DNA of 64,000 bases, from NCBI GenBank assembly GCA_037127915.1, contig JBAXXL010000020.1, forward strand, positions 1,822 to 65,821, written 5' to 3'. Under the pieces are notes generated by a model that did no database searches, was not told where the DNA came from, and was given only the letters and a program-made list of their open reading frames with translations. This stretch comes from a bacterium. Its GTDB lineage: Bacteria; Bacteroidota; Ignavibacteria; Kapaibacteriales; UBA2268. The stretch's first letter is position 1; each line of letters starts with the position of its first letter. Positions 1-64,000 of the stretch are shown here, one piece after another. The translations under genes and the position numbers were made by a program.

Positions 1-1026
1 ACTTTTCTTAAGGCTTGACCATTCAAACTTTATTTGGCTGTAACTACGAGTTATTCCAAAACCTGTTCCGGTAATAGTAACTTCATCTTCAACAAAGCCC
101 GAATTCGGTGTTATACTTTTAATTACGGGAACAATTATTTCACCCTTAATGCAACGAACCGATTGTCCGGATTCCTTATCTGGGCCAATTGAGAATAATT
201 CGGCATTATCGTAGGTTGCGGAAAGTCCTAAAACATACTTGCTTGAGTTCAACCACGAACCAAAAATACCAAATCCCCAGAATTCTCCTTTTTCATTCCT
301 ATTCCCCGCAGGTAGCCCTGAAAATCCGCTTTCATTAGTAGCACCTTCATTGGGTGTTACCCATAAGCCGTCGCCGACTTGGTAAGTACCTATACTTTTA
401 AGTTTGCCCCCGCCTTCACTCATACCGCCAAGAAATTCTTCTAAAGCATTGCTTTCCTGTTCACTAGGGATATGCCAACCTACAGGAGCTAAACCACGCG
501 GGTCTGTAACTGCATACCAATTGTAAAGTTTCCCATAAATTCCATCCATAGCCGGATCGTTATTATAGTAGCACCAAGCCCCTGTGGTTAATTTGCTCCA
601 TTCAATTGAATCAGTAACCTGAGGGATTGGATCTCCATTTCGATAATGATCAACATCAAGATTTTTGCACGACCAGATTTGATTTCCGATTGTTGTTTCG
701 GAACAATCATTTGAAATGAAAATGATACTGTCAATCGCAGCGATATTAAAATACCTTAGTGTGACCGGTAGATTGATTTTAATTTTTTTTACGCCGGTGA
801 GTTCAATTGACGAAATATTTGTGTTTAAGTATGAATAACTTGTATCATGTAAAAATACCTTCATAGTATAAAGAATGTCTGATTTTATAAAACTCATTTC
901 AATTAAATCTTCTATTCTGTATTCTTTCGAATTTCCATCTTCAAGATAAAACTTTATAGTCGGCTCAACTGCCTTGAGAGTTAAACTAACCATAAGAAAC
1001 ATCATTATAAATATAACTTTTTTCAT
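1..1026 (-). CDS. Secreted FISUMP-family protein (N-terminal family-specific domain, FISUMP domain, IPT/TIG). Partial, with the 3' end beyond the window start.
   Basis: Reverse-complement ATG at 1024-1026. Translation begins MKKVIFIMMFLMVSLTLKAVEPTIKFYLEDG, nearly identical to the N-termini of the three downstream paralogues. It contains GKLYNWYAV...GWHIPS...GGKLK...SVRCIKG motifs typical of the Fibrobacter succinogenes major paralogous domain, then a TIG-like IVPVIKSITP...GTGFG segment. Confidence 0.75.
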   Translation of the reverse strand, partial: MKKVIFIMMFLMVSLTLKAVEPTIKFYLEDGNSKEYRIEDLIEMSFIKSDILYTMKVFLHDTSYSYLNTNISSIELTGVKKIKINLPVTLRYFNIAAIDSIIFISNDCSETTIGNQIWSCKNLDVDHYRNGDPIPQVTDSIEWSKLTTGAWCYYNNDPAMDGIYGKLYNWYAVTDPRGLAPVGWHIPSEQESNALEEFLGGMSEGGGKLKSIGTYQVGDGLWVTPNEGATNESGFSGLPAGNRNEKGEFWGFGIFGSWLNSSKYVLGLSATYDNAELFSIGPDKESGQSVRCIKGEIIVPVIKSITPNSGFVEDEVTITGTGFGITRSYSQIKFEWSSLKKS

Positions 1027-1062
1027 ATTTAAAAACCTTAATTAACTATATATTCTTTTATA

Positions 1063-1093
1063 GATGGGCTCCACCTCCAAGGTGGAGTCCATC
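1063..1093 (-). terminator. Hairpin gatgggctccacc-tccaa-ggtggagtccatc downstream of the 1128-5195 gene
   Basis: Near-perfect 13-bp inverted repeat located after the stop codon of a minus-strand gene. No strong U-tract follows. Confidence 0.35.
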
Positions 1094-1127
1094 TTATCTC
1101 ACTACTTCACAAACTTTAAGAACTGTT

Positions 1128-4100
1128 TTAATCTTTAATACAACGAACGGCAAAACCACTATTTGTTGTATTGCCATATATGAATAATTTAGTGTTGCTA
1201 TAGTCCAAACAATAAGATGATAAATTAACTTCATGGTCTTTCTTAGTTAATCCCCACCAATAACCAAAGTAACCCTTGTATTGGAATACGCCATAGTAAT
1301 CACGTGTTCCACCGGGTAGTGCCGAAAATCCGGTTTCGTTTGTAGCACCTTTATTTGGATATTGCCACAGACCATTTCCGTTTCTGGATGTACCTGTACT
1401 TTTTAGTTTTCCGCCCGCCAAGTTCTCACCGCCAAGATAATTGGTGAGTATTGTCCATTCCTCATCGTTTGGTATATGCCAACCGGCAGGAGCTAATCCG
1501 CGCGAATCACTAACGGCATACTTATTGTATAGTTTGCCAAATTTACCGCCTTCCGCAAGGTCGTTTTTGTAGTAGCACCAGGCACCGGTTTTTAAATTTG
1601 ACCAAGCTAGGGCATCAGTAACTTGAGGAATTGTGTCGCCATTACGATAAGTAGAAACATCGAGATTTTTGCATGACCATTTTTGAGTTCCGATTGTGAC
1701 GTATTCGCAGTCGTCCGGTTTCAGAGGTTTAACAGTGAATTCAACTTTATCGCTCTTTATATCATTTACCGTAATACTTATATACCCTGTTTCAGCACCT
1801 GCGGGAACCTTCACTTTTACTTGGATATTACTCCAGCTTATATAATCGCTTTGCTCTGGTTTTATTGAATTAAATGATATATAATTAGCTCCTTGAGAAG
1901 AACCGAAATTCGCTCCATTTATCGTAATTTCATCGCCTATATATCCGTTATTCGGAATTATGCTATTAATCATAGGTACAATTGCATTCGCTTTTATACA
2001 GCGTATAGCAAATCCATTTTCCTTCGTATTTGAGTTGCGAATGAGTAGTGAATCGTAGTAGTCCATTGTTCTGCTCCAAGCATTGTTAGTGCTACTATCA
2101 GTTGAACACCACCATTTACAGTGATATTCTAATTTAAGGAAATCACTAATGTTTCCACGGTAGCCGCTTGGCAAAGCTGAAAAGCCGTATTCGTCTGTTG
2201 CTCTTCTATTTGTATTAGGCCAATGTTTTGTTCCGGCTTCTTTTAGTTTATAAATTGCCGCGCTATCACCGCCTGCATAATCAATAAGTTGTGTCCATTC
2301 CGGATCGCTTGGTATTTTCCATCCAGCAGGAGCCAAACCGCGTGGGTCGTTCACGGCATACCAATTATAAAGTTTACCATAAACTTTTCCATAATATGGA
2401 TCATTATTGTAGTAGCACCATGCACCTGTTTTTAAATTTTTCCATTCTGTGCTGTCTTTTACCTGTGGTATAGGATCGCCATTTCTGTAACGGCATACTT
2501 CTAGATTTTCTCCCATCCACACTTGGGTTCCAATTGTAAGTGGAGTGTACGAACTTCTACCACCGCAAGGGATAGTGTCAGGATTGTAATCCTTAACACA
2601 GCGTACCGAAAAACCATCATTTTGATAATATTTAATTCTATCCAATGAAGGTGAATAATAGTAAATAAGGCTACCATAAGCATTATCTGAACTCCACCAA
2701 TGAGCATAAGTACCAATTTCAGAGAATCTTAAATTTCCACTATAGTGACCACGTCCAGCGGCAGGTAAAGCCTTAAATCCAAATTCGTCAGTAGCTCCCG
2801 CGTTAGGACTTAACCAATGAGTAGTTCCAACTTCCTTTAGTTTTCCGCCAACTACATCCGCAGGACCAAAATAGTCCGCAAAGTAGGTCCACTCAGCATT
2901 ACTTGGCACGTGCCAACCTTCAGGAGCCAATCCGCGCGGATCGTTTACCGCATACCAGTTGTAAAGTTTTCCGAATATTTTACCATTTTCAGGATCGTTA
3001 TGACTATAGCACCATGCGCCTGTTTTTAAATTTTTCCATTTGACGCTATCCTTAACTTCCGGTATTATGTCTCCATTTCTATATCTGCATACATCAAGGT
3101 TTTCTCCCATCCATACAAGAGGTCCTATTTTGACGGAAGTATAGTATGCTCTTTCAGTACAAGGTATTAAAACTTCAAAATCTACTTCATTGCTCTGTCT
3201 TTCGCTTACAGTAACAGATACTTTTGCATATCCGGTTTCAATTTTATTCGGAACTCTAACTTTTATTTTCGAATTGCTCCAGCTTAAATAATTATTTGGC
3301 GGTAGTGTTAAGGAACTGAACGTAACGACGCTAGTACCTTGAACATCTCCAAAACCGGTACCTTCGAGTATTACTTCATCACCAATATATCCGGTAGCCG
3401 GATTAATTTTGTTGATTTTAGGAAATACAAATTCACCTTTGACGCAACGAACTGAAAAACCATATTCTTTACTATTGCTGTATCTATATATGCCCGGGTA
3501 ATAATAGCTCAGTCCTCTGAACCAAACATCTGCCGTATCGGTAGCAGTAGAACTCCACCAATAACCTTCTTTACCCAAACTGTAAAACGCACCTTGATTA
3601 CCGCGGTAGCTCCCTGGGAGAGCGGTAAAACCCGTTGCATTTGTAGCACCGGTATTAGGTTTACGCCAATGGTCAAATCCAACTTCTTTCAATTTGCCGC
3701 CTTCATTCGTTCCGCGGTATCCTGTTGAATCAACTAATGTATTGGACATACCAAGATGCTTTTCTAATGTTTTCCAATCTTCATCTTCAGGCACATGCCA
3801 ACCAACCGGTGCTAAGCCGCGAGGGTCGTTCACCGCATACCAATTGTAAAGTTTGCCGTAAATGTTTCCATTATTAGTATCGTTATTATAGTAACACCAA
3901 GCACCTGTTTTTAAATTTTTCCATTCTGTGGAGTCAGTAATCTGTGGAATGAGATCGCCATTTCGATAATAACAAACATCGAGATTTTCTCCCATCCATT
4001 CTTGTGTACCTATATTTAAAGTCGTGTATGAGCTTTTTTCGGTGCATGGCAGTAGAACTGTAAAATCTACTTCATTGCTCTTATTTCCATTTACGGTTGC

Positions 4101-5195
4101 GAAAACTTTCCCTGTTCTCGCGCCCTTGGGCACTTTTACTTTTATTTCAGTGTCGTTCCAGCTTGTATAATCGGTTGATAGTGGTTTTGTTGAGTTAAAT
4201 AAAATGATATTAGAACTGCGTGTTTTTCCGAAGCCGCTTCCGCTTAATGTTACTTCATCTCCCAAATTACCATATTCTGGAATTATACTATTTATGACAG
4301 GTACTATTGCTTCACCTTTTACGCAACGTATAGATAACCCGGATTCCATAGCTTTACCGGCTCGGGTTAGACTGCCGGTACTATAATTTACAGCACTGAA
4401 CCAAGAATTAGTTTTACCGTTGTCATTAGAACTCCACCAATAACCGTCGGAACTCATAAATAAGAAAGAGCCATCTTTTAATCTTAAACCTCCGGGAAGA
4501 GCCAGAAAACCGCTTTCGTTAGTAGCTCCAAAGTTGGGGCTTTGCCAATGTGCAGTTCCGGATTCCTTCAATTTGCCGCCGGCTTGCGGTTCGCCGCCGA
4601 GATAAGCAGTTAGAGTCTTCCATTCTTCATCACTTGGAATATGCCAACCGACAGGTGCCAAGCCGCGCGGGTCGTTTACAGCGTACCAATTGTATAGTTT
4701 ACCATAGGTTTTACCATACTCTGTGTCATTATTGTAATAGCACCAAGCACCTGTGGTTAATGTACTCCATTCTGCAGGGTCAACAACTTGAGGTAATAAA
4801 TCGCCATTTCGATAGTGTTCAACATCAAGATTTTTGCACATCCATGTTTGGGTGCCTATTGTAATTTCAGTACATGAATATACTATAAAAATAATGGAAT
4901 CAATTCTGTTGATATTAATTAATTCGGTTCCATCTGAAAATTTGAGAACTAATGTTGTCGAATCAGAGAAATTCATTGATTCAATTGCACGAATGTCGTA
5001 AGTTGTTTTTAATCCTGAAGAATAAATATACATCAGAAATGGCAATTCCGGCTGTATGAACTTCATATCCGCAATTTCTTCAATTTTATACTGTTTTGAG
5101 GAACCATCTTCAAGATAAAACTTTATAGTCGGTTCAACTGCCTTAAGAGTTAAACTAACTATAAACAACGCGATAATCAATAAAACTTTTTTCAT
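1128..5195 (-). CDS. Giant secreted protein with 5 FISUMP domains interleaved with 3 IPT/TIG-like domains (1355 aa)
   Basis: Signal peptide MKKVLLIIALFIVSLTLKA. The motif GTQ.WM..NLDV..YRNGD.IPQV.D...W..L.TGAWCYYNND...G..YGKLYNWYAV.DPRGLAP.GWH.P...EW..L...LGG...AGGKLK...WSS....SVRC.K recurs five times. IPT/TIG-like stretches read IVPVINSIIP..G..GDEVT..G.GFG. Confidence 0.85.
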   Translation of the reverse strand: MKKVLLIIALFIVSLTLKAVEPTIKFYLEDGSSKQYKIEEIADMKFIQPELPFLMYIYSSGLKTTYDIRAIESMNFSDSTTLVLKFSDGTELININRIDSIIFIVYSCTEITIGTQTWMCKNLDVEHYRNGDLLPQVVDPAEWSTLTTGAWCYYNNDTEYGKTYGKLYNWYAVNDPRGLAPVGWHIPSDEEWKTLTAYLGGEPQAGGKLKESGTAHWQSPNFGATNESGFLALPGGLRLKDGSFLFMSSDGYWWSSNDNGKTNSWFSAVNYSTGSLTRAGKAMESGLSIRCVKGEAIVPVINSIIPEYGNLGDEVTLSGSGFGKTRSSNIILFNSTKPLSTDYTSWNDTEIKVKVPKGARTGKVFATVNGNKSNEVDFTVLLPCTEKSSYTTLNIGTQEWMGENLDVCYYRNGDLIPQITDSTEWKNLKTGAWCYYNNDTNNGNIYGKLYNWYAVNDPRGLAPVGWHVPEDEDWKTLEKHLGMSNTLVDSTGYRGTNEGGKLKEVGFDHWRKPNTGATNATGFTALPGSYRGNQGAFYSLGKEGYWWSSTATDTADVWFRGLSYYYPGIYRYSNSKEYGFSVRCVKGEFVFPKINKINPATGYIGDEVILEGTGFGDVQGTSVVTFSSLTLPPNNYLSWSNSKIKVRVPNKIETGYAKVSVTVSERQSNEVDFEVLIPCTERAYYTSVKIGPLVWMGENLDVCRYRNGDIIPEVKDSVKWKNLKTGAWCYSHNDPENGKIFGKLYNWYAVNDPRGLAPEGWHVPSNAEWTYFADYFGPADVVGGKLKEVGTTHWLSPNAGATDEFGFKALPAAGRGHYSGNLRFSEIGTYAHWWSSDNAYGSLIYYYSPSLDRIKYYQNDGFSVRCVKDYNPDTIPCGGRSSYTPLTIGTQVWMGENLEVCRYRNGDPIPQVKDSTEWKNLKTGAWCYYNNDPYYGKVYGKLYNWYAVNDPRGLAPAGWKIPSDPEWTQLIDYAGGDSAAIYKLKEAGTKHWPNTNRRATDEYGFSALPSGYRGNISDFLKLEYHCKWWCSTDSSTNNAWSRTMDYYDSLLIRNSNTKENGFAIRCIKANAIVPMINSIIPNNGYIGDEITINGANFGSSQGANYISFNSIKPEQSDYISWSNIQVKVKVPAGAETGYISITVNDIKSDKVEFTVKPLKPDDCEYVTIGTQKWSCKNLDVSTYRNGDTIPQVTDALAWSNLKTGAWCYYKNDLAEGGKFGKLYNKYAVSDSRGLAPAGWHIPNDEEWTILTNYLGGENLAGGKLKSTGTSRNGNGLWQYPNKGATNETGFSALPGGTRDYYGVFQYKGYFGYWWGLTKKDHEVNLSSYCLDYSNTKLFIYGNTTNSGFAVRCIKD

Positions 5196-5237
5196 AAACT
5201 TAATTCCATATTTAATTAATAATCTTTATTCTTTTTA

Positions 5238-5270
5238 ACTCATCCGATAATTGGCAGTCATCGGATGAGT
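5238..5270. repeat. Palindromic intergenic repeat family C (actcatccgat..ggcagtcatcggatgagt), copy 1
   Basis: 15-bp stem inverted repeat preceded by the conserved leader ttaattaataatctttattctt. Further copies lie at 8091-8128 and 9249-9287, with a degenerate copy at 29481-29515. All copies are 3' of genes. Confidence 0.7.
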
Positions 5271-5279
5271 AGAACTTTT

Positions 5280-6158
5280 TTATTCTTCTACACATCGTAC
5301 CGATAAGCCGCTACACATTGCACTACACCCCCAAGGTTGATTAGCTTTGTCATAGCTCAAAGTCCAAGAGTAAACAAGTGAAACATTAGCCTTGTCCTGA
5401 GTCCACATAAAATTAGAAAATCCGAGTTCCGAAAATTTTGGATAACGAGCACCACCCGGAAGTGCAGTAAAACCGGATTCATTGGTTGCACCGGTATTCG
5501 GATATTGCCAATGGTTGGTACCGGCTTCTTTCAACTTGCCTCCGGCAACGGCTTCACCACCCAGTGAATTTAAAAGAATCGTCAGATCACTATTATGCGG
5601 CACACGCCAACCTGCGGGTGCTAAACCGCGCGGATCATTTACAGCATACCAATTATAGAGTTTTCCGTATATAGCACCCATCACGGGATCGTTGTTGTAA
5701 TAGCACCAGGCTCCGGTTTTAAGGTTTTGCCATTCCGCGGAATCGGTAACTTGCGGAATAATTTCGCCATTGCGGTAGTACTCAACATCAAGATTTTTTT
5801 TCATCCAAGTTTGCGGTCCAATTGTAATTTGATTATATGGATTACGAATAAAGGTTATACTGTCTATATCGCCGATATTGATATTTTCTACCGAAGATGA
5901 AAGATTTATTTTCAATGTGTTTAAATCGCTAAATTCCAATGTGCTTATGTTTTTTACATTATAGGAATTTTTTGCACCGTCTATAAAGACTTCCATCAGA
6001 TATGGTAAATTTGATTTAACAAAACTCATTTCAATAAAATCTTCCAGTCTATATTCTTTTGAATTTCCATCTTCAAGATAAAACTTAACAACCGGTTCAA
6101 CTCCTTTGAGAGTTAAACTAAGCATAAACAACGCGATAATCAATAACACTTTTTTCAT
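5280..6158 (-). CDS. Secreted single-domain FISUMP-family protein (292 aa)
   Basis: Signal peptide plus the shared N-terminal domain (VEPVVKFYLEDGNSKEYRLEDFIEMSF) and one FISUMP domain (IGPQTWMKKNLDV...YGKLYNWYAV...SVRCVEE). Confidence 0.85.
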   Translation of the reverse strand: MKKVLLIIALFMLSLTLKGVEPVVKFYLEDGNSKEYRLEDFIEMSFVKSNLPYLMEVFIDGAKNSYNVKNISTLEFSDLNTLKINLSSSVENINIGDIDSITFIRNPYNQITIGPQTWMKKNLDVEYYRNGEIIPQVTDSAEWQNLKTGAWCYYNNDPVMGAIYGKLYNWYAVNDPRGLAPAGWRVPHNSDLTILLNSLGGEAVAGGKLKEAGTNHWQYPNTGATNESGFTALPGGARYPKFSELGFSNFMWTQDKANVSLVYSWTLSYDKANQPWGCSAMCSGLSVRCVEE

Positions 6159-6199
6159 AACCTTAATTCCCTATTTAATTAATAATCTTTTTTTCTACT

Positions 6200-6245
6200 A
6201 ACCTTCCGAAGGTTCGAAACCTTCGGAAGGTTTCGAGACGTCTCT
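6200..6245. repeat. Palindromic repeat family B (aaccttccgaaggttcgaaaccttcggaaggtttcgagacgtctc), intergenic copy
   Basis: Tandem palindromes ccttccgaagg / ccttcggaagg plus gagacgtctc. A nearly identical 44-bp copy at 9443-9486 lies inside the CDS 9291-11114. Confidence 0.7.
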
Positions 6246-6305
6246 TCAACTTTATAACTTTAAGAACATTATGAACTTTAAAAACTTTAAACTTTACAAA
6301 CTCAT

Positions 6306-8057
6306 TTAATCCTTAATACAACGCACCGACAAGCAGGAACCTTTATTTTCACTCGATCGAGAGCAATTCGTTGACATGTTGTAAATATTTCTATTCCAAG
6401 CGACGTTTTCATCCAATTCAGTAGAAGTCCACCAATATCCATAAAAGTTTATCATTTGAAACGACATTTCAGAAAGTTTGCCACCCGGGAGTGCTAAAAA
6501 TCCACTTTCGTTAGTAGCACCGAAGTTTGGTGCTTTCCAAAGTCCGGTATTATCTTTCAAATTTCCTGTGCTTTTCAATTTACCGCCAGCTACAGTAGTA
6601 TCGCCAAGATAATCCGTTAGCTTAGTCCATTCTGCGTCGCTTGCCACATGCCAACCTTCGGGAGCTAATCCGCGAGGATCATTAACGGCGTACCAATTAT
6701 AGAGTTTGCCATAAAGTTCTTCATTTTCAACTTTAAAAGAATAATAGCACCAAGCACCGGTTGTTAAATTATTCAAGTCAGTCCATTTTTTTACCTGTTG
6801 TATTGTATCACCGTTGCGGTAGCAGTCCACATTAAGGTTGCGTGACATCCAAACTTGTGTTCCAATAATTATTGCTTCAAAATAATCGGGATCGGTTTGG
6901 GTGATAACGAAATTTACTAAATTGCTTAAAATACCCTCGACGCATACAGATACATACCCTGTTTTTGCATCTTGCGGAATAACTAATTTTATTTCAGTAT
7001 CGCTCCAAGATATATAATCGCTCTTATCAGCAGTTAAAGTTCCAAATGAAACATAACTGAATTTGCGTTCCGCTCCAAAACCGGTACCGGAAACTGTGAG
7101 TACCTTACCTACTTGAGATGAATTGGGGGATATAGATTTGATAGCGGGAATATTATAATCTTTTATACAACGCACCGAAAAACCACAAGTTTTTTTACCC
7201 ATACTTGTACCAAGCGCAGATTTATCGTAGGATAACACACGGATCCATATACTTTTAATTGTTTCTTGTTCGGAAGAAGACCAATAATTAGCGGTTAAAC
7301 CTATATTAGTGAATGAATCATACCTATAACCGCTAGGTACGCCGGAAAAATTAGTTTCATTTGTGGCACCAACGTTTGGGCTTTGCCATAAACCATCGCC
7401 TGTTTCAATGGTGCCGGTACTTTTTAGCATACCACCGGCTAAGGAATCGCCGCCCAGATTGTCAGGGATTGTTTTCCATTCTTCAATAATTGGAATGTGC
7501 CAGCCTTCGGGAGCTAAACCACGAGGATCGCTAACAGCATACCAGTTGTAAAGTTTTCCATAGATTGCTCCCATAGCGGGGTCGTTGTTATAATAGCACC
7601 ATGCACCCGTTTGCAGGTTAACCCATTCAGCGGAGTCAGTAACTTGCGGGATTGGGTCGCCGTTGCGGTAGGATTCGACATCAAGATTTTGTCCCATCCA
7701 AGTGAAGTTTCCTATGGGAATCTCATTAGCGGTTTTCGGAACAAAATTTATACTATCAATTTCGGAAATTAAAAAAAGAGAAGCATCATCTGTTTTCTGG
7801 ACTACTAATGTGTTGGAATTAAGGAACGTCAGAGAAGTGATATCCTTTGTATCTAAAGTATATTTAGTATTATAAGCATATACTTCCATCATATAAGGCA
7901 AATCGGACTCAATAAAATTCATTTCCTCTATGTCGTCAATTCTATATTGACTAAAATTTCCATCTTCAAGATAAAATTTAATTCCCAAATCTTCTGATTT
8001 GAGCGTAAAACTAATCACACACAACAAAATAATAAATAAAACATTTTTCATATTCAA
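6306..8057 (-). CDS. Secreted protein with two FISUMP domains and an IPT/TIG-like domain (583 aa)
   Basis: Signal peptide plus the shared N-terminal domain (LGIKFYLEDGNFSQYRIDDIEEMNF) and two FISUMP motif sets (YGKLYNWYAV.DPRGLAPEGWH) separated by IPAIKSISP..GTGFG. Confidence 0.85.
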   Translation of the reverse strand: MNMKNVLFIILLCVISFTLKSEDLGIKFYLEDGNFSQYRIDDIEEMNFIESDLPYMMEVYAYNTKYTLDTKDITSLTFLNSNTLVVQKTDDASLFLISEIDSINFVPKTANEIPIGNFTWMGQNLDVESYRNGDPIPQVTDSAEWVNLQTGAWCYYNNDPAMGAIYGKLYNWYAVSDPRGLAPEGWHIPIIEEWKTIPDNLGGDSLAGGMLKSTGTIETGDGLWQSPNVGATNETNFSGVPSGYRYDSFTNIGLTANYWSSSEQETIKSIWIRVLSYDKSALGTSMGKKTCGFSVRCIKDYNIPAIKSISPNSSQVGKVLTVSGTGFGAERKFSYVSFGTLTADKSDYISWSDTEIKLVIPQDAKTGYVSVCVEGILSNLVNFVITQTDPDYFEAIIIGTQVWMSRNLNVDCYRNGDTIQQVKKWTDLNNLTTGAWCYYSFKVENEELYGKLYNWYAVNDPRGLAPEGWHVASDAEWTKLTDYLGDTTVAGGKLKSTGNLKDNTGLWKAPNFGATNESGFLALPGGKLSEMSFQMINFYGYWWTSTELDENVAWNRNIYNMSTNCSRSSENKGSCLSVRCIKD

Positions 8058-8090
8058 ATATTCCTGATTAATTAATAATCTTTATTCTTA

Positions 8091-8128
8091 AACTCATCCG
8101 ATGACTGGCAGTCATCGGATGAGTAAAC
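8091..8128. repeat. Palindromic repeat family C, copy 2
   Basis: aactcatccgatgactggcagtcatcggatgagtaaac, with the same ttaattaataatctttattctt leader as the copy at 5211-5237. Confidence 0.7.
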
Positions 8129-8248
8129 TAGTAATTTTGTTTTCAAATCTCCGCGTCAAGAGGAACTATTGACGCGAGGAAACATGGATTCCCGCTTCCG
8201 CGGGAATGACAACTTCTTCTACTTTATAACTTTATAAACTTTAAGAAC

Positions 8249-8707
8249 TTACTTAACCAATATCATTTTTTTGGTTAAAACTTCGCTATTAAACCTTACT
8301 TCGTAGTAATATGTTCCGCTTTCGACTCTGTTGTTGTTTTTGTCTATGCAGTTCCATGGCAAAGAATTTTTCCCGATTTGACAATTGGTACATTCCAACT
8401 TTTGGATTTGATTGCCGCGATTATCGTAAATTATAACCTCTACATTGCCGATGGAAGAAATTTCAAACTCGATATTAGTTTGTTCCTGAAACGGATTAGG
8501 ATAATTACCCGTAACTGCTAAGCCGCTTAAAGATTGGTTTGGCTCGTTTACAGATGTAACATTCTCGAATTTAATCGTTTTGATTTTTGAAACCGCGATT
8601 TTTTCGATTTGATTATTTTTCAATTTAATAACCAATGTATCAGTTTGCGCATATACACTAACACTATAAGCAATTAGTATAACTAAAGCCGTTAATAATG
8701 ATTTCAT
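8249..8707 (-). CDS. Small secreted protein with a T9SS (Por) C-terminal sorting domain
   Basis: The likely start is the internal Met at 8705-8707 (MKSLLTALVILIAYSVSVYA signal peptide). The ORF track extends the ORF to 8758. The C-terminus reads NYPNPFQEQTNIEFEISS.GNVEVIIYDNRGNQI...GTYYYEVRF, a typical T9SS CTD. Confidence 0.6.
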   Translation of the reverse strand: MKSLLTALVILIAYSVSVYAQTDTLVIKLKNNQIEKIAVSKIKTIKFENVTSVNEPNQSLSGLAVTGNYPNPFQEQTNIEFEISSIGNVEVIIYDNRGNQIQKLECTNCQIGKNSLPWNCIDKNNNRVESGTYYYEVRFNSEVLTKKMILVK

Positions 8708-8750
8708 ACAATACTCCAAATAAAAATTAAATAAAACACTTTTTTCAAAT

Positions 8751-9206
8751 TTGTACACTTTACTTATGTATAGACAACTGAGAAGTCCATTTCTTTCTCA
8801 TTCATTAAATTAATTTTTTGTCATAATTGGGGGAAACGGCGAAAATGATTGATATTAATGGTTATAGGTGTTTTAAGAAAAGTGAAAATAATTTTGTCGA
8901 AAAGCATTACATCCCTAGCGGGATGAGAAAAAAGGAAAAAAGTGCCGTAGGCATGCAATATCGGTAGAAAAGGTGAAATATTGTTTTGGGAAGTCCCATC
9001 GGGACGAAATAGAATATTCTGAATTAGGATTCAAGGATTAAAAGATTGTAGGATGTATTATTCGAAGCGTTGTATAAAAAACGCATCGCGCTTTTGGCTA
9101 TTAACCACATTTTGTTTAATTTAAGATTATATGCCGTACCTTAAGGCACTTCTCGGTTACCTCTAATCCTATTTTCTACCAATATTGCATCCCTAGCGGG
9201 ATGAAA
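8751..9206. other. Conserved noncoding block set X, homologous to 13681-14215
   Basis: An approximately 120-bp near-identical block (ttgtacactttacttatgtatagacaactgagaagtccatttctttctcattcattaaattaattttttgtcataattggg...), the motif aaaagtgaaaataatttt, the hairpins catccctagcgggatg and gtcccatcgggac, and a block reading ttttctaccaatattgcatccctagcgggatga are all shared with the region upstream of 11116-13677. Confidence 0.6.
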
Positions 9207-9248
9207 TAAAAATTCCAACACATCCTAAGTTGCAGAACTGCATGTTAT

Positions 9249-9287
9249 TACTCATCCGATGACTGCCAGTCATCGGATGAGTTTAAG
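9249..9287. repeat. Palindromic repeat family C, copy 3
   Basis: tactcatccgatgactgccagtcatcggatgagtttaag, immediately 3' of the CDS 9291-11114. Confidence 0.7.
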
Positions 9288-9290
9288 AAT

Positions 9291-17817: not shown

Positions 17818-19653
17818 TTAGTTTTCGTAATTGATAGCGCCGGTTGCTGTGGTGTCGATTGTGTTTGCGGTTTCACCGGTATTATAATACGTAGGGTAGA
17901 AATGCTGCATCATTAATTCGCGTGCAATAGGCGCGGCAACGTCGGCACCGGCCCCGGCATTTTCGACCAACACAGCTATGGCGATGGTTGGTTTGTCCAT
18001 AGGAGCGAAGCATACGAACCAGGAATGGGATGCACCGTGAGGGTTTTGCGCTGTACCTGTTTTACCGCATACGTTTTTGCCGCCTATAGCCGCCGATCCT
18101 CCCGTACCACCGGAGTTCACCACTCGGTACATACCTTCTTTTACGGCGTTTATAGATGTTCTCGTTAGCGGCAGACGGGTAACCTGATAATTCAGCATTT
18201 CCAATTTACCGGAAAAATGGTTTTTCAAATATCCCACTACGTGAGGTTGAATCAGTAATCCGCCATTTGCTATAGCCGACACATAGACCGCCATTTGCAG
18301 TGGAGTAACTAAAATCTCGCCTTGGCCAATACCGAAGTTTGCTAAGCGGCCCTGAACCGTAGCGAATTTACCATATCTCTTTTTCAGAAATTCTTCACTA
18401 GGCAGTAATCCCCGCGATTCACCGGCAATGTCGATGCCAGTAACTTGACCAAAATTGAAATATGTAGCCCATTTATAAAAATTCTTAAATCCTAATTTGA
18501 CGCCGAGTTTACCGAAGTATGAATTACACGATGCTTTAAGCGCATTTCTAACGCTGACATTACCGTGGACCCCGTGGCAAGGCAGAATCTTGGTTCCCAT
18601 TTTATACCCGCCGGTACATAGGATAGGAGTGTTTTCGGTGATTATGTTTTCACCCATACCGGCTAATGCGGTCATCATTTTCCAGGTTGAACCCGGAGGA
18701 TAGCGTGCGGAAATGGCACGGTTAAAAAGAGGTTTGTTTTTATCGGCATAGAGTTTACTTAAGTATTCTCTGTCAATTTTACCGCTGAATTTCTGAACAT
18801 CAAAATCCGGTGCGCTCGCCATAGCTAAAACATCGCCATTGTTTGGGTCTATTACAACCACTGCACCCCGTCTTCCTCGCAATAGTGCTTCTGCGCGCTT
18901 TTGCAAATCCAGGTCTATTGTCAAATAAAGGTCCGATCCATTTACAGCCGGAACCTGCATCTTTTCTATTCCCAGCGCTTGTACTTTTTCACCAAATTTA
19001 TTGATAGTAAAGAAATTAAACCCGTCCTTGCCTCGGAGAATATCTTCGTAAGTGCTTTCAACACCGCTTTGGCCTATAATATCGCCCATTCCATAATAAG
19101 GTGATTGCTTAAGCTGTTGTTCGGTAATCTCACGGGTATAACCCAAGACGTGTGCTAAATGGCAAGGTAAATTGTACTTTCTCTTCGATTCGGGCTTTAC
19201 TTCCACACCCGGCAGATAATCGCTAAATTCTTCGATTTGAGATACAATCGAAAAAGCGGCACTATCGATAATTTTTATCGGTGCAAACTTTGTAAAACCA
19301 CGCTTTGATTTGTAAATTTTATATTTAATGAGTTTAGGCGAAAGACCAGTTATCTGCGATAGTAATGGTAAGGAATGTTCACGAAAATCTATTGGAGTAA
19401 CCGTAATGCTGAACAAAACATCGTTATAAACAATTAGCTGACCATTCCTATCGTACATATTTCCACGAGAAGGAACGATTTTATTCTTTTTTACAGCTTG
19501 GGCGCGGCTTTGTTCGGAATATTGGGAACTTGAGAGTTGTAGTTGTGCGAGTTTGCCAATATATGCCACAGCAAATAAAATAATGACCGCGAAAAACAAT
19601 TTCTTCCTTATACCGGATGCGAAAGTGTCGGTGGATTCGAATAGTTTGTCCAT
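17818..19653 (-). CDS. Penicillin-binding protein 2-like peptidoglycan D,D-transpeptidase (MrdA/FtsI family)
   Basis: N-terminal TM anchor and dimerisation region (YDRNGQLIVYN). The transpeptidase motifs are STWK (SxxK), SCN (SxN) and KTGTA (KTG). Confidence 0.85.
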   Translation of the reverse strand: MDKLFESTDTFASGIRKKLFFAVIILFAVAYIGKLAQLQLSSSQYSEQSRAQAVKKNKIVPSRGNMYDRNGQLIVYNDVLFSITVTPIDFREHSLPLLSQITGLSPKLIKYKIYKSKRGFTKFAPIKIIDSAAFSIVSQIEEFSDYLPGVEVKPESKRKYNLPCHLAHVLGYTREITEQQLKQSPYYGMGDIIGQSGVESTYEDILRGKDGFNFFTINKFGEKVQALGIEKMQVPAVNGSDLYLTIDLDLQKRAEALLRGRRGAVVVIDPNNGDVLAMASAPDFDVQKFSGKIDREYLSKLYADKNKPLFNRAISARYPPGSTWKMMTALAGMGENIITENTPILCTGGYKMGTKILPCHGVHGNVSVRNALKASCNSYFGKLGVKLGFKNFYKWATYFNFGQVTGIDIAGESRGLLPSEEFLKKRYGKFATVQGRLANFGIGQGEILVTPLQMAVYVSAIANGGLLIQPHVVGYLKNHFSGKLEMLNYQVTRLPLTRTSINAVKEGMYRVVNSGGTGGSAAIGGKNVCGKTGTAQNPHGASHSWFVCFAPMDKPTIAIAVLVENAGAGADVAAPIARELMMQHFYPTYYNTGETANTIDTTATGAINYEN

Positions 19654-19670
19654 TTTAAATTACTACTTTA

Positions 19671-20312
19671 TTATAGTTCATCGCTTATTAAATCCTGTAA
19701 TTCGTCATATCCTGCACCACGGCGCTGAATAACGAATTCGTCTTGAGTTAAATCTATAACAGTAGATTCACCGACAAAATGGTGTTCATTGGTTCGCACG
19801 CAAACATCGACCAACTTCATAAAAGCGTTTATTGTATCTTCGTTATCATCAAATTCGGGTTTGTCAGGTAGTTTTGCAGTTAAGCAAATAAGCGGTTCGC
19901 CCAATTCCGTCAATAGTGCCTTGCAAAGACGGTTATCAGGGATACGTATACCGGATGTCTTTCGCTTGGGATTATACGAATACTTGGGAACATTTTTGGA
20001 AGCAGGGAGAATAAAGGTATATGGTCCGGGTGTCAGGCGTTTAATCATCTTATAGGCGTTGTTTTCAACCTTAGCATATTCCGAAATATTAGATATATCA
20101 AGGCATAGGAATGTCATAGGGTGGTCGGTATCCATTTGGCGGATACGGCGGAGTTTCGTAATAGCTTCCTTATTGCTTAGTTTACAACCCAATGAATATC
20201 CCGTATCAGTTGGATACAATATAACACCGCCCGAGTGCAGAACTTCAATGATCTTATGAATTTTCTGTTTCTCGGGGGTTTCGTAATGTATTGTATATAC
20301 TGTTGCCGGCAT
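19671..20312 (-). CDS. Sua5/YciO/YrdC/YwlC-family protein (L-threonylcarbamoyladenylate synthase-like)
   Basis: 213 aa with the YrdC-domain signature LYPTDTGYSLGC...KL.RIR. It lacks a Sua5 C-terminal domain. Confidence 0.7.
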   Translation of the reverse strand: MPATVYTIHYETPEKQKIHKIIEVLHSGGVILYPTDTGYSLGCKLSNKEAITKLRRIRQMDTDHPMTFLCLDISNISEYAKVENNAYKMIKRLTPGPYTFILPASKNVPKYSYNPKRKTSGIRIPDNRLCKALLTELGEPLICLTAKLPDKPEFDDNEDTINAFMKLVDVCVRTNEHHFVGESTVIDLTQDEFVIQRRGAGYDELQDLISDEL

Positions 20313-20323
20313 AGTATCCTATA

Positions 20324-21349
20324 TTAATAATCCATTTTTTCTGATAATTTTACTTTCCCTCGGAAAACTCTGTATATATATAATGTGTAAATTATAACCG
20401 GCGGCAAACCGATAGCGGCAATAATTAGCATAGTTTTCAGAGTCAATTGTGACGAAGCTGAGTTATATATATTTAGATTGAACTCCGACAAGAGCGAAGA
20501 AAAGACAATATTCGGGAACATTGCAACAACAATCATAGTCATTAGTAGTGCGATTCCCACCGATGAAAATACAAAAGCCGGTTTATATTTCTTCTTTAAA
20601 ATATGTATAATCAAGAAAGTATAAATCACCAAAACAAAAATCGGAATAACAATTAATAGGGGATTTGCAGTATAATTAGCTGTCAAATGCGTTTGGAACA
20701 TTCCGGTTATCAAAACCGCAATTATACATAGAGCCGCTATTGGATAGGTGTATTTCAATTTGTGAATGAACGATTTTTCAACCTCTCCATCGGATTTCAC
20801 AATAGCATAGATATTGCCGTGCAATGCGAATACCGCTACTGTTCCTATTCCAAAAAGCAGTGAGAACGGATTTAATAAACCGAGAAGTGAGATATTGATT
20901 TCTTTATCAACTCCCATCGGTACACCGTGAAGAACATTGCCCAAGGCAGTGCCTAATAGCAATGCTATCAACAATGATGATATGCCAAATGCGGCATCCC
21001 AAACCTTTCTCCAGCTTTTATTTTCCATTTTATTGCGTATTTCGATACCGGTAGCACGGAATAATATAGCTAACATAAGCACTATGATAGCAAGATAAAA
21101 TCCAGAAAATACTGAAGAATACACGTGTGGAAACGCGGCGAATAATGCTCCACCACCAGTTATAAGCCACACTTCGTTTTCGTCCCATACAGGACCGATT
21201 GATTTTGTAATAGTATTACGTTCGTCTTCGCTTTTTGAAAATAAATGAAGAATCCCGCAACCTAAGTCAAAACCTTCTAAGATTGCATAAACAGTGAGTA
21301 ATACACCCACTAATACAAACCATATTACATTGTAAGTTATTGGTTCCAT
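20324..21349 (-). CDS. cydB: Cytochrome bd ubiquinol oxidase subunit II
   Basis: Strong N-terminal match to CydB (NVIWFVLVGVLLTVYAILEGFDLGCG...VWDENEVWLITGGGALFAAFPHVYSSVFSGFYLAIIVLMLAILFR). Polytopic membrane protein of 341 aa. Confidence 0.8.
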   Translation of the reverse strand: MEPITYNVIWFVLVGVLLTVYAILEGFDLGCGILHLFSKSEDERNTITKSIGPVWDENEVWLITGGGALFAAFPHVYSSVFSGFYLAIIVLMLAILFRATGIEIRNKMENKSWRKVWDAAFGISSLLIALLLGTALGNVLHGVPMGVDKEINISLLGLLNPFSLLFGIGTVAVFALHGNIYAIVKSDGEVEKSFIHKLKYTYPIAALCIIAVLITGMFQTHLTANYTANPLLIVIPIFVLVIYTFLIIHILKKKYKPAFVFSSVGIALLMTMIVVAMFPNIVFSSLLSEFNLNIYNSASSQLTLKTMLIIAAIGLPPVIIYTLYIYRVFRGKVKLSEKMDY

Positions 21350-21939
21350 TATCTTACCAAGTACTTGTTTAACATACCAATTAAGTCTTTTTTACCGAGT
21401 CCGCTTTCAGAAGAATAAGCCAGAACATCCATCAATCCATCGCATTGAGCGAGTAAGTTCAATAGTTGCTCACGGCGTTCTTTGATTTCCTTATCGGCAA
21501 TTTTGTCACATTTTGTTAATATGACGATAAAACGTTTATTATTATTTACAAGCCATTCGAGCAAAGCTAAATCTTTCGGCTGAGGGTCGTGCCGGCTGTC
21601 AATCAGACAGCAGACAAATTTTAAATCCCTGCGGGTTTCGAAATATATAAAGATGAGTAATTCCCAATAGCTTCGGGTTTTTTTTGAAATACTGGCATAT
21701 CCGAAACCGGGTAAATCGACTAAACTCCATTTATCATCCACTACGTAAAAATTTATTGTCTGTGTTTTCCCGGGGGAAGAACTGGTGCGTGCTAAATTCT
21801 TTCTGTTGATAATAGAATTGAGTAATGACGATTTACCAACATTTGAACGTCCGGCAAAAGCTACTTCCGGAAGATTCAAATTGGGAAATTCATTTTCGTG
21901 GTCAGCGGCCGCGACAAAGTTTGCTTCAAAGGCTCTCAT
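21349..21939 (-). CDS. engB: Ribosome biogenesis GTP-binding protein YihA/EngB
   Basis: G1 motif GRSNVGKSS, DLPGFGY, and TKCDK (NKxD-like). 196 aa, typical for EngB. Confidence 0.8.
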   Translation of the reverse strand: MRAFEANFVAAADHENEFPNLNLPEVAFAGRSNVGKSSLLNSIINRKNLARTSSSPGKTQTINFYVVDDKWSLVDLPGFGYASISKKTRSYWELLIFIYFETRRDLKFVCCLIDSRHDPQPKDLALLEWLVNNNKRFIVILTKCDKIADKEIKERREQLLNLLAQCDGLMDVLAYSSESGLGKKDLIGMLNKYLVR

Positions 21940-22970
21940 TAAAATCCGGCTAAATAATCATTAAGTCTGCGGGCAGTTCTATTTTTCCAATTGTTTTTGT
22001 GGTAGCCGTATCCAACGATTAGCGGCATAGCCATTGTTGCTTCGGCGAATACCATTTGTTCGTAAGTGGTTTCAACCTTACCCCATGAACTTGCTTCTTT
22101 CAATGTTGAACCGCTTAGCGCGCCATCGCGTTCGTCGGCAACAGTGATTTGTATAGCATATTTGTGCATATCGGCTTCTTCGCCCAATACTTCAGCGGCA
22201 ACGACAACGTCCTGAGTGAAGTTTTTAGGAACACCGCCGCCAATCATAAATATACCGGTTGTTTTCATTTCAATTTTTGTACGGGTTAATTCAAGGAAAT
22301 CTTTTGCTGAATCCAATGTAACAACATCGCCTTTTGTAAAGTATTGATGATGAACCAATCCGAAACCTGCTGAGCAATCCGAAAATGCAGGACAGAAAAT
22401 AGGAACACCTTTTTCATAAGCGGTACGGATGATAGAGCCTTGACCTTTGTCGTTATCTACTAACCACGCGCCAACTTCTGTTAAAAATTCACGTGAGCTG
22501 TATGGACGAGGTTCTAATGAATTAGCTATCTCCGCAATTGTCATATCGCATACGCGCAAATCATCTTCATCTATATATGTATCGTAAATACGATCAATCA
22601 TCAAATCTCTTAGCACATTATCATCTACAAACGGAGTACCTTGATAGTGCAAAAATCCCAGAGCTTCCAAGAAATCTTGGTCAACTATATTTGCGCCGGT
22701 CGATACGATAACGTCGCACATATTGGTTTCGAGCATATCGACAACAACTTGTTTCAAACCCGCGGAAATCAGCGACCCTGCCAAAGTTAAATAAACGCCG
22801 CATTCTTTTTCTGCAACCATCATATCAAAAATTGTAGCGGCGCGGTGTAGATTTCTTGCTTGGAAAGCCATTCCGCCCATTGCGTCAACAAGTTCAACAA
22901 CGTTGTGTTTTTTTACGTCAATATGACGAACGATTTTATCGGGATTGAGATAATCTCTTTTATCAGCCAT
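21939..22970 (-). CDS. Deoxyhypusine synthase-like protein
   Basis: Blocks matching the DHS family: PIFCPAFSDCSAGFGL, MIGGGVPKNF, EASSWGKV. Confidence 0.65.
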   Translation of the reverse strand: MADKRDYLNPDKIVRHIDVKKHNVVELVDAMGGMAFQARNLHRAATIFDMMVAEKECGVYLTLAGSLISAGLKQVVVDMLETNMCDVIVSTGANIVDQDFLEALGFLHYQGTPFVDDNVLRDLMIDRIYDTYIDEDDLRVCDMTIAEIANSLEPRPYSSREFLTEVGAWLVDNDKGQGSIIRTAYEKGVPIFCPAFSDCSAGFGLVHHQYFTKGDVVTLDSAKDFLELTRTKIEMKTTGIFMIGGGVPKNFTQDVVVAAEVLGEEADMHKYAIQITVADERDGALSGSTLKEASSWGKVETTYEQMVFAEATMAMPLIVGYGYHKNNWKNRTARRLNDYLAGF

Positions 22971-23509
22971 TTTAAATATATCCTATTTATTTTAACAATT
23001 ATAATTTACACATTTATATATAAAACATTATAAACAAATTTCCAAAGAAATAACTTCTATAATATTCAAAAATAATCAATTAATACCTAATAAAAAACTG
23101 CCTTCGGCAGATTATTATTTTATTAATATCCATTACAGCGTAGAGGCGTTGCATGCAACGTCTTCTTTTTAGTGAAAAAAGAGGGAAAAACCGATTATAA
23201 GATTGAATGTATTCTTAAATATAAACGAGAATACTGCTAAATCAACGAATATTTTATTTTATCAATCCCATTATATAAACCAAATTCAAAAAAGTGTACA
23301 TAAATTTGTACACTAGGTATACTTTTTCAATAAATATTCCAATTGTTTTCAAAAAAAGTGAAAATAATTTCAAAAAAGCGTTGTTTTTGTCGAATATTCA
23401 TATCGTGAATTCAAATTATATTTGTATTTTTGTCCTGTTGAATTAACAATTATTAACAAATAATGTCAGAATAAGTAAAATTATTTTTAGTTTATAATAA
23501 GAAGTAACA

Positions 23510-23755
23510 ATGATGAGGAATTTTAAATATATTTTCTCAATAATAGCGGTTTTACAACTACTACAAGTATTTCATAGTGTTAATACCGAACAAAAAAAAT
23601 CCTCAACCAAAACTCCACTCCCAAAAGTAAAATTAAACCCAAATATAGATTCTGACGAATATAAGTATCTTAGTTATATAGAAATTAATAATATTTTATA
23701 TAAATGGCATAGTGCCAAAAATGGTTTTTTAATTTATTTAGGAGTTTTATTATGA
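23510..23755 (+). CDS. Small hypothetical secreted protein (81 aa)
   Basis: N-terminal hydrophobic segment. The stop overlaps the next start (ATGA). No homology recognised. Confidence 0.3.
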   Translation: MMRNFKYIFSIIAVLQLLQVFHSVNTEQKKSSTKTPLPKVKLNPNIDSDEYKYLSYIEINNILYKWHSAKNGFLIYLGVLL

Positions 23756-24549
23756 AAAGATTCTTTCTTGTTCTTGCTACGATGGTGGTTTCACTGCCGT
23801 TGTTTTTCTTTAATGTTAATGCTTCACCCCCGGATGAATGCTTAGAAATGATTTTCCCAAATGATTACCATCAAGTTTGGAATGAAGAATGGAAAAAATG
23901 GGACTGGGTCGGTTCTATTAATCTGGATTCTATTAAATATGATACTTGTAAAGATTCACCAACATACGGGAAAAAATTTGCTAAGAAATACTTTATGATT
24001 CAGTTTATTAAGAACTATTACCCTTTCGATAATATATTGGATACAAATGAAGTAAAGCATATTAGCGATATATCAGAATCAAAGCCCGAACTAAAACTTA
24101 AATTTCAACAATTACAGGAAATTTTTGGAGAAATTAATTTTAAAGGTCTTGATAAAATTTTACCAAAAGAAAGCGTATTAGGGAATCCACGGTGTAGAAT
24201 ATATTTTGATGAATATCAAGATTATGAATCAATAGAGCAATATGTTTTGCATAATATTGATTCAGTTAAAAATTTCCTTTATGAGAATCGTACCTTTATT
24301 CCTTTGAATGTTGATGATTATAGAATTGTCCAAAATACACTTATAATCGAACCGGTTCCAGCGACAAACTTAATTAAGATCAAACTTAATAATAATCCAT
24401 TATCAAAAGAAATAATTGAGATTTTCAACAATAGTGGGAGGAAAATAAAAGAATTACCATTTATTGAAGATATTAATATTTCCGATTTACCGAATGGTAT
24501 ATATTTTGTGAAATGTGGTAACCAAACCGGTAAATTTATTAAGGAGTAA
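23752..24549 (+). CDS. T9SS-secreted protein consisting of a conserved N-domain (about 170 aa) shared with the downstream S8 protease, plus a T9SS CTD
   Basis: Signal peptide. DECLEMIFPNDYHQVWNEEWKKWDWVGSINLDSIKYDTCKDSPTYGKKFAKKYF... is about 65% identical to residues 28-190 of 24555-29441. The C-terminus (ISDLPNGIYFVKCGNQTGKFIKE) is a T9SS CTD. Confidence 0.65.
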   Translation: MKRFFLVLATMVVSLPLFFFNVNASPPDECLEMIFPNDYHQVWNEEWKKWDWVGSINLDSIKYDTCKDSPTYGKKFAKKYFMIQFIKNYYPFDNILDTNEVKHISDISESKPELKLKFQQLQEIFGEINFKGLDKILPKESVLGNPRCRIYFDEYQDYESIEQYVLHNIDSVKNFLYENRTFIPLNVDDYRIVQNTLIIEPVPATNLIKIKLNNNPLSKEIIEIFNNSGRKIKELPFIEDINISDLPNGIYFVKCGNQTGKFIKE

Positions 24550-24554
24550 ATGGT

Positions 24555-27500
24555 ATGAGAAGGGAGATTATAATACTTGCGCTTATGGCTATTTTAGGAA
24601 TTTTAACAAGTTTAAAAGCACAGCCAAAAGTTGATAATAATTGTTTGGAAATGATTTATCCAAATGATTACCATAAAGAGTGGAATGAAGAATGGAAAAA
24701 ATGGGATTGGGAAGGTTCAATTAACTTGGATTCTATTAAAATTGATACTTGCAAAGATTCACCTACATTTGGCAAACGCTTTGCCAAAAAATATTTCATA
24801 ATACAGTTTATGAAAAACCAATATCCGTTTGATAAAGGATTAGATACCGGAGAAACAAGAGGATATAACTATATTTCAAATACAAAACCGGAGCTTAAGG
24901 AAAAGTTTAAAAAGCTTGAGGAAAAATTTGGTAAGTTTTATTTTAAAGGATTGGACAAAAAATTAACTGAAAAAATGATATTATTTAATCCAAAATGTAG
25001 AATTTATTTCGATGATTATAAATGTATAGATGATATTGTACAATATATAAAAATGAATTTTTCTTCTGTAAAGAACATTAAATTTCAAAACAGATCTATT
25101 ATTTTGCTAACAGTACCAAATGACAAGGCATTAAGACAAAATTTATCTGGATCATCAATTCACAGCGCGTTAGACTTTTTTCCTAGGCATTGGAAACATT
25201 CGGGATTCCAATCTGAGATATATGAAATGAAGAGTCCCTTAGCATGGGAAATAACAATGGGCAAGCCTCAAATAAAAATAGCTTTCTCAGATGTCTTTAT
25301 ATTTCCAACAATTCACCCTGATGTATATCCAAATCATGAAACTCCCAGCAGTGGTGATGGTATAGAGGAATATGATCAGCTAGGTGATAACCATGGTCTT
25401 TATACTACATCAAATGCTGTAGCATTAGCTAATAATAATTATCCAATGGTTGGATCTGCACCAAAATGCCATGCTTTATCTATATACTATGAGATAAACA
25501 ATGTAAGTGATGCAGATGCTGATGGTTTAATTAACGAACGTAAGTTATTCCCCGATGTAAGAAATTGTAGTTATGGATCAAACAATTTGAGAAGAGTATC
25601 AAGATTACTTCCTAATGATATTGATTCAGGTATAGTTGTTGTAGCATCAGCTGGGAATGATAGAACTTGTTTGAATGGGGCATATCATGCTGCTTCTCAA
25701 ATATTGCCAGATGGAAGTATTCGTTTTATTCCAACAACTGTTTTCCCTGCGGCTACTGTATTTGCGGATCCATTATACCCTACTGATGCAACAAAAGATT
25801 ATAGGCCGATAGCTGTTGGGGCTACCAAAAGCGGAATTTTAAAAAATATGAATTGTGATTTGTGGGAAAACGGAGTTAATGATTCAGCCAATTATTCAAA
25901 TCAAATTCAATTTAGGGATATTTACAATTTTTCGCCAGATGTAAATAAATTTGATATTAATAGCGATATAGTGAAGTATCGAGATTCGATAACACTTGAT
26001 ACCTTATACTTCTATTCAAGGCAATTAGCTAAAGAAAAGGCATTTGTTGATGTGGTAGCTCCTGGAGACGGTATTGTTTGCGCCGACGGAGCAGATGACT
26101 ATACAATGAAATCAGGCACTTCTATGAGCGGACCTTTTGTAGCAGGTATCTGTGGGTTAATGTTATCTGTTAATAAATTTATGGGTGTACCGTTAACTTT
26201 ACCTGTAGATAGTTTATATACCAAACCAATTTGCGGTACGGACGTACAAAGGAAAGCGTATGATATAATAACCTTTACTGCCAAAAAAATACCGGATTTT
26301 GAAAATTTCACAAGAGGTGCCTTGATACAACATGGTACAGAACACTATTTATCCTATCAATTTTATGATGGAAGACCATATCAATATGAATATGTAACTC
26401 AATGGAACGACAAATTAAAACGTAGTTGGGCTCAAAGAGTAGGTTTTGGATTAGTGGATGCATATCGAGCAGTTGCTCATTCAATCCGCCAAAAAGGGCA
26501 GTATGTTTATACTATTGGAACAACAAACTATAATTTACCAATGTATTTTGATAATGGAGTCTTACCAACCCCTGACCCAAGAGGATACTTCAACCCTGAT
26601 AGTATTCGAATTATGCATTGGGGTTCTCAGGTAAATGAAGGTAATCTTGAATTTGAGTTAGCAAATTGGCGTGGACAAACGTCAGGTAACGATGGTATTT
26701 ACAATGTACTTGATTGGGGTGGTGCTTCGCTTCCCAACGAAACGCACAACAACCAAGGCGTTACACGAATCAACTCAGATGATCCGGCTTTTAGGCGTCA
26801 TATTACTGTACAGGATTCTTCGATATTAGCTATAGATGGTATTTTAATTTCGGACCAACCGACGGCTTGCCATTATGTAACTACATCATCAACTGACACA
26901 TCAGAATCGGTTATATTAATGGAAGGTTTAATAAAAAATGTTGAAATTACCGGTAATTTGAAAATTGGTGATTTAATTATAGAATCTTCAATTGATAATG
27001 GTATCGGCGGTGTTCCCGGATGTGTCGGTTTCTCAAGTCAATTGGAAAATAATTATGGTGAAATCTATGGTGAAGTATTTGTGAATAACAAAGCATTGCT
27101 ATATGCTTGGAGCAATTTAAAGACACAACCCGGTAGTTTCATCCATTTAAACGGTGAGAAGGATATGTATCTTTATGGAACTTCCATTATGACAATGAGA
27201 AATAATTCCGGCATTGATGGTTTAGAAGATCGTAAAATCGTTGTTACCGCCCAAGCTGAATTATTTATAGAAGATAGTGCTATAGTTGATATCGATTGCG
27301 AAATCAATGTATTAGCAGGCGGAAAATTAACATTAGGAACTAAGGCAGTAGCAAAAATAAAAAAACTGAACATAGAAGCAGGTGCAACTGTTACTGTTCC
27401 ATCCGGTGCTGTTATGGCTTTGAAAGACCCAGAGCATATAGTAAATGGCAACTTTTATGTAGGTAATGCACCAAGCCTGCACGGTACTGCAAAAGTTATC

Positions 27501-29441
27501 GGTAAATTAGATGATAATTGTTTACCGCTCGGTTCTGAGAAATATGCAAATACAAAATATATAAGTACACAACCTGTTATTTATATGAAAGGAAATCCTT
27601 TAGGAATTCCATATACCACTACTTTAACAATTAACAATTCAGAATTCAAAAACATAAGTATCAATGCCACTGACGTTAGGATTCCTTTCCCTATTTTCAA
27701 ATCGGGTTTCTATACCGAAAGCCGTCACGCAAATCCATATTTCAATTTTGACTTTTTGATTTCGATTAATTATGATAGATGTCAGAATTACAATCCTCAA
27801 ATCAACCGTCTTGTTATGTTTGATAGTTGCCAATTTATTGACAGTTCAACTATTGAAAGATTTCCTTCAGAACCTGACAATTGGAATAAATTCATTTACA
27901 GAACCGGTGGTGTTTTACTAAATGATTGCGAATATGTAAGATTCAACGTCTGTGATTTCAAAAGGCTTGAATATGGTATAACGGCAAACAATTCCATCCA
28001 AATGGATATCTATACCAGTAAATTTGATACTTGCGGAATAGGTGATTATGCCTTTGCAACTGGAACTTTACTTTGCGAGAATAAATACAACATTGTGCAA
28101 TATGGCAGTTTTAGAGATAATGCATTCGATGGCAAAGCATTTAATAATAATTATACACGTTCTCGTTTTTCATATTACGCTATTAATAGTGGTGAGCAAA
28201 GATTCCGAGGAAATACATTTGATCAATATTATAGAGCAGTTTCGAGCGAGAATACCAAAATTATTATGCAAACGATTATTGAAGATAATATGCAAAAAAT
28301 CTATGGGATGAATGATTTTAAGTTTGATCAAATTATTAGTTTAGCAAACTACAATAATAAATTCATCACAAAAGATTGCGAAATTGATACTACTAATCAT
28401 AAAGAAAATGCCGCGGCTGATGTTTTTACAAATGGTAAGATTTTTGATTTAAATGTAGAATGTGGTCATAATAGATTTTCAGAATTCGCGCCATATCATA
28501 TATTAAATTTAGTTCCGGGTAATCCTTTCTTAAATATTAAGATTAATGCTTTTCGCCCCCCTATGGTGCCACCAAGAATTTCAGGAATTATTCCATTTTA
28601 CAATGGGAATCTTGTTCTTCTTAATGAGTCTCAATGGATTCAGGATACATTACATCCTCAATATCCCGGCTTATGTTGCGGTGATAAAACAGATTCAGTT
28701 ATGAATGATATTTGTACAGAAAATGTTTATGCAAATTACGAGTGTATTGATGGTAGTGAAAGCGGTGAAGGCGGTCAGTTATTTTTAACCGAATTATCTT
28801 CATATACTATTGATGAAAATTTAATTAATAGTGCAACACAGAATAAAATAATTGCTTTATCTTCATATTTATCAGAATCAGGCAACAAGAAGGATTTGTT
28901 ACTAAAATTGAAAAATGAACTTAAGCAAACAAACTTAGTTCCTCAGAAGGATAAAGAATTAGCACGATTATGTATTGATTTAAAATTATTGGATTCGATT
29001 AATATAAATGATTATGAAACAGATTATGTAGATAATTTGATATTCAAGCATAATATTTATCGCAAAAACAATAAAAACGATTTACAAAGTATGGGCTATA
29101 TGTCAATGCTGTCATTTTTGAGTAATCGTTATGATAAGGGTTGTAACGATGGCATTAATTATATAAATGAAAGCACAGAAAGCAATTTAAATATTGTTAG
29201 TATAGTACCTAATCCTACAACTGATATTGCAACACTTACATTTACTGTATCTGACGCAAATGCAGTTGATATAATCATTTCAGATATACAAGGTAATACT
29301 GTTTTAAAAGAAACAACATTCCCAACATCTAACAATAATACTTACAAAATCAACTCTAAAAATATGAGTCCAGGAGTTTACTTAGTAACACTTTCCTCAA
29401 ACGGTCATCGAGTAACTGACAAACTAATAGTAGTTAAATAA
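24555..29441 (+). CDS. T9SS-secreted subtilisin-like serine peptidase (S8 family) with a large C-terminal extension, 1628 aa
   Basis: Signal peptide, then the shared N-domain. Subtilase motifs are GTSMSGPFVAG (Ser), VVVASAGND (Asn), and candidate His (GDNHGLYTTSNA) and Asp (IKIAFSDV) motifs. The C-terminus (VPNPTTDIATLTF...SPGVYLVTLSSNGHRVTDKLIVVK) is a T9SS CTD. Confidence 0.7.
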   Translation: MRREIIILALMAILGILTSLKAQPKVDNNCLEMIYPNDYHKEWNEEWKKWDWEGSINLDSIKIDTCKDSPTFGKRFAKKYFIIQFMKNQYPFDKGLDTGETRGYNYISNTKPELKEKFKKLEEKFGKFYFKGLDKKLTEKMILFNPKCRIYFDDYKCIDDIVQYIKMNFSSVKNIKFQNRSIILLTVPNDKALRQNLSGSSIHSALDFFPRHWKHSGFQSEIYEMKSPLAWEITMGKPQIKIAFSDVFIFPTIHPDVYPNHETPSSGDGIEEYDQLGDNHGLYTTSNAVALANNNYPMVGSAPKCHALSIYYEINNVSDADADGLINERKLFPDVRNCSYGSNNLRRVSRLLPNDIDSGIVVVASAGNDRTCLNGAYHAASQILPDGSIRFIPTTVFPAATVFADPLYPTDATKDYRPIAVGATKSGILKNMNCDLWENGVNDSANYSNQIQFRDIYNFSPDVNKFDINSDIVKYRDSITLDTLYFYSRQLAKEKAFVDVVAPGDGIVCADGADDYTMKSGTSMSGPFVAGICGLMLSVNKFMGVPLTLPVDSLYTKPICGTDVQRKAYDIITFTAKKIPDFENFTRGALIQHGTEHYLSYQFYDGRPYQYEYVTQWNDKLKRSWAQRVGFGLVDAYRAVAHSIRQKGQYVYTIGTTNYNLPMYFDNGVLPTPDPRGYFNPDSIRIMHWGSQVNEGNLEFELANWRGQTSGNDGIYNVLDWGGASLPNETHNNQGVTRINSDDPAFRRHITVQDSSILAIDGILISDQPTACHYVTTSSTDTSESVILMEGLIKNVEITGNLKIGDLIIESSIDNGIGGVPGCVGFSSQLENNYGEIYGEVFVNNKALLYAWSNLKTQPGSFIHLNGEKDMYLYGTSIMTMRNNSGIDGLEDRKIVVTAQAELFIEDSAIVDIDCEINVLAGGKLTLGTKAVAKIKKLNIEAGATVTVPSGAVMALKDPEHIVNGNFYVGNAPSLHGTAKVIGKLDDNCLPLGSEKYANTKYISTQPVIYMKGNPLGIPYTTTLTINNSEFKNISINATDVRIPFPIFKSGFYTESRHANPYFNFDFLISINYDRCQNYNPQINRLVMFDSCQFIDSSTIERFPSEPDNWNKFIYRTGGVLLNDCEYVRFNVCDFKRLEYGITANNSIQMDIYTSKFDTCGIGDYAFATGTLLCENKYNIVQYGSFRDNAFDGKAFNNNYTRSRFSYYAINSGEQRFRGNTFDQYYRAVSSENTKIIMQTIIEDNMQKIYGMNDFKFDQIISLANYNNKFITKDCEIDTTNHKENAAADVFTNGKIFDLNVECGHNRFSEFAPYHILNLVPGNPFLNIKINAFRPPMVPPRISGIIPFYNGNLVLLNESQWIQDTLHPQYPGLCCGDKTDSVMNDICTENVYANYECIDGSESGEGGQLFLTELSSYTIDENLINSATQNKIIALSSYLSESGNKKDLLLKLKNELKQTNLVPQKDKELARLCIDLKLLDSININDYETDYVDNLIFKHNIYRKNNKNDLQSMGYMSMLSFLSNRYDKGCNDGINYINESTESNLNIVSIVPNPTTDIATLTFTVSDANAVDIIISDIQGNTVLKETTFPTSNNNTYKINSKNMSPGVYLVTLSSNGHRVTDKLIVVK

Positions 29442-29446
29442 AAATC

Positions 29447-29475
29447 AGGCGGGTTAATCCCCGCCTTTTTTTTGG
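29447..29475 (+). terminator. Rho-independent terminator after the S8 peptidase gene
   Basis: aggcggg-ttaat-cccgcct followed by tttttttt. A degenerate family-C palindrome follows at 29481-29515. Confidence 0.75.
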
Positions 29476-29717
29476 TTTTTTATCATCCGATGCCTGCAAG
29501 TCATCGAATGAATCAGTAAATTTTGCAAATAAATGGGTTATTTCGAGCCATAAAGTGTGAAATGAAATTCACAAAATGGATTATTTTCGCAAAAAAGCAC
29601 TTTAATTTAATAATATATAAAAAAAAAAGAAATATAATTTGGTAGTTGTGGAAAAAAAGTTTATTTTTGAATTCTCTATTTATGAGATTATAAGAAAAAT
29701 ATATTTGAGGATTAGAC

Positions 29718-30107
29718 GTGCCAACTATAAGTCAGTTAATTAGAAAAGGCAGAAAGAAAATAGTAAAGAAGAGTAAATCGGTAGCTTTAAAGAATTGTCC
29801 GCAACGCCGCGGCGTCTGTACCAGAGTTTACACTACAACGCCTAAAAAGCCGAATTCAGCTTTGCGTAAAGTAGCACGTGTAAGATTAACAACGGGCATC
29901 GAAGTAACTGCTTATATTCCGGGCGAAGGTCACAATCTTCAAGAGCATAGCTTGGTATTTGTACGCGGTGGCAGGGTAAAGGATTTACCTGGTGTTCGTT
30001 ATCACATCATACGTGGTACCGCTGATACTCAAGGCGTAGAAAAAAGAAACCAAGGCCGTTCGAAATACGGAACAAAACGACCTAAGAAAACTGTTGTAAA
30101 AAAATAA
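29718..30107 (+). CDS. rpsL: 30S ribosomal protein S12 (GTG start)
   Basis: [11 protein letters not shown]...[16 protein letters not shown]. Unmistakable S12. Confidence 0.95.
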
Positions 30108-30122
30108 TTTGAAAAGAGCGAT

Positions 30123-30590
30123 ATGAGAAAAAGAAGAGCAGAAAAGAGACAACTGATTCCGGATATCAAATATAACGATATCTTAGTATCTCGTTTTGTT
30201 AATAACATAATGTTAGACGGAAAAAAATCGACAGCTCAAAGTATAGTTTATGATGCATTTAATATAATTGCAGAAAAAATGAAAGAAGAACCATTGGACG
30301 TGTTTAAAAAAGCATTATCAAATGCGGCACCTTTAATGGAAGTCCGTTCTCATCGTGTTGGTGGCGCCACTTATCAAGTGCCTGTTGACGTTCGCGATGA
30401 TAGACGCATAGCTCTTTCAATAAGATGGATAAAGAACTACGCTTTAGCACGCAGAGAAAAAACTATGGCAGAAAGAGTTGCCGGAGAATTAATGAGTGCG
30501 GCTAAGGGCGAAGGTTCAGCAGTAAAAAAACGTGAAGATACCCACAGAATGGCAGAAGCCAATAAGGCTTTCGCGCATTTCAAATGGTAA
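30123..30590 (+). CDS. rpsG: 30S ribosomal protein S7
   Basis: Position within the str operon and the conserved S7 sequence, 155 aa. Confidence 0.95.
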
Positions 30591-30639
30591 CAAATAGTAA
30601 ATTGATAGTTCTTTGTAAACTAACAAACCTGACCAATTA

Positions 30640-32688
30640 ATGCAACCGGATGTTGACATATCGAAACTGAGGAACATCGGTATAATTGCTCACATTGATG
30701 CAGGCAAAACCACCACTACTGAGCGGATACTATTTTATTCAGGATACCTGCATAAGATAGGCGAAGTAGATGACGGAACGGCCTTCATGGATTATATGGA
30801 GCAAGAGCGGGAACGAGGAATAACGATTACCTCGGCGGCGACAACTTGTCATTGGAAAGAGTTTCAAATTAATATAATTGATACTCCCGGACATGTTGAT
30901 TTCACAGCCGAAGTACAGCGTTCTCTTAGAGTTTTGGACGGAGCAGTAGGTGTTTTTTGTGCTGTAGGAGGTGTGGAACCTCAAAGCGAAACTGTTTGGT
31001 ATCAAGCAGACCAGTATAAAGTTCCACGGATAGCCTACATCAATAAGATGGATAGAATGGGAGCAGATTTCATTCGCGCCGTCGAAATGATAAAAAGCAA
31101 ATTAAAATCCAACGCTGTACCGGTTCAATTACCGATAGGAGCGGCAGACACTTTTAAAGGTATAATAGACCTTGTGAAAATGAAAGCCTTATACTTTGAC
31201 CCGGATTCTCGCGGAATTGATATCGAAGAAGCAGATATTCCAAGTGAATATTTAGACGAAGCTGAAGAATATAGAGCTTTGATGATAGAAGCCGCGGCAG
31301 AGAATAGCGATGAATTACTCGAAAAGTATTTAACAGATGGTGAATTGGCAAATGACGATATAATGTTGGGTATAAGACAAGGTGTTTTAGCAGGGAAAAT
31401 GGTACCTGTGTTCTGCGGTTCTTCTTTTAAAGATATAGGAGTCCAACCGCTCGTGGATGCAATAGTAGATTATCTGCCTTCACCTGAAGATATTAAAGTA
31501 GTAAAAGGCTTTTCCGCCGAAGATCACGAAAAAGTGATTGTCCGTAATATGGACAGCGATGAAAGTTTTTCCGCTTTAGCATTTAAAGTCTTAACCGACC
31601 CGTATGTCGGGAAATTGATATTCATTCGAATTTATTCCGGAGTAATGGAATTAGGCAAGTCCTACGAAAATATGACCGCAATGAAGAAAGAACGAATAAT
31701 GAAGATTTTCCGGATACATTCAAATAAAAGAGATGAACTTCAGTACGCTGGAGCCGGCGAGATAATCGCCGTCCCAACTTTGAGATTCACTCATACAGGT
31801 GACACACTTTGCGATAGCAAAGCACCTATATTATATGAAAAAATCGAATTTGCCGAACCGGTAATAAACCAGTCTTTGGAAGCGCGCACTTTAGCCGATC
31901 AAGAAAAAATGCTTGATGTGCTAGCACGTTTAGCGGATGAAGATCCAACATTCAGATTCAAAACAGATGACGAAAGCGGACAAATAATCATCAGCGGCGT
32001 TGGCGAACTTCACTTAGAAATAATGGTAGATAGGTTACTTAGAGAATTTAAAGTACCTGCGCGAGTAGGGCGTCCACAAGTAGCATATCGAGAAAAACCG
32101 GCAACAATAGCAAAAGATTCCGCGGTTTTCGAAAATCAAATAGCAGGGAAGCTACAGCACGGAGACGTTACTGTAGAAATCTCACCTGGTGATAACGGAA
32201 GCGGAATAGTCATAGAAAACAAAATTCAAACAAATAAACTTCCTGAAGAATTTGCAAAAAGTATTCAAGAAGGTGTTGAAGAAGCATTGAAAGTCGGTCC
32301 GCAAGGATATCCGATGCTCGATGTTAAGGTTAGGTTACTAGACGCTGGATATTTAGTCGGGACTTCGACAAATTTAGGATTTAAAATAGCGGGCACAATA
32401 GCGGTAAAGAATGCCAGCCGCCAAGCCGGTTCGACTATTTTGGAACCATACTTTAAAGTAGAAGTTATTTCCCCTGATGAATATACAGGAGATATTATAG
32501 CGGACATCAACTCTCGTCGCGGACGAATCGAGAATATCGAATATCGCGGGACGATGCAGGTGATACAAGCAGTGACTCCATTGTCAGAAATGTTCGGATA
32601 TGTAACGAAACTTCGCTCTTTGAGCCAAGGCCGAGCAGTTTACACAATGAAGTTCTCACACTACGAGTCTGCGATAATAACAAATTAA
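30640..32688 (+). CDS. fusA: Elongation factor G
   Basis: [26 protein letters not shown], 682 aa, located between rpsG and tuf. Confidence 0.95.
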
Positions 32689-32755
32689 TATATTTAAATA
32701 TTTTTTTGTATTTAGTATTTTTTAAATATAAATTTTTCTCTAATGGAGCGTTATA

Positions 32756-33964
32756 ATGGCAAAAGTAAAATATGATCGTTCAAAACCACACGTAAACGTT
32801 GGTACTATAGGACACGTAGATCATGGTAAAACAACACTAACAGCCGCAATTACAGGTGCTTTAGCTTTGAAAGGTGGCGCAGAAATGCGTTCTTTCGACT
32901 CTATTGATAATGCACCTGAAGAAAAAGCTCGTGGCATAACAATTGCTACAGCACACGTAGAATATGAAACAGCAAACCGTCACTACGCACACGTAGATTG
33001 TCCGGGCCATGCTGATTATATCAAAAACATGATTACAGGTGCCGCTCAAATGGACGGTGCAATTGTAGTCTGCGCCGCAACAGACGGACCAATGCCTCAA
33101 ACACGTGAGCATATCTTATTAGCTCGCCAAGTTGAAGTACCTCGTCTAGTTGTATTTATGAATAAAGTTGATATCGCAGATCCTGAACTATTAGAATTAG
33201 TAGAGATGGAATTACGCGAATTGTTAACATTCTATTCATTCCCTGGTGACGAAATTCCAATCATTCCTGGTTCCGCTTTAAAAGCTTTGGATGCAGTATC
33301 TGATCCTTCATGTACCGTTGATAACCCAGATTTGAAATGCGTTTATGATCTTATGGATGCAGTAGATGAATATATTCCGATCCCAATGCGCGACGTTGAC
33401 AAACCTTTCCTAATGCCTGTTGAGGATGTATTCTCAATTACAGGTCGTGGAACTGTTGGAACCGGTCGTATTGAACGCGGTATTGTAAAAGTTAACGAAG
33501 AAGTTGAAATCGTTGGTTTCGGACTTCATAAAAAATCGGTTTGTACAGGCGTTGAAATGTTCCGTAAATTATTAGACGAAGGTCGCGCAGGCGATAACGT
33601 AGGTCTTTTATTACGTGGCGTTGCAAAAGACGAAATCGAACGTGGTATGGTTATTGCCAAACCAGGTTCAATCAAACCACATCATAAATTTGATGCCCAA
33701 GTCTATGTGTTAGGAAAAGATGAAGGTGGCCGTCATACACCATTCTTTAATGGTTACCGTCCACAATTTTACTTCCGTACAACAGACGTAACAGGCTCAT
33801 TGATGTTACCTGAAGGTATCGAAATGGTTATGCCTGGTGATAACTTAGACAAAATAGCAATCGAATTAATAACTCCAATCGCTATGGAAGAAGGTTTACA
33901 TTTCGCTATTCGCGAAGGTGGCCGTACAGTTGGCGCTGGTGTTGTAACAAAGATTCACGAATAA
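32756..33964 (+). CDS. tuf: Elongation factor Tu
   Basis: [27 protein letters not shown], 402 aa. Confidence 0.97.
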
Positions 33965-33974
33965 TATAAATATA

Positions 33975-34014
33975 TGCCGAGAGTATAAAATATTACTTTC
34001 GGCAAGTTTATTTT
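33975..34014 (+). terminator. Hairpin (ccgagagt...actttcgg) plus T-tract between tuf and rpsJ, a terminator or attenuator-like structure
   Basis: An imperfect 8-bp stem followed by caagtttatttttt. Confidence 0.35.
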
Positions 34015-34029
34015 TTGAGGGAAAATAAC

Positions 34030-34338
34030 GTGGCAGTACAAAAGATCAGAATTAAGCTAAAAGCATATGATCCAAAATTAATTGATAAATCGTCGGAAAG
34101 AATAGTACGCACTGTGATTTCAACAGGTGCGGTTGTTTCAGGACCAATACCATTACCGACTAAACGTACAGTGTACACGGTAAACCGTTCACCACACGTT
34201 GATAAAAAGTCTCGTGAGCAGTTTGAAACAAGAGTACATAAACGTTTAATCGACATTTTGAGTTCAACTCAAAAAACAGTAGATGCGTTAATGAAGCTTG
34301 AGTTACCGGCTGGTGTTGATGTTGAAGTAAAGGTCTAA
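34030..34338 (+). CDS. rpsJ: 30S ribosomal protein S10 (GTG start; the ORF track's TTG at 34015 is probably too far upstream)
   Basis: [14 protein letters not shown] matches the canonical S10 N-terminus. A GAGGG motif lies 8 nt upstream of the GTG. Confidence 0.9.
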
Positions 34339-34350
34339 CGGGAGAACAAG

Positions 34351-34971
34351 ATGAGGGCTGCTTTAATAGGCAAAAAAATTGGAATGACAAGTTTATTTAC
34401 CGAAGCCGGCGTAAGAATCCCATGTACAGTAATAGAAGCAGGACCATGTGCTGTAACTATCAAACGTACGATGGAACGCGATGGCTACACTGCAATCCAA
34501 ATAGGATACGGCGAAATAGCTGAGCGTAAAGTAAATAAACCGGAAAAAGGTCTTTTCGATAAAGTCGGTATTAAACCGTTACGTCATTTAAAAGAATTTC
34601 GTAATCCAGAAAAAGAATACGAAGTAGGCGACGAGTTAACAGTAACTGACTTCGAAAAAGGCGATAAAGTAAAAATAACAGGTAAGAGCAAAGGACGCGG
34701 TTTTCAAGGTGTTGTAAAACGCCACGGATTTGCCGGCGTCGGTATGCAAACTCACGGTCAAAAAGATCGTCAAAGACACCCTGGCTCAGTAGGTCAATCA
34801 TCCTATCCATCACGAGTATTGAAAGGTACAAGAATGGGCGGACGTATGGGTGGCACAAAAGTATCAGTGAATAATTTAGAAATAATAGAAATTATTGCAG
34901 ATAGAAACTTGATTTTATTAAAGGGCTGTGTCCCAGGCGCACCTAATTCATTAATAGAAATAGTTAAATAG
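34351..34971 (+). CDS. rplC: 50S ribosomal protein L3
   Basis: Operon position and conserved L3 sequence. Confidence 0.93.
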   Translation: MRAALIGKKIGMTSLFTEAGVRIPCTVIEAGPCAVTIKRTMERDGYTAIQIGYGEIAERKVNKPEKGLFDKVGIKPLRHLKEFRNPEKEYEVGDELTVTDFEKGDKVKITGKSKGRGFQGVVKRHGFAGVGMQTHGQKDRQRHPGSVGQSSYPSRVLKGTRMGGRMGGTKVSVNNLEIIEIIADRNLILLKGCVPGAPNSLIEIVK

Positions 34972-34978
34972 GCTGAAA

Positions 34979-35605
34979 ATGCTTGTAGATATATATACGA
35001 AAGACGGAAATAAGTCAGGTCAGATTGAACTAGCAGAAAATGTATTTGCTGTTGAACCTAATGAACACGCAATGCACTTGTCGGTGGTTACTTATTTATT
35101 TAACCAAAGACAAGGAACTCGCAAGACTAAAATTAGATCGGAAGTTTCTGGCGGCGGTAAAAAACCTTGGAAGCAAAAAGGTAGAGGAACAGCACGTTCC
35201 GGTTCGTCACGCTCACCTATATGGGTAGGCGGCGGAACGATTCATGGACCAAAACCTCAGGATTATTCAAGAAAACTACCTAAGAAATTGAAACAACTAG
35301 CAAGAAAATCTGCTTTATCACTGAGACTGAGTGAAAACAATTTAATCGTTGTCGAAGACTTTACATTTGATGGGATTAAAACAAAAAGTATGGCTGAAGT
35401 GTTGAAAAACTTAAACTTATCAGGTGTAAAAACATTGGTAATGATGGGTAAAACTGATGAAAATATATATTTGTCAGGACGCAACATTCCAAAATTGGAA
35501 CTACAACCATACGATAAAATATCTACTTACGATATTTTAAATCATAGGAAGATATTGCTGTTCAAAGAAGCGGCAGTAAAAATTAATGAAGCTTTCAATA
35601 ATTAA
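34979..35605 (+). CDS. rplD: 50S ribosomal protein L4
   Basis: Operon position and L4 sequence. Confidence 0.93.
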   Translation: MLVDIYTKDGNKSGQIELAENVFAVEPNEHAMHLSVVTYLFNQRQGTRKTKIRSEVSGGGKKPWKQKGRGTARSGSSRSPIWVGGGTIHGPKPQDYSRKLPKKLKQLARKSALSLRLSENNLIVVEDFTFDGIKTKSMAEVLKNLNLSGVKTLVMMGKTDENIYLSGRNIPKLELQPYDKISTYDILNHRKILLFKEAAVKINEAFNN

Positions 35606-35628
35606 CGGGCAAGTAGGAGTAATAGAAA

Positions 35629-35934
35629 ATGATAGATATAATAAAACGCCCGATAATAACAGAAAAAGCTATGAAACTTGCTTCATTACGTCAGTATGTT
35701 TTCGAAGTAACGAGAGAATCTAACAAGATTCAAATCAAAAAAGCTCTCGAAGAATATTTTGAAGTAGAGATTCAAAGCGTAAGAACATGTATTATTAAAG
35801 GCAAAAAGAAAGTAAGAATGACTCGTCGCGGTATGCAAAAAGGCCATACAGCAACTATAAAAAAAGCATATATTACTTTAAAGCCAGGTTTTGAAATAGA
35901 ATTGGTATCAGGAGCTGGTAGCTCTGAAGACTAA
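35629..35934 (+). CDS. rplW: 50S ribosomal protein L23
   Basis: Operon position and L23 sequence. Confidence 0.9.
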   Translation: MIDIIKRPIITEKAMKLASLRQYVFEVTRESNKIQIKKALEEYFEVEIQSVRTCIIKGKKKVRMTRRGMQKGHTATIKKAYITLKPGFEIELVSGAGSSED

Positions 35935-35959
35935 TTGTTAATTAATTGAAGAAAGAAAA

Positions 35960-36802
35960 ATGGGTATTAGACAATTAAAACCAATGACTCCGGGAACAAG
36001 ATTTTATTCAGTTAGTTCTTTTGAAGAAATAACAACTGATAAACCTTTCAAGAAACTCGTAGTTCCTTTGAAAAAATCCGGCGGTAGAAATAATACCGGT
36101 AGAATAACTTCACGTCACCGTGGTGGTGGACATAAACGCCGCTATAGAATAATAGACTTTAAACGCGATAAACGCGGAATGAAAGCTGTAGTTAAAACAA
36201 TCGAATACGATCCGAATCGTACAGCGCGCATAGCGCTGATGGAATACGAAGATGGTGAGCACAGATATATATTAGCTCCAGACAAAGTAAAAGTCGGTGA
36301 TACGTTATATACCGGACCAGATGCTGAATTTAAAGATGGTAACGCTTTACCATTGAAGAATATACCGGTGGGTTTATTTGTACACAATGTCGAAATGAAA
36401 GTAGGCAAAGGTGGGCAATTAGGTCGCTCAGCCGGAGCAAGTATACAATTAGTAGCATGTGATGCAAAATTTGCTACTTTGAAATTGCCTTCAGGCGAGA
36501 TAAGATTGATACCTTCATTATGCTACGCTACATTAGGTTCGGTCAGTAACGGTGACCACTTTAACATAATGTTGGGTAAAGCAGGCCGTACACGTTGGTT
36601 GGGCATTCGTCCACAAACACGCGGTATGGCTATGAACCCTGTAGATCACCCTATGGGTGGCGGTGAAGGAACATCAAAATCAGGCGGTGGTCGTCAACAT
36701 CCACGTTCACCTTGGGGCAAATATGCCAAAGGGTTGAAAACGAGAAACAAACGTAAACAATCTGATAAATACATCGTACGTAGAAGAAAAAACAATAAAT
36801 AA
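35960..36802 (+). CDS. rplB: 50S ribosomal protein L2
   Basis: GRNN.GRIT.RH.GGGHKR and the conserved L2 C-terminus. Confidence 0.95.
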
Positions 36803-36838
36803 TTGAGAATTTTTTTAAAATAATAGCTTATTTACAAT

Positions 36839-37114
36839 ATGTCACGTTCGCTAAAAAAAGGGTTTTTTGTTAGTTATAAACTGCTCGATAAAGTACAAAA
36901 ACTTAATGATTCAAATAAGAAGCAGGTTATAAAAACGTGGTCGCGTGCCTCTACGATCACACCAGACTTTGTAGGGCATACAGTAGCAGTTCATAATGGG
37001 AAGAACTTCATCCCTGTATATGTAACAGAAAATATGGTAGGTCATAAGTTCGGAGAATTCTCGCCAACGAGAATCTTCCGCGGACATGCCGGACATAGAA
37101 AAAAAGGTAAGTAG
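36839..37114 (+). CDS. rpsS: 30S ribosomal protein S19
   Basis: [10 protein letters not shown]...HNGK.F.PV. Confidence 0.95.
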
Positions 37115-37129
37115 CAAGTAGGTAATGGG

Positions 37130-37513
37130 ATGGAAGCAAGAGCTTTAAAAAAACATATTCGGTCGTCTCCACGTAAAATGAGATTAGTAATCGATTTGAT
37201 ACGCGGAAAAAGCGCTCAAGAATCATTGAATATTTTGCGTTTCTCGAATAAATTAGCCGCACGCGATGCTTATCGTGTATTAGATTCTGCAATACACAAT
37301 TTATTGAATAAAGCAGAAGATAAAGAAATCTCGGTAGCTGAAAACGAAATCTTTGTCAAAGAAGTATTTGTGAACTGCGGTCCGGCAATGAAACGTATTC
37401 AACCTGCCCCAATGGGCAGAGCATTTAGAGTTCGAAAACGCTCTAATCATTTAACAATTGTTGTGGCTACACCTCAAAGTGGGGGAGCCGGTATTGATAA
37501 CGAAGATGCATAA
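37130..37513 (+). CDS. rplV: 50S ribosomal protein L22
   Basis: Operon position and L22 sequence. Confidence 0.92.
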   Translation: MEARALKKHIRSSPRKMRLVIDLIRGKSAQESLNILRFSNKLAARDAYRVLDSAIHNLLNKAEDKEISVAENEIFVKEVFVNCGPAMKRIQPAPMGRAFRVRKRSNHLTIVVATPQSGGAGIDNEDA

Positions 37514-37533
37514 TAATATTTAAGGAGTGGACT

Positions 37534-38166
37534 TTGGGACAAAAGACTAACCCAATAGGGCTTAGATTAGGTATTATTCGGAACTGGGACGCAAACTGGT
37601 TCGATGAACGAAATACCGCGGAAAAACTTTCCGAAGATATAAGAGTAAGAAGTTATATCCGTAAAAGAAAGAAAAAAGCCGGAATAGCAAGAATTATTAT
37701 CGAAAGAACAGCGAAACATCTTCGCATAACGATAAATACTTCACGTCCCGGTGTTATAATCGGCCGTTCAGGCAAGGATATAACACAGTTGGAAGAAGAA
37801 TTAAAGAGTTTCACTGGTCGAGAAATAAAAATCTTGATAAGCGAGATAAGACGTCCGGAATTAGAAGCATTATTAGTAGCTGAGAATATAGCACAGCAAT
37901 TGGAAGGAAGAATTTCTTTCCGCCGCGCTATGAAACAATCAGTAGCATCTTCGATGAGAATGGGAGCTGTCGGCATCCGTGTGATGTGCGCCGGACGCCT
38001 TGGTGGAGCAGAAATGGCTCGATCAGAACAATATAAAGAAGGCCGTATTCCACTTCACACTTTGCGCGCTGACATAGATTATGGTACAGCGACCGCCTCT
38101 ACAATCTATGGGCAAATAGGTGTAAAGGTTTGGATTTGCAAAGGCGAAATTATTGGTAATAAATAA
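37534..38166 (+). CDS. rpsC: 30S ribosomal protein S3
   Basis: MGQKTNPIGLRLGI, KH domain. Confidence 0.95.
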   Translation: MGQKTNPIGLRLGIIRNWDANWFDERNTAEKLSEDIRVRSYIRKRKKKAGIARIIIERTAKHLRITINTSRPGVIIGRSGKDITQLEEELKSFTGREIKILISEIRRPELEALLVAENIAQQLEGRISFRRAMKQSVASSMRMGAVGIRVMCAGRLGGAEMARSEQYKEGRIPLHTLRADIDYGTATASTIYGQIGVKVWICKGEIIGNK

Positions 38167-38186
38167 TTTGAAAAAGGTAAAAGAAA

Positions 38187-38618
38187 ATGTTAGCGCCTAA
38201 AAGAGTAAAACGACGTAAAACGCATCGCGGTAGATTGACAGGAAAAGCCTTCCGCGGTTCACTGGTGACATTTGGTTCCTTTGGCTTAAAAGCTTTAGAA
38301 CCGCATTGGATAACAAACCGCCAGATAGAATCCGCGCGTATTGCCATAAACCGTTATCTAAAACGTGATGGTCAAGTATGGATTAGAATATTTCCTGACA
38401 AACCTTACACTAAAAAACCTTTAGAAACTCGTATGGGTAAAGGTAAAGGTTCTCCTGAAGGTTGGGTTGCGGTTGTAAAACCGGGACGCATCTTATTTGA
38501 AGTAGATGGTGTAAGTCGCGAAGCGGCTAAAGAAGCTTTAAGATTAGCTTCCCATAAGCTGCCAATTAAAACAAAATTTGTTACACGAATAGATTTGCAG
38601 TATAATGAAGCCTCATAA
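38187..38618 (+). CDS. rplP: 50S ribosomal protein L16
   Basis: [12 protein letters not shown]. Confidence 0.95.
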
Positions 38619-38817
38619 AGCGAAAGATATCAGAGAATTGACCGACACGGAATTGTCAGTTCTATTAGAAGAAAAACGTGAAACGTTAGCTAAGCAGAGA
38701 TTTCAGCACGCGTTAAAGCAATTGCATGATACTGCTTACCTAAAAATCCTGAAGAAGGATATAGCAAGAATAAACACATTAATAACCGAACGACAAATGT
38801 CAAAGGTAGATGAGTAA
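38605..38817 (+). CDS. rpmC: 50S ribosomal protein L29
   Basis: 70 aa. Its position between rplP and rpsQ supports the call, and its start overlaps the rplP end. Confidence 0.85.
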
Positions 38818-39106
38818 TATGGAAAAAAAAGTGAACGGCACAGACGAAATAGTAAAGACCTCTCATAAGAGAGAATTAGTCGGTAAAGTTACTTCCGACA
38901 AGCCGGAAAAAACAGTTATCGTGAGCGTCGAACGCCATGTTGCGCATCCTTTATATAGAAAATATTACAAAAGACGCAAGAAATACATGGCACACGATGA
39001 AATGAACGAATGTCACATTGGTGATACTGTAAAAATTAAAGAAAGCAGACCTCTTAGCGCCAGAAAACGCTGGGAATTAGTCGAGATTTTAGAGCGTGCA
39101 AAATAA
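38810..39106 (+). CDS. rpsQ: 30S ribosomal protein S17 (the start may be the internal Met at 38819)
   Basis: LVGKVTSDKPEKTVIVSVERHVAHPLYRKY. Confidence 0.9.
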   Translation: MSNMEKKVNGTDEIVKTSHKRELVGKVTSDKPEKTVIVSVERHVAHPLYRKYYKRRKKYMAHDEMNECHIGDTVKIKESRPLSARKRWELVEILERAK

Positions 39107-39121
39107 TGGAGGATAGTAACG

Positions 39122-39490
39122 ATGGTCCGCGAAGAAGCAAATTTAACTGTTGCAGATAATTCAGGTGCAAAACGAGTCCGTATAATACGCGTATTAGGCG
39201 GGCACGGAAAGCAAAATGCATCATTAGGCGATTTAGTGGTTGTAACTGTAAAAGCCGCTATTGCTAACGGTGCTATAAAAAAAGGTCAAGTATGCAAAGC
39301 TGTTATCGTAAGAACTGCTAAAGAAGTTGGCAGACGCGATGGTTCTTTCATAAGGTTTGATGATAATGCCGCAGTTATATTGAATGATAAACTGGAGCCA
39401 AGAGGTACACGTATCTTTGGTCCAGTAGCAAGAGAACTACGTGAAAAGAACTTTATGAAAATTGTTTCACTTGCTCCTGAAGTATTATAA
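39122..39490 (+). CDS. rplN: 50S ribosomal protein L14
   Basis: Operon position and conserved L14 sequence, 122 aa. Confidence 0.95.
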
Positions 39491-39499
39491 TAAGGTAAA

Positions 39500-39880
39500 G
39501 TGATGAAATTAAAAATCAAAAAAGGCGATTTAGTACAAGTTATTACGGGCGATGATAAAAGAGAACGCTCGCAAGCTAGTGGCGATGACAAAGCAAAGAA
39601 ACGCCAAGCAAATAAACCAAAAGTAGGTAGAGTTCTCGAGGTTTACCCAGAGAAAATGCGAATCTTGGTCGAAGGCGTAAATATGGTGAAAAAACATAAC
39701 CGCCCAAGCCAAACTAATCCTAAAGGCGGTATTCAATCTATTGAAGCGCCGGTACATTACTCAAACGTAATGTTGATTGACTCTGATAAAAAACGCACAC
39801 GCGTCGGCACCAGAGTTGAAACAAAGGATAATACAATAGTAAAGAAAAGATTTGCTAAATCTAACGGTCAAGATTTATAA
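39500..39880 (+). CDS. rplX: 50S ribosomal protein L24 (126 aa, with an internal Lys/acidic insertion)
   Basis: MKLKIKKGDLVQVITGDDK plus a KOW motif. Confidence 0.9.
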   Translation: MMKLKIKKGDLVQVITGDDKRERSQASGDDKAKKRQANKPKVGRVLEVYPEKMRILVEGVNMVKKHNRPSQTNPKGGIQSIEAPVHYSNVMLIDSDKKRTRVGTRVETKDNTIVKKRFAKSNGQDL

Positions 39881-39900
39881 CTTAATTAATGTAGATAGAG

Positions 39901-40548
39901 ATGGCAAAGAAAAAAGTATCAAAAAATGCACCTGGAGCAACGAAGAAATTCGATTTTATTTTAGACGGTCCACGACTCGAGTCAGTACAAGCCAAAGCGC
40001 CGAAAGCTCGATTGGAAGCCTTCTATAAAGAAAATATAGTTCCGGCCTTAATGGAGAAATTCCAATATAGGTCTATCATGCAGGTGCCAAAATTGCAGAA
40101 GATATGCTTGAATATCGGCGTCGGCGGAGCAGTTCAAGACCCTAAATTATTGCAAAACGCAATTAATGAATTAGAACTTATTACCGGTCAAAGACCAACA
40201 ATAAGAAAAGCAAAAAACGCTATATCTAATTTCAAATTGCGCGCAGGTATGCCAATTGGTTGTATGGTAACACTACGCAGAGCAAATATGTATGAATTCT
40301 TAGACAGATTCATTAATATGACTGCTCCACGTATCCGTGACTTCCGAGGTTTTCCTGATAAAAGCTTTGATGGACGGGGAAATTATACCCTTGGTATAAA
40401 AGAACAAATAGTGTTCCCTGAAATAGACGTTGATAAAGTAAACAAAATAACCGGTATGGATATCTCATTTGTAATGACATCCAAAACGGATGAAGAAGCT
40501 TATCATCTTTTGAAAGAATTTGGATTCCCATTTACGAGGAAAGATTAG
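39901..40548 (+). CDS. rplE: 50S ribosomal protein L5 (215 aa, with an N-terminal extension of about 30 aa)
   Basis: [20 protein letters not shown]...QVPKLQKI matches the L5 core. A Lys-rich extension precedes it. Confidence 0.9.
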
Positions 40549-40549
40549 T

Positions 40550-40819
40550 ATGTCGAAACTTAGTGTAATAGCACGCAACGATAAACGTAAACGTTTAGTT
40601 GAAAAATATTCCGAGAAAAGAGCCGCATTGAAAGAGGCTGGTGATTCAGAGGGTTTGCAAAAATTACCTCGCAACAGCAGTCCTTGCAGAGTACGAAATA
40701 GATGTACGTTAACCGGCAGAGGCCGTAGCGTTTACCGTAAATATGGTTTATGCCGTAATATGTTTCGTGAACTTTCATTGGAAGGTAAAATTCCAGGTAT
40801 TCGTAAATCAAGTTGGTAA
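40550..40819 (+). CDS. rpsN: 30S ribosomal protein S14 (89 aa form; the ATG at 40550 is the likely start, not the in-frame upstream Met in the ORF track)
   Basis: [20 protein letters not shown]... is the canonical S14 N-terminus. rplE ends at 40548. Confidence 0.9.
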
Positions 40820-40837
40820 TAAATAGAAGAAGATAAA

Positions 40838-41233
40838 ATGCCAGTATCAGATCAAATAGGGGATTTATTAACCCGCATCAGAAATGCAGGGTTAGCCGGA
40901 CATAAGTTAGTTGACGCACCGGCATCGAAGGTCAAACTCGGAATAGTCGAGATATTAAAAGACCAGGGCTTTATCGAAGATTTTGAACAAATCGACGGTA
41001 CGGTTCAAGATACAATAAGGGTAACTCTAAAATATTATAAGAGGAAACCCGTAATAAAGGAAATTAGACGTATAAGCAAACCCGGACGTCGTGCCTATGT
41101 CCCTGCGGATAAATTACCGCGCGTACATAACGGCTTAGGAATTGCTATTATCTCTACCTCCAAAGGAATAGTCACCAGCAAACAAGCAAAGATATTTAAT
41201 GTTGGCGGTGAAGTAATTTGTACTGTATGGTAA
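40838..41233 (+). CDS. rpsH: 30S ribosomal protein S8
   Basis: Operon position and conserved S8 sequence, 131 aa. Confidence 0.95.
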
Positions 41234-41249
41234 TTTAAGGAGTATTGAA

Positions 41250-41789
41250 GTGTCGAGAATAGGTTTGAAACCGATACAAGTGCCGGACAAAGTACAAATG
41301 ACTATGGATGGCAAAAATATAAAAGCAAAAGGACCTTTGGGCGAATTATCAGTTAATGTTCCAGATGGTATTAGCTATACTTTTGAAGATGGTGTTATTA
41401 ACTTTACTAGAGAAAATAACTTAAAGCAAAATCGCGCTTTACATGGTTTAGCACGCGCTTTAACAAATAACATAGTAGAAGGTGTAACAACAGGCTTTAC
41501 AAAAGTTTTGAAAATCGAAGGTGTTGGATATAAAGCTGAAATGAAAGGCAATAGATTATTACTTTCTTTAGGTTTTTCACACACAATTTTGGTAATTCCG
41601 CCTCAAGATCTTAGCTTCGAAACACCAAGCGCCACCATAATCAAGGTATTTGGAATCGATAAACAGTTAGTTGGGCAAGTTGCCGCTAAAATTCGTCAAC
41701 TTCGGAAACCGGAACCATACAAAGGTAAAGGTATTCGTTATGAAGGTGAATTTGTACGTCGTAAAGCAGGTAAGACTGCCGGTAAATAG
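41250..41789 (+). CDS. rplF: 50S ribosomal protein L6 (GTG start)
   Basis: MSRIGLKPIQVP. Confidence 0.95.
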   Translation: MSRIGLKPIQVPDKVQMTMDGKNIKAKGPLGELSVNVPDGISYTFEDGVINFTRENNLKQNRALHGLARALTNNIVEGVTTGFTKVLKIEGVGYKAEMKGNRLLLSLGFSHTILVIPPQDLSFETPSATIIKVFGIDKQLVGQVAAKIRQLRKPEPYKGKGIRYEGEFVRRKAGKTAGK

Positions 41790-41828
41790 TAAGTATTATT
41801 ATAAATAAGATATTGAGAGCCGTTAGAA

Positions 41829-42200
41829 ATGACAGTGCAGGAATTAAAAAAAACACGTAGAATAAGGCGAAAAGCGCATATAAGAAAAAATACGACAGGT
41901 ACTATGGCTAGACCAAGGTTAACCGTATTTAAAAGTAATATGCATATTTATGCACAGCTCGTAACCGATGTTGAGCGTAAAACACTCGCTTCCGCTTCTA
42001 CAATTGACAAAGAGGTTGTTGCCTTGTTGAAAGCGGATATGAACAAAAAACAAAAAAGTGAATTAGTTGGTGAAATACTAGCAAAACGTGCTGTTAAAGC
42101 AAATATTGAACTAATTGAATTCGATAGAAATGGATATCCTTATCATGGTCGCGTAAAAGCTTTGGCTGAAGGCGCTAGAAAGGGCGGATTAAAATTCTAA
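41829..42200 (+). CDS. rplR: 50S ribosomal protein L18
   Basis: Operon position and L18 sequence. Confidence 0.9.
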   Translation: MTVQELKKTRRIRRKAHIRKNTTGTMARPRLTVFKSNMHIYAQLVTDVERKTLASASTIDKEVVALLKADMNKKQKSELVGEILAKRAVKANIELIEFDRNGYPYHGRVKALAEGARKGGLKF

Positions 42201-42221
42201 CAAATAGTAACGAGGAATGTT

Positions 42222-42725
42222 GTGGCAAAATTTAGAGCCTCAGAATTAGAATTAAAGGATAAATTAGTTTACGTCGGTAGAACAGCTAAAGTCGTAAAAG
42301 GCGGTCGCCGTTTTAATTTCTCTGCCATAGTTGTGGTAGGTGATGGAAATGGGCACGTAGGTTATGGTCTTGGTAAAGCAGGCGAAGTTGTTGATGCAGT
42401 TTCAAAAGCAACCGACGCGGCTAAGAAAAATATCCAAAAAGTTACTTTGCAAAATGGTACTATACCACACGAAGTAATTGGTAAGTACGGTGCGGCACGT
42501 GTTTTAATAAAACCTGCAACACCCGGTACAGGCGTTATTGCCGCCGGCGCAGTTCGTGCAGTATTAGAACTTGTTGGTGTGCAAAATGTTTTGACAAAGA
42601 ACCTAGGTTCATCGAACCCACATAACACACTAAAAGCGACAATGGCCGGTTTGGGAGCTATCGAAGATGTCCAAGCTGTTGCAGAAAGACGCGGAATTTC
42701 AATTGAAAAAGTTTTAAATGGATAA
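42222..42725 (+). CDS. rpsE: 30S ribosomal protein S5 (GTG start)
   Basis: [16 protein letters not shown]. Confidence 0.95.
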
Positions 42726-42766
42726 TTGCTTAGCGATTAAGAAGTTTAGCAATAAAAGGTGAACAA

Positions 42767-42952
42767 ATGGCTAATTTAAAAATTACACAAACAAAAAGTG
42801 TAATAAAAAGAATAAAGAAACAAAAACAGACTATAGAAGCATTAGGGCTAGGTCGTCCTAATTACTCGAACATTTTACCTGACAATCCGCAAACACGCGG
42901 AATGATTGAAGTGGTAAAGCATTTAGTTATTGTTGAAGTAGTTGCCGAATAA
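42767..42952 (+). CDS. rpmD: 50S ribosomal protein L30
   Basis: 61 aa. MANLKITQTKS. Confidence 0.9.
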   Translation: MANLKITQTKSVIKRIKKQKQTIEALGLGRPNYSNILPDNPQTRGMIEVVKHLVIVEVVAE

Positions 42953-42966
42953 TAAGAAGAGATGTA

Positions 42967-43425
42967 ATGAAACATATTGGAAATATTAAGTACGCCGAGG
43001 GAGCGAAGAAAAAAAGGAAACGTATAGCTCGTGGACCAGGATCTGGACACGGCGGTACATCCACCCAAGGTCATAAAGGCCAAAAATCTCGCTCTGGCGC
43101 AAAGATTTCAAGTTCGTTTGAGGGCGGTCAAATGCCTATGAACCGTCGTTTGCCGAAATTTGGTTTTACTAATAGATTTAGAACCGAATATCAGATAATA
43201 AACGTCGGTACATTGCAAGAACTTGTCAATAAAGAAATGATAACCGGAACCGTTGATTTTGAACAATTAATGGGCTTAGGTATTATTAATGAAAAAACTA
43301 AACCATTGAAAGTTTTAGGTGATGGCGAATTAACATCTGCCATCCAAGTGAAAGCCCATAGGTTTACTGGCTCGGCTAAAGAGAAAATAGAAGCCGCAGG
43401 AGGGGCGGTAGAAGTTTATGAATAG
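42967..43425 (+). CDS. rplO: 50S ribosomal protein L15
   Basis: Gly-rich KRKRIARGPGSGHGGTS segment. Confidence 0.93.
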   Translation: MKHIGNIKYAEGAKKKRKRIARGPGSGHGGTSTQGHKGQKSRSGAKISSSFEGGQMPMNRRLPKFGFTNRFRTEYQIINVGTLQELVNKEMITGTVDFEQLMGLGIINEKTKPLKVLGDGELTSAIQVKAHRFTGSAKEKIEAAGGAVEVYE

Positions 43426-44752
43426 ATTATTTACCACCATCCGGAACATCTCAAAGATAGAAGAGTTGAGAGGCCGAGTGTTATTCACACTCGGTATAAT
43501 CCTTCTAGTTCGTTTCGGGTCGCACGTTGTGCTTCCCGGCATTGACGCATCTGTGCTAAGCAGTGCAATACAATCGGAATCAAATACATTATTTGGATTC
43601 TTCGACTTATTTGTGGGCGGCGCTTATTCTAATGCCGCTATATTTGCGTTGGGTATTATGCCATATATCACTTCATCGATTATATTCCAATTAGCCGGAG
43701 TTGTGATACCGCAAATACAAAAAATACAAAAAGACGGAGAAGAAGGAAGACGAAAAATAAATCAATGGACGCGTACTACAACAGTACTTATTGCCGCCAT
43801 GCAAGGATGGGCTATAAGTATTAAATATGCGTCAATGACTGCCAACGGTATGAGTGTTGTTCCACATAGTGGTTTAATGTTTTCACTAACCGTTATGGTA
43901 TTGCTTACAGCGGGTACTATATTCTTGATGTGGCTTGGTGAACAAATTACTGATAAAGGTATCGGTAATGGTATTTCCATGATCATCATGATTAATATTT
44001 TAGCTAGATTGCCTCAATCTATATTTATGGAATGGGGAAATCTTGTAAGTGGTATTCGTCCTTGGCCTATTGAAATAATAGTAATTGCATTCTTGTGCTT
44101 CATTATATGGTCAATCATATTAATGACACAAGGGATTCGAAAGATTCCAGTGCAATATGCTAAACGCCAAGTTGGTCGTAAAGTATATGGCGGACAAACA
44201 CAGCATATTCCATTGCGAATCAATACAGCAGGTGTAATGCCTATTATCTTCGCTCAATCATTAATGTTTATCCCTGGCACTTTGGCAAGTTTCTTTCCAA
44301 ACAGTGGATTCTTTAATGTTGTAGCAAGATTATTTGACCATCGTAGTGCGGTATATGCTATAGTGTATTCATTAATAATAATCTTCTTTACATATTTTTA
44401 TACTGCTATCGTATTTAGTCCTAGAGAAATAGCAGATAACATGAAAAAACAAGGCGGTTTTATTCCTGGCATTCGTCCGGGAAGTCATACCGCAGAATAT
44501 ATAGATAAGATTCTTTCTAGAATTACATTACCAGGATCGGTGTATTTAGCATTAATAGCTATTATGCCAACATTGGTAAGCGGGTTCTTCGGCGTTGATA
44601 TTGCTTTGGCATCATTTTTCGGCGGAACCAGTTTATTGATTATGGTTGGCGTAATTCTTGATTTATTATCTCAAATTGAATCGCATTTGATGATGCGTCA
44701 TTACGACGGATTTATGAAAAGCGGCAGAATTAAAGGTCGGGTTAGTATATAA
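43418..44752 (+). CDS. secY: Preprotein translocase subunit SecY
   Basis: 444 aa with 10 TM segments. GIMPYITSSII. Confidence 0.95.
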   Translation: MNRLFTTIRNISKIEELRGRVLFTLGIILLVRFGSHVVLPGIDASVLSSAIQSESNTLFGFFDLFVGGAYSNAAIFALGIMPYITSSIIFQLAGVVIPQIQKIQKDGEEGRRKINQWTRTTTVLIAAMQGWAISIKYASMTANGMSVVPHSGLMFSLTVMVLLTAGTIFLMWLGEQITDKGIGNGISMIIMINILARLPQSIFMEWGNLVSGIRPWPIEIIVIAFLCFIIWSIILMTQGIRKIPVQYAKRQVGRKVYGGQTQHIPLRINTAGVMPIIFAQSLMFIPGTLASFFPNSGFFNVVARLFDHRSAVYAIVYSLIIIFFTYFYTAIVFSPREIADNMKKQGGFIPGIRPGSHTAEYIDKILSRITLPGSVYLALIAIMPTLVSGFFGVDIALASFFGGTSLLIMVGVILDLLSQIESHLMMRHYDGFMKSGRIKGRVSI

Positions 44753-45537
44753 TGCAAAGACTTGTTAAGACAGCTGATGAAATAAATAAAATCGAAAAAG
44801 CGTGTCGGATTGTTGCCGAAACACTTACGAGCTTAAAGAAATTTATGGTCGCAGGAACAACAACCGAGGAAATGGATAAGTTTGCAGAAGATTTTATTTT
44901 GACAAAGGGTGCTACTCCGTCTTTTAAAGGTTATACAGTAGGAAATTTGATTTACCCAAGTTCTTTGTGTATTTCAATAAATGAAGAGGTTATTCACGGA
45001 ATACCTAGCAAACACAGGCAAATAAAAAACGGTGATATCGTTTCTTTAGATTGCGGTGCATGCTTGAACGGCTATCATGGCGACAGCGCGGTAACGTATG
45101 TTGTTGGTGAGATAAGTGACGAGATAGAGCAATTGCTAAAAGTAACCGAGGAATCTCTTTGGAAAGGTATCGAACAAGCTGTGGCTCGCAATAAAGTTTA
45201 CGATATTGCGAGAGCAGTTCAAACACATACCGAGCAATACGGTTACGGTGTTAACCGCGATTTTTGCGGACACGGAATCGGCTCGGATTTGCATGAATAT
45301 CCTTCGATACCAAACTATGTGCCGGCATTGCTCCATCGCCAAAGTTTTCCTAATACAAAATTGTTGAAGGGAATGGCAATTGCGATTGAACCAATGATAC
45401 ATCTGGGTACTAAAGAATGTACTATTCTTGAAAATGGCTGGACGGTTGTAACTAATGACGGCTTACCGGCGGCACACTTCGAACATACTGTTATAGTAGG
45501 CGAAAAAGAAGCATTAGTCTTAACATTAAGGAATTAG
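44752..45537 (+). CDS. map: Type I methionine aminopeptidase
   Basis: 261 aa. Metal-binding motifs include H.IPS, D.G, and HGIG. Confidence 0.9.
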   Translation: MQRLVKTADEINKIEKACRIVAETLTSLKKFMVAGTTTEEMDKFAEDFILTKGATPSFKGYTVGNLIYPSSLCISINEEVIHGIPSKHRQIKNGDIVSLDCGACLNGYHGDSAVTYVVGEISDEIEQLLKVTEESLWKGIEQAVARNKVYDIARAVQTHTEQYGYGVNRDFCGHGIGSDLHEYPSIPNYVPALLHRQSFPNTKLLKGMAIAIEPMIHLGTKECTILENGWTVVTNDGLPAAHFEHTVIVGEKEALVLTLRN

Positions 45538-45543
45538 ATATAA

Positions 45544-45762
45544 ATGGCTAAACAAGGCTTAATAAAGGTCGATGGTATTATAGAAGAAACATTGCCGAAC
45601 ACACAATTCAGAGTAAAACTTGAAAATGGACATGTGATACATGCACATATTTCAGGTAAAATGCGAATGAATTTTATAAAAATATTACAAGGCGATAAGG
45701 TTTCGATTGAAATCTCACCGTATGATTTGTCGAAAGGCAGAATAATTTATCGTTATAAATAA
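45544..45762 (+). CDS. infA: Translation initiation factor IF-1
   Basis: 72 aa with an S1-like fold. [14 protein letters not shown]. Confidence 0.93.
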
Positions 45763-45773
45763 AGGTTGAACAA

Positions 45774-45890
45774 ATGAAAGTACAGGCATCTGTAAAGAAA
45801 AGAAATCCAGACGATAAAATCGTTATTAGAAAGGGTAAAGTTTATATAATTAACAAAAAAAACCCAAGATTTAAACAAAGACAAGGATAA
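45774..45890 (+). CDS. rpmJ: 50S ribosomal protein L36 (38 aa, cysteine-free non-zinc variant). Absent from the ORF track because it is shorter than 60 aa.
   Basis: ATG at 45774. The translation is [38 protein letters not shown]. The canonical L36 is [37 protein letters not shown]. Its position between infA and rpsM supports the call. Confidence 0.85.
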
Positions 45891-45906
45891 ATTCAAGGAG
45901 TAGAAA

Positions 45907-46281
45907 GTGGCTCGTATAGCTGGCATAGATTTGCCGAAAAATAAAAGAGGCGTAATAGCATTAACTTATATCTTTGGAATTGGACGCACGACATCAGAAA
46001 AAATCTTGAAAGATGCCGGTGTGGACGAAAGCAAAAGGGTAAATACTTGGACAGATGAAGAAGTTGCATTAATCCGCTTAGAAGTAGATAAATTCAGAAC
46101 GGAAGGCGCGCTTCGCAGTGAAGTTCAAATGAACATCAAACGCTTAATGGATATCGGTTGTTACCGTGGTATTCGTCATCGCAGAGGACTACCTTGTCGC
46201 GGTCAACGCACAAGAACAAACTCAAGAACCCGTAAGGGAAGAAAGAAAACAGTTGCTGGAAAGAAGAAAGCTCCTAAATAA
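45907..46281 (+). CDS. rpsM: 30S ribosomal protein S13 (GTG start)
   Basis: ARIAGIDLP. Confidence 0.95.
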
Positions 46282-46329
46282 TAGTATCTACTATATTATA
46301 TTATTAACATTATATTACGGGTGTAATAA

Positions 46330-46710
46330 GTGGCAAAGAAAAGAATAAAAAAGAAAGTCGTTTCCGAAATACATGGTAAAGCTTTTGTAAAGGCTACATT
46401 CAATAACGTAATCGTTACAGTAACCGACATGTATGGAAATTCCTTATCTTGGTCCTCAGCCGGAAGAAACGGTTTTAAAGGTTCCAAGAAAAATACACCG
46501 TATGCGGCTCAGGTATCTGCCGAAAAAGCGGGTAAAGAAGCCTATGAAATGGGCTTACGAAAAGTAGATGTGATGGTAAAAGGTCCTGGTTCAGGTCGCG
46601 AAGCCGCGATTAGAGCCTTGGCAACAGCCGGATTAGAAATACATAGCATAATGGACCGCACTCCGATTCCTCATAATGGATGTCGTCCACCGAAAAGAAG
46701 AAGAGTATAA
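46330..46710 (+). CDS. rpsK: 30S ribosomal protein S11 (GTG start)
   Basis: Operon position and S11 sequence. Confidence 0.93.
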
Positions 46711-46735
46711 TTTAGCAAAATTTTAAAGAAAAAAA

Positions 46736-47740
46736 ATGAACTTATTTATGCAAATGCCCGAAAAGGTAACCGTCGAAGAAGTTGGCTCAGCTAACCACTG
46801 CAGGTTTATTATGCAACCATTGGAACCTGGTTATGGCGTTACAATCGGAAATGCTTTAAGAAGAATTTTGCTTTCGTCAATACCGGGAAGTGCAATAATC
46901 GGTGTGAAAATTACAGATGTTCTTCACGAATACCAAACAGTTACTGGTGTTTTGGAAGATGTAATGGAAATCATCCTGAATCTTAAAGAAGTAAGATTTA
47001 AAATGGAAGAAACACACAGCAACAGAGTTGTCTTCCATATTAAAGGACCCGGCACGTGGACTGCAAAAAACATTCAAAACGCCGCTCCGGAGCTAATGGT
47101 GTTGAATCCTGATCACCACATCGCAACTTTGGATAAAGATGCAAATTTCGATGTTGAGTTGAGATTGGGAACAGGTAAAGGATATATCCCTTGGGAAGAA
47201 CAACAAATAACTGATTTCTCAGTTGGAATGTTGCCAATCGATGCGATATATACTCCTATTGTAAATGTAATTTATACTATCGAGCCTTATCGTGTAGGTC
47301 AAAGAACTGACTACGAAAGGCTTATATTAGAAACTCGTACCGACGGTACTATAACATCAGAAGAAGCTGTTCAAAAAGCGGCAAGTATTATGAACGACCA
47401 TATAAGGTTTTTCATATCAGCTGAAGATATTGTAGCTGACGAAGAGTTTCCTATTGATACTGAATTGGAAGAACAAAGAGCTGAAATCGAAAAAGTTCGC
47501 GAGATATTAGATACTCCTGTCGAAGACCTCGAACTTTCAGTAAGAGTTCATAATTGCTTGAAAGCCGCTAATATCCGCGTTATCGCTGATTTAGTACGCT
47601 TCCAGGAAAGCGAACTTCTGAAATTCCGCAATTTCGGTAGAAAGTCATTAACTGAACTTATTCAGAAAATCAAAGATATGGGTGTGGACTTTGGCATGAA
47701 TGTCGAGTTTTACTATAAATTTGATAAAAAAAATAAATAA
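46736..47740 (+). CDS. rpoA: DNA-directed RNA polymerase subunit alpha
   Basis: 334 aa. The N-terminal domain reads LEPGYGVTIGNALRRILLSS. A C-terminal domain (CTD) is present. Confidence 0.95.
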   Translation: MNLFMQMPEKVTVEEVGSANHCRFIMQPLEPGYGVTIGNALRRILLSSIPGSAIIGVKITDVLHEYQTVTGVLEDVMEIILNLKEVRFKMEETHSNRVVFHIKGPGTWTAKNIQNAAPELMVLNPDHHIATLDKDANFDVELRLGTGKGYIPWEEQQITDFSVGMLPIDAIYTPIVNVIYTIEPYRVGQRTDYERLILETRTDGTITSEEAVQKAASIMNDHIRFFISAEDIVADEEFPIDTELEEQRAEIEKVREILDTPVEDLELSVRVHNCLKAANIRVIADLVRFQESELLKFRNFGRKSLTELIQKIKDMGVDFGMNVEFYYKFDKKNK

Positions 47741-47774
47741 TTTTGGGTTTAATAATATTTAGCAGATTGAAAAA

Positions 47775-48539
47775 ATGAGACACTTAAAGTCAGGAAGAAA
47801 GCTCAATCGTACGAGAGCTCACAGAAAAGCGCTTTTACATAATTTAGCGACTCAGCTTTTTGAACATAAAAGAATTAGAACTACCGAAGCAAAAGCGAAG
47901 GAACTAAGACCTTTTGCAGAAAGCATTATTACAAGAGCAAAAAATGCTTATCTATCAGAAAAAGGCGGCACTTTACCTGAAGGTTTACTTATAGATTTAC
48001 ATGCAAGACGTGTTGTCGGCAAAGTTATCAAGAATAAACCTGTATTACAGGAATTGTTCGATGTTATTGCTCCTAAAGTTGCCGATCGTCCGGGCGGATA
48101 TACTAGAATAATCAAAACTAACTATCGTCGTGGTGATGGTGGTAGTAATGCCCTGATAGAATTAGTTGATTGGGCAGGTTCACAAGATGGACCGATGACA
48201 ATCAATCAGAAAAAGAAATTAGCAAGAAAAACTGTTGATACAGAAAAAACTCCTTTGAAAAAAGAAGCTAAAGCTGTAAAACCGGTAGCCGCAATGGTTG
48301 AAGAAAAGGTTGCTTTAGCAACACCAATTGAAGAAGTATCTGAAGTAGTAGTTGTAGATAACGAAATCGAAAATGTAACTGATGTTGAAAACATTCAAGC
48401 ACATGTACCAATGGTTGAAGCAGTAGCTGAAGTCATCGAGGATGCAGAAGTTGAACCAAATCAAGCAGAAGTTCCATCTTTAGAAATCGTTGCTGAAACT
48501 CCAGCTGTAGAAGATACTGACGAAAAACCAGTAGCTTAA
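47775..48539 (+). CDS. rplQ: 50S ribosomal protein L17 with an acidic Ala/Val/Glu-rich C-terminal extension of about 130 aa
   Basis: The N-terminal region MRHLKSGRKLNRT..HR.A is canonical L17. A low-complexity acidic tail follows. Confidence 0.9.
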   Translation: MRHLKSGRKLNRTRAHRKALLHNLATQLFEHKRIRTTEAKAKELRPFAESIITRAKNAYLSEKGGTLPEGLLIDLHARRVVGKVIKNKPVLQELFDVIAPKVADRPGGYTRIIKTNYRRGDGGSNALIELVDWAGSQDGPMTINQKKKLARKTVDTEKTPLKKEAKAVKPVAAMVEEKVALATPIEEVSEVVVVDNEIENVTDVENIQAHVPMVEAVAEVIEDAEVEPNQAEVPSLEIVAETPAVEDTDEKPVA

Positions 48540-48561
48540 TAACTAATATAGATTTTATAAG

Positions 48562-48590
48562 GGCGTCGGTACGAAGACGCCTTTTTTTTA
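48562..48590 (+). terminator. Rho-independent terminator ending the ribosomal superoperon
   Basis: ggcgtc-ggtacgaa-gacgcc followed by tttttttt. Confidence 0.8.
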
Positions 48591-48593
48591 TAT

Positions 48594-49277
48594 ATGCTTC
48601 TACATTGCACAAATATAGAAAAATCATACAAAACAAAGGGTAATAACGTACTCCACGTTTTGAAAAATATCTCGATGGCTATCGCTGAATCGAGTTATAT
48701 TGCGTTGCAAGGAGCCAGTGGTGCCGGAAAAAGTACATTACTCCATATTCTAGGCGGATTGGATGCGCCGGATTCAGGAATTGTAAATTATAACGATGGC
48801 TCACAGGATTATGATCTATACAACCTTGGCGATAATGAATTAGCTAACTTCCGAAATCGCAATATAGGTTTTATATTCCAGTTCCACCATCTTTTGCCGG
48901 AGTTTTCCGCTTTAGAGAATGTGATGCTTCCAAAACTTATTGCCGGCGAAAGCCAAAAAAAAGCTCAAGCTGAAGCTTACGATCTTATGGAACTAACCGG
49001 AATTGCCGATAGAGGTCATCACAGACCCAATGAACTATCCGGCGGTGAACAACAACGTGTTGCAATAGCCCGCGCTTTAATCCAGCAACCAAAAATCCTG
49101 TTAGCCGATGAACCGACAGGAAATTTAGACGAAGCAAATACAATCAAATTCCTCGAATTACTAAGCAAACTCAGAATAGAATATAATCTGACCTGCTTAA
49201 TAGCAACCCATAGTTCATTAGTTGCTCAATATGCCGAAACCATAATCAATATGAAAGACGGCAAAATCATCGAATAG
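48594..49277 (+). CDS. ABC transporter ATP-binding protein (LolD/FtsE-like)
   Basis: Walker A GASGAGKST, ABC signature LSGGEQQRVAIARAL, Walker B LLADEPTGNLD. 227 aa. Confidence 0.85.
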   Translation: MLLHCTNIEKSYKTKGNNVLHVLKNISMAIAESSYIALQGASGAGKSTLLHILGGLDAPDSGIVNYNDGSQDYDLYNLGDNELANFRNRNIGFIFQFHHLLPEFSALENVMLPKLIAGESQKKAQAEAYDLMELTGIADRGHHRPNELSGGEQQRVAIARALIQQPKILLADEPTGNLDEANTIKFLELLSKLRIEYNLTCLIATHSSLVAQYAETIINMKDGKIIE

Positions 49278-49670
49278 CGATTTTAAATCGTTTCTCCCCC
49301 TTTTTCAGTACTAGGAAACTTTTATATTTATGCTTTTTCAAACATATTATCAAATATGATTGGAAAATTAGTGTATATTTCAAAATTTACAAATACTTGG
49401 AAGTTTCAACGAATTATTACAAACTTTATAAAATGAAGAATTACACAGAGTTGCACTGAGAAGACACAGAGTTACACAGAGAAAGAAACTCTGTGGTTCT
49501 CTGTGTAATTCCTCTGTGTGTCTCTGTGTAATATTTTTCATTTTTTAATAGGTCACCCAAATCAAAAATACTGACCTAATATAAATTGTGTTACGACGAC
49601 TAATTAAAAAAATGAGGAAAACAGGAAAGACGGCAAAATCATCGAATAGCGATTTTCAATCGTTTCTCAA
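49256..49670. mobile_element. MITE-like insertion or duplication of about 370 bp. It is bounded by 42-bp direct repeats that encode the overlapping 3' ends of lolD-like and PAP2 genes, and it contains a long imperfect CACAGAG-rich hairpin of about 115 bp at 49430-49545.
   Basis: The direct repeats are aagacggcaaaatcatcgaatagcgatttt(a/c)aatcgtttctc at 49256-49297 and 49629-49670. The internal arms (a)ttacacagag...ctctgtgtaat form an inverted repeat. No ORF lies inside. Confidence 0.55.
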
Positions 49671-50196
49671 ACAATTCCACAAGTATTAACCTTAGTATAA
49701 GAGCTATACAGGTTCCGACCATGGCGCCTGCTATAACGTCTGCCGGATAATGAACGCCGACGACAATCCGCGAAAGCGCAATCAGAGTAGCCGTCACAAA
49801 GTATACCCAAGGATTTTTCTTATAGAAGAACGATAAGACAAACGCGGCGGCGAAATTATTAGCCGCATGCGATGACGGGAAAGATTTACCCGGTCCACAA
49901 CTCACCAAAAGATTAATATGTTCTAAAGTTTGGCAAGGCCGCATTCTTCCAACAAGTTCTTTAATAACATGAGATGTAATCTGATCTGACAAGAGAATAG
50001 CCACAATCAAAGTAGCAAAAACGATTCTACCACGCTTGCCATCGAAGAATAATAACCACAAAGCAGAGAAAAGATACAGAATACTCCAGTTACTGGATTC
50101 AGTAAGCAGAGTAAAAAACTTACCGGTGACAGGGTTTGCCAATGTTACATTGACAAAATAAAACAGTTGAGTGTCTAAATTTAATAAAAAATCCAT
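49639..50196 (-). CDS. PAP2-superfamily phosphatase (undecaprenyl-diphosphatase / PgpB-like)
   Basis: PAP2 motifs KELVGRMRP (KX6RP), PSSHA (PSGH), and SRIVVGVHYPADV (SRX5HX3D). Several TM helices. Confidence 0.8.
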   Translation of the reverse strand: MDFLLNLDTQLFYFVNVTLANPVTGKFFTLLTESSNWSILYLFSALWLLFFDGKRGRIVFATLIVAILLSDQITSHVIKELVGRMRPCQTLEHINLLVSCGPGKSFPSSHAANNFAAAFVLSFFYKKNPWVYFVTATLIALSRIVVGVHYPADVIAGAMVGTCIALILRLILVELFEKRLKIAIR

Positions 50197-50261
50197 TGTT
50201 ATTTCAAATATTATTGTTAAATTTGTTATATAATTACAAAAATATAAAAAAAAGGTTAATT

Positions 50262-51002
50262 ATGGCACGTTCTACGTTCACAACCGGCAATTTTCTTTTG
50301 GGAGCCGCGATAGCTTGCGGACTAATAATATCGAGTTTGCTTGTAACGGATACTATCAAATACGTTAAGCGTTCGACACAAACAATCAACGTTAAAGGCT
50401 ATGCGGAAAAAACAATTAAATCAAATTTGGGTGTTTGGCAAATTGCTTTGAGTTCATTCTCAAGCGATAAATTAAGCGCATATCAAAATTTGGAAAGCGA
50501 TATTAATACCACTATGGAATATTTAAAAACGAAAGGTATTAATGGGAACGACATCAGAAAAGAAGCTGTTAATGCTTTCCCGAATTTCCGACTTAATGAA
50601 AACGGTAACCAGACAAATGAATTGTTGGGCTATACATTAAGTATGAATTTAGTGGTAACTTCAAAAAATGTGGATTTGATTGATAAACTTTCGCGAAGTT
50701 CCACGGAATTAATCAAGAAGGGTGTTAATTTCAATTCAATGAATCCGAGTTTTTATTATACGAAATTGGATGACCTGAAAATAAAAATGCTGATGATAGC
50801 CGCCAAAGATGCACGAATGCGCGCGGAGAAACTCGCCGAGAGCAACGATTGCAGAATTGACCGCCTAATAACAGCTCGTCAGGGAGTTTTCCAACTCACG
50901 TCGGAATATTCCTCGGAAACTTCGGATGATGGCTACTACGACCTCGGTTCGATAAATAAGACTATCAAGGCAGTTGTTACGATGGAATATACTTTTGATT
51001 AG
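50262..51002 (+). CDS. SIMPL/DUF541-like secreted protein (start at MARSTFTT preferred over the upstream Met at 50196)
   Basis: N-terminal TM/signal segment. The C-terminal block KMLMIAAKDARMRAEKLAESNDCRIDRLITARQG resembles the DUF541 family. Confidence 0.45.
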   Translation: MARSTFTTGNFLLGAAIACGLIISSLLVTDTIKYVKRSTQTINVKGYAEKTIKSNLGVWQIALSSFSSDKLSAYQNLESDINTTMEYLKTKGINGNDIRKEAVNAFPNFRLNENGNQTNELLGYTLSMNLVVTSKNVDLIDKLSRSSTELIKKGVNFNSMNPSFYYTKLDDLKIKMLMIAAKDARMRAEKLAESNDCRIDRLITARQGVFQLTSEYSSETSDDGYYDLGSINKTIKAVVTMEYTFD

Positions 51003-51035
51003 AAAAAAACACTCAACCCAATGCTAAAATATGTA

Positions 51036-51066
51036 GATGTGCCACACTTTGAAAGTGTGGCACATC
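51036..51066. terminator. Bidirectional hairpin terminator between convergent genes
   Basis: Perfect palindrome gatgtgccacact-ttgaa-agtgtggcacatc followed by ttagttatttg. Confidence 0.65.
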
Positions 51067-51077
51067 TTAGTTATTTG

Positions 51078-51722
51078 TTAATGTTTTTTAGAGTGCCTGT
51101 ATTTCTCTTGGATTTGTTTATGCAATGGATTAACAATTCTTTCCTCGAATAGTTTAAGTTGCTTTTTGTTTTCTGCAGAACTTAATGAAAAGTTAATTTC
51201 TTCGTCATTTTCTCGGGATTTATCCTTTGGATTAATGATAAGGTAAAAACCAATGGCTGATTGATTCTTTCTTGGAGTTTCAACTACTACAGTATATAAT
51301 ACCCTTTGTTTATCAGAGTAGTAGAAAAACATTGGAGCCATATACACGTTTTTATCATATTCTGAATTACCAAAAATAGGATCATCTATCAGTGGATTCA
51401 ATTCCGGATGAAGTTCTTTGAATTTCACAATTTCAGATAATAATTCTAATTTACTTACTTCAAACTTATAATATTCGATACTACTATATGAAATATGAGT
51501 AAAATTTGTTACAAATTTTACAAAAAAATATAAAAATATTATGATTACTAAAACAAGAATTATAATTTTATATTTTTTCTTAATCATTGTTTTTGATTTT
51601 CTTGGCAAATAGATTTTACCATTTCGATATAGTTGGAATTGCTCATTCCGATTAATGTCGTCTCCGTTCAATGAAGGCGAACCTTCTTGACTATCAAAAT
51701 TCTTGATTTTCGATTTTTTCAT
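51078..51722 (-). CDS. Hypothetical membrane-anchored protein (214 aa)
   Basis: Lys-rich N-terminus followed by a single TM helix (IIILVLVIIIFLYFFV). No recognised domain. Confidence 0.45.
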   Translation of the reverse strand: MKKSKIKNFDSQEGSPSLNGDDINRNEQFQLYRNGKIYLPRKSKTMIKKKYKIIILVLVIIIFLYFFVKFVTNFTHISYSSIEYYKFEVSKLELLSEIVKFKELHPELNPLIDDPIFGNSEYDKNVYMAPMFFYYSDKQRVLYTVVVETPRKNQSAIGFYLIINPKDKSRENDEEINFSLSSAENKKQLKLFEERIVNPLHKQIQEKYRHSKKH

Positions 51723-51811
51723 TCTTTATCTCACAAATTTGAGAAACTCAACAGAATTCTTATTCTAAATTAGGTAAAACATTTTTATTATCCAAATAAC
51801 CATGTTTATTT

Positions 51812-52040
51812 CACCCTTTCAGGGTTTGTTAGTCGTAAAACAATTTCCTTGCTACAAAAATTGCACCCGTTCCGGGTTGAAGAGCCGATTTCAGCATCTC
51901 AGGGTTTGTTAGTCGTAAAACAATTTCCTTGCTACAAAAATACCACCCGTTCCGGGTTAAAGAGCAGATTTAACCCTTTCAGGGTTTATTTGCCGCATAA
52001 AACAATCTCATTTTTCTATTCACGTTCAATCCTTTCAGGA
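51812..52040. repeat. Tandem direct repeat of about 75 bp x2, plus two degenerate units
   Basis: The unit c(c/t)ttcagggtttgttagtcgtaaaacaatttccttgctacaaaaat.ccacccgttccgggtt.aagagc.gatt occurs at 51813-51895 and 51896-51973. cctttcagg seeds recur at 51975 and 52031. Confidence 0.7.
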
Positions 52041-52287
52041 TTGGCGAAATCAATTACGAATTTCAAATTACGAATTACGAATGCGGACAGGTAACGAGGG
52101 TCCATACAAAAGAAGACACACGCAGTGCGTCTCCGCGTCTTTGCGGTGAATTCTTCTTTCTTTTTGCATCTCGACTTCGCTCGATGACCTACCTGTTCTT
52201 CCTATACCCTATACCCAAAACCCTATACCCATTTTGGAGGATGGATTACCGATTCGCGGAAAAGAAGACGTAGTATAAATGTATCAA

Positions 52288-52362
52288 GGAGATTCCGGCT
52301 CGGAGGCCGGAATGACGGATTTTTTTTGGGAGATTTCGGCTCGGAGGCTGGAATGACGAAAG
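52288..52362. repeat. Duplicated hairpin motif gagatt(c/t)cggctcggaggc(c/t)ggaatgacg, 2 copies, the first followed by T8
   Basis: attccggc-tcggag-gccggaat has an 8-bp stem. It lies 3' of the minus-strand gene 52365-54044 and reads as a plus-strand terminator. Confidence 0.5.
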
Positions 52363-52364
52363 GA

Positions 52365-54044
52365 TTATTTAGCAATCAACTTCACGTTATCTGTGTTCCA
52401 CCCTTTTTTAACAACAATGGGTTCCTTCAGATAATAACTTATTTCGGAAGGTTCGTAAGGCCAAGGTCTGCCGTTATCTATTTTTTGATTGCCATTGGTG
52501 TCGAAGAATACGATTGCTGTATAGGATTCCGGGATGACATTATCTATTTTCCAGTTACCTAATGAATCCGGCTTAATAGTGTATTCTTTTGTTTTAGTAC
52601 TGAGTTTGATAATCCAATTGCCGAATTTGTAATTATTAGTTTGAAGTGTACCGCTGACAGTTGAATAATCGGCTGGGTTAATAGTTTTGATAATAAATGT
52701 TTGCGCACTATCTTTCCCATAAGAGCCGTCAACTGACAATATCTTTTTCGGATTAAATTTGATAAAATACTCTGATGCTTGCTTTAAATCAATTGGAATG
52801 ATTTTAATAATGTTCGGGTATTCAGCTGTAGCTAATTTGTAGCTCTGCATAACTGAATCTTTCGCTGAATAAATAGATAACGAATTGCTAATTGAATCGA
52901 CTATAATTGGGTAATTGAATTCAAATGTTAATGTATCGTTTGGATTAATTACGTTGGCGGGTTCCGCTTGAGCGAATTTCTCAAGTTTTGGAACTAAAGC
53001 CATTTTTGGGGATATAGCTGTAAAATTTACTTTCCTTGTAGAATCGTTAATGAAATTTCCAGCTGAATCAATTAATACATTGCTGAAAATCGCCTGCCAC
53101 ATTTCATTAGTATCGAGAGCGGATTTAGTATAAATATAAAATTCATCAGGATTTTTCGGCGAATTAAAAAGGACAAAGTCTTTGTATTGCTTTGTTTTTT
53201 GCAAGTTTTCTATTGTAACAAGGTCTTGTTTGAACAGTCCTTTGGCAAACTTTTCCGATAATTGGATTTTATAAAGATTATTGCTCTGGGGTTCGAATGA
53301 ACTTATGCTTGGGCGAATAACATCAAATACACCTCCCATTCTCAAAACTGCGGTTGGTGCTTTTGCATTTTCTACTTTGTAATCTCTGCTCGCAGTTGAA
53401 AAACCGTCAGTATTAATATCATATATTCCATCTTTGAATTTGTCATCAATTGCGAATAAGCGATATTCTCCGTCTTTCAACGCATTAACAGTAAAATCTC
53501 CGCTTGAGCCGAGAGGGATTATGTAATCGGGTTTTGTATGAGTAATATTCAATGTATCGGCTTTTATGCCGGTAAGTTTATAAGCAAAAACATAAGAAGT
53601 AGTTGTCGGCATATAGACATTGCCGGTGATTTTGCCGGTATCAATTTTTGTTCCGCGCGAAAAAATAATAGCATAAGCCGCTTTGGGCTTATTGCCGACC
53701 ATATCGGTATATTCAGTTCCCAATGTTAATGTGTATGTGATAGCCGGATTAAGTTCGTCTTTCAAATACAAAAATAATTTTTTCCTTTTCCATTTTGAGT
53801 CGAATTCAATTTTTGGAGTAATATAGATATTTTGAATAACAGTCTGTTTATTTGTATATTCACTAAAATTAATTTGGAGTTTATTATCTTTAAATTCGGT
53901 AGTCTGGTTGACCGGATAAGATGATACGACGGTAGGAGGCTGAGTATCTTTTGGTCCGCCGGATGGATTGTCGATAACAGCACATGATGTAATTGCGCAA
54001 ATGATCAGGAAATAAACAAATTTCTTCATTTTTCTACGAATCAA
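52365..54044 (-). CDS. Lipoprotein with Ig-like/β-sandwich repeats (559 aa), function unknown
   Basis: Signal peptide with lipobox (LIICAITSC). Ser/Thr-rich β-strand-like repeats. No catalytic motif. Confidence 0.55.
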   Translation of the reverse strand: MIRRKMKKFVYFLIICAITSCAVIDNPSGGPKDTQPPTVVSSYPVNQTTEFKDNKLQINFSEYTNKQTVIQNIYITPKIEFDSKWKRKKLFLYLKDELNPAITYTLTLGTEYTDMVGNKPKAAYAIIFSRGTKIDTGKITGNVYMPTTTSYVFAYKLTGIKADTLNITHTKPDYIIPLGSSGDFTVNALKDGEYRLFAIDDKFKDGIYDINTDGFSTASRDYKVENAKAPTAVLRMGGVFDVIRPSISSFEPQSNNLYKIQLSEKFAKGLFKQDLVTIENLQKTKQYKDFVLFNSPKNPDEFYIYTKSALDTNEMWQAIFSNVLIDSAGNFINDSTRKVNFTAISPKMALVPKLEKFAQAEPANVINPNDTLTFEFNYPIIVDSISNSLSIYSAKDSVMQSYKLATAEYPNIIKIIPIDLKQASEYFIKFNPKKILSVDGSYGKDSAQTFIIKTINPADYSTVSGTLQTNNYKFGNWIIKLSTKTKEYTIKPDSLGNWKIDNVIPESYTAIVFFDTNGNQKIDNGRPWPYEPSEISYYLKEPIVVKKGWNTDNVKLIAK

Positions 54045-54046
54045 TA

Positions 54047-54075
54047 TAATAAAAAGGCCGCTTACGTAAGCGGCC
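54047..54075 (-). terminator. Terminator downstream of tRNA-fMet
   Basis: Perfect 20-bp palindrome ggccgcttacgtaagcggcc followed by tttttatt on the minus strand. Confidence 0.7.
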
Positions 54076-54087
54076 GGTTATTTTTTG

Positions 54088-54160
<73 letters not shown>

Positions 54161-54261
54161 AAATTATAATTCAAAATTACGAAATTTTTAGCAAATAAAC
54201 AAATTTTCGGAATAAATTTCTTATTTTTGCTTGAACAATATTTGGCAATAGAGGTGAATAT

Positions 54262-56466
54262 ATGAAGATTTCGTTACGAAAAGGTATTCTTTCCTTATCA
54301 ATCATATCGACAGTACTAACTGCCGCTATAATTATACTACTCACAATGTTTTTTCAAAGCAGAATAATTAATTTGGCTGAAAGTGAAGTAGATAAATTGA
54401 CAAAGAAAAGCATCAAGCAATTAAGTTGTGATTTATATGATATGTGCGCTTCTATTGATGAAGCTTCATCTTTAAAACTCAATTCAGCATTAAGATTATA
54501 TCAGGATAAAGTCAGTAAATTAGGAGCGTATTCTATCAATCCTAATTTAACAAATACTGTTAATGCGAGGGACCATTTCGGCGAAGAAATGGGGACAAAA
54601 GCAATTCCATCTCTGACGCTGAATGGAGTTCCATTTACTCCGCTAACCGCGATGAGCCAAAAAACAGGTTTAGTGGATGATCTGCAATCAATCTTTCCGA
54701 CTACTAAATTTTCTGTTTATGAAAGATTGAATTCAGATGGAGATATGATTTGCGTTAGCTCAAATTTAGAGCATAAAAAAGGTGAGCGTGCTGTAGGAAC
54801 TATGATTACAGCAATTAAAAAAAGCGGCAAAGCAAGTAAAATAATTATAAATATCTTAGCAAAAAAGGAATATCATAATGTCTCGAGTTTCTTCAATGAA
54901 ATGTACATTTCATTATATGTTCCAATAAAGAACTATAATGGCGATGTAATCGGTATGCTTCATATCGGCGATCCACTAAAGTCATATACAAGACTTCAGA
55001 ATATGATTGATGATATTACGGTCGGTGAAACCGGATATGCTATTTTGATAAGCGGTGACCCATTTACACCCGGCTTGGGTGTTGTATCGAAAGGTGGAAA
55101 AGCAAATGGCAAAAACCTCTGGAGTGTTCGTAATTCGCAGGGTGTTTATCCCGTTCGAAATGGAATAAAAAATTCGAGAGCATTAGCCCAAACTTCTGAG
55201 GATAGTGTTTATATAGAGAAATATAATTGGGTTGACCCATCAGGTAAGGAATATCAAAAGGCGGCTTATAATATATACTATACACCTTGGGAAGTGATGA
55301 GTTCAGTGACATTCTATGAATATGAAATGAAGCAGGCAAAAGAATTGATAATAGGGCAATTCAATAATCTAACATATTGGTCGTTAGGAGTTTCACTGGT
55401 TTTAGTTCTTGTTTTAGTATTTCTTGCTATTATTTTTACAAGGACTTTAGTAAAGCCAATTAACCATATAAAAGATTTAGCTATTATGATGGCGGATGGA
55501 AACATAGCCGAAGTCAATCTCCAACTCAAGGAAATTGAGCACGATGAATCGAAAATTGACTACCGGAACGAAATTCAGACTTTGGAATTTTCGTTCAGCA
55601 AAATGATAAACAATCTTAGTAAATTAATATATCAAGTTCATAAAAGCGGGATTGAGGTTAGCAGTTCTACTGCTCAAATCTCAGCCTCGGCTCGTGAATT
55701 GGAAGCGGCTGTAGCAGAAAATGCGGCGTCGACAAAAGAAGTTTCAGCAACGAGTAAGGTGATTGCCGATTCGAGTGAGAAATTGGCTCAACGGGCGGAA
55801 GGAATTTCGGATGAGATTTCCGGTACTGTTGAATTAGCGCGCGGAGGGCAGGACAATTTGCAATTGATGAACAATGCTATGACTTCGATCGTTAGAGCGG
55901 CAGGTTCAATCTCAACAAATCTAAATAATATAAATAAAAAAGCAAATGATATATCGGGTATAATTAAAACTATAGATAAAATTTCGGATAATACTACTTT
56001 GCTATCACTTAATGCGGCGATTCAAGCTGAAAAAGCCGGTGACCAAGGTAAAGGATTTTCGGTAATTGCCCGTAAGATAAATGAATTGGCAGACCAAACC
56101 AATATAGCAACCAAGGATATCGAATTTATGGTTAAGCAGATGCAAAGTTCTGTTGCCGCAGGTGTGATGGAAATGGATAAATTTGGTAAAGAAGTGCAGA
56201 AAAATAGCGACGATATTTTCAATTTAGGGAATCACTTAGCTGAAATAATCAATAGAATTGGCGGGATATTACCGATAATTGTCGATCTGAAAGAGAATAT
56301 GCACTATCAAGCTAATGATGCTAACCAGATAAGCGAAGCTATTGAACAGCTCGATACTGCATCAAGGCAGACGAAGGAAGCACTACAGGAATTCAATAAA
56401 GTTGCTGAAAAGTTAAATCAATCAGCACAAGGTTTGCATAAAGAAGTTTCGGTATTTAAAGTTTAG
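54262..56466 (+). CDS. Methyl-accepting chemotaxis protein with a periplasmic Cache-like sensor, HAMP, and MA domain (WspA-like position)
   Basis: Two TM segments flank a periplasmic domain of about 330 aa. Conserved MCP signalling hairpin (TTLLSLNAAIQAEKAGDQGKGFSVIA). Confidence 0.85.
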   Translation: MKISLRKGILSLSIISTVLTAAIIILLTMFFQSRIINLAESEVDKLTKKSIKQLSCDLYDMCASIDEASSLKLNSALRLYQDKVSKLGAYSINPNLTNTVNARDHFGEEMGTKAIPSLTLNGVPFTPLTAMSQKTGLVDDLQSIFPTTKFSVYERLNSDGDMICVSSNLEHKKGERAVGTMITAIKKSGKASKIIINILAKKEYHNVSSFFNEMYISLYVPIKNYNGDVIGMLHIGDPLKSYTRLQNMIDDITVGETGYAILISGDPFTPGLGVVSKGGKANGKNLWSVRNSQGVYPVRNGIKNSRALAQTSEDSVYIEKYNWVDPSGKEYQKAAYNIYYTPWEVMSSVTFYEYEMKQAKELIIGQFNNLTYWSLGVSLVLVLVLVFLAIIFTRTLVKPINHIKDLAIMMADGNIAEVNLQLKEIEHDESKIDYRNEIQTLEFSFSKMINNLSKLIYQVHKSGIEVSSSTAQISASARELEAAVAENAASTKEVSATSKVIADSSEKLAQRAEGISDEISGTVELARGGQDNLQLMNNAMTSIVRAAGSISTNLNNINKKANDISGIIKTIDKISDNTTLLSLNAAIQAEKAGDQGKGFSVIARKINELADQTNIATKDIEFMVKQMQSSVAAGVMEMDKFGKEVQKNSDDIFNLGNHLAEIINRIGGILPIIVDLKENMHYQANDANQISEAIEQLDTASRQTKEALQEFNKVAEKLNQSAQGLHKEVSVFKV

Positions 56467-56483
56467 TCAATTTCTATAAAAAT

Positions 56484-56966
56484 TTGGTTTTGCTAATGTT
56501 AGTAGTATTATTCGATATAGATGGTCAGAAATTCGGTATTGACTCCCAATATATAAAGGAGGTTATTCCGTATGTACAATCTAATCCGGTGCTTTATGCA
56601 CCGCCTTATATTATTGGTGAAATAATATATCAAGAAGAAGCCATTCCATTAATAGATTTGAATATGCTTTTTTCCGGCAACCCTGCTGATGAATACTTTA
56701 GCTCTAGAATAGCAATTCTAAGATTGTTACATGAGCCGCAAGGTTTGAAAATAGCCCTATTAGCAAATAAAATGACTAAGACTGTAAATTGTGAGGATAA
56801 TGAATTTGTTCATAATAATCTTGGTTCATATGAGGATTCTCTGTTCATAAATGTATTTAGAAAAGATGGGCTAAGAATTCAGATGACGGAAGTTGAAAAA
56901 TTACTGCATAAAAAAGACTATATTGAATTACTGAATAAAATTTATGAAAATAAACCGGTTGCCTAG
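56484..56966 (+). CDS. CheW-like coupling protein (the start may be ATG 56496 rather than TTG 56484)
   Basis: LFDIDGQKFGID...IGEIIYQEEAIPLIDL is a CheW domain. Confidence 0.8.
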   Translation: MVLLMLVVLFDIDGQKFGIDSQYIKEVIPYVQSNPVLYAPPYIIGEIIYQEEAIPLIDLNMLFSGNPADEYFSSRIAILRLLHEPQGLKIALLANKMTKTVNCEDNEFVHNNLGSYEDSLFINVFRKDGLRIQMTEVEKLLHKKDYIELLNKIYENKPVA

Positions 56967-58181
56967 ATGCCATACAATTATGAAGAAATCAAAGAATTAA
57001 CCGCAAAGAACTTTGGAATTTCCACGAGTTCTTTGGGGGAATCTTTTGTAAAGGATTCTTTGGATAAATATTTAAGTAAGATTGATGAGCAAGACTCAAC
57101 CGGAAAAATCACTACTTCGGAAAAGTTTTTGGACGATTTCTTCGAATATATCAAAGTTCCTGAAACTTGGTTTTTCAGACAGCCGGAATCATTCGAATGT
57201 TTAAAAACTACTGTGCTGAAGAAGCTTCAGACCAAAGACGATAAAATCCGCATTCTCTCGATTCCTTGCTCTACCGGCGAAGAGCCGTATTCTATAGCGA
57301 TGACTTTGGAATCAGCAGGAATAAACAAAGAGCGCTATACATTGGATGCCGCGGAGTTATCGGCAGTATCAATACTCAAAGCAAAAGAAGCTGTTTATGG
57401 TAAAAATTCATTCCGCCAAACACTTTCGAAGTCTGACCACGAGTTTTTCCAAAAAGAAGGACAATTGAATCGTGTTCGCGAGGACATTCGTGCGATTCCG
57501 AATTTTATTATCGGAAATTTACTACAGGCCAATTTTTTGAAAGGTGTAGAGAAGTACGATATAATTTTCTGCCGCAATTTGTTGATTTATTTCACCGATT
57601 CAGCGCGTAAAGCCGCAATTAATAAAATCAAAGAATTACTTGTGGACGATGGATTAGTTTTTACCGGATATTCAGAATTTGTATTCTTTTTACAAAATGG
57701 CTTTCACGATTTGGAGCAGAAATTGAGTTTTGCTTGTCATTTGGAAGATATAAAGAGGAAACCTGAAATTATCCCTCCTAAGAAAAAACCTAACTTTCAG
57801 AAGCCAATCTTAAGACCAACTGAACAAAGTAAAATCAAAAAAACTGAAGTTTTACCAAAGGAAGACGGCGCAGATAAATCTTGGGAATTGGAGTTTTTGG
57901 CAAATGCCGGTGATTTGGAGGAAGCTAAGATATTGGCACAAAAAGTAATAGATGGTGATTCCGCAAATTCAAGAGAGTTGACAATTTGCGGAGCGGTTTT
58001 TTCAGCTTGCAATATGAATCCTGAAGCAATTACTTGCTTAGAACGCGCAATATACCTAAACCCCAACGAAGATGATGCTTTAATTCACCTTGCTTTGATA
58101 TATGAGGATGCAGGTAAAAAGGAGCAAGCGGAATTACTAAAAAAGAGGATTCGGAAAATAAATGCAAAGGAGGCTCTGTAA
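56967..58181 (+). CDS. CheR-type MCP methyltransferase with a C-terminal TPR region (WspC-like)
   Basis: CheR N-terminal and SAM-binding regions (WFFRQPESF, RILSIPCSTGEEPYSIAM, IIFCRNLLIYF). TPR-like C-terminus. Confidence 0.85.
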   Translation: MPYNYEEIKELTAKNFGISTSSLGESFVKDSLDKYLSKIDEQDSTGKITTSEKFLDDFFEYIKVPETWFFRQPESFECLKTTVLKKLQTKDDKIRILSIPCSTGEEPYSIAMTLESAGINKERYTLDAAELSAVSILKAKEAVYGKNSFRQTLSKSDHEFFQKEGQLNRVREDIRAIPNFIIGNLLQANFLKGVEKYDIIFCRNLLIYFTDSARKAAINKIKELLVDDGLVFTGYSEFVFFLQNGFHDLEQKLSFACHLEDIKRKPEIIPPKKKPNFQKPILRPTEQSKIKKTEVLPKEDGADKSWELEFLANAGDLEEAKILAQKVIDGDSANSRELTICGAVFSACNMNPEAITCLERAIYLNPNEDDALIHLALIYEDAGKKEQAELLKKRIRKINAKEAL

Positions 58182-58917
58182 GCAAATGGAAGAAACATAT
58201 TTAAATAGCCACAAAGAACTTTTGGATAGAGAATTTACACCCGAATTACAGGAAATTTGGAGTGCGGAAGTTGCCGAAAAAGTTACCAATATTGAATTGA
58301 AAACCCTATCCTTTGTTGTGTTTAAACTTGGAGGTGAATGGTTCGGTTTAGATGTGGATTGCTTTAGAGATGTAGTTTCACCTCGCTTGGTCCATAGCAT
58401 TCCAGGACGAAAAACCGAATTTTTAGAAGGGGTGGTAAATATAGAGGGTGAATTGATGATGAAGGTGAACCCAAATAGTATATTGGGTTTGACGCAGAAT
58501 CCCGAATCCGCAAAGATTGGAAAATTTATGTTATTAGAGCACGAAGGTGATAGCTTTGTTATTAAAGCCGATGAGTTTGCCGGAGTGGAAAAATTAAGTA
58601 GTAATCAGATTGTAAAAGCACCGGCATTGAATAATATTGAGTTTCACCAAGCGATTTCAGAACTAACCAAAACGCATATTGAATACACCGATATTCACGA
58701 GCAATTTGCTGTAAATAAAAGTGCTGAGAGTGAAGAAACAAATGCTGAAGTAGAAAAAAACACAGTGATATTGGGAATATATAAAAGACAGCAAAATCTT
58801 CAAAATAAGCTGACAATTGAAGAAACGGATGCTGATCTTACAGTTAGTGAAATGACAATCGGTATAATTTGGGAACGAAGATTTTTTGAATTGTTAAAAT
58901 CAAATTTTAAATGGTAA
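58162..58917 (+). CDS. Second CheW-like protein (WspD-like position)
   Basis: LSFVVFKLGGEWFGLDVDCFRDVV...EGVVNIEGELMMKVN is a CheW domain with a C-terminal extension. Confidence 0.75.
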   Translation: MQRRLCKQMEETYLNSHKELLDREFTPELQEIWSAEVAEKVTNIELKTLSFVVFKLGGEWFGLDVDCFRDVVSPRLVHSIPGRKTEFLEGVVNIEGELMMKVNPNSILGLTQNPESAKIGKFMLLEHEGDSFVIKADEFAGVEKLSSNQIVKAPALNNIEFHQAISELTKTHIEYTDIHEQFAVNKSAESEETNAEVEKNTVILGIYKRQQNLQNKLTIEETDADLTVSEMTIGIIWERRFFELLKSNFKW

Positions 58918-61670
58918 TGAACGAAATAATTGATAATACTTTGCTTGAACTTTTCCGAACGGAAATCGAAATCCATACATTGGCTTTGGAGGACGGTTTA
59001 TTGGATTTGGAAAAGTGCCAAACAGCGGAACAGATAAATCCACTTATGAGAGCGGCTCATTCTATAAAAGGAGCGGCGCGCATTGTTGGTTTGGATTTCG
59101 GAGTAGCTTTGGCTCACGCTATGGAGGATTTATTAAGTGCGGCGCAGGAAGGCAAAACCATATTGAATTCTCAGGACTTGGATTGGCTTTTAGAAGGAAA
59201 TGATATTTTCAAAATCCTTAAAACCGGCGAGCTGAGCAAAATCCCCAATCAATTAGACTCTGAAAAAGAACATATTGATAAACTGGTAAAATCACTGAAA
59301 CAATCTGTGACCAAGGAAAAAGAAGATAAAGCTACTTGTGAAGTACCTGAAATTATTGAAACAGTAGAGCAAAAAATCAAGAACAGCGCGGATGCGAAAG
59401 CGAAGCTGGTGAAACCCGACCCTATATTTGCACAAATTTTCCAAAGCCAACTTCTTAGCGGTTCGGAAGCAATAAAGAAAATCCTGAACGGTAAAGAAAC
59501 ATTGGAATCAGCTGAACTTGATGCGGTAGCAAAGAATATAGACCAGATTCAAGGTGGAGCGAAAATTATAGGATTTCATAACCTATCGGATATCTGCATT
59601 CAATCGAAGTTGATGCTTAATCATCACGATAAAATTGATTCATCGGAAACGAAAAGCGCTATTGAAGCTGTAATAGAAATAAACGATTTGTTTAATTATA
59701 TGGCAAGAAGCGCGGGTGATGATTTCTTTCAGATTTTTTATGACAACTACGAAAACATTCAAGAATTCTCCGCCAAAATTGAGAATTTGATAAAGCAATT
59801 TGAAATGCCGAAAAATTCAACTCCTGTCAAAGATGAAGAACCGCCTGAAATAACAATTGAGCCGACTATAAGCTCGGCAGAAGCTAAGAAAGCCGCGTAT
59901 AAAGCCGAGAAACTGGTAAAAAGCAAGGATGAGGTATTCGTTAAGGTATCAACAACGCACTTAAACAAAGTGATGGCTTATGCCAGCGAATCGCACGTCC
60001 AGGTCAACAATACAGCCGTTTTGGAAAAAGATATTCTTTCGGCAAAAAGCAAACTGATGAGCCTAATAACTGAGTTGGAATCTATGGATATATCCAACGA
60101 CACGGTAGTAGAATCCGCAGAGAAATATGCGGCATCGCTCCAATTGGCTTATAGTTGTCTGCGAGAAGTTACTTATTGCTACGAAAGATTTGAGCATTTA
60201 GCCGGGCGTTTAGATAGTGTTTCGGATAGACTTTACGATGCTACATTGCTGACCAGAATGGAACCGTTCTCGGAAGGAACTTTTGATTTCAAACGTAATG
60301 TTCGAGATTTGGCAAAAGAATTGGGTAAAGAAGTCAATTTGGTGATTGAAGGTGCGGGTGTGAATGTGGACCGCGATATATTAGAGAAACTGCAACCTCC
60401 GCTTATACATCTTCTGCGTAATGCCATTGACCACGGAATCGAAATGCCGGACGAAAGAGAGCGGATTGGAAAACCAAGAGTAGGTACAGTTGAAATCAAA
60501 GCTCGACATAGCGAAGGTCTTTTAATTATTACAGTCAGCGAAGACGGCCACGGTATAGATACAGAAAATCTACGAAAAAAAATCGTAGAAAAAGGTTTTG
60601 TAAGCGAAGACTTGAGTCAGTTTTTAGATAAAAATGAACTATACGAATTTCTGTTTTTACCGCGTTTTTCGACAAAAGAGCATGTATCGGAGATTTCGGG
60701 CCGTGGTGTTGGATTGGATGTAGTGTTCAACATGGTTCACGAAGTCGGCGGTGTGATAAGTATTGAATCTGTATTAGGAGTGGGAACCACATTCAAATTA
60801 AGATTACCTTTAACACTTTCGGTTATTAAAACTATTTTGATTTTAGTGAATAACGAAATTTATGCCCTTCCTATAAATAACATAGAGCGGATATATAAAA
60901 TCAAACGCCAGGATTTAAAACTTATCGAAAACAATTACTACTTCAATGTAAGCGACGAAACCGGTGCTGAAGAAAACATCGGCATTGTTTCCGGTAAAAG
61001 AATTTTATATAACGGTGATATTGGTATATTAGATGAAGTTATTAACGCGATAGTTTTGAATGATAGACAAAGCCGATACGGGCTGATTGCCGATAAAATA
61101 ATCGGGCAAAGCGAGTTAGTGGTTATGCCGCTCGACGGCAGATTAGGCAGTAAAATCCCGTTAATTAGTGCGGGTTCAATCTTAGATGATGGATCGGCGG
61201 TTTTGATTTTAGATACCGAGGATATGGTTCGTGCTATGGATGCGGAATTCAACAAGAAGAACCACACACATGATATGGATATTCCAAAAGATCACATCAA
61301 AAAGAAAATTTTAGTTGTTGATGATTCGATTACCGTTAGGGAATTGGAAAGGAAACTGCTTGAGAATAAAGGCTATGACGTAACGATAGGAATAGATGGT
61401 ATAGACGGTTGGAATTTAGCAAATAAAAATCAATTTGATCTCGTGGTTAGCGATATAGATATGCCGCGTATGAACGGTATAGATTTGGTTAAAAGATTGA
61501 AAACACATGCGCAATACCGCGATACTCCGATTATGATAGTATCGTATAAAGATAGAGAAGAAGATAAAATAGCAGGTAAAAACGCCGGAGCCAATTACTA
61601 TTTGACAAAAAGCAGTTTCGCAGATGATTCATTTATTTTAGCTGTCGAAGATTTGATAGGTGAGGCATAA
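58911..61670 (+). CDS. Hybrid CheA histidine kinase with two Hpt domains, HATPase, a CheW-like domain, and a C-terminal CheY-like receiver (WspE/FrzE-like)
   Basis: Hpt motif (AAHSIKGAARIVG). HATPase (HLLRNAIDHGIE...GRGVGLDVV...GTTF). Receiver domain (KILVVDDSITVRE...DLVVSDIDMPRMNG...K). Confidence 0.85.
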   Translation: MVMNEIIDNTLLELFRTEIEIHTLALEDGLLDLEKCQTAEQINPLMRAAHSIKGAARIVGLDFGVALAHAMEDLLSAAQEGKTILNSQDLDWLLEGNDIFKILKTGELSKIPNQLDSEKEHIDKLVKSLKQSVTKEKEDKATCEVPEIIETVEQKIKNSADAKAKLVKPDPIFAQIFQSQLLSGSEAIKKILNGKETLESAELDAVAKNIDQIQGGAKIIGFHNLSDICIQSKLMLNHHDKIDSSETKSAIEAVIEINDLFNYMARSAGDDFFQIFYDNYENIQEFSAKIENLIKQFEMPKNSTPVKDEEPPEITIEPTISSAEAKKAAYKAEKLVKSKDEVFVKVSTTHLNKVMAYASESHVQVNNTAVLEKDILSAKSKLMSLITELESMDISNDTVVESAEKYAASLQLAYSCLREVTYCYERFEHLAGRLDSVSDRLYDATLLTRMEPFSEGTFDFKRNVRDLAKELGKEVNLVIEGAGVNVDRDILEKLQPPLIHLLRNAIDHGIEMPDERERIGKPRVGTVEIKARHSEGLLIITVSEDGHGIDTENLRKKIVEKGFVSEDLSQFLDKNELYEFLFLPRFSTKEHVSEISGRGVGLDVVFNMVHEVGGVISIESVLGVGTTFKLRLPLTLSVIKTILILVNNEIYALPINNIERIYKIKRQDLKLIENNYYFNVSDETGAEENIGIVSGKRILYNGDIGILDEVINAIVLNDRQSRYGLIADKIIGQSELVVMPLDGRLGSKIPLISAGSILDDGSAVLILDTEDMVRAMDAEFNKKNHTHDMDIPKDHIKKKILVVDDSITVRELERKLLENKGYDVTIGIDGIDGWNLANKNQFDLVVSDIDMPRMNGIDLVKRLKTHAQYRDTPIMIVSYKDREEDKIAGKNAGANYYLTKSSFADDSFILAVEDLIGEA

Positions 61671-62668
61671 TGAAAAGCATTGCTATTATAGCACCCAATA
61701 TTGGGGATTATAAATTCATACACGAAATTTCAGGTAGCACAAGCGATGTAAAATTCTTTTGGGCGGGATACGAGTACAATGAAATAATTAACGGCATTGT
61801 AAACACGAAGCCCGATTTAATACTTTTAAGTATGAATTTTACTCTCTTAGATATTCCAAAGTTGATTAAAGATATTCTCTCGGTATACAAGTGCCCGCTA
61901 ATAGTATATATAGATGAAAGTAAAAATTCAGATGGTTTAATATTTGACGCCTTGAATGCCGGTGCCACAGACTATATTAAGCTTAAATTAGATTTGCCGT
62001 CAGCAGAGCTTAATAAGGAGTTGAATAAGAAATTCAGCAAAATTATCAATTCAAACAAAATATCTGCTAAAATTCATGATATACCTACATATAAAGAGGG
62101 TGATGAAAAGCAAAACCTTGTTATTATTGGTTCATCGACCGGTGGCCCTGCCGCTCTAATGGAAATTATTAAAAAACTTCCTAAAATGAAGGAAAGCTCC
62201 ATTGTGATTATTCAGCATATAGAACCGGACTATATCCAAGCATTGATTGAATGGCTGAGCTATCATTCAATAAATTTGGTTGAGGTTGCACAGAATAATC
62301 ACAAACTTGAAAAAGGGAAAATTTATCTTGCCAATGGGGGTGAGCATTTGTTAGTGGATAATCAGGGTTACTTCCGGTATACAAAAGATCCTGAGGAATA
62401 CCCTTATAAACCGTCCATAAACAGATTTTTCGAGTGCATTGCCGAATCACCGCTGTATTATGGAACTGCAGTAATACTAACCGGAATGGGACGTGACGGT
62501 TCTATTGGATTGCTGAAATTAAAAGAGAACAAATGGAGAACCATTGCTCAAGATGAGCAAAGTTCCGTTGTATATGGAATGCCGAAAGCCGCCAAAGAAA
62601 ACGGCGCGGCAGAAAACATATTAGGATTAAATGAGATAGTTGATAAAATCTCAAAAATTGTATATTAA
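61670..62668 (+). CDS. CheB-type methylesterase with a degenerate N-terminal receiver-like domain (WspF-like position)
   Basis: Catalytic region IIGSSTGGPAAL...IIQHI...ILTGMGRDG...AQDEQSSVVYGMPKAA. The N-terminal domain has Ser where the phospho-acceptor Asp is expected (PDLILLSMNF). Confidence 0.8.
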   Translation: MKSIAIIAPNIGDYKFIHEISGSTSDVKFFWAGYEYNEIINGIVNTKPDLILLSMNFTLLDIPKLIKDILSVYKCPLIVYIDESKNSDGLIFDALNAGATDYIKLKLDLPSAELNKELNKKFSKIINSNKISAKIHDIPTYKEGDEKQNLVIIGSSTGGPAALMEIIKKLPKMKESSIVIIQHIEPDYIQALIEWLSYHSINLVEVAQNNHKLEKGKIYLANGGEHLLVDNQGYFRYTKDPEEYPYKPSINRFFECIAESPLYYGTAVILTGMGRDGSIGLLKLKENKWRTIAQDEQSSVVYGMPKAAKENGAAENILGLNEIVDKISKIVY

Positions 62669-62684
62669 TAAAGATAGGTTTGAT

Positions 62685-63884
62685 ATGTCACTAATTACGA
62701 AACAATTTCAAGAAAAAATTTCGAATTTAAGAATAAAAGTACTATTAGTAGATGACCAAGCAATAGTTGGTGCGACAGTAAAAAAAATGTTAGAGGGCGA
62801 AACCGATATAGAGTTTAATTTTTGCCAAGACCCTACGCAGGCAATACAAACAGCTATTACGGTAGAACCAACAGTTATACTGCAAGATTTGGTAATGCCC
62901 GATATAGAAGGTCTTTCGTTGGTAAGGTTTTATCGTGGACATCCTGCCCTGAAAAATGTTCCGGTGATAGTACTATCGTCAAAAGAAGAAGCAATTACTA
63001 AGGCTGAATCTTTTGAGGTTGGAGCGAATGATTATTTGGTGAAACTACCGGATAAAATTGAGCTTATTGCACGTATCCGTTACCATTCAGCAGGTTATAT
63101 TTCTCTTTTGCAAAGGAATGCGGCATATGATGCTTTGGAGCAAAGTCAGAAAGAATTGCAAAGCGAGTTGAACAAAGCGGCTGATTATGTTATTTCACAA
63201 TTACCAAAAGAGCTCAAAGAAGGTCCCATCGAAACACATTGGCGGTATATTCCGTCTGCTCAATTAGGCGGTGACGCTTTTGGGTACCACTTTTTGGATA
63301 ACGATCACTTTGCTATGTATCTACTAGACGTTTGCGGACACGGTGTCGGCTCGGCATTACTTTCGGTTTCTGCTATGAATGTATTGCGATCGAGTAATTT
63401 AGCGGATTGCGATTTCAAAGACCCTGTTTCTGTAGCTCATGCTATGAATAAAAATTTCCAGATGCAGGATCATAATGATTTGTATTTCACTTTGATATAT
63501 GGTGTTTTTAATAATAAGACCCGAGATTTGGATTATATTTGCTGTGGCCACCCACCGGGATATCTAATTCATAAAGATGGAAAAGGTGAAGTCGTTCGCA
63601 ACGAAAACTTTTTCATTGGCGGTTTGCCGTTTTTTCCATTCGAAAAGAGCAAGATGAATTTACCCGTCGGCGCTTCGCTTTATATTTATTCAGATGGCGT
63701 TTATGAGATAGCTAACAAGGATGATAACTCGATATGGGCTATGGAAGATATGTTCGCGATTATTCAGGGAAACATCGGTAAAGAAAAATCAGAAATTGAT
63801 ATATTGAACGAATATGTACACGATTACAGTGGCTTGGAAATATTGGAAGATGATTTTTCAATGTTACGATTGACATTTAACTAA
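62685..63884 (+). CDS. Response regulator: a receiver domain fused to a PP2C-family (SpoIIE/RsbU-like) Ser/Thr phosphatase. It is the output of the chemosensory cluster.
   Basis: REC (KVLLVDDQAIV...ILQDLVMPDIEGL...VLSSKEE). PP2C/SpoIIE domain (GGDAFGYHFLDNDHFAMYLLDVCGHGVGSALLS...YSDGVYE). Start at MSLITKQF is chosen; the ORF track's TTG at 62640 overlaps cheB. Confidence 0.8.
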   Translation: MSLITKQFQEKISNLRIKVLLVDDQAIVGATVKKMLEGETDIEFNFCQDPTQAIQTAITVEPTVILQDLVMPDIEGLSLVRFYRGHPALKNVPVIVLSSKEEAITKAESFEVGANDYLVKLPDKIELIARIRYHSAGYISLLQRNAAYDALEQSQKELQSELNKAADYVISQLPKELKEGPIETHWRYIPSAQLGGDAFGYHFLDNDHFAMYLLDVCGHGVGSALLSVSAMNVLRSSNLADCDFKDPVSVAHAMNKNFQMQDHNDLYFTLIYGVFNNKTRDLDYICCGHPPGYLIHKDGKGEVVRNENFFIGGLPFFPFEKSKMNLPVGASLYIYSDGVYEIANKDDNSIWAMEDMFAIIQGNIGKEKSEIDILNEYVHDYSGLEILEDDFSMLRLTFN

Positions 63885-64000
63885 TTTTAAATAATTATTA
63901 AAATCTCCGTTTGCTAATCGATTTATTTTTATATTTTTGTTTTTAGCTTTTACTGTTAATTTTTGAAAGAGCTAAAATATTAGCCAGGGATAAAAGTTAT

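What the first reader, a model, noticed from the sequence alone, without database searches (positions are those of the whole stretch)
8751..9206. Large conserved noncoding block set shared upstream of two unrelated gene neighbourhoods, containing small hairpins
About 450 bp at 8751-9206 and 13681-14215 share several blocks. One is a block of about 120 bp at over 90% identity. Others are the motif aaaagtgaaaataatttt, the hairpins catccctagcgggatg and gtcccatcgggac, and cgcgcttttggctat…cattttgtttaattta. The block order differs between the two copies. A third partial copy (ttgtacact … aagtgaaaataattt) lies at 23305-23370 upstream of the S8 protease gene pair. The conservation far exceeds what a simple promoter needs. 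These blocks could be long structured 5' leaders, small RNAs, or relics of a mobile element associated with secreted and toxin cargo genes.
Basis: seen in the sequence. Interest (0 to 1): 0.55.

Follow-up and report, generated by a model that had tools for sequence, protein, structure and literature searches.

The report
ECF-type promoter plus duplicated intergenic filler
The best-conserved shared block is most likely the promoter of an alternative (ECF) sigma factor that switches on a set of secreted-protein genes in an uncultivated Kapaibacterium, and the other blocks look like locally duplicated, hairpin-rich intergenic DNA, so the finding is real but mostly ordinary.

Summary
The shared blocks exist as described: A 8726-8901 ~ 13655-13830, B, C and D, with C and D swapped.

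Block A is not a leader RNA or a transposon relic. Its centre is a 32-bp element, GAGAAAGAAATGGACTTCTCAGTTGTCTATAC, on the minus strand at 8768-8799 and 13697-13728. I found 27 such sites in the 0.25 Mb of Kapaibacterium-like DNA held. Every site lies upstream of, and co-oriented with, a gene. Most of those genes encode signal-peptide or T9SS-cargo proteins.

The element also sits directly upstream of one ECF sigma/anti-sigma operon in every orthologue examined, including the one in the window's own genome. In the two most distant sigma orthologues, only GAGAAAGAAA and TTGTCTAT survive, 12 nt apart, with a different spacer. That is a bipartite, probably autoregulated, sigma-factor promoter that marks a regulon.

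Tests for RNA structure, covariation, Rfam matches and a uORF were negative.

Blocks B-D occur only in this genome. They comprise a 28-nt inverted-repeat pair, small palindromes, and a fragment of the 5' flank of an orphan Rhs toxin cassette. They are best read as a co-duplicated, rearranged intergenic segment, possibly REPIN-like.

One oddity remains. The 12-nt spacer is invariant across about 22 sites from several sources whose orthologous proteins are only 58-76% identical.

The parts
8768..8799 (-). 32-bp promoter core, copy 1. Read on the minus strand: GAGAAAGAAA (8799-8790, -35-like), spacer TGGACTTCTCAG (8789-8778), TTGTCTAT (8777-8770, -10-like), then AC.
   Evidence: Exact repeat found at 27 sites. 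The two outer blocks are invariant and the spacer is variable in distant orthologues.
13697..13728 (-). 32-bp promoter core, copy 2: -35-like 13728-13719, -10-like 13706-13699.
   Evidence: The same core lies upstream of the orthologous genes in L001, L023 and L021, and of the paralog in L019.
8805..8826 (-). AT-rich upstream block TTATGACAAAAAATTAATTTAA, just upstream of the -35-like block (copy 1). Copy 2 is at 13734-13755.
   Evidence: Conserved in orthologues and the paralog of the 846-aa gene across species (alignment A2; coordinates).
8878..8895 (.). Motif AAAAGTGAAAATAATTTT. Read towards the gene it is AAAATTATTTTCACTTTT, about 80-95 nt upstream of the core. Copy 2 is at 13807-13824.
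   Evidence: Exact in both copies. The AAAATTATTT part is conserved upstream of the orthologues. AATTATTTT(T)CA also lies next to the -35-like block in the sigma-gene promoters and in most MAG copies.
8708..8767 (-). Sequence between the core and the start codon of the 152-aa gene: the inferred 5' UTR, containing the conserved GTACAA. Copy 2 is at 13657-13696.
   Evidence: The transcription start is inferred, not measured.
8249..8707 (-). Downstream gene of copy 1: a 152-aa secreted protein with a T9SS C-terminal sorting domain.
   Evidence: Pfam Por_Secre_tail and FlgD_ig; NCBIfam TIGR04183.
9291..13656 (-). Downstream genes of copy 2: an 846-aa Ig-like (choice-of-anchor D) protein (11116-13656) and a 607-aa T9SS-tail protein (9291-11114).
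   Evidence: The same gene pair occurs in L019 and L023.
8923..9016 (.). Block B (copy 2: 13979-14073). It contains the left inverted-repeat arm 8945-8973 (copy 2: 14002-14030) and the hairpin GTCCCATCGGGAC at 8993-9005 (copy 2: 14050-14062).
9076..9123 (.). Block C (copy 2: 14155-14200). It is a fragment of the 5' flank of orphan Rhs C-terminal toxin cassettes. In copy 2 it directly precedes the Rhs-CT gene 14243-15367(+).
   Evidence: A C-like block lies upstream of a second Rhs-CT gene, L019 14963-16021(-).
9126..9212 (.). Block D (copy 2: 14071-14156). It contains the right inverted-repeat arm 9169-9199 (copy 2: 14115-14145) and the hairpin CATCCCTAGCGGGATG at 9188-9203.
8910..8925 (.). 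Hairpin CATCCCTAGCGGGATG between blocks A and B. It looks like a terminator on the minus strand. Copy 2 has a different palindrome at the same place, GGACAGGTCGTGACCTGTCC at 13844-13863.
17735..17780 (.). Solo copy of the right arm plus hairpin (TTTTTAACCAATATTGCATCCCTAACGGGATG), lying after the Rhs toxin/immunity array.
23355..23368 (+). Isolated third occurrence of AAAGTGAAAATAAT. There is no promoter core here, so it is not a copy of block A.

Best explanation
Block A is the regulatory region of a sigma-factor regulon.

Its 32-bp centre reads GAGAAAGAAA-N12-TTGTCTAT(AC) on the minus strand. I read it as the -35 and -10 recognition elements of one ECF-type sigma factor. That factor is encoded elsewhere in the same genome (protein MEI6090705) next to a membrane anti-sigma factor.

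Proposed mechanism:
- When the anti-sigma factor releases the sigma factor, RNA polymerase carrying it starts transcription a few bases downstream of TCTATAC.
- It transcribes leftward into the 152-aa T9SS-cargo gene (copy 1) and into the 846-aa/607-aa secreted-protein operon (copy 2).
- The same happens at the sigma operon itself (autoregulation) and at a dozen or more other secreted-protein genes.
- The AT-rich blocks upstream (TTATGACAAAAAATTAATTTAA and AAAATTATTTTCA) probably act as UP-like or activator sites.

What is shown: the element's sequence, position, orientation, copy number, cross-species conservation and link to the sigma gene.

What is inferred: that this sigma factor recognises the element, and where transcription starts.

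The rest of the block set is distal A, B, C, D and the small hairpins. It is non-coding DNA that was duplicated together with the promoter within this genome and then rearranged. It consists of a 28-nt inverted-repeat (foldback, REPIN-like) pair, small palindromes of the kind that litter this genome, and a stub of the 5' flank of an Rhs toxin cassette. I see no evidence that it has a function of its own.
For: Copy number and position
- A 21-mer from block A hits 13 sites on 10 contigs of one related MAG, Ca. Kapaibacterium JBBRAO01.
- nhmmer adds 2 more sites, and a metagenome scan adds 3.
- A spacer-blind bipartite scan finds 27 sites in the DNA held. Only 2 of them are in the window, and 0.17 would be expected by chance.
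- Every site is upstream of and co-oriented with a gene. Most products have signal peptides and several have T9SS tails.

Link to the sigma gene
- The element lies about 20 nt upstream of the ATG of an ECF sigma gene (Sigma70_r2 + r4_2; TIGR02937 above its cut-off). An anti-sigma-like gene follows.
- Sigma orthologues were fetched through the protein alone, not the DNA motif. All of them carry the element: L007, L015/16, L017, L018, and L024-26, which come from the window's own genome.

Bipartite nature
- In L017, L018 and L021 the spacer differs at most positions. GAGAAAGAAA and TTGTCTAT, and their 12-nt distance, are kept.

Selection
- The element is kept upstream of orthologous genes whose coding DNA is only 73-78% identical.

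Principle
- ECF sigma factors usually autoregulate. This is how their target promoters are normally predicted (PMC7826278).

Blocks B-D
- They are absent from 85 kb of the related MAG and from 37 kb more of the same genome, except for one arm-like 16-mer and one C-like block next to another Rhs-CT gene.
- All six reading frames are equally conserved, so they are not coding.
- The inverted arms fold, with z = -4.5 to -6.4 on the minus strand.
Against: - The -35-like and -10-like blocks lack the AAC and CGT signatures typical of many ECF promoters. That consensus comes from my own knowledge of the ECF literature.
- In the main clade the 12-nt spacer is also invariant, which a sigma factor alone does not require.
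- No transcription data exist.
- Most MAG sites were found by exact-match scans. These could only return copies that match the searched part of the core, which includes the spacer (the metagenome pattern allowed three variable positions). The count of identical spacers is therefore biased upward.
- For B-D only two full copies could be examined, and I could not scan the rest of the genome.
Confidence: 0.72

Rival explanations
1. The core is an operator for a dedicated DNA-binding regulator. It overlaps a housekeeping promoter of the Bacteroidota type (-33 TTG inside GTTGTC, -7 cAAATTTG), and the ECF sigma gene is merely one of the regulator's targets.
For: Many copies have ATGTACAAATTTG 8-9 nt after the core, resembling TAnnTTTG. 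The invariant spacer and the GAGAA...TTCTC dyad would suit a protein operator (one search lists the 5 pairs).
Against: The TTTG part is not conserved in L001, L012, L013, L021 or L023; only GTACAA is. In all the sigma genes the box abuts the start codon, so a start site about 7 nt downstream would fall inside the ORF. The dyad is lost in L017 and L018, where the spacer differs.
Confidence: 0.13
2. Block A is a mobile or actively copied promoter cassette, comparable to promoter-bearing MITEs such as Correia elements. It has spread in front of secreted-protein genes, and blocks B-D are part of the same element.
For: Within the MAG, about 115-200 nt of promoter plus leader is nearly identical in front of unrelated genes, for example L004 versus L011. 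In the window, about 0.5 kb was duplicated without the genes. B and D form 28-nt inverted arms. RAYT-like Y1 transposase genes occur in related genomes.
Against: The core sits at orthologous positions in several species. No terminal repeats or target duplications bound block A. Between species only the promoter blocks are conserved. B-D do not accompany the other copies in this genome (L019, L024) or any MAG copy.
Confidence: 0.1
3. The blocks are transcribed as structured RNA. This could be a cis-regulatory 5' leader or a uORF (MDFSVVY) in block A, and/or a small RNA spanning B-D.
For: The core contains an ATG that opens a short ORF in most copies. The B-D region folds better than shuffled sequence, especially on the minus strand.
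Against: No Rfam match. No consensus structure or covariation in 19 copies. The ATG is lost in L017, L018, L021 and L023, and the peptide tail varies from 8 to 50 aa. In copy 2 the outer part of the B/D stem is broken without compensating changes. B-D are not conserved in relatives.
Confidence: 0.05

Closest known systems
Autoregulated ECF sigma-factor promoters and their regulons (e.g. RpoE, SigW; ECF classification of Casas-Pastor et al. 2021, PMC7826278)
   Same: A bipartite element with fixed spacing lies directly upstream of an ECF sigma/anti-sigma operon. It is repeated upstream of a set of co-oriented envelope or secreted-protein genes. Its geometry is about 16 nt between AGAAAG and TGTCTA.
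   Different: The block sequences (GAGAAAGAAA / TTGTCTAT) lack the common AAC and CGT signatures. The spacer is invariant in one clade. Dependence on the sigma factor is untested.
PorXY-SigP control of type IX secretion genes in Porphyromonas gingivalis (PMC4800418)
   Same: An ECF sigma factor in the Bacteroidota governs genes of the T9SS world.
   Different: SigP controls T9SS machinery genes and its proposed motif is unrelated. Here the targets are cargo-like proteins, and no PorX/PorY link was examined.
REP/REPIN elements mobilised by RAYT (Y1) transposases (own knowledge: Nunvar 2010; Bertels & Rainey 2011)
   Same: Blocks B and D form an inverted pair of about 28-nt arms, each next to a short palindrome. 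Solo arms exist. Other palindromes here are flanked by GTAG/CTAC. RAYT-like genes occur in related genomes.
   Different: Only 2 pairs and 2 solo arms were seen in 102 kb. The pair is 143-257 bp, longer than typical REPINs. No RAYT was located in this genome, and no link between a RAYT and these arms was shown.
Bacteroidota housekeeping promoters (-33 TTTG / -7 TAnnTTTG; own knowledge: Bayley et al. 2000)
   Same: A cAAATTTG box follows the core in many copies.
   Different: The box is not conserved in orthologues and abuts the sigma gene's ATG.

Membership tests
ECF sigma-dependent, autoregulated promoter | The same element lies directly upstream of the ECF sigma (and anti-sigma) operon. | tested here: met
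   Sigma70_r2 + r4_2 and TIGR02937. The element precedes the sigma gene in all 5 distinct orthologous contexts, including the window's genome.
ECF sigma-dependent, autoregulated promoter | Two short conserved blocks at a fixed distance, with a spacer free to vary. | tested here: met
   Among the 11 sites not found by exact-match scans, positions 1-10 and 23-30 are invariant apart from one change at position 2. Ten of the 12 spacer positions vary. In the main clade, however, the spacer is also fixed.
ECF sigma-dependent, autoregulated promoter | Canonical ECF signatures (-35 with AAC, -10 with CGT). | tested here: not met
   The blocks are GAGAAAGAAA and TTGTCTAT. Only the spacing resembles the consensus, which I recall from memory.
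ECF sigma-dependent, autoregulated promoter | Element repeated upstream of several co-oriented genes (a regulon). | tested here: met
   27 sites, all co-oriented with a downstream gene.
ECF sigma-dependent, autoregulated promoter | Transcription starts just downstream and requires that sigma factor. | not testable with these tools
   No transcript data or biochemistry available.
Structured cis-regulatory RNA / small RNA | Conserved secondary structure supported by covariation, or a match to a known family. | tested here: not met
   RNAalifold gave -2.7 kcal/mol with 0 compensatory pairs. Rfam found nothing at the gathering threshold or at E<=5.
Upstream ORF / leader peptide | Start codon and peptide conserved among copies. 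| tested here: not met
   The ATG is absent in L017, L018, L021 and L023. The tail varies from 8 to 50 aa.
MITE / REPIN (blocks B-D) | Terminal inverted repeats. | tested here: met
   Arms 8945-8973/9169-9199 and 14002-14030/14115-14145.
MITE / REPIN (blocks B-D) | Many dispersed copies in the genome. | tested here: inconclusive
   2 pairs plus 2 solo arms in 102 kb of this genome and none in 85 kb of the related MAG. The whole genome could not be scanned.
MITE / REPIN (blocks B-D) | Cognate transposase (RAYT), typically flanked by the same repeats. | tested here: inconclusive
   Y1_Tnp genes occur in L015 and L001, in related genomes. The flanks I inspected do not carry these arms. None could be assigned to this genome.
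Bacteroidota housekeeping promoter | -7 box TAnnTTTG at a conserved position, with the start site about 7 nt downstream and upstream of the ORF. | tested here: not met
   TTTG is not conserved in orthologues. The box abuts the ATG of the sigma genes.

The most novel reading that the evidence does not exclude
The 32-bp element is more than a sigma-factor site. In one Kapaibacterium clade the whole unit, spacer included, is frozen across about 22 promoters from several sources. Promoter-plus-leader modules of 115-200 nt appear in front of unrelated secreted-protein genes. This could mean that a second factor reads the spacer, and that the cassette is actively copied ('promoter capture') to recruit new cargo genes into the regulon. 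The foldback B-D element would then be a hitch-hiking REPIN-like repeat.
Probability: 0.15. Interest if true: 0.55.

Novelty: new member of a known kind. Interest (0 to 1): 0.3.

Why it matters
It gives a testable regulon for an uncultivated lineage (Kapaibacteria, Bacteroidota). One ECF sigma/anti-sigma pair is linked by a very sharp promoter signature to a set of secreted proteins, many of them T9SS-dependent. That helps annotate these MAGs and offers a clean promoter/sigma pair for synthetic use. The frozen spacer is a small puzzle about how promoters evolve within a regulon. It does not open a new category of element.

Tried and rejected
- Rfam at the gathering threshold and at E<=5 found nothing in the region.
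- RNAalifold on 19 copies showed no structure.
- The uORF MDFSVVY was rejected. Its ATG is lost in four orthologous sites and its tail is variable.
- Coding relics in B-D were rejected. tblastx showed no frame preference and no hit outside the two copies. Small ORFs are not conserved.
- A sigma-54 reading (TGGCAC-N5-TTGC) was rejected by eye. The spacing is off by one and the GC dinucleotide is absent. The 'TGGAC' is also part of the spacer that varies in L017 and L018.
- Exact look-ups of the 152-aa and 607-aa window proteins returned nothing.
- The look-up of P0009 returned only Logan contigs that break inside the repeated core. This shows incidentally that the core is a multi-copy exact repeat of assembler k-mer length.
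- A RAYT homologue search returned 1578 hits. None could be assigned to this genome.
- Viral-contig scans were uninformative. The arm gave 0 hits. The spacer-blind bipartite pattern gave 14 hits, about what I estimate chance would give for 17 AT-rich specified bases. I did not follow these up.
- The metagenome scan yielded only 3 further sites.

Full report
**Observation**

The two regions share four blocks:
- A: 8726-8901 ~ 13655-13830, 85% ungapped. The central 154 nt are 89% identical (E=1e-50). The best 120 nt are 90% and the best 100 nt are 94%.
- B: 8923-9016 ~ 13979-14073, 87.5%.
- C: 9076-9123 ~ 14155-14200, 87.5%.
- D: 9126-9212 ~ 14071-14156, 81%.

The order is A-B-C-D in copy 1 and A-B-D-C in copy 2.

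The claimed third copy at 23305-23370 shares only two short strings and lacks the core of block A. The gene downstream of it is an S8 peptidase with a T9SS tail.

**Setting**

Block A abuts the start codons of minus-strand genes. These are a 152-aa T9SS-tail protein (8249-8707) and an 846-aa Ig-like protein (11116-13656). The latter is followed by a 607-aa T9SS-tail protein.

On its other side, copy 2 faces an orphan Rhs C-terminal toxin gene (14243-15367). I identified that gene by reading its sequence, which ends in the typical Rhs core motif. Pfam gave no significant family for it.

The window belongs to a MAG labelled only 'bacterium' (locus tags WCR42_; protein MEI6090478 is 100% identical to the 846-aa product). 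Its nearest relative in the genome collection is Candidatus Kapaibacterium sp. JBBRAO01.

**What block A is**

A 21-mer from its most conserved part hit 13 sites on 10 contigs of that one related MAG. Aligning them showed a common module. On the strand that points towards the gene, it reads:
- an AT-rich stretch,
- then GAGAAAGAAATGGACTTCTCAGTTGTCTATAC,
- then 8-9 variable bases,
- then (A)TGTACAA.

A profile search added two slightly diverged copies, and a metagenome scan added three more. In every case the element lies upstream of a gene and points towards it. The products mostly have signal peptides, and several have T9SS tails.

One target (L007) is an ECF sigma factor followed by an anti-sigma-like membrane protein.

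**The decisive test**

I fetched orthologues of that sigma factor through the protein alone and read their upstream DNA. All of them carry the element about 20 nt before the ATG. This includes the orthologue from the window's own genome (L024-26; accession series MEI609...).

In two more distant orthologues (68-70% protein identity) the sequence is:
- GAGAAAGAAA ATTCAATCTCAC TTGTCTATAC (L017)
- GAGAAAGAAA ATCACATTTGAG TTGTCTATAC (L018)

The two outer blocks and their 12-nt distance are kept, and the middle is different.

The same holds for orthologues of the 846-aa gene:
- L021 has GGGAAAGAAA AAGCCTTTTCAT TTGTCTATGT.
- L023 has one spacer change.
- L019 extends the window 17 kb to the left and carries a third identical copy upstream of a paralog.

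Among the 11 sites not found by exact-match scanning, positions 1-10 and 23-30 are invariant, apart from one change at position 2. Ten of the 12 spacer positions vary.

A spacer-blind scan finds 27 sites in the DNA held. Only the two known ones are in the window, against 0.17 expected by chance.

This is the anatomy of a bipartite sigma-factor promoter. Its presence in front of the sigma gene itself is the classical sign of an autoregulated ECF factor, and this is how ECF target promoters are usually predicted (PMC7826278). The assignment of the element to this sigma factor, and the start site a few bases after TCTATAC, are inferences.

**Rivals for block A**

- Structured leader or small RNA: not supported. 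There is no Rfam match. RNAalifold on 19 copies gives -2.7 kcal/mol with no compensatory pair.
- uORF (MDFSVVY): rejected. The ATG lies in the spacer and is lost in four orthologous sites, and the peptide tail varies from 8 to 50 residues.
- Housekeeping Bacteroidota-type promoter (cAAATTTG after the core): unlikely. TTTG is not conserved in orthologues, and the box abuts the sigma gene's start codon.
- Mobile element: unlikely for the core. It sits at orthologous positions in species whose coding DNA is only 73-78% identical, and it has no terminal repeats.
- Modular copying: not excluded. Promoter-plus-leader modules do appear in front of unrelated genes in the MAG.

**More than a minimal promoter**

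Upstream of the 846-aa gene family, further blocks are conserved across species. They are TTATGAcAAAAAATTAATTTAA next to the -35-like block, ATTTAC, and AAAATTATTT(T)CA further upstream.

Copy 1 carries this whole family-specific upstream region in front of an unrelated gene. So copy 1 arose by duplication of the regulatory region within this lineage.

**An unexplained feature**

In the window's genome, JBBRAO01 and contigs from three other metagenome samples, the 12-nt spacer is identical or differs by 1-2 bases at about 22 sites. The orthologous proteins are only 58-76% identical and the flanks are saturated. The next-closest genomes have unrelated spacers, and these also differ between two promoters from one sample.

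Part of this count is biased, because the exact-match scans could only return copies matching the searched part of the core, which includes the spacer. The unbiased sites (L015, L019, L023, L024 and two in L008) show the same pattern. A second factor, or concerted evolution, could explain it. I could not test either.

**Blocks B-D**

- They are absent from 85 kb of the related MAG and from 37 kb more of the same genome. The exceptions are one 16-nt arm-like match (L019 14455) and a C-like block.
- The C-like block sits directly upstream of a second orphan Rhs-CT gene (L019 14963-16021). Block C is therefore the 5' flank of Rhs toxin cassettes. In copy 1 it is a stub with no cassette behind it.
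- B and D contain arms of about 28 nt (CCGnTAGGnATGCAATATyGGTAGAAAA) in inverted orientation, 257 bp apart in copy 1 and 143 bp in copy 2. A solo arm lies at 17735-17780.
- The region folds into a long hairpin, best on the minus strand (z = -6.4 and -4.5). In copy 2, however, the outer stem is degraded without compensation.
- No reading frame is favoured.

I read B-D as intergenic DNA duplicated together with the promoter and then rearranged. It contains a foldback repeat that may be REPIN-like. RAYT-type Y1 transposase genes occur in related genomes, but I could not link one to these arms.

**Verdict**

The main conserved block is explained as a new example of a known kind of thing: an ECF-type regulon promoter for secreted proteins in an uncultivated lineage. 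The remaining blocks are low-copy duplicated filler with small palindromes. Interest is modest. The frozen spacer and the palindromes noted in passing are the only unusual aspects.

Noticed in passing
window 9375-9394 and 9443-9475 (inside gene 9291-11114, minus strand); also L019 14176-14276 and L008 about 386: GC-rich palindromes lie in frame inside the coding sequence of T9SS C-terminal sorting domains, where they encode 'GTGRDLSA' and 'KPSEGFEPSEGS'. The same palindromes also occur between genes (6200-6232, 13844-13863, 17704-17723), some flanked by GTAG/CTAC like REP elements. Orthologues in L021 and L023 have loops of similar length (within 1-2 residues) without these palindromes. This recalls the Rickettsia palindromic elements found within genes.
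   Followed up: partly
window 5238-5270, 8092-8124, 9250-9282, about 29484-29510; L009 1809, L010 7181: One 33-nt hairpin (ACTCATCCGATGACTGGCAGTCATCGGATGAGT) recurs downstream of genes, several of which encode T9SS cargo, in two species. Most copies lie 9-40 nt after the stop codon; the one at 8092 is about 125 nt after it. It looks like a shared terminator-like element without a U tract.
   Followed up: partly
window 14243-17513: An orphan Rhs C-terminal toxin gene is followed by three repeats of about 758 bp, each with a 208-217-aa gene (15367-15993, 16125-16751, 16860-17513). This is probably an immunity-gene array. A second orphan Rhs-CT gene with the same 5' flank lies 10 kb left of the window (L019 14963-16021).
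   Followed up: partly
window 51808-52360: An 80-nt tandem duplicate (91% identical) lies in an intergenic stretch packed with further short hairpin repeats, for example GATTCCGGCTCGGAGGCCGGAATGACG twice.
   Followed up: no
L004, L006, L008, L009, L010 (related MAG JBBRAO01): At these sites the promoter is followed by a conserved 250-500-nt leader before genes for Cys-rich secreted proteins of about 250 aa. In some copies the leader contains a 21-nt tandem repeat that reads 'QLTAHSS'. The leader may hide a small gene or a regulatory RNA.
   Followed up: no
L024 12247-16841 (the window's own genome, another contig): A type II CRISPR-Cas locus (Cas9, Cas1, Cas2) lies immediately downstream of the ECF sigma/anti-sigma operon.
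   Followed up: no
window 1-8057 and L019 1-9754: There is a run of paralogous genes built from repeated Fib_succ_major plus TIG modules (up to 1355 aa). This accounts for the 850-1000-bp periodic repeats at the left end of the window.
   Followed up: partly
L020, L026, L027, L028 (Logan assemblies of the same species): These contigs start at or just inside the 32-bp core (GAAATGGACTTCTC...; sequence seen for L020 and L026). L027 also ends inside the 607-aa gene, near the region of the CTD palindromes. The exact repeats are long enough to fragment short-read assemblies of these genomes.
   Followed up: partly

Follow-up and report, generated by a model that had tools for sequence, protein, structure and literature searches.

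What placed a very stable hairpin between two convergent genes whose 3' ends are completed by two copies of the same short sequence, and where does that hairpin belong? We addressed this question in a 64,000-nt stretch of DNA (the window, always meant at its full length), in which the genes around the insert are ribosomal, ABC, PAP2, SIMPL, and Big_5 genes. The features of the locus are as follows.

48594..49277, plus strand: gene for a LolD-like ABC transporter ATPase, 227 aa (ORF; Pfam ABC_tran)
49253..49296: left copy of the 44-nt target duplication, with A at 49290; relatives align up to exactly 49296
49297..49429: left non-hairpin part of the insert, about 133 nt, AT-rich; no relative found, not a decayed GxxExxY ORF
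49430..49545: heptamer-array hairpin, whose stem reaches outward to about 49424-49553
49546..49624: right non-hairpin part of the insert, 79 nt, AT-rich; no relative found
49625..49668: right copy of the 44-nt target duplication, with C at 49662; relatives align from exactly 49625
49639..50196, minus strand: gene for a PAP2-family phosphatase, 185 aa (ORF; Pfam PAP2)

The top NCBIfam model for the ATPase was LolD, at 262 bits against a cut-off of 307.75, which justifies only the wording "LolD-like"; the PAP2 protein was matched weakly by undecaprenyl-diphosphatase models, with scores far under their cut-offs. A repeat finder and base-by-base comparison defined the direct repeat as GAAAGACGGCAAAATCATCGAATAGCGATTTT[A/C]AATCGTTTCTC, with a period of 372 nt and a single mismatch between the copies (A at 49290, C at 49662). 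An earlier reading of the sequence alone had noticed this repeat at both ends of the segment; the repeat stands, and its length has to be corrected from 42 bp to 44 nt. The same reading had assigned the stop of the LolD-like gene to the left copy and the C terminus of PAP2 to the right copy, in agreement with the ORF list: the final eight codons and stop of the ATPase (...KDGKIIE*) lie inside the left copy, and the final nine codons and stop of the phosphatase (...EKRLKIAIR*) lie inside the right copy. The AT-rich DNA between the copies measures 328 nt (49297-49624), shorter than the insertion of about 370 bp proposed at that stage. We found the region to be 100% identical on two independent ENA assemblies, in contigs encoding the exact PAP2 and ABC proteins; thus, the allele is no assembly artefact.

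Relatives of the locus were recovered through a PAP2 protein search, which yielded a graded series whose named members are Kapaibacteriota or Ignavibacteria. Four related species, with PAP2 identities of 95, 89, 85, and 81%, have an empty site on six contigs (L004, L005/L006, L009/L010, and L013). In these relatives, the PAP2 and ABC genes overlap tail-to-tail by 11 nt and the 44-mer is present once, its upstream side corresponding to the DNA upstream of the window's left copy and its downstream side to the DNA downstream of the right copy. In BLAST alignments, the break points fall at exactly 49296 and 49625, and the 44 nt are common to both alignments. The syntenic loci therefore bear out two proposals made from the window alone, namely, that the genes originally overlapped tail-to-tail (an 11-nt overlap is found on all six contigs from the four species) and that the insertion was accompanied by an unusually long target duplication (one 44-mer in the relatives; two plus 328 nt in the window). 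It is nearly certain that 328 nt of AT-rich DNA entered the window lineage and that 44 nt of target were duplicated in the process; because of this duplication, neither gene lost its 3' end. Across about 8 kb of synteny with the relatives, BLAST revealed no other such event in coding DNA, and a nearby 1.3-kb indel showed no similar duplication.

The age of the event can be bracketed with the nearest empty-site relative, L004, whose DNA is about 91% identical to that of the window. Third codon positions differ at 65 of 228 sites in the LolD-like gene and at 37 of 186 in the PAP2 gene (20 to 28%), whereas a single mismatch in 44 positions separates the two repeat copies, about 33 of these positions being noncoding in one or the other copy. 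Hence, the window carries a young insertion allele, much younger than its split from L004. The mismatched position itself varies among the relatives: L004 has C, L005 and L009 have A, and L013 has G. On its own, it therefore cannot show whether one copy mutated after the event or came from a foreign source.

We then characterized the inserted DNA. Its G+C content is 27 to 32%, like that of other intergenic DNA of the genome, and its ends (CCCCTTTTTCAG... and ...GAGGAAAACAG) are not reverse complements, so that it has no terminal inverted repeats. BLAST searches with its flanks (about 133 and 79 nt) against the window and 159 loci gave just chance 12- to 18-mers, a search with the insert against phage and plasmid collections gave no match, and its flank was absent from the viral contigs scanned. 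We found no second copy of the insert at the relatives' loci or in the roughly 73 kb of the genome that were read, made up of the 64-kb window and another 8.9 kb; in the latter 8.9 kb, a second hairpin, a sibling of the insert, and a gene of the GxxExxY family discussed below were likewise absent. As had been stated from the sequence, the insert has no ORF, apart from a 53-aa frame (49380-49541, minus strand) that merely crosses the hairpin; the idea that the flanks are a decayed GxxExxY ORF was rejected, as no trace of such an ORF was found. The earlier reading had also suggested that the insert might encode a small RNA; with Rfam, nothing in the insert reached gathering level, and a permissive scan returned only generic matches to hairpin-like miRNAs below 30 bits (thresholds, 51 to 211).

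The left arm of the hairpin (49441-49481) begins with TTA (49441-49443) and continues with four CACAGAG-type heptamers, three of them CACAGAG (at 49444, 49465, and 49475) and one CACTGAG (at 49454). A 7-nt loop, AAAGAAA (49482-49488), leads into the right arm (49489-49531), with CTCTGTG at 49489, 49499, 49512, and 49522 and TAA at 49529-49531. The minimum free energy is -56.9 kcal/mol on the plus strand and -51.3 kcal/mol on the minus strand, with a z score of about -8 and 0 of 200 shuffles folding as well. The folding check thus upholds the CACAGAG/CTCTGTG hairpin of about 115 bp described from the sequence; the accompanying description of the insertion as palindromic was too broad, only the central 115 to 130 nt being so and the flanks folding locally. 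The heptamer pattern occurs a single time in the 64 kb, where 0 chance matches are expected. A search with a 19-mer from the base of the hairpin in JGI metagenomes without the window's species gave eight chance coding matches and one degenerate hairpin.

The heptamer array proved to be widespread. We scanned species-representative genomes with the pattern CACAGAG-N3-CACAGAG...CTCTGTG-N3-CTCTGTG and used, as a working definition of the family, at least two CACAGAG-type heptamers on one arm with CTCTGTG mirrored on the other, a period of about 10 nt (8 to 13), TTA...TAA or (T)CAC...GTG(A) framing, and an intergenic location, usually after the 3' end of a gene. At least 119 stretches with the family pattern were recovered from many phyla; among the matches listed are Bacteroidales, Cytophagales, Chloroflexota, Verrucomicrobiota, Acidobacteriota, Planctomycetota, Beggiatoaceae, Betaproteobacteria, Methanosarcinales, and others, and several genomes in the same set carry many such hairpins. 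In 123 measured hairpins, the heptamer period is 10 nt in 70% of 548 intervals, and the arms have 2 to 4 heptamers, with a mode of 4 and a single case of 5; the window hairpin has 4 + 4, with periods of 10/11/10 and 10/13/10. The median loop of the family is 17 nt, compared with 7 nt in the window, and the commonest framing is TTA...TAA, as in the window, followed by CAC...GTG. With its heptamer arrays, period, framing, and intergenic position between convergent genes, the window hairpin agrees with the family definition, and its membership in a repeated, non-autonomous-looking, cross-phylum family is supported.

Several properties of this family bear on its nature. Across the arms of the 123 hairpins, the spacers between heptamers are complementary at 41% of positions, compared with 25% by chance; the heptamers are thus conserved and the pairing is not, which argues for recognition of phased DNA sites over a conserved RNA structure. 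The genomic contexts comprise 26 convergent, 47 tandem, and 10 divergent gene pairs, and the hairpins lie mostly downstream of genes. This type of hairpin is nearly absent from viral contigs, with 1 match in 2.9 million, and clustering of the neighboring ORFs revealed no recurrent transposase or recombinase beside family hairpins. Our searches of open-access papers and bioRxiv found no description of the hairpin family, and no Rfam family matched it. Long flanking duplications were rejected as a family hallmark, since in a comparison of 95 hairpins with a shifted-position control only the window and one tandem array showed them. In Anaerolineales HSG24, a 125- to 173-nt MITE, which has terminal repeats of its own and 7- to 9-bp duplications, carries the hairpin along as a passenger. 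As the other family members have no long flanking duplications, the 44-nt duplication is specific to the event in the window.

Among the ORFs neighboring the hairpins, one small family stood out, the GxxExxY proteins (TIGR04256/PF13366, PDDEXK_3). The hairpin loci, 840 kb in total, include four GxxExxY genes, and each of these has a hairpin no more than about 250 nt away. From the gene side, we independently sampled 12 GxxExxY genes and found phased heptamer arms at 10 of them: 6 with CACAGAG arrays around or beside the gene and 4 with variant heptamers (CACAAAG, CGCAGAG, or CGCGAAG). The sampled loci are as follows.

L146, Mangrovibacterium: GxxExxY gene between a CACAGAG array and a CTCTGTG array
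L147, Methylococcaceae MAG: GxxExxY gene between a CACAGAG array and a CTCTGTG array
L150, Salegentibacter: GxxExxY gene between a CACAGAG array and a CTCTGTG array
L153, Bacteroides finegoldii: GxxExxY gene between a CACAGAG array and a CTCTGTG array
L154, Bernardetia: GxxExxY gene between a CACAGAG array and a CTCTGTG array
L143, Spirosomataceae: complete hairpin 3' of the GxxExxY gene
L151, Bacteroidales MAG: GxxExxY gene in the same two-array layout, with CACAAAG/CTTTGTG
L152, viral contig: GxxExxY gene in the same two-array layout, with CACAAAG/CTTTGTG
L155, Gemmatirosa: GxxExxY gene with a CGCAGAG hairpin on either side
L156, Sphingomonas: CGCGAAG only upstream of the GxxExxY gene
L157, Treponema: GxxExxY gene with a plain inverted repeat
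L158, Fusobacteria: GxxExxY gene with another kind of repeat

At the sampled loci, the heptamers are restricted to the immediate sides of the gene; where the arms are 400 to 550 nt apart, GxxExxY is the sole cargo between them. The genes lie tightly inserted among operon genes and, in 10 of 10 annotated cases, have the same orientation as the gene upstream. Direct repeats of at least 11 nt outside the arms were lacking in 14 of 16 GxxExxY cassettes. Two candidates for flanking duplications at individual loci were discarded: the hairpins on either side of the Gemmatirosa gene have different loops and are two separate hairpins rather than one that was duplicated, and the repeat flanking the fusobacterial gene has a third occurrence and is therefore a repeat element rather than a target duplication.

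The catalytic D...ExK and the glutamate of the GxxExxY motif are invariant in both protein alignments. No solved structure matched GxxExxY by sequence; a structural model of moderate confidence (pLDDT 74.7) gave weak fold matches (E > 0.1), all of them to PD-(D/E)XK nucleases, from which no specific functional analogue can be named. The family is very large, with at least 8,000 candidates in one search, and is listed as "function unknown" in a survey of the superfamily (PMC3424549). Searches of open-access papers and bioRxiv found no paper linking it to these repeats. The roughly 73 kb of the window's genome contain no GxxExxY gene, and, judged by its arrays, the window hairpin is best described as a putative gene-less form of the arms of a GxxExxY cassette. 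The locus can be classed with non-autonomous palindromic repeats of small size that are linked to a selfish nuclease gene.

How, then, did the insert enter? To our knowledge, duplications of 44 nt are outside the repertoire of bacterial insertion sequences, which points either to an unusual integration geometry or to repair-mediated capture, and we know of no enzyme with a 44-bp stagger in bacterial transposition. Our best account as a whole, to which we give not quite even confidence, combines a young insertion at two enzyme-made nicks 44 bp apart, fill-in, and a present effect as a barrier. Starting from an ancestor in which the convergent LolD-like and PAP2 genes had 11 nt in common, two single-strand nicks, one per strand, would have been made 44 bp apart, each at one of a pair of inverted half-sites (top strand, 5'-T^GAAAGACG; bottom strand, 5'-T^GAGAAACG); the inserted DNA would then have been joined and the 44-nt gaps filled, giving the duplication. 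A GxxExxY-type nuclease acting in trans may have made the nicks and is a candidate only. The nicking step itself we regard as possible and hold with some reserve. The duplication starts and ends at inverted 8-mers (GARARACG half-sites) that match at six of eight positions, a symmetry that was spotted after the fact and has a rough P of about 0.01 before allowing for the several features inspected. The 44-mer folds end to end, with an energy no better than that of shuffles, and so was dismissed as a significant palindrome. The 133 + 79 nt beyond the hairpin, the absence of inverted termini, and the single known copy count against a defined mobile unit. A bolder version, which we think unlikely, sees in the hairpin a solo form of the inverted arrays that would terminate a selfish cassette, undescribed so far and spread across phyla, with a 125-aa GxxExxY nuclease as its sole gene; the window would then preserve a fresh integration product, and the duplication would report the geometry of the integration complex. 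One arm of the hairpin has a length of 41 to 43 nt, near that of the 44-bp stagger.

The outcome was filtered by selection in every model, because a duplication that did not cover the 11-nt overlap would have cost one gene its end. A second account is capture by template switching or repair. Here, a stalled fork or a break in the overlap would have led to the copying of about 328 nt from an ectopic, hairpin-bearing intergenic locus, with synthesis resuming on the original template 44 nt behind the departure point; in a variant, homology-facilitated illegitimate recombination would have followed DNA uptake. No element-encoded enzyme would be needed, and the event would have been kept by selection, the duplication having preserved both gene ends. 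Such a history is consistent with an insert that has no inverted termini, resembles ordinary intergenic DNA in its G+C content, and is single copy in all of the DNA searched, as well as with family hairpins that elsewhere have no long duplications. Long palindromes are known to stall replication, and since any insertion here that duplicated fewer than 11 nt would shorten one of the genes, a survivorship bias is expected. However, no donor locus was found in the DNA searched, neither junction shows microhomology, the inverted 8-mers at the ends of the duplication are not predicted by random break points, and the approximately 8 kb of synteny revealed no comparable event in coding DNA. We therefore judge capture to be doubtful, though a serious contender.

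The direct repeat also invites an explanation by site-specific recombination, since integrase-mediated insertion typically leaves direct repeats of tens of nucleotides that restore the end of a gene. The 44-mer would be an att core at which a 372-bp circle was integrated by a tyrosine or serine recombinase supplied in trans, or at which a larger integrated element subsequently lost all but its two ends; the element would have brought its own copy of the target, restoring both gene ends as do islands that enter the 3' ends of genes. The placement of the A/C mismatch would allow the left copy to be element derived and the right copy, which matches L004, to be host derived, and the AT-rich flanks resemble att arms. 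Against this, neither the insert nor the surrounding genes include an integrase gene or a remnant of one, the site is unoccupied in six of six contigs from relatives (a small sample) and thus gives no sign of recurrent use, 372 bp is far under the size of known integrative elements, and the hairpin family is otherwise not associated with recombinase genes; we consider this origin quite improbable. A local tandem duplication without foreign DNA would account for a structure that is formally 1.12 copies of a 372-nt unit, but the 328 nt between the copies are unlike either flank or any relative's locus, and an artefact is at odds with the identity of the allele in the two assemblies. The empty-site alignments, the BLAST searches with the insert, and the identical assemblies together exclude a plain tandem duplication or artefact, to which we allow practically no chance. 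Insertion at enzyme-made nicks is our preferred, tentative reading.

The sequence-only reading had called the insert MITE-like or a novel small non-autonomous element, and the first label does not suit a 328-nt unit with no terminal inverted repeats and a 44-nt duplication; no second copy was found in about 73 kb. The likeness to MITEs such as Correia and RUP lies in the small, noncoding, intergenic nature of the element, in its long hairpin, and in the correspondence of the hairpin arms to the arrays flanking the GxxExxY cassette, which recalls a MITE and its parent element. The inserted unit differs from MITEs in its termini, in a duplication of 44 nt rather than 2 to 10 nt, and in having no second known copy, and the putative parent gene encodes a 125-aa PD-(D/E)XK nuclease rather than a known transposase. 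REP/REPIN elements with their RAYT (TnpA-REP) genes offer a second parallel, being intergenic palindromic repeats that favor gene 3' ends, reach many copies per genome in certain lineages, and flank one small gene of nuclease type. However, RAYTs are HUH Y1 enzymes and REPs are small palindromes with GTAG, whereas here the protein is a PF13366 PD-(D/E)XK nuclease and each arm in the family consists of phased heptamers, up to four of them, arrayed directly. Integrative elements of tyrosine recombinases share the direct repeat of tens of nucleotides that flanks the insert and rebuilds gene ends but differ from the window in having a recombinase, in size (372 bp here, including one repeat), and in the recurrent use of sites, which the relatives do not show.

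Two further systems deserve comparison. In Cas1-type integration, distant attacks on opposite strands followed by fill-in duplicate a long target (14 to 15 bp in casposons and the whole repeat in CRISPR); it resembles the present case in outcome alone, the window having no Cas1 or CRISPR features. Intervening sequences of 23S rRNA with an internal ORF (the 23S_rRNA_IVP family) and free-standing homing endonuclease genes are similar in that the loop of a long inverted repeat houses a small selfish ORF, between host genes and in the sense orientation; by contrast, the copy in the window has no ORF and lies outside an rRNA gene, and GxxExxY is not known to home.

Two points about this locus are unusual, the 44-nt duplication and the cross-phylum association of heptamer arrays with GxxExxY. 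The filled and empty sites form a rare and clean pair for a small hairpin element, and the insertion into two overlapping gene ends survived only through the unusually long target copy. A repeat family that spans many bacterial phyla and some archaea provides a clue to the uncharacterized GxxExxY proteins; if phased CACAGAG-type heptamers were their specific DNA partner, these proteins would become directly testable at the bench. The reading of solo hairpins and cassettes, if true, parallels the REPIN-RAYT arrangement with a different enzyme.

At present, the LolD-like and PAP2 genes no longer overlap, and a very stable hairpin stands between them. By analogy with REPs, the hairpin probably now serves as a two-way transcription barrier or as a stabilizer of 3' ends, a role made plausible by that analogy and by the bias of the family to the 3' ends of genes. 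A simple terminator scan gave no clear signal: the sole stem that it reported was the 7-bp apical one, and no U-run came after it. The complete hairpin is followed on either strand by stretches rich in T, which in part pair within the extended stem.

Phased heptamer hairpins, in which a CACAGAG array is mirrored by a CTCTGTG array as in the insert between the lolD-like and PAP2 genes of the window, are carried among the matches listed (species-representative contigs, L014-L132) by many bacterial phyla and by Methanosarcinales, often in high copy number per genome. The arms of these matches comprise at most four heptamers each, with a period of 10 nt. The hairpins match no Rfam family, and no published description of them was found in the open-access literature or bioRxiv. 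Examples are:

L017 184-233, heptamer hairpin
L025 3475-3522, heptamer hairpin
L044 4498-4556, heptamer hairpin

In Anaerolineales bacterium HSG24, the hairpin is housed in a MITE of 125-173 nt (loci L018, L032, L040, L051, L054-L056, L077, L079, L083, L109, and L117) that has TACCCGACA...TGTCGGGTA as its outer inverted repeats; its target duplications of 7-9 bp are clear (e.g., GTTTAATA, TTCCCAAAC, and CCGATGAC). Separately, a 161-nt unit forms a tandem array in Candidatus Parabeggiatoa (L116 890-1190), each unit containing one complete heptamer hairpin.

The two arrays also occur apart, with CACAGAG on one side and CTCTGTG on the other of genes encoding GxxExxY proteins (PF13366, PD-(D/E)XK), which are wedged among operon genes in the same orientation as the upstream gene:

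L146 1945-2414, GxxExxY gene between arrays (Mangrovibacterium)
L147 982-1458, the same (Methylococcaceae MAG)
L150 1957-2412, the same (Salegentibacter)
L153 ~640-1110, the same (Bacteroides finegoldii)
L154 ~630-1110, the same (Bernardetia)
L062 7282-7878, the same (a species-representative contig)

At four further GxxExxY loci, from a Bacteroidales MAG (L151), a viral contig (L152), Gemmatirosa (L155), and Sphingomonas (L156), CACAGAG is replaced by lineage-specific heptamers (CACAAAG, CGCAGAG, and CGCGAAG). The ABC-transporter operon that holds the Mangrovibacterium GxxExxY gene has two 23S_rRNA_IVP (PF05635) genes wedged into it as well (L146 765-1142 and 3600-3959). Because each of these is likewise flanked by inverted arrays, here built from different short motifs (runs of GTCTCA/GTCACA; CTTCAAG/CTTGAAG), the gene-in-the-loop layout is suggested to be common to at least two families of small selfish genes.

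Comparison with L005, one of the related-species contigs with the empty site, shows a second indel at window 51010-52343, where ~1.3 kb in the window corresponds to ~315 nt in L005; no long flanking duplication was found there. The window sequence at this indel contains:

Window 51078-51722, minus strand, 214-aa ORF with no Pfam hit on record
Window 51808-52047, tandem 80-nt units, each with a small palindrome, ACCCTTTCAGGGT

The exact ACCCTTTCAGGGT motif is confined within the window to the latter stretch, and the L005 spacer holds similar palindromes. Window 51035-51067 and 52288-52358 are recorded for a perfect 16-bp palindrome directly after the SIMPL gene (AGATGTGCCACACTTT/AAAGTGTGGCACATCT), which looks terminator-like, and for a direct repeat of 41-nt period with CCGGCTCGGAGGCCGG hairpins.

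Elsewhere in the window is a ribosomal protein gene with a C-terminal extension:

Window 47775-48539, ribosomal protein L17 gene, 254 aa

Its product ends in a long acidic extension of roughly 130 residues rich in Glu, Val, and Ala; L17 lengths in relatives are similar (247-261 aa). In the region comprising window 1-15195 and the 8.9 kb past its left edge (L159), very large paralogous genes carrying Fib_succ_major and TIG repeats (581-1355 aa; window 1128-5195 and L159) stand in a row, and Por_Secre_tail (type IX secretion) proteins come after them.

Follow-up and report, generated by a model that had tools for sequence, protein, structure and literature searches.

A Wsp-Type Chemosensory Operon With a Receiver-PP2C Protein as Its Output Regulator in an Uncultured Candidatus Kapaibacterium

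What does a chemosensory system control when the gene at its output position encodes a protein phosphatase? The question is raised by a cluster in the 64-kb stretch of DNA analyzed here (hereafter, the window), where we confirmed seven plus-strand ORFs at positions 54262-63884. An earlier note on this DNA had read their order as that of WspA-B-C-D-E-F-R, and ORF positions, Pfam domains and homology to Wsp proteins all agree with that reading. We consider it very probable that this is a Wsp-family operon of the "alternative cellular functions" (ACF) type, a class assignment made from proxies and a small NJ tree, whose regulator carries a WspR-type receiver and stalk with a SpoIIE/RsbU-type PP2C in place of the GGDEF cyclase.

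Gene Order and Genomic Setting

The features of the locus are the following:

54045-54261, no strand assigned: presumed operon promoter region, between the MCP gene and a divergent Big_5 gene
54262-63884, plus strand: the operon, in the order Cache-type MCP, CheW, CheR-TPR, CheW, CheA-REC, CheB, REC-PP2C
54262-56466, plus strand: MCP at the WspA position, 734 aa (Pfam Cache_3-Cache_2, HAMP, MCPsignal)
56496-56966, plus strand: CheW at the WspB position, 156 aa, as in the public gene call (Pfam CheW, E 2e-15)
56967-58181, plus strand: CheR methyltransferase with a short C-terminal TPR region at the WspC position (Pfam CheR, E 2e-37)
58186-58917, plus strand: second CheW-like protein at the WspD position, 243 aa, as in the public gene call (Pfam CheW, E 6e-14)
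58911-61670, plus strand: hybrid CheA at the WspE position, 919 aa (Pfam Hpt, HATPase_c, CheW, Response_reg)
61670-62668, plus strand: CheB methylesterase at the WspF position, 332 aa (Pfam CheB_methylest, E 3e-49)
62685-63884, plus strand: output regulator at the WspR position, 399 aa (Pfam Response_reg and SpoIIE, the latter with E 3e-33)

The first three intergenic distances are 29, 0, and 4 nt, the next two junctions are overlaps of 7 and 1 nt, and 16 nt separate CheB from the regulator; such abutting and overlapping genes fit a single operon. The Big_5 gene (52365-54044, minus strand) diverges from the MCP gene, and the region between them contains a perfect palindrome with an 8-bp stem (54056-54075). 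No promoter was identified in 54045-54261, where a sigma-70 consensus scan gave sites no commoner than in shuffled sequence.

The operon is located in the chromosome of an uncultured Candidatus Kapaibacterium, represented by a MAG. Ribosomal protein operons adjoin the chemosensory cluster, the GC content of which matches that of the rest of the window, and the nearest genome, also from a Candidatus Kapaibacterium sp., encodes a regulator that is 91% identical. The Pfam-scanned ORFs of the window include no CheZ, CheC, CheX, CheD, or CheV, and no single-domain CheY.

The Output Regulator

The regulator starts at the ATG at 62685 and not at the TTG at 62640, and public assemblies record the same 399-aa product. 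Residues 17-123 form a WspR-type receiver, residues 124-172 one long stalk helix, and residues 182-398 a SpoIIE/RsbU-type PP2C domain. The best PDB matches of the receiver and stalk are two WspR structures, Pseudomonas aeruginosa PA3702 (3bre, E 3e-51) and P. syringae WspR (3i5a, E 2e-50), both at 58% identity, and identity to Ralstonia WspR over the same part reaches 61%. Beyond the stalk there is no clear similarity to WspR: the residue-rich alignment takes in query residues of about 17-160, and that of 3i5a is limited to 18-160. RssB (3eq2) is also among the PDB sequence matches.

The terminal phosphatase domain that the earlier note had recognized is borne out by Pfam, by its invariant residues, and by structural comparison. 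D23, D24, D68, K120, G195-G196-D197, D215, H219-G220, S336-D337-G338, and D389-D390 are invariant in the family; for the D-D-D-K of the receiver and the metal-binding Asp residues of the PP2C, this holds throughout 52-54 members. The PP2C domain is full length and, judged by its active-site residues, catalytically intact. An AlphaFold2 model (pLDDT 90.4) shows the receiver followed by a 49-residue helix and the PP2C; its best Foldseek matches are the P. aeruginosa RssB structures 3f7a and 3eq2, and the other solved PP2Cs among the fold matches include Rv1364c, SpoIIE, and RsbX. The regulator is by far the best-conserved gene of the cassette.

Receptor, Kinase, and Adaptation Proteins

The MCP has transmembrane segments at about residues 9-31 and 369-392, which enclose a periplasmic sensor of about 337 aa (~32-368), in line with the large sensor of about 330 aa described earlier. 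Pfam assigns it to Cache_3-Cache_2 (residues 39-360, E 5e-45); no relative with a solved structure was found for it. From its signaling hairpin, which has its tip at F599 and two extra heptads per arm with respect to Tsr, we class the receptor as 40H. At 135 aa, the arm after the tip has the length seen in all Wsp-type relatives, and the protein has no C-terminal pentapeptide. Identity to Ralstonia WspA is 37%, over the cytoplasmic part only.

The hybrid CheA begins with an Hpt domain (motif HSIKG) and a long linker. The dimerization and HATPase core comes next, then a CheW-like domain, and the protein ends in a receiver whose Asp pocket is intact. We detected no P2 domain. The linker may hold a degenerate second Hpt at about residues 165-260, with Gln in place of the His, a possible but weakly supported assignment (BLAST E 0.002, Pfam E 0.0027). 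The class of this kinase had been named in the earlier note as a point on which its reading could fail. Identity of CheA to Ralstonia WspE is 40%, and to the core of E. coli CheA 34%. In NJ trees its core clusters with WspE-type kinases, apart from two other CheAs and that of E. coli; the bootstrap of 100/100 refers to the split from the two non-Wsp CheAs, and the tree to which E. coli CheA was added carries no bootstrap.

The remaining proteins show lower identities to their Ralstonia counterparts. The first CheW is 25% identical to WspB, and its ORF has an alternative TTG start at 56484. CheR-TPR is 30% identical to WspC; its TPR region (residues ~342-401) is indicated by sub-threshold Pfam matches to several TPR families at the same place. 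The second CheW-like protein, 24% identical to WspD, is extended at both its N- and C-terminus, and its ORF has an alternative start at 58162. In CheB, CheB_methylest is the sole Pfam domain detected, and this catalytic domain is intact. An alignment of 16 Wsp-type CheBs shows that the N-terminal receiver is degenerate, its phospho-acceptor Asp replaced by Ser and its acidic pocket gone; loss of this Asp is common to several cassette members, this lineage included. Phosphorylation of that Asp is therefore no route by which CheA could control adaptation here.

Kinship With Wsp and Conservation of the Cassette

Because of its WspR-type receiver and stalk, the grouping of its CheA with WspE, and its 40H MCP, we regard the cluster, on sequence grounds, as a true homolog of Wsp beyond the shared gene order. 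We compared it with the Wsp system of Pseudomonas by means of the Ralstonia solanacearum wsp operon and the structures 3bre and 3i5a. Both have seven genes in identical order, encoding a 40H MCP, two CheW proteins, CheR-TPR, a CheB-like methylesterase, a hybrid CheA-REC with no detected P2, and a regulator whose receiver and stalk are 58-61% identical. They differ in the output domain, PP2C here and GGDEF in WspR, so that c-di-GMP is not directly made. In addition, the MCP sensor is Cache_3-Cache_2 instead of the four-helix bundle of Wsp, the CheB receiver lacks its phospho-acceptor Asp, unlike that of Wsp, and the CheA linker is about 150 aa longer.

The seven-gene order was found around every close regulator ortholog examined (at least 46% identity; 14 genome and seven protein-lookup loci), at loci carrying labels of at least six phyla, which argues that the arrangement is not due to chance and confirms that, as the earlier note held, the regulator belongs to the cluster. 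Every Pfam-annotated cassette with a complete first MCP has the Cache_3-Cache_2 sensor. In sister Wsp-type clusters of the same order, GGDEF or HisKA-HATPase is fused to the same receiver and stalk (50-57% identity). A monophyletic grouping of the PP2C-type cassettes received a bootstrap of only 49/100.

These data already contradict the reading of the locus as an ordinary flagellar or pilus chemotaxis cluster with a REC-PP2C gene adjacent by accident, to which we give hardly any credence. The core Che genes are indeed a generic set, but the regulator is tied to the cluster at all the orthologous loci, the genes are translationally packed, a single-domain CheY and the auxiliary proteins sought by Pfam were not found among the scanned ORFs, CheA groups with WspE and not with E. 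coli CheA, and the receiver of the regulator is close to that of WspR.

Proposed Mechanism and Possible Targets

What is directly established is the gene content, the homology to Wsp, the fold, the conservation of the cassette, and the integrity of the receiver and of the PP2C active site. Beyond this, we infer the following chain from sensing to target dephosphorylation, which is weakest where the substrate is to be named. A periplasmic ligand or envelope cue would be perceived by the Cache_3-Cache_2 sensor of the MCP, which, via the two CheW proteins, would set the autophosphorylation rate of the hybrid CheA. CheA would then transfer phosphate onto D68 of the regulator, and the phosphorylated receiver may alter the packing of the stalk helices in a dimer or oligomer and thus switch the PP2C on, comparable to linker control in WspR, RssB, and RsbU. 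Such a linker mechanism has been described, together with the idea that REC, PAS, and GAF inputs are exchangeable among PPM, HK, and GGDEF outputs (PMC12143880). The active PP2C would dephosphorylate a phospho-Ser/Thr protein encoded elsewhere, most likely a STAS-domain partner-switching protein, and thereby change the activity of a sigma factor or effector. CheR-TPR and CheB would provide receptor adaptation by methylation.

A partner-switching or anti-sigma antagonist target had been predicted in the earlier note, and the gene neighborhood does not bear this out: no STAS, RsbW-like, or sigma-factor gene was found in the window or in the 10 kb downstream, nor beside 18 of the approximately 21 orthologous cassettes. 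At one orthologous locus (L016), RsbW and STAS genes and a gene for a 493-aa RsbW fusion lie 5 kb from the cassette, and in two others (L088, L095) a 509-aa protein homologous to this fusion is encoded directly after the regulator. More distantly, the gene of a Nostoc REC-SpoIIE protein (36% identical) has flanking genes for an anti-sigma factor and a STAS protein, and at 12 or more distant REC-PP2C loci a STAS gene adjoins the regulator gene or lies no more than about 1 kb from it, mostly downstream. The PP2Cs of RssB, Rv1364c, SpoIIE, and RsbX act on STAS-type partners. The neighbors in these three lineages, the distant REC-PP2C genes next to STAS genes, and the substrates of the related solved PP2Cs together lend indirect support to partner switching as a plausible target of the pathway.

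Other targets can be envisaged. The PP2C might feed a SiaABCD-like circuit, where a STAS-like protein, itself acted on by a PP2C and a kinase, controls a diguanylate cyclase, so that c-di-GMP and surface behavior would be controlled indirectly. The SiaABC(D) pathway indeed connects a diguanylate cyclase with a small target protein, a kinase, and a PP2C phosphatase (PMC9239204, PMC7647112, PMC7278518), the PP2C domain of SiaA is among the structural matches of the regulator (6k4e, TM-score 0.82 normalized to target), and the core machinery is homologous to Wsp. We nevertheless find this unlikely, as identity to SiaA is about 15% and no GGDEF, SiaB-like, or SiaC-like gene occurs beside any cassette examined. 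It is less likely still that the phosphatase acts within its own array, as a feedback or adaptation branch and not an outward output, with Ser/Thr phosphates on the MCP, on the long linker of CheA, or on the extended second CheW as its substrates. No substrate gene is conserved next to the cassette, the CheB Asp that normally closes the feedback is gone in several members, and the outstanding conservation of the regulator fits co-evolution with conserved partners; against this, the cassette has no Ser/Thr kinase gene, the best-matching solved PP2Cs have STAS-type partners, STAS genes adjoin the distant REC-PP2C genes, and partner-switching genes adjoin the cassette in three lineages.

A purely adaptor role for the PP2C domain, non-catalytic as in E. 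coli RssB, whereby the phosphorylated regulator would bring a sigma factor or other protein to a protease, appears very improbable. Pseudomonas-type RssB is the best NCBIfam match as well as the best fold match, and in P. aeruginosa RssB phosphatase activity and adaptor function are combined (PMC12143880). The NCBIfam score, however, is 113 bits against an RssB cut-off of 700 bits, no rssC-like STAS gene is adjacent, and the domain is full length with all metal-binding Asp residues invariant in the family, whereas that of E. coli RssB is truncated and inactive (PMC12143880).

Related Systems

The output type is less new than the earlier note implied, having been catalogued in 2010-2012. Regulators combining REC with a Ser/Thr phosphatase in CheR-TPR/ACF clusters are listed in Table S2 of Munoz-Martinez et al. 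(2012; PMC3447774), which reports the same output from Table S1 of Wuichet and Zhulin (2010). These clusters (e.g., in Methylococcus capsulatus and Desulfovibrio salexigens) resemble the present one in having a CheR-TPR gene and a REC-family-2C phosphatase, a likeness drawn from table rows given with neither analysis nor experiment. We found no experimental study of any such PP2C cassette in the literature.

In Bacillus cereus, RsbY is a receiver-fused PP2C that drives the RsbV/RsbW/sigma-B partner switch, and RsbM is CheR-like. By description, the RsbK-RsbY-RsbM system is similar in using RsbY as the output of a His-Asp phosphorelay and in having a methylation-tuned kinase, RsbM methylating RsbK (PMC4574943). 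Its sensor, however, is a hybrid histidine kinase instead of an MCP-CheW-CheA array, it has no CheB, and its partner-switch genes are adjacent, whereas none lie beside the operon described here. In the F7 "stage 1" clusters of gamma- and beta-proteobacteria, a chemosensory cluster is physically linked to a serine phosphatase and anti-sigma-factor antagonists (PMC7184735). These are of a different class (F7) and have their STAS genes in cis; the phosphatase is listed as a separate gene at the cluster end, not described as a receiver-fused regulator. The closest structural counterpart, P. aeruginosa RssB (3eq2, 3f7a), whose partner is the STAS protein RssC, shares the REC-linker-PP2C architecture, with a full-length PP2C and a crossing helical linker, but its gene forms an operon with the rsbV-like STAS gene rssC, acts in sigma-S control, and is not part of a Che cluster (PMC12143880). 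Identity between the two proteins is only 23-25%, the receiver of the present regulator being of the WspR type.

Gene content and organization of the operon

An earlier note had proposed that the genes follow the order WspA-B-C-D-E-F-R. This is borne out by seven co-directional ORFs whose Pfam content matches that description and whose order equals that of the annotated wsp operon of Ralstonia solanacearum. The features are as follows, with Pfam matches:

54262-63884, forward strand: the whole cassette, in the order below
MCP (WspA position), 734 aa: Cache_3-Cache_2 at residues 39-360 (E 5e-45), HAMP, MCPsignal
First CheW (WspB position)
CheR (WspC position): E 2e-37, with TPR matches clustered at residues 342-401, each below Pfam cut-offs
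Second CheW (WspD position), longer than the first
CheA (WspE position), 919 aa: Hpt, HATPase_c, CheW and a C-terminal receiver
61670-62668: CheB methylesterase (WspF position), E 3e-49
62685-63884, forward strand: regulator (WspR position), 399 aa: Response_reg and SpoIIE (PP2C; E 3e-33, 190 of 192 profile positions covered)

Spacing between the genes is so tight, with overlaps of up to 7 nt and gaps of up to 29 nt, that the seven fit a single operon. A promoter consensus scan was uninformative (29 promoter-like sites versus 34 expected), and none of the terminator candidates after 63884 was convincing in the consensus scan. The divergent intergenic region immediately before the operon holds a perfect GC-rich palindrome, GGCCGCTTACGTAAGCGGCC (54056-54075), with T-runs on both sides; it has the look of a bidirectional terminator, though it is placed between two gene starts. 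The regulator begins at ATG 62685, the sole version in public assemblies; a start at TTG 62640 was discarded after an exact-sequence look-up gave no match. The MCP indeed has a large periplasmic sensor, previously put at about 330 aa, with about 337 aa between two transmembrane segments. We propose no ligand, because solved structures offer no useful match to this sensor (best E 0.003 over 79 residues).

Homology to the Wsp system

Wsp is the textbook chemotaxis-like pathway controlling c-di-GMP and biofilm formation. Our comparisons indicate that the cassette is a Wsp homologue beyond the shared gene order, which strengthens the ACF ("alternative cellular functions")/Wsp reading of the earlier note: the receiver-stalk of the regulator, the CheA and the signaling domain of the MCP all resemble their Wsp counterparts. 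The top solved-structure matches of the regulator are WspR proteins (3bre, P. aeruginosa PA3702, E 3e-51; 3i5a, P. syringae WspR, E 2e-50), with a counted identity of 58% over the receiver and stalk (residues 17-158). The convincing alignment spans residues ~17-160, and similarity fades where GGDEF begins. Identities to the annotated operon of the R. solanacearum megaplasmid, and across related cassettes, are listed below.

Amino acid identity of the cassette proteins (protein; versus the Ralstonia counterpart; across PP2C-type cassettes; a dash marks no value)
Regulator, receiver and stalk; 61% (WspR); 58-76%
Regulator, PP2C domain; -; 38-56%
CheA; 40% (WspE); 35-42%
MCP; 37% (WspA, cytoplasmic part); 31-42%
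CheR; 30% (WspC); about 32-35%
CheB; -; about 32-35%
First CheW; 25% (WspB); 25-30%
Second CheW; 24% (WspD); 25-30%

The CheA is a hybrid kinase of the WspE type, and shares 34% identity with the core of E. coli CheA. In neighbor-joining trees of CheA cores, all Wsp-order clusters fall in one clade, split from two other CheAs of the same fetched loci with a bootstrap of 100/100 on few outgroups; the same clade is seen in a tree without bootstrap to which E. coli CheA was added. The signaling domain of the MCP has exactly two more heptads per arm than Tsr (36H) and ends where the helical domain of Tsr ends, so we assign it to class 40H. The arm after the tip Phe measures 135-138 residues in every Wsp-order relative in which the tip motif was found. 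The sensor is Cache_3-Cache_2 here, 4HB_MCP_1 in Ralstonia WspA and CHASE3 in a GGDEF-type cluster (comparison locus L020), and sensor type therefore varies within the Wsp family.

The cassette departs from Pseudomonas Wsp in its output domain and in its CheB. There the output is a GGDEF diguanylate cyclase, whereas the regulator here has a SpoIIE/PP2C domain and no GGDEF match in Pfam; and WspF has a phosphorylatable receiver, whereas in the CheB here Ser occupies the phospho-acceptor position and the acidic pocket is gone.

We take the ACF system of P. aeruginosa to be its Wsp system. An ACF system is listed for that species (PMC7184735). Using the ACF criteria described in PMC3447774 (a multidomain regulator, CheR-TPR, no auxiliary Che proteins), we found a multidomain response regulator as output and a CheR with sub-threshold TPR matches, and no CheC, CheD, CheX, CheZ or CheV among the window ORFs scanned. 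With the grouping of the CheA with WspE-type kinases as a proxy, these traits support a putative ACF class for the cassette.

A full-length PP2C output domain

The terminal regulator carries the PP2C/SpoIIE-type domain that had been ascribed to it. We aligned 52-54 sequences of its family (45-91% identity), plus a Nostoc protein at 36%. Invariant in the family are the receiver residues D23, D24, D68 and K120 and the PP2C motifs G195-G196-D197, D215, H219-G220, S336-D337-G338 and D389-D390. An AlphaFold2 model (mean pLDDT 90.4) places the receiver at residues 17-123, one continuous helix at 124-172 and the PP2C domain at 182-398. Foldseek ranks P. aeruginosa RssB (REC-linker-PP2C; 3f7a, 3eq2) at the top, followed by E. 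coli RssB, WspR and the PP2C domains of Rv1364c, SiaA, SpoIIE and RsbX. The PP2C fold and the conserved metal-binding Asp residues (D197, D215, D337, D389, D390) are those of a SpoIIE/RsbU-type PPM phosphatase. Because of the invariant motifs, the model and the fold matches, the domain is a full-length and presumably active phosphatase, unlike E. coli RssB, a truncated adaptor (PMC12143880). The protein is not a Pseudomonas-type RssB: it scores 113 bits against NF045505, whose cut-off is 700, and no STAS gene lies nearby.

This architecture has been catalogued before. Most CheR-TPR genes belong to clusters that have a multidomain regulator (Munoz-Martinez et al., 2012; PMC3447774), and "REC - Ser/Thr Phosphatase" is among the regulators listed, for Methylococcus capsulatus and Desulfovibrio salexigens (PMC3447774). 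The same architectures stand in Table S1 of Wuichet and Zhulin (2010) for the ACF class, as far as that table is cited in PMC3447774. F7 "stage 1" clusters carry a serine phosphatase and anti-sigma antagonists (PMC7184735). Our literature search for experiments on Che/Wsp-type clusters with REC-PP2C outputs returned catalogues only; the kind is catalogued and uncharacterized, and the window adds another example. Since the architecture was catalogued before, and conflicts with no current model, its practical value is modest.

Conservation of the cassette and exchange of output domains

We mapped the cassette by local BLAST over 91 loci and by public gene calls. Every regulator orthologue of at least 46% identity ends the identical gene order. 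The loci are labeled Kapaibacterium, Ignavibacteriales, Chlorobiota, Bacteroidetes, Latescibacterota, Gemmataceae/Planctomycetia, Deltaproteobacteria and Hyphomicrobiales (the last by bin name), to which protein names add Syntrophales and Syntrophorhabdaceae. The cassette is conserved in many uncultured phyla, where signaling is essentially unstudied. The regulator is its best-conserved gene, and all complete, Pfam-annotated first MCPs are Cache_3-Cache_2.

Other Wsp-order clusters join a related receiver-stalk (50-57% identity) to another output domain. Massilia, a Pseudomonadota MAG and Ralstonia have GGDEF in this place; Verrucomicrobia have HisKA-HATPase, to which REC and Hpt domains are added in some clusters. 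The predicted HisKA-HATPase fusions are a third output type on the Wsp chassis. They were seen in five loci from Verrucomicrobia MAGs (L021, L022, L025, L027, L053), where some of the fusions continue into two further receivers and an Hpt; L025 has a separate response regulator of 205 aa after the fusion. The same sensory core and receiver-stalk would drive a Ser/Thr phosphatase here, and a histidine kinase or a cyclase in sister clusters. This clean natural swap of output domain on a conserved Wsp receiver-stalk is the main value of the cassette.

The PP2C-type cassettes form one clade in the CheA tree; as its bootstrap is 49/100, a single origin of the swap is only suggested. In two Verrucomicrobia-like loci (L035, L079), genes for a REC-PP2C regulator and a STAS protein come after a non-Wsp Che cluster (CheA, MCP, CheR, CheB, CheY-like). 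Chemosensory clusters therefore seem to have acquired PP2C outputs on more than one occasion.

Possible activation and target of the phosphatase

RsbU is activated via a crossing coiled-coil linker, and P. aeruginosa RssB has the same crossing-linker geometry (Baral et al., 2025; PMC12143880). These authors proposed that PPM, HK and GGDEF outputs can exchange their receiver, PAS and GAF inputs. The regulator family fits this proposal, and the cassette is a natural case of such an "exchangeable toolkit," in which coiled-coil-linked domains are swapped among PPM phosphatases, kinases and cyclases (PMC12143880). By homology, a signal would reach the Cache sensor of the MCP and shift CheA activity; D68 of the regulator would then be phosphorylated, and the stalk would rearrange within a dimer or oligomer, turning on the PP2C domain.

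As for the substrate, we infer a partner-switching target. STAS genes (searched with an iterated profile) and RsbW-like genes are absent from the window, from the 10 kb downstream and from beside most cassettes, and the support is indirect, coming from related loci. A plasmid of Nostoc flagelliforme encodes the closest annotated non-Wsp relative (36% identity, with 95% of the length covered), and its gene is flanked by one for an anti-sigma regulatory factor and one for a STAS protein. Among more distant REC-PP2C loci, at least 12 carry a STAS gene that adjoins the regulator gene or lies within ~1 kb of it, mostly downstream. Among the cassettes themselves, L016 has RsbW, STAS and 493-aa RsbW-fusion genes 5 kb away, and the gene right after the regulator in L088 and L095 encodes a homologue of 509 aa.

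The members of this ~500-aa family (L088 11238-12767; L016 16987-18468; L095 about 7102-8718; L158-L167) begin with an RsbW-like HATPase_c_2 domain; their C-terminal ~330 aa are conserved and match no Pfam family. We traced the family across 80 metagenome loci; it adjoins STAS genes in at least 17 of them, and in L158-L167 it lies within STAS/500-aa/PP2C/RsbW modules. Because of this neighborhood it looks like a partner-switching component, seemingly undescribed. As a general partner of the regulator it was rejected, its linkage to the cassette being confined to one lineage (L088, L095 and L099) and, loosely, to L016.

Taken together, the Wsp receiver-stalk may act as a universal "plug" to GGDEF, histidine kinase and PP2C dimeric outputs in operons that are homologous in all else. 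The PP2C version, which has a Cache_3-Cache_2 sensor in every case that could be checked, would be a widespread route from a periplasmic chemical signal to gene control by Ser/Thr phosphorylation (partner switching), acting on a substrate encoded in trans that perhaps includes the ~500-aa RsbW-fusion family. We put this tentative proposal at slightly under an even chance. The PP2C version occurs in Kapabacteria, Ignavibacteria, Bacteroidota, Latescibacterota, Planctomycetota and deltaproteobacterial lineages. Identification of its substrate would tie signaling and adaptation by chemoreceptor arrays to partner-switching regulation.

Deviations in CheB and CheA

In this MAG and its sister, Ser replaces the phospho-acceptor Asp of the CheB receiver and the acidic pocket is missing; phospho-control of adaptation is therefore lost here. 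The same position is Lys in L006 and Asn in L086; other members keep the Asp. The loci with such a pseudo-receiver CheB are 61670-62668 of the window, L005, L006 and L086, and the esterase motifs are intact despite the decay of the receiver. These different replacements (Ser, Lys, Asn), with intact esterase motifs, indicate that several PP2C-type cassettes lost phospho-control of adaptation independently. On the Ralstonia side, wspF (cheB-like) of R. solanacearum SL3022 (megaplasmid CP023017.1, L092 8823-9872) spans two frames with no listed CDS, and looks frameshifted. Constitutive Wsp signaling classically arises through loss of wspF.

The CheA linker (residues about 100-430) is ~150 aa longer than that of WspE. 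Residues about 165-260 form an Hpt-like stretch with Gln for the phospho-His ("NIDQIQGGAKIIG" versus "AAHSIKGAARIVG") and weak scores (pairwise BLAST E 0.002, Pfam Hpt E 0.0027), and may correspond to a degenerate second Hpt.

Genomic setting

The cassette proteins were found identical on contig CAZYBI010000015.1 of MAG GCA_964645665.1, and, at the species level, the nearest genome belongs to a Candidatus Kapaibacterium sp. with a regulator of 91% identity. The GC content of the cassette (0.36-0.38) is the same as that of the window, which outside the cassette is chromosomal core. Ribosomal and translation genes, from S12, S7, EF-G and EF-Tu through SecY, RpoA and L17, occupy 29.7-48.5 kb. The window also encodes a PBP2-type transpeptidase, type IX secretion cargo (Por_Secre_tail) and Fib_succ_major proteins. 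Genes for endonuclease III, an AI-2E transporter, a YggS-like protein and a PPDK_N protein lie downstream of the regulator. No flagellar or pilus genes were found among the Pfam-scanned ORFs of the window.

Large secreted proteins are densely packed at 1128-13677 and 23752-29441; they include three Fib_succ_major/TIG proteins (1355, 583 and 292 aa) and several Por_Secre_tail type IX cargo proteins, one of them a 1628-aa subtilase. Pfam gave nothing significant for five ORFs of 374, 208, 208, 217 and 214 aa at 14243-17513 and 51078-51722. A Sua5/YciO/YrdC-family gene (19671-20312) precedes the gene for cytochrome bd oxidase subunit II (20324-21349), and a small GTPase gene (21349-21939) lies between the latter and a deoxyhypusine-synthase-family gene (21939-22970).
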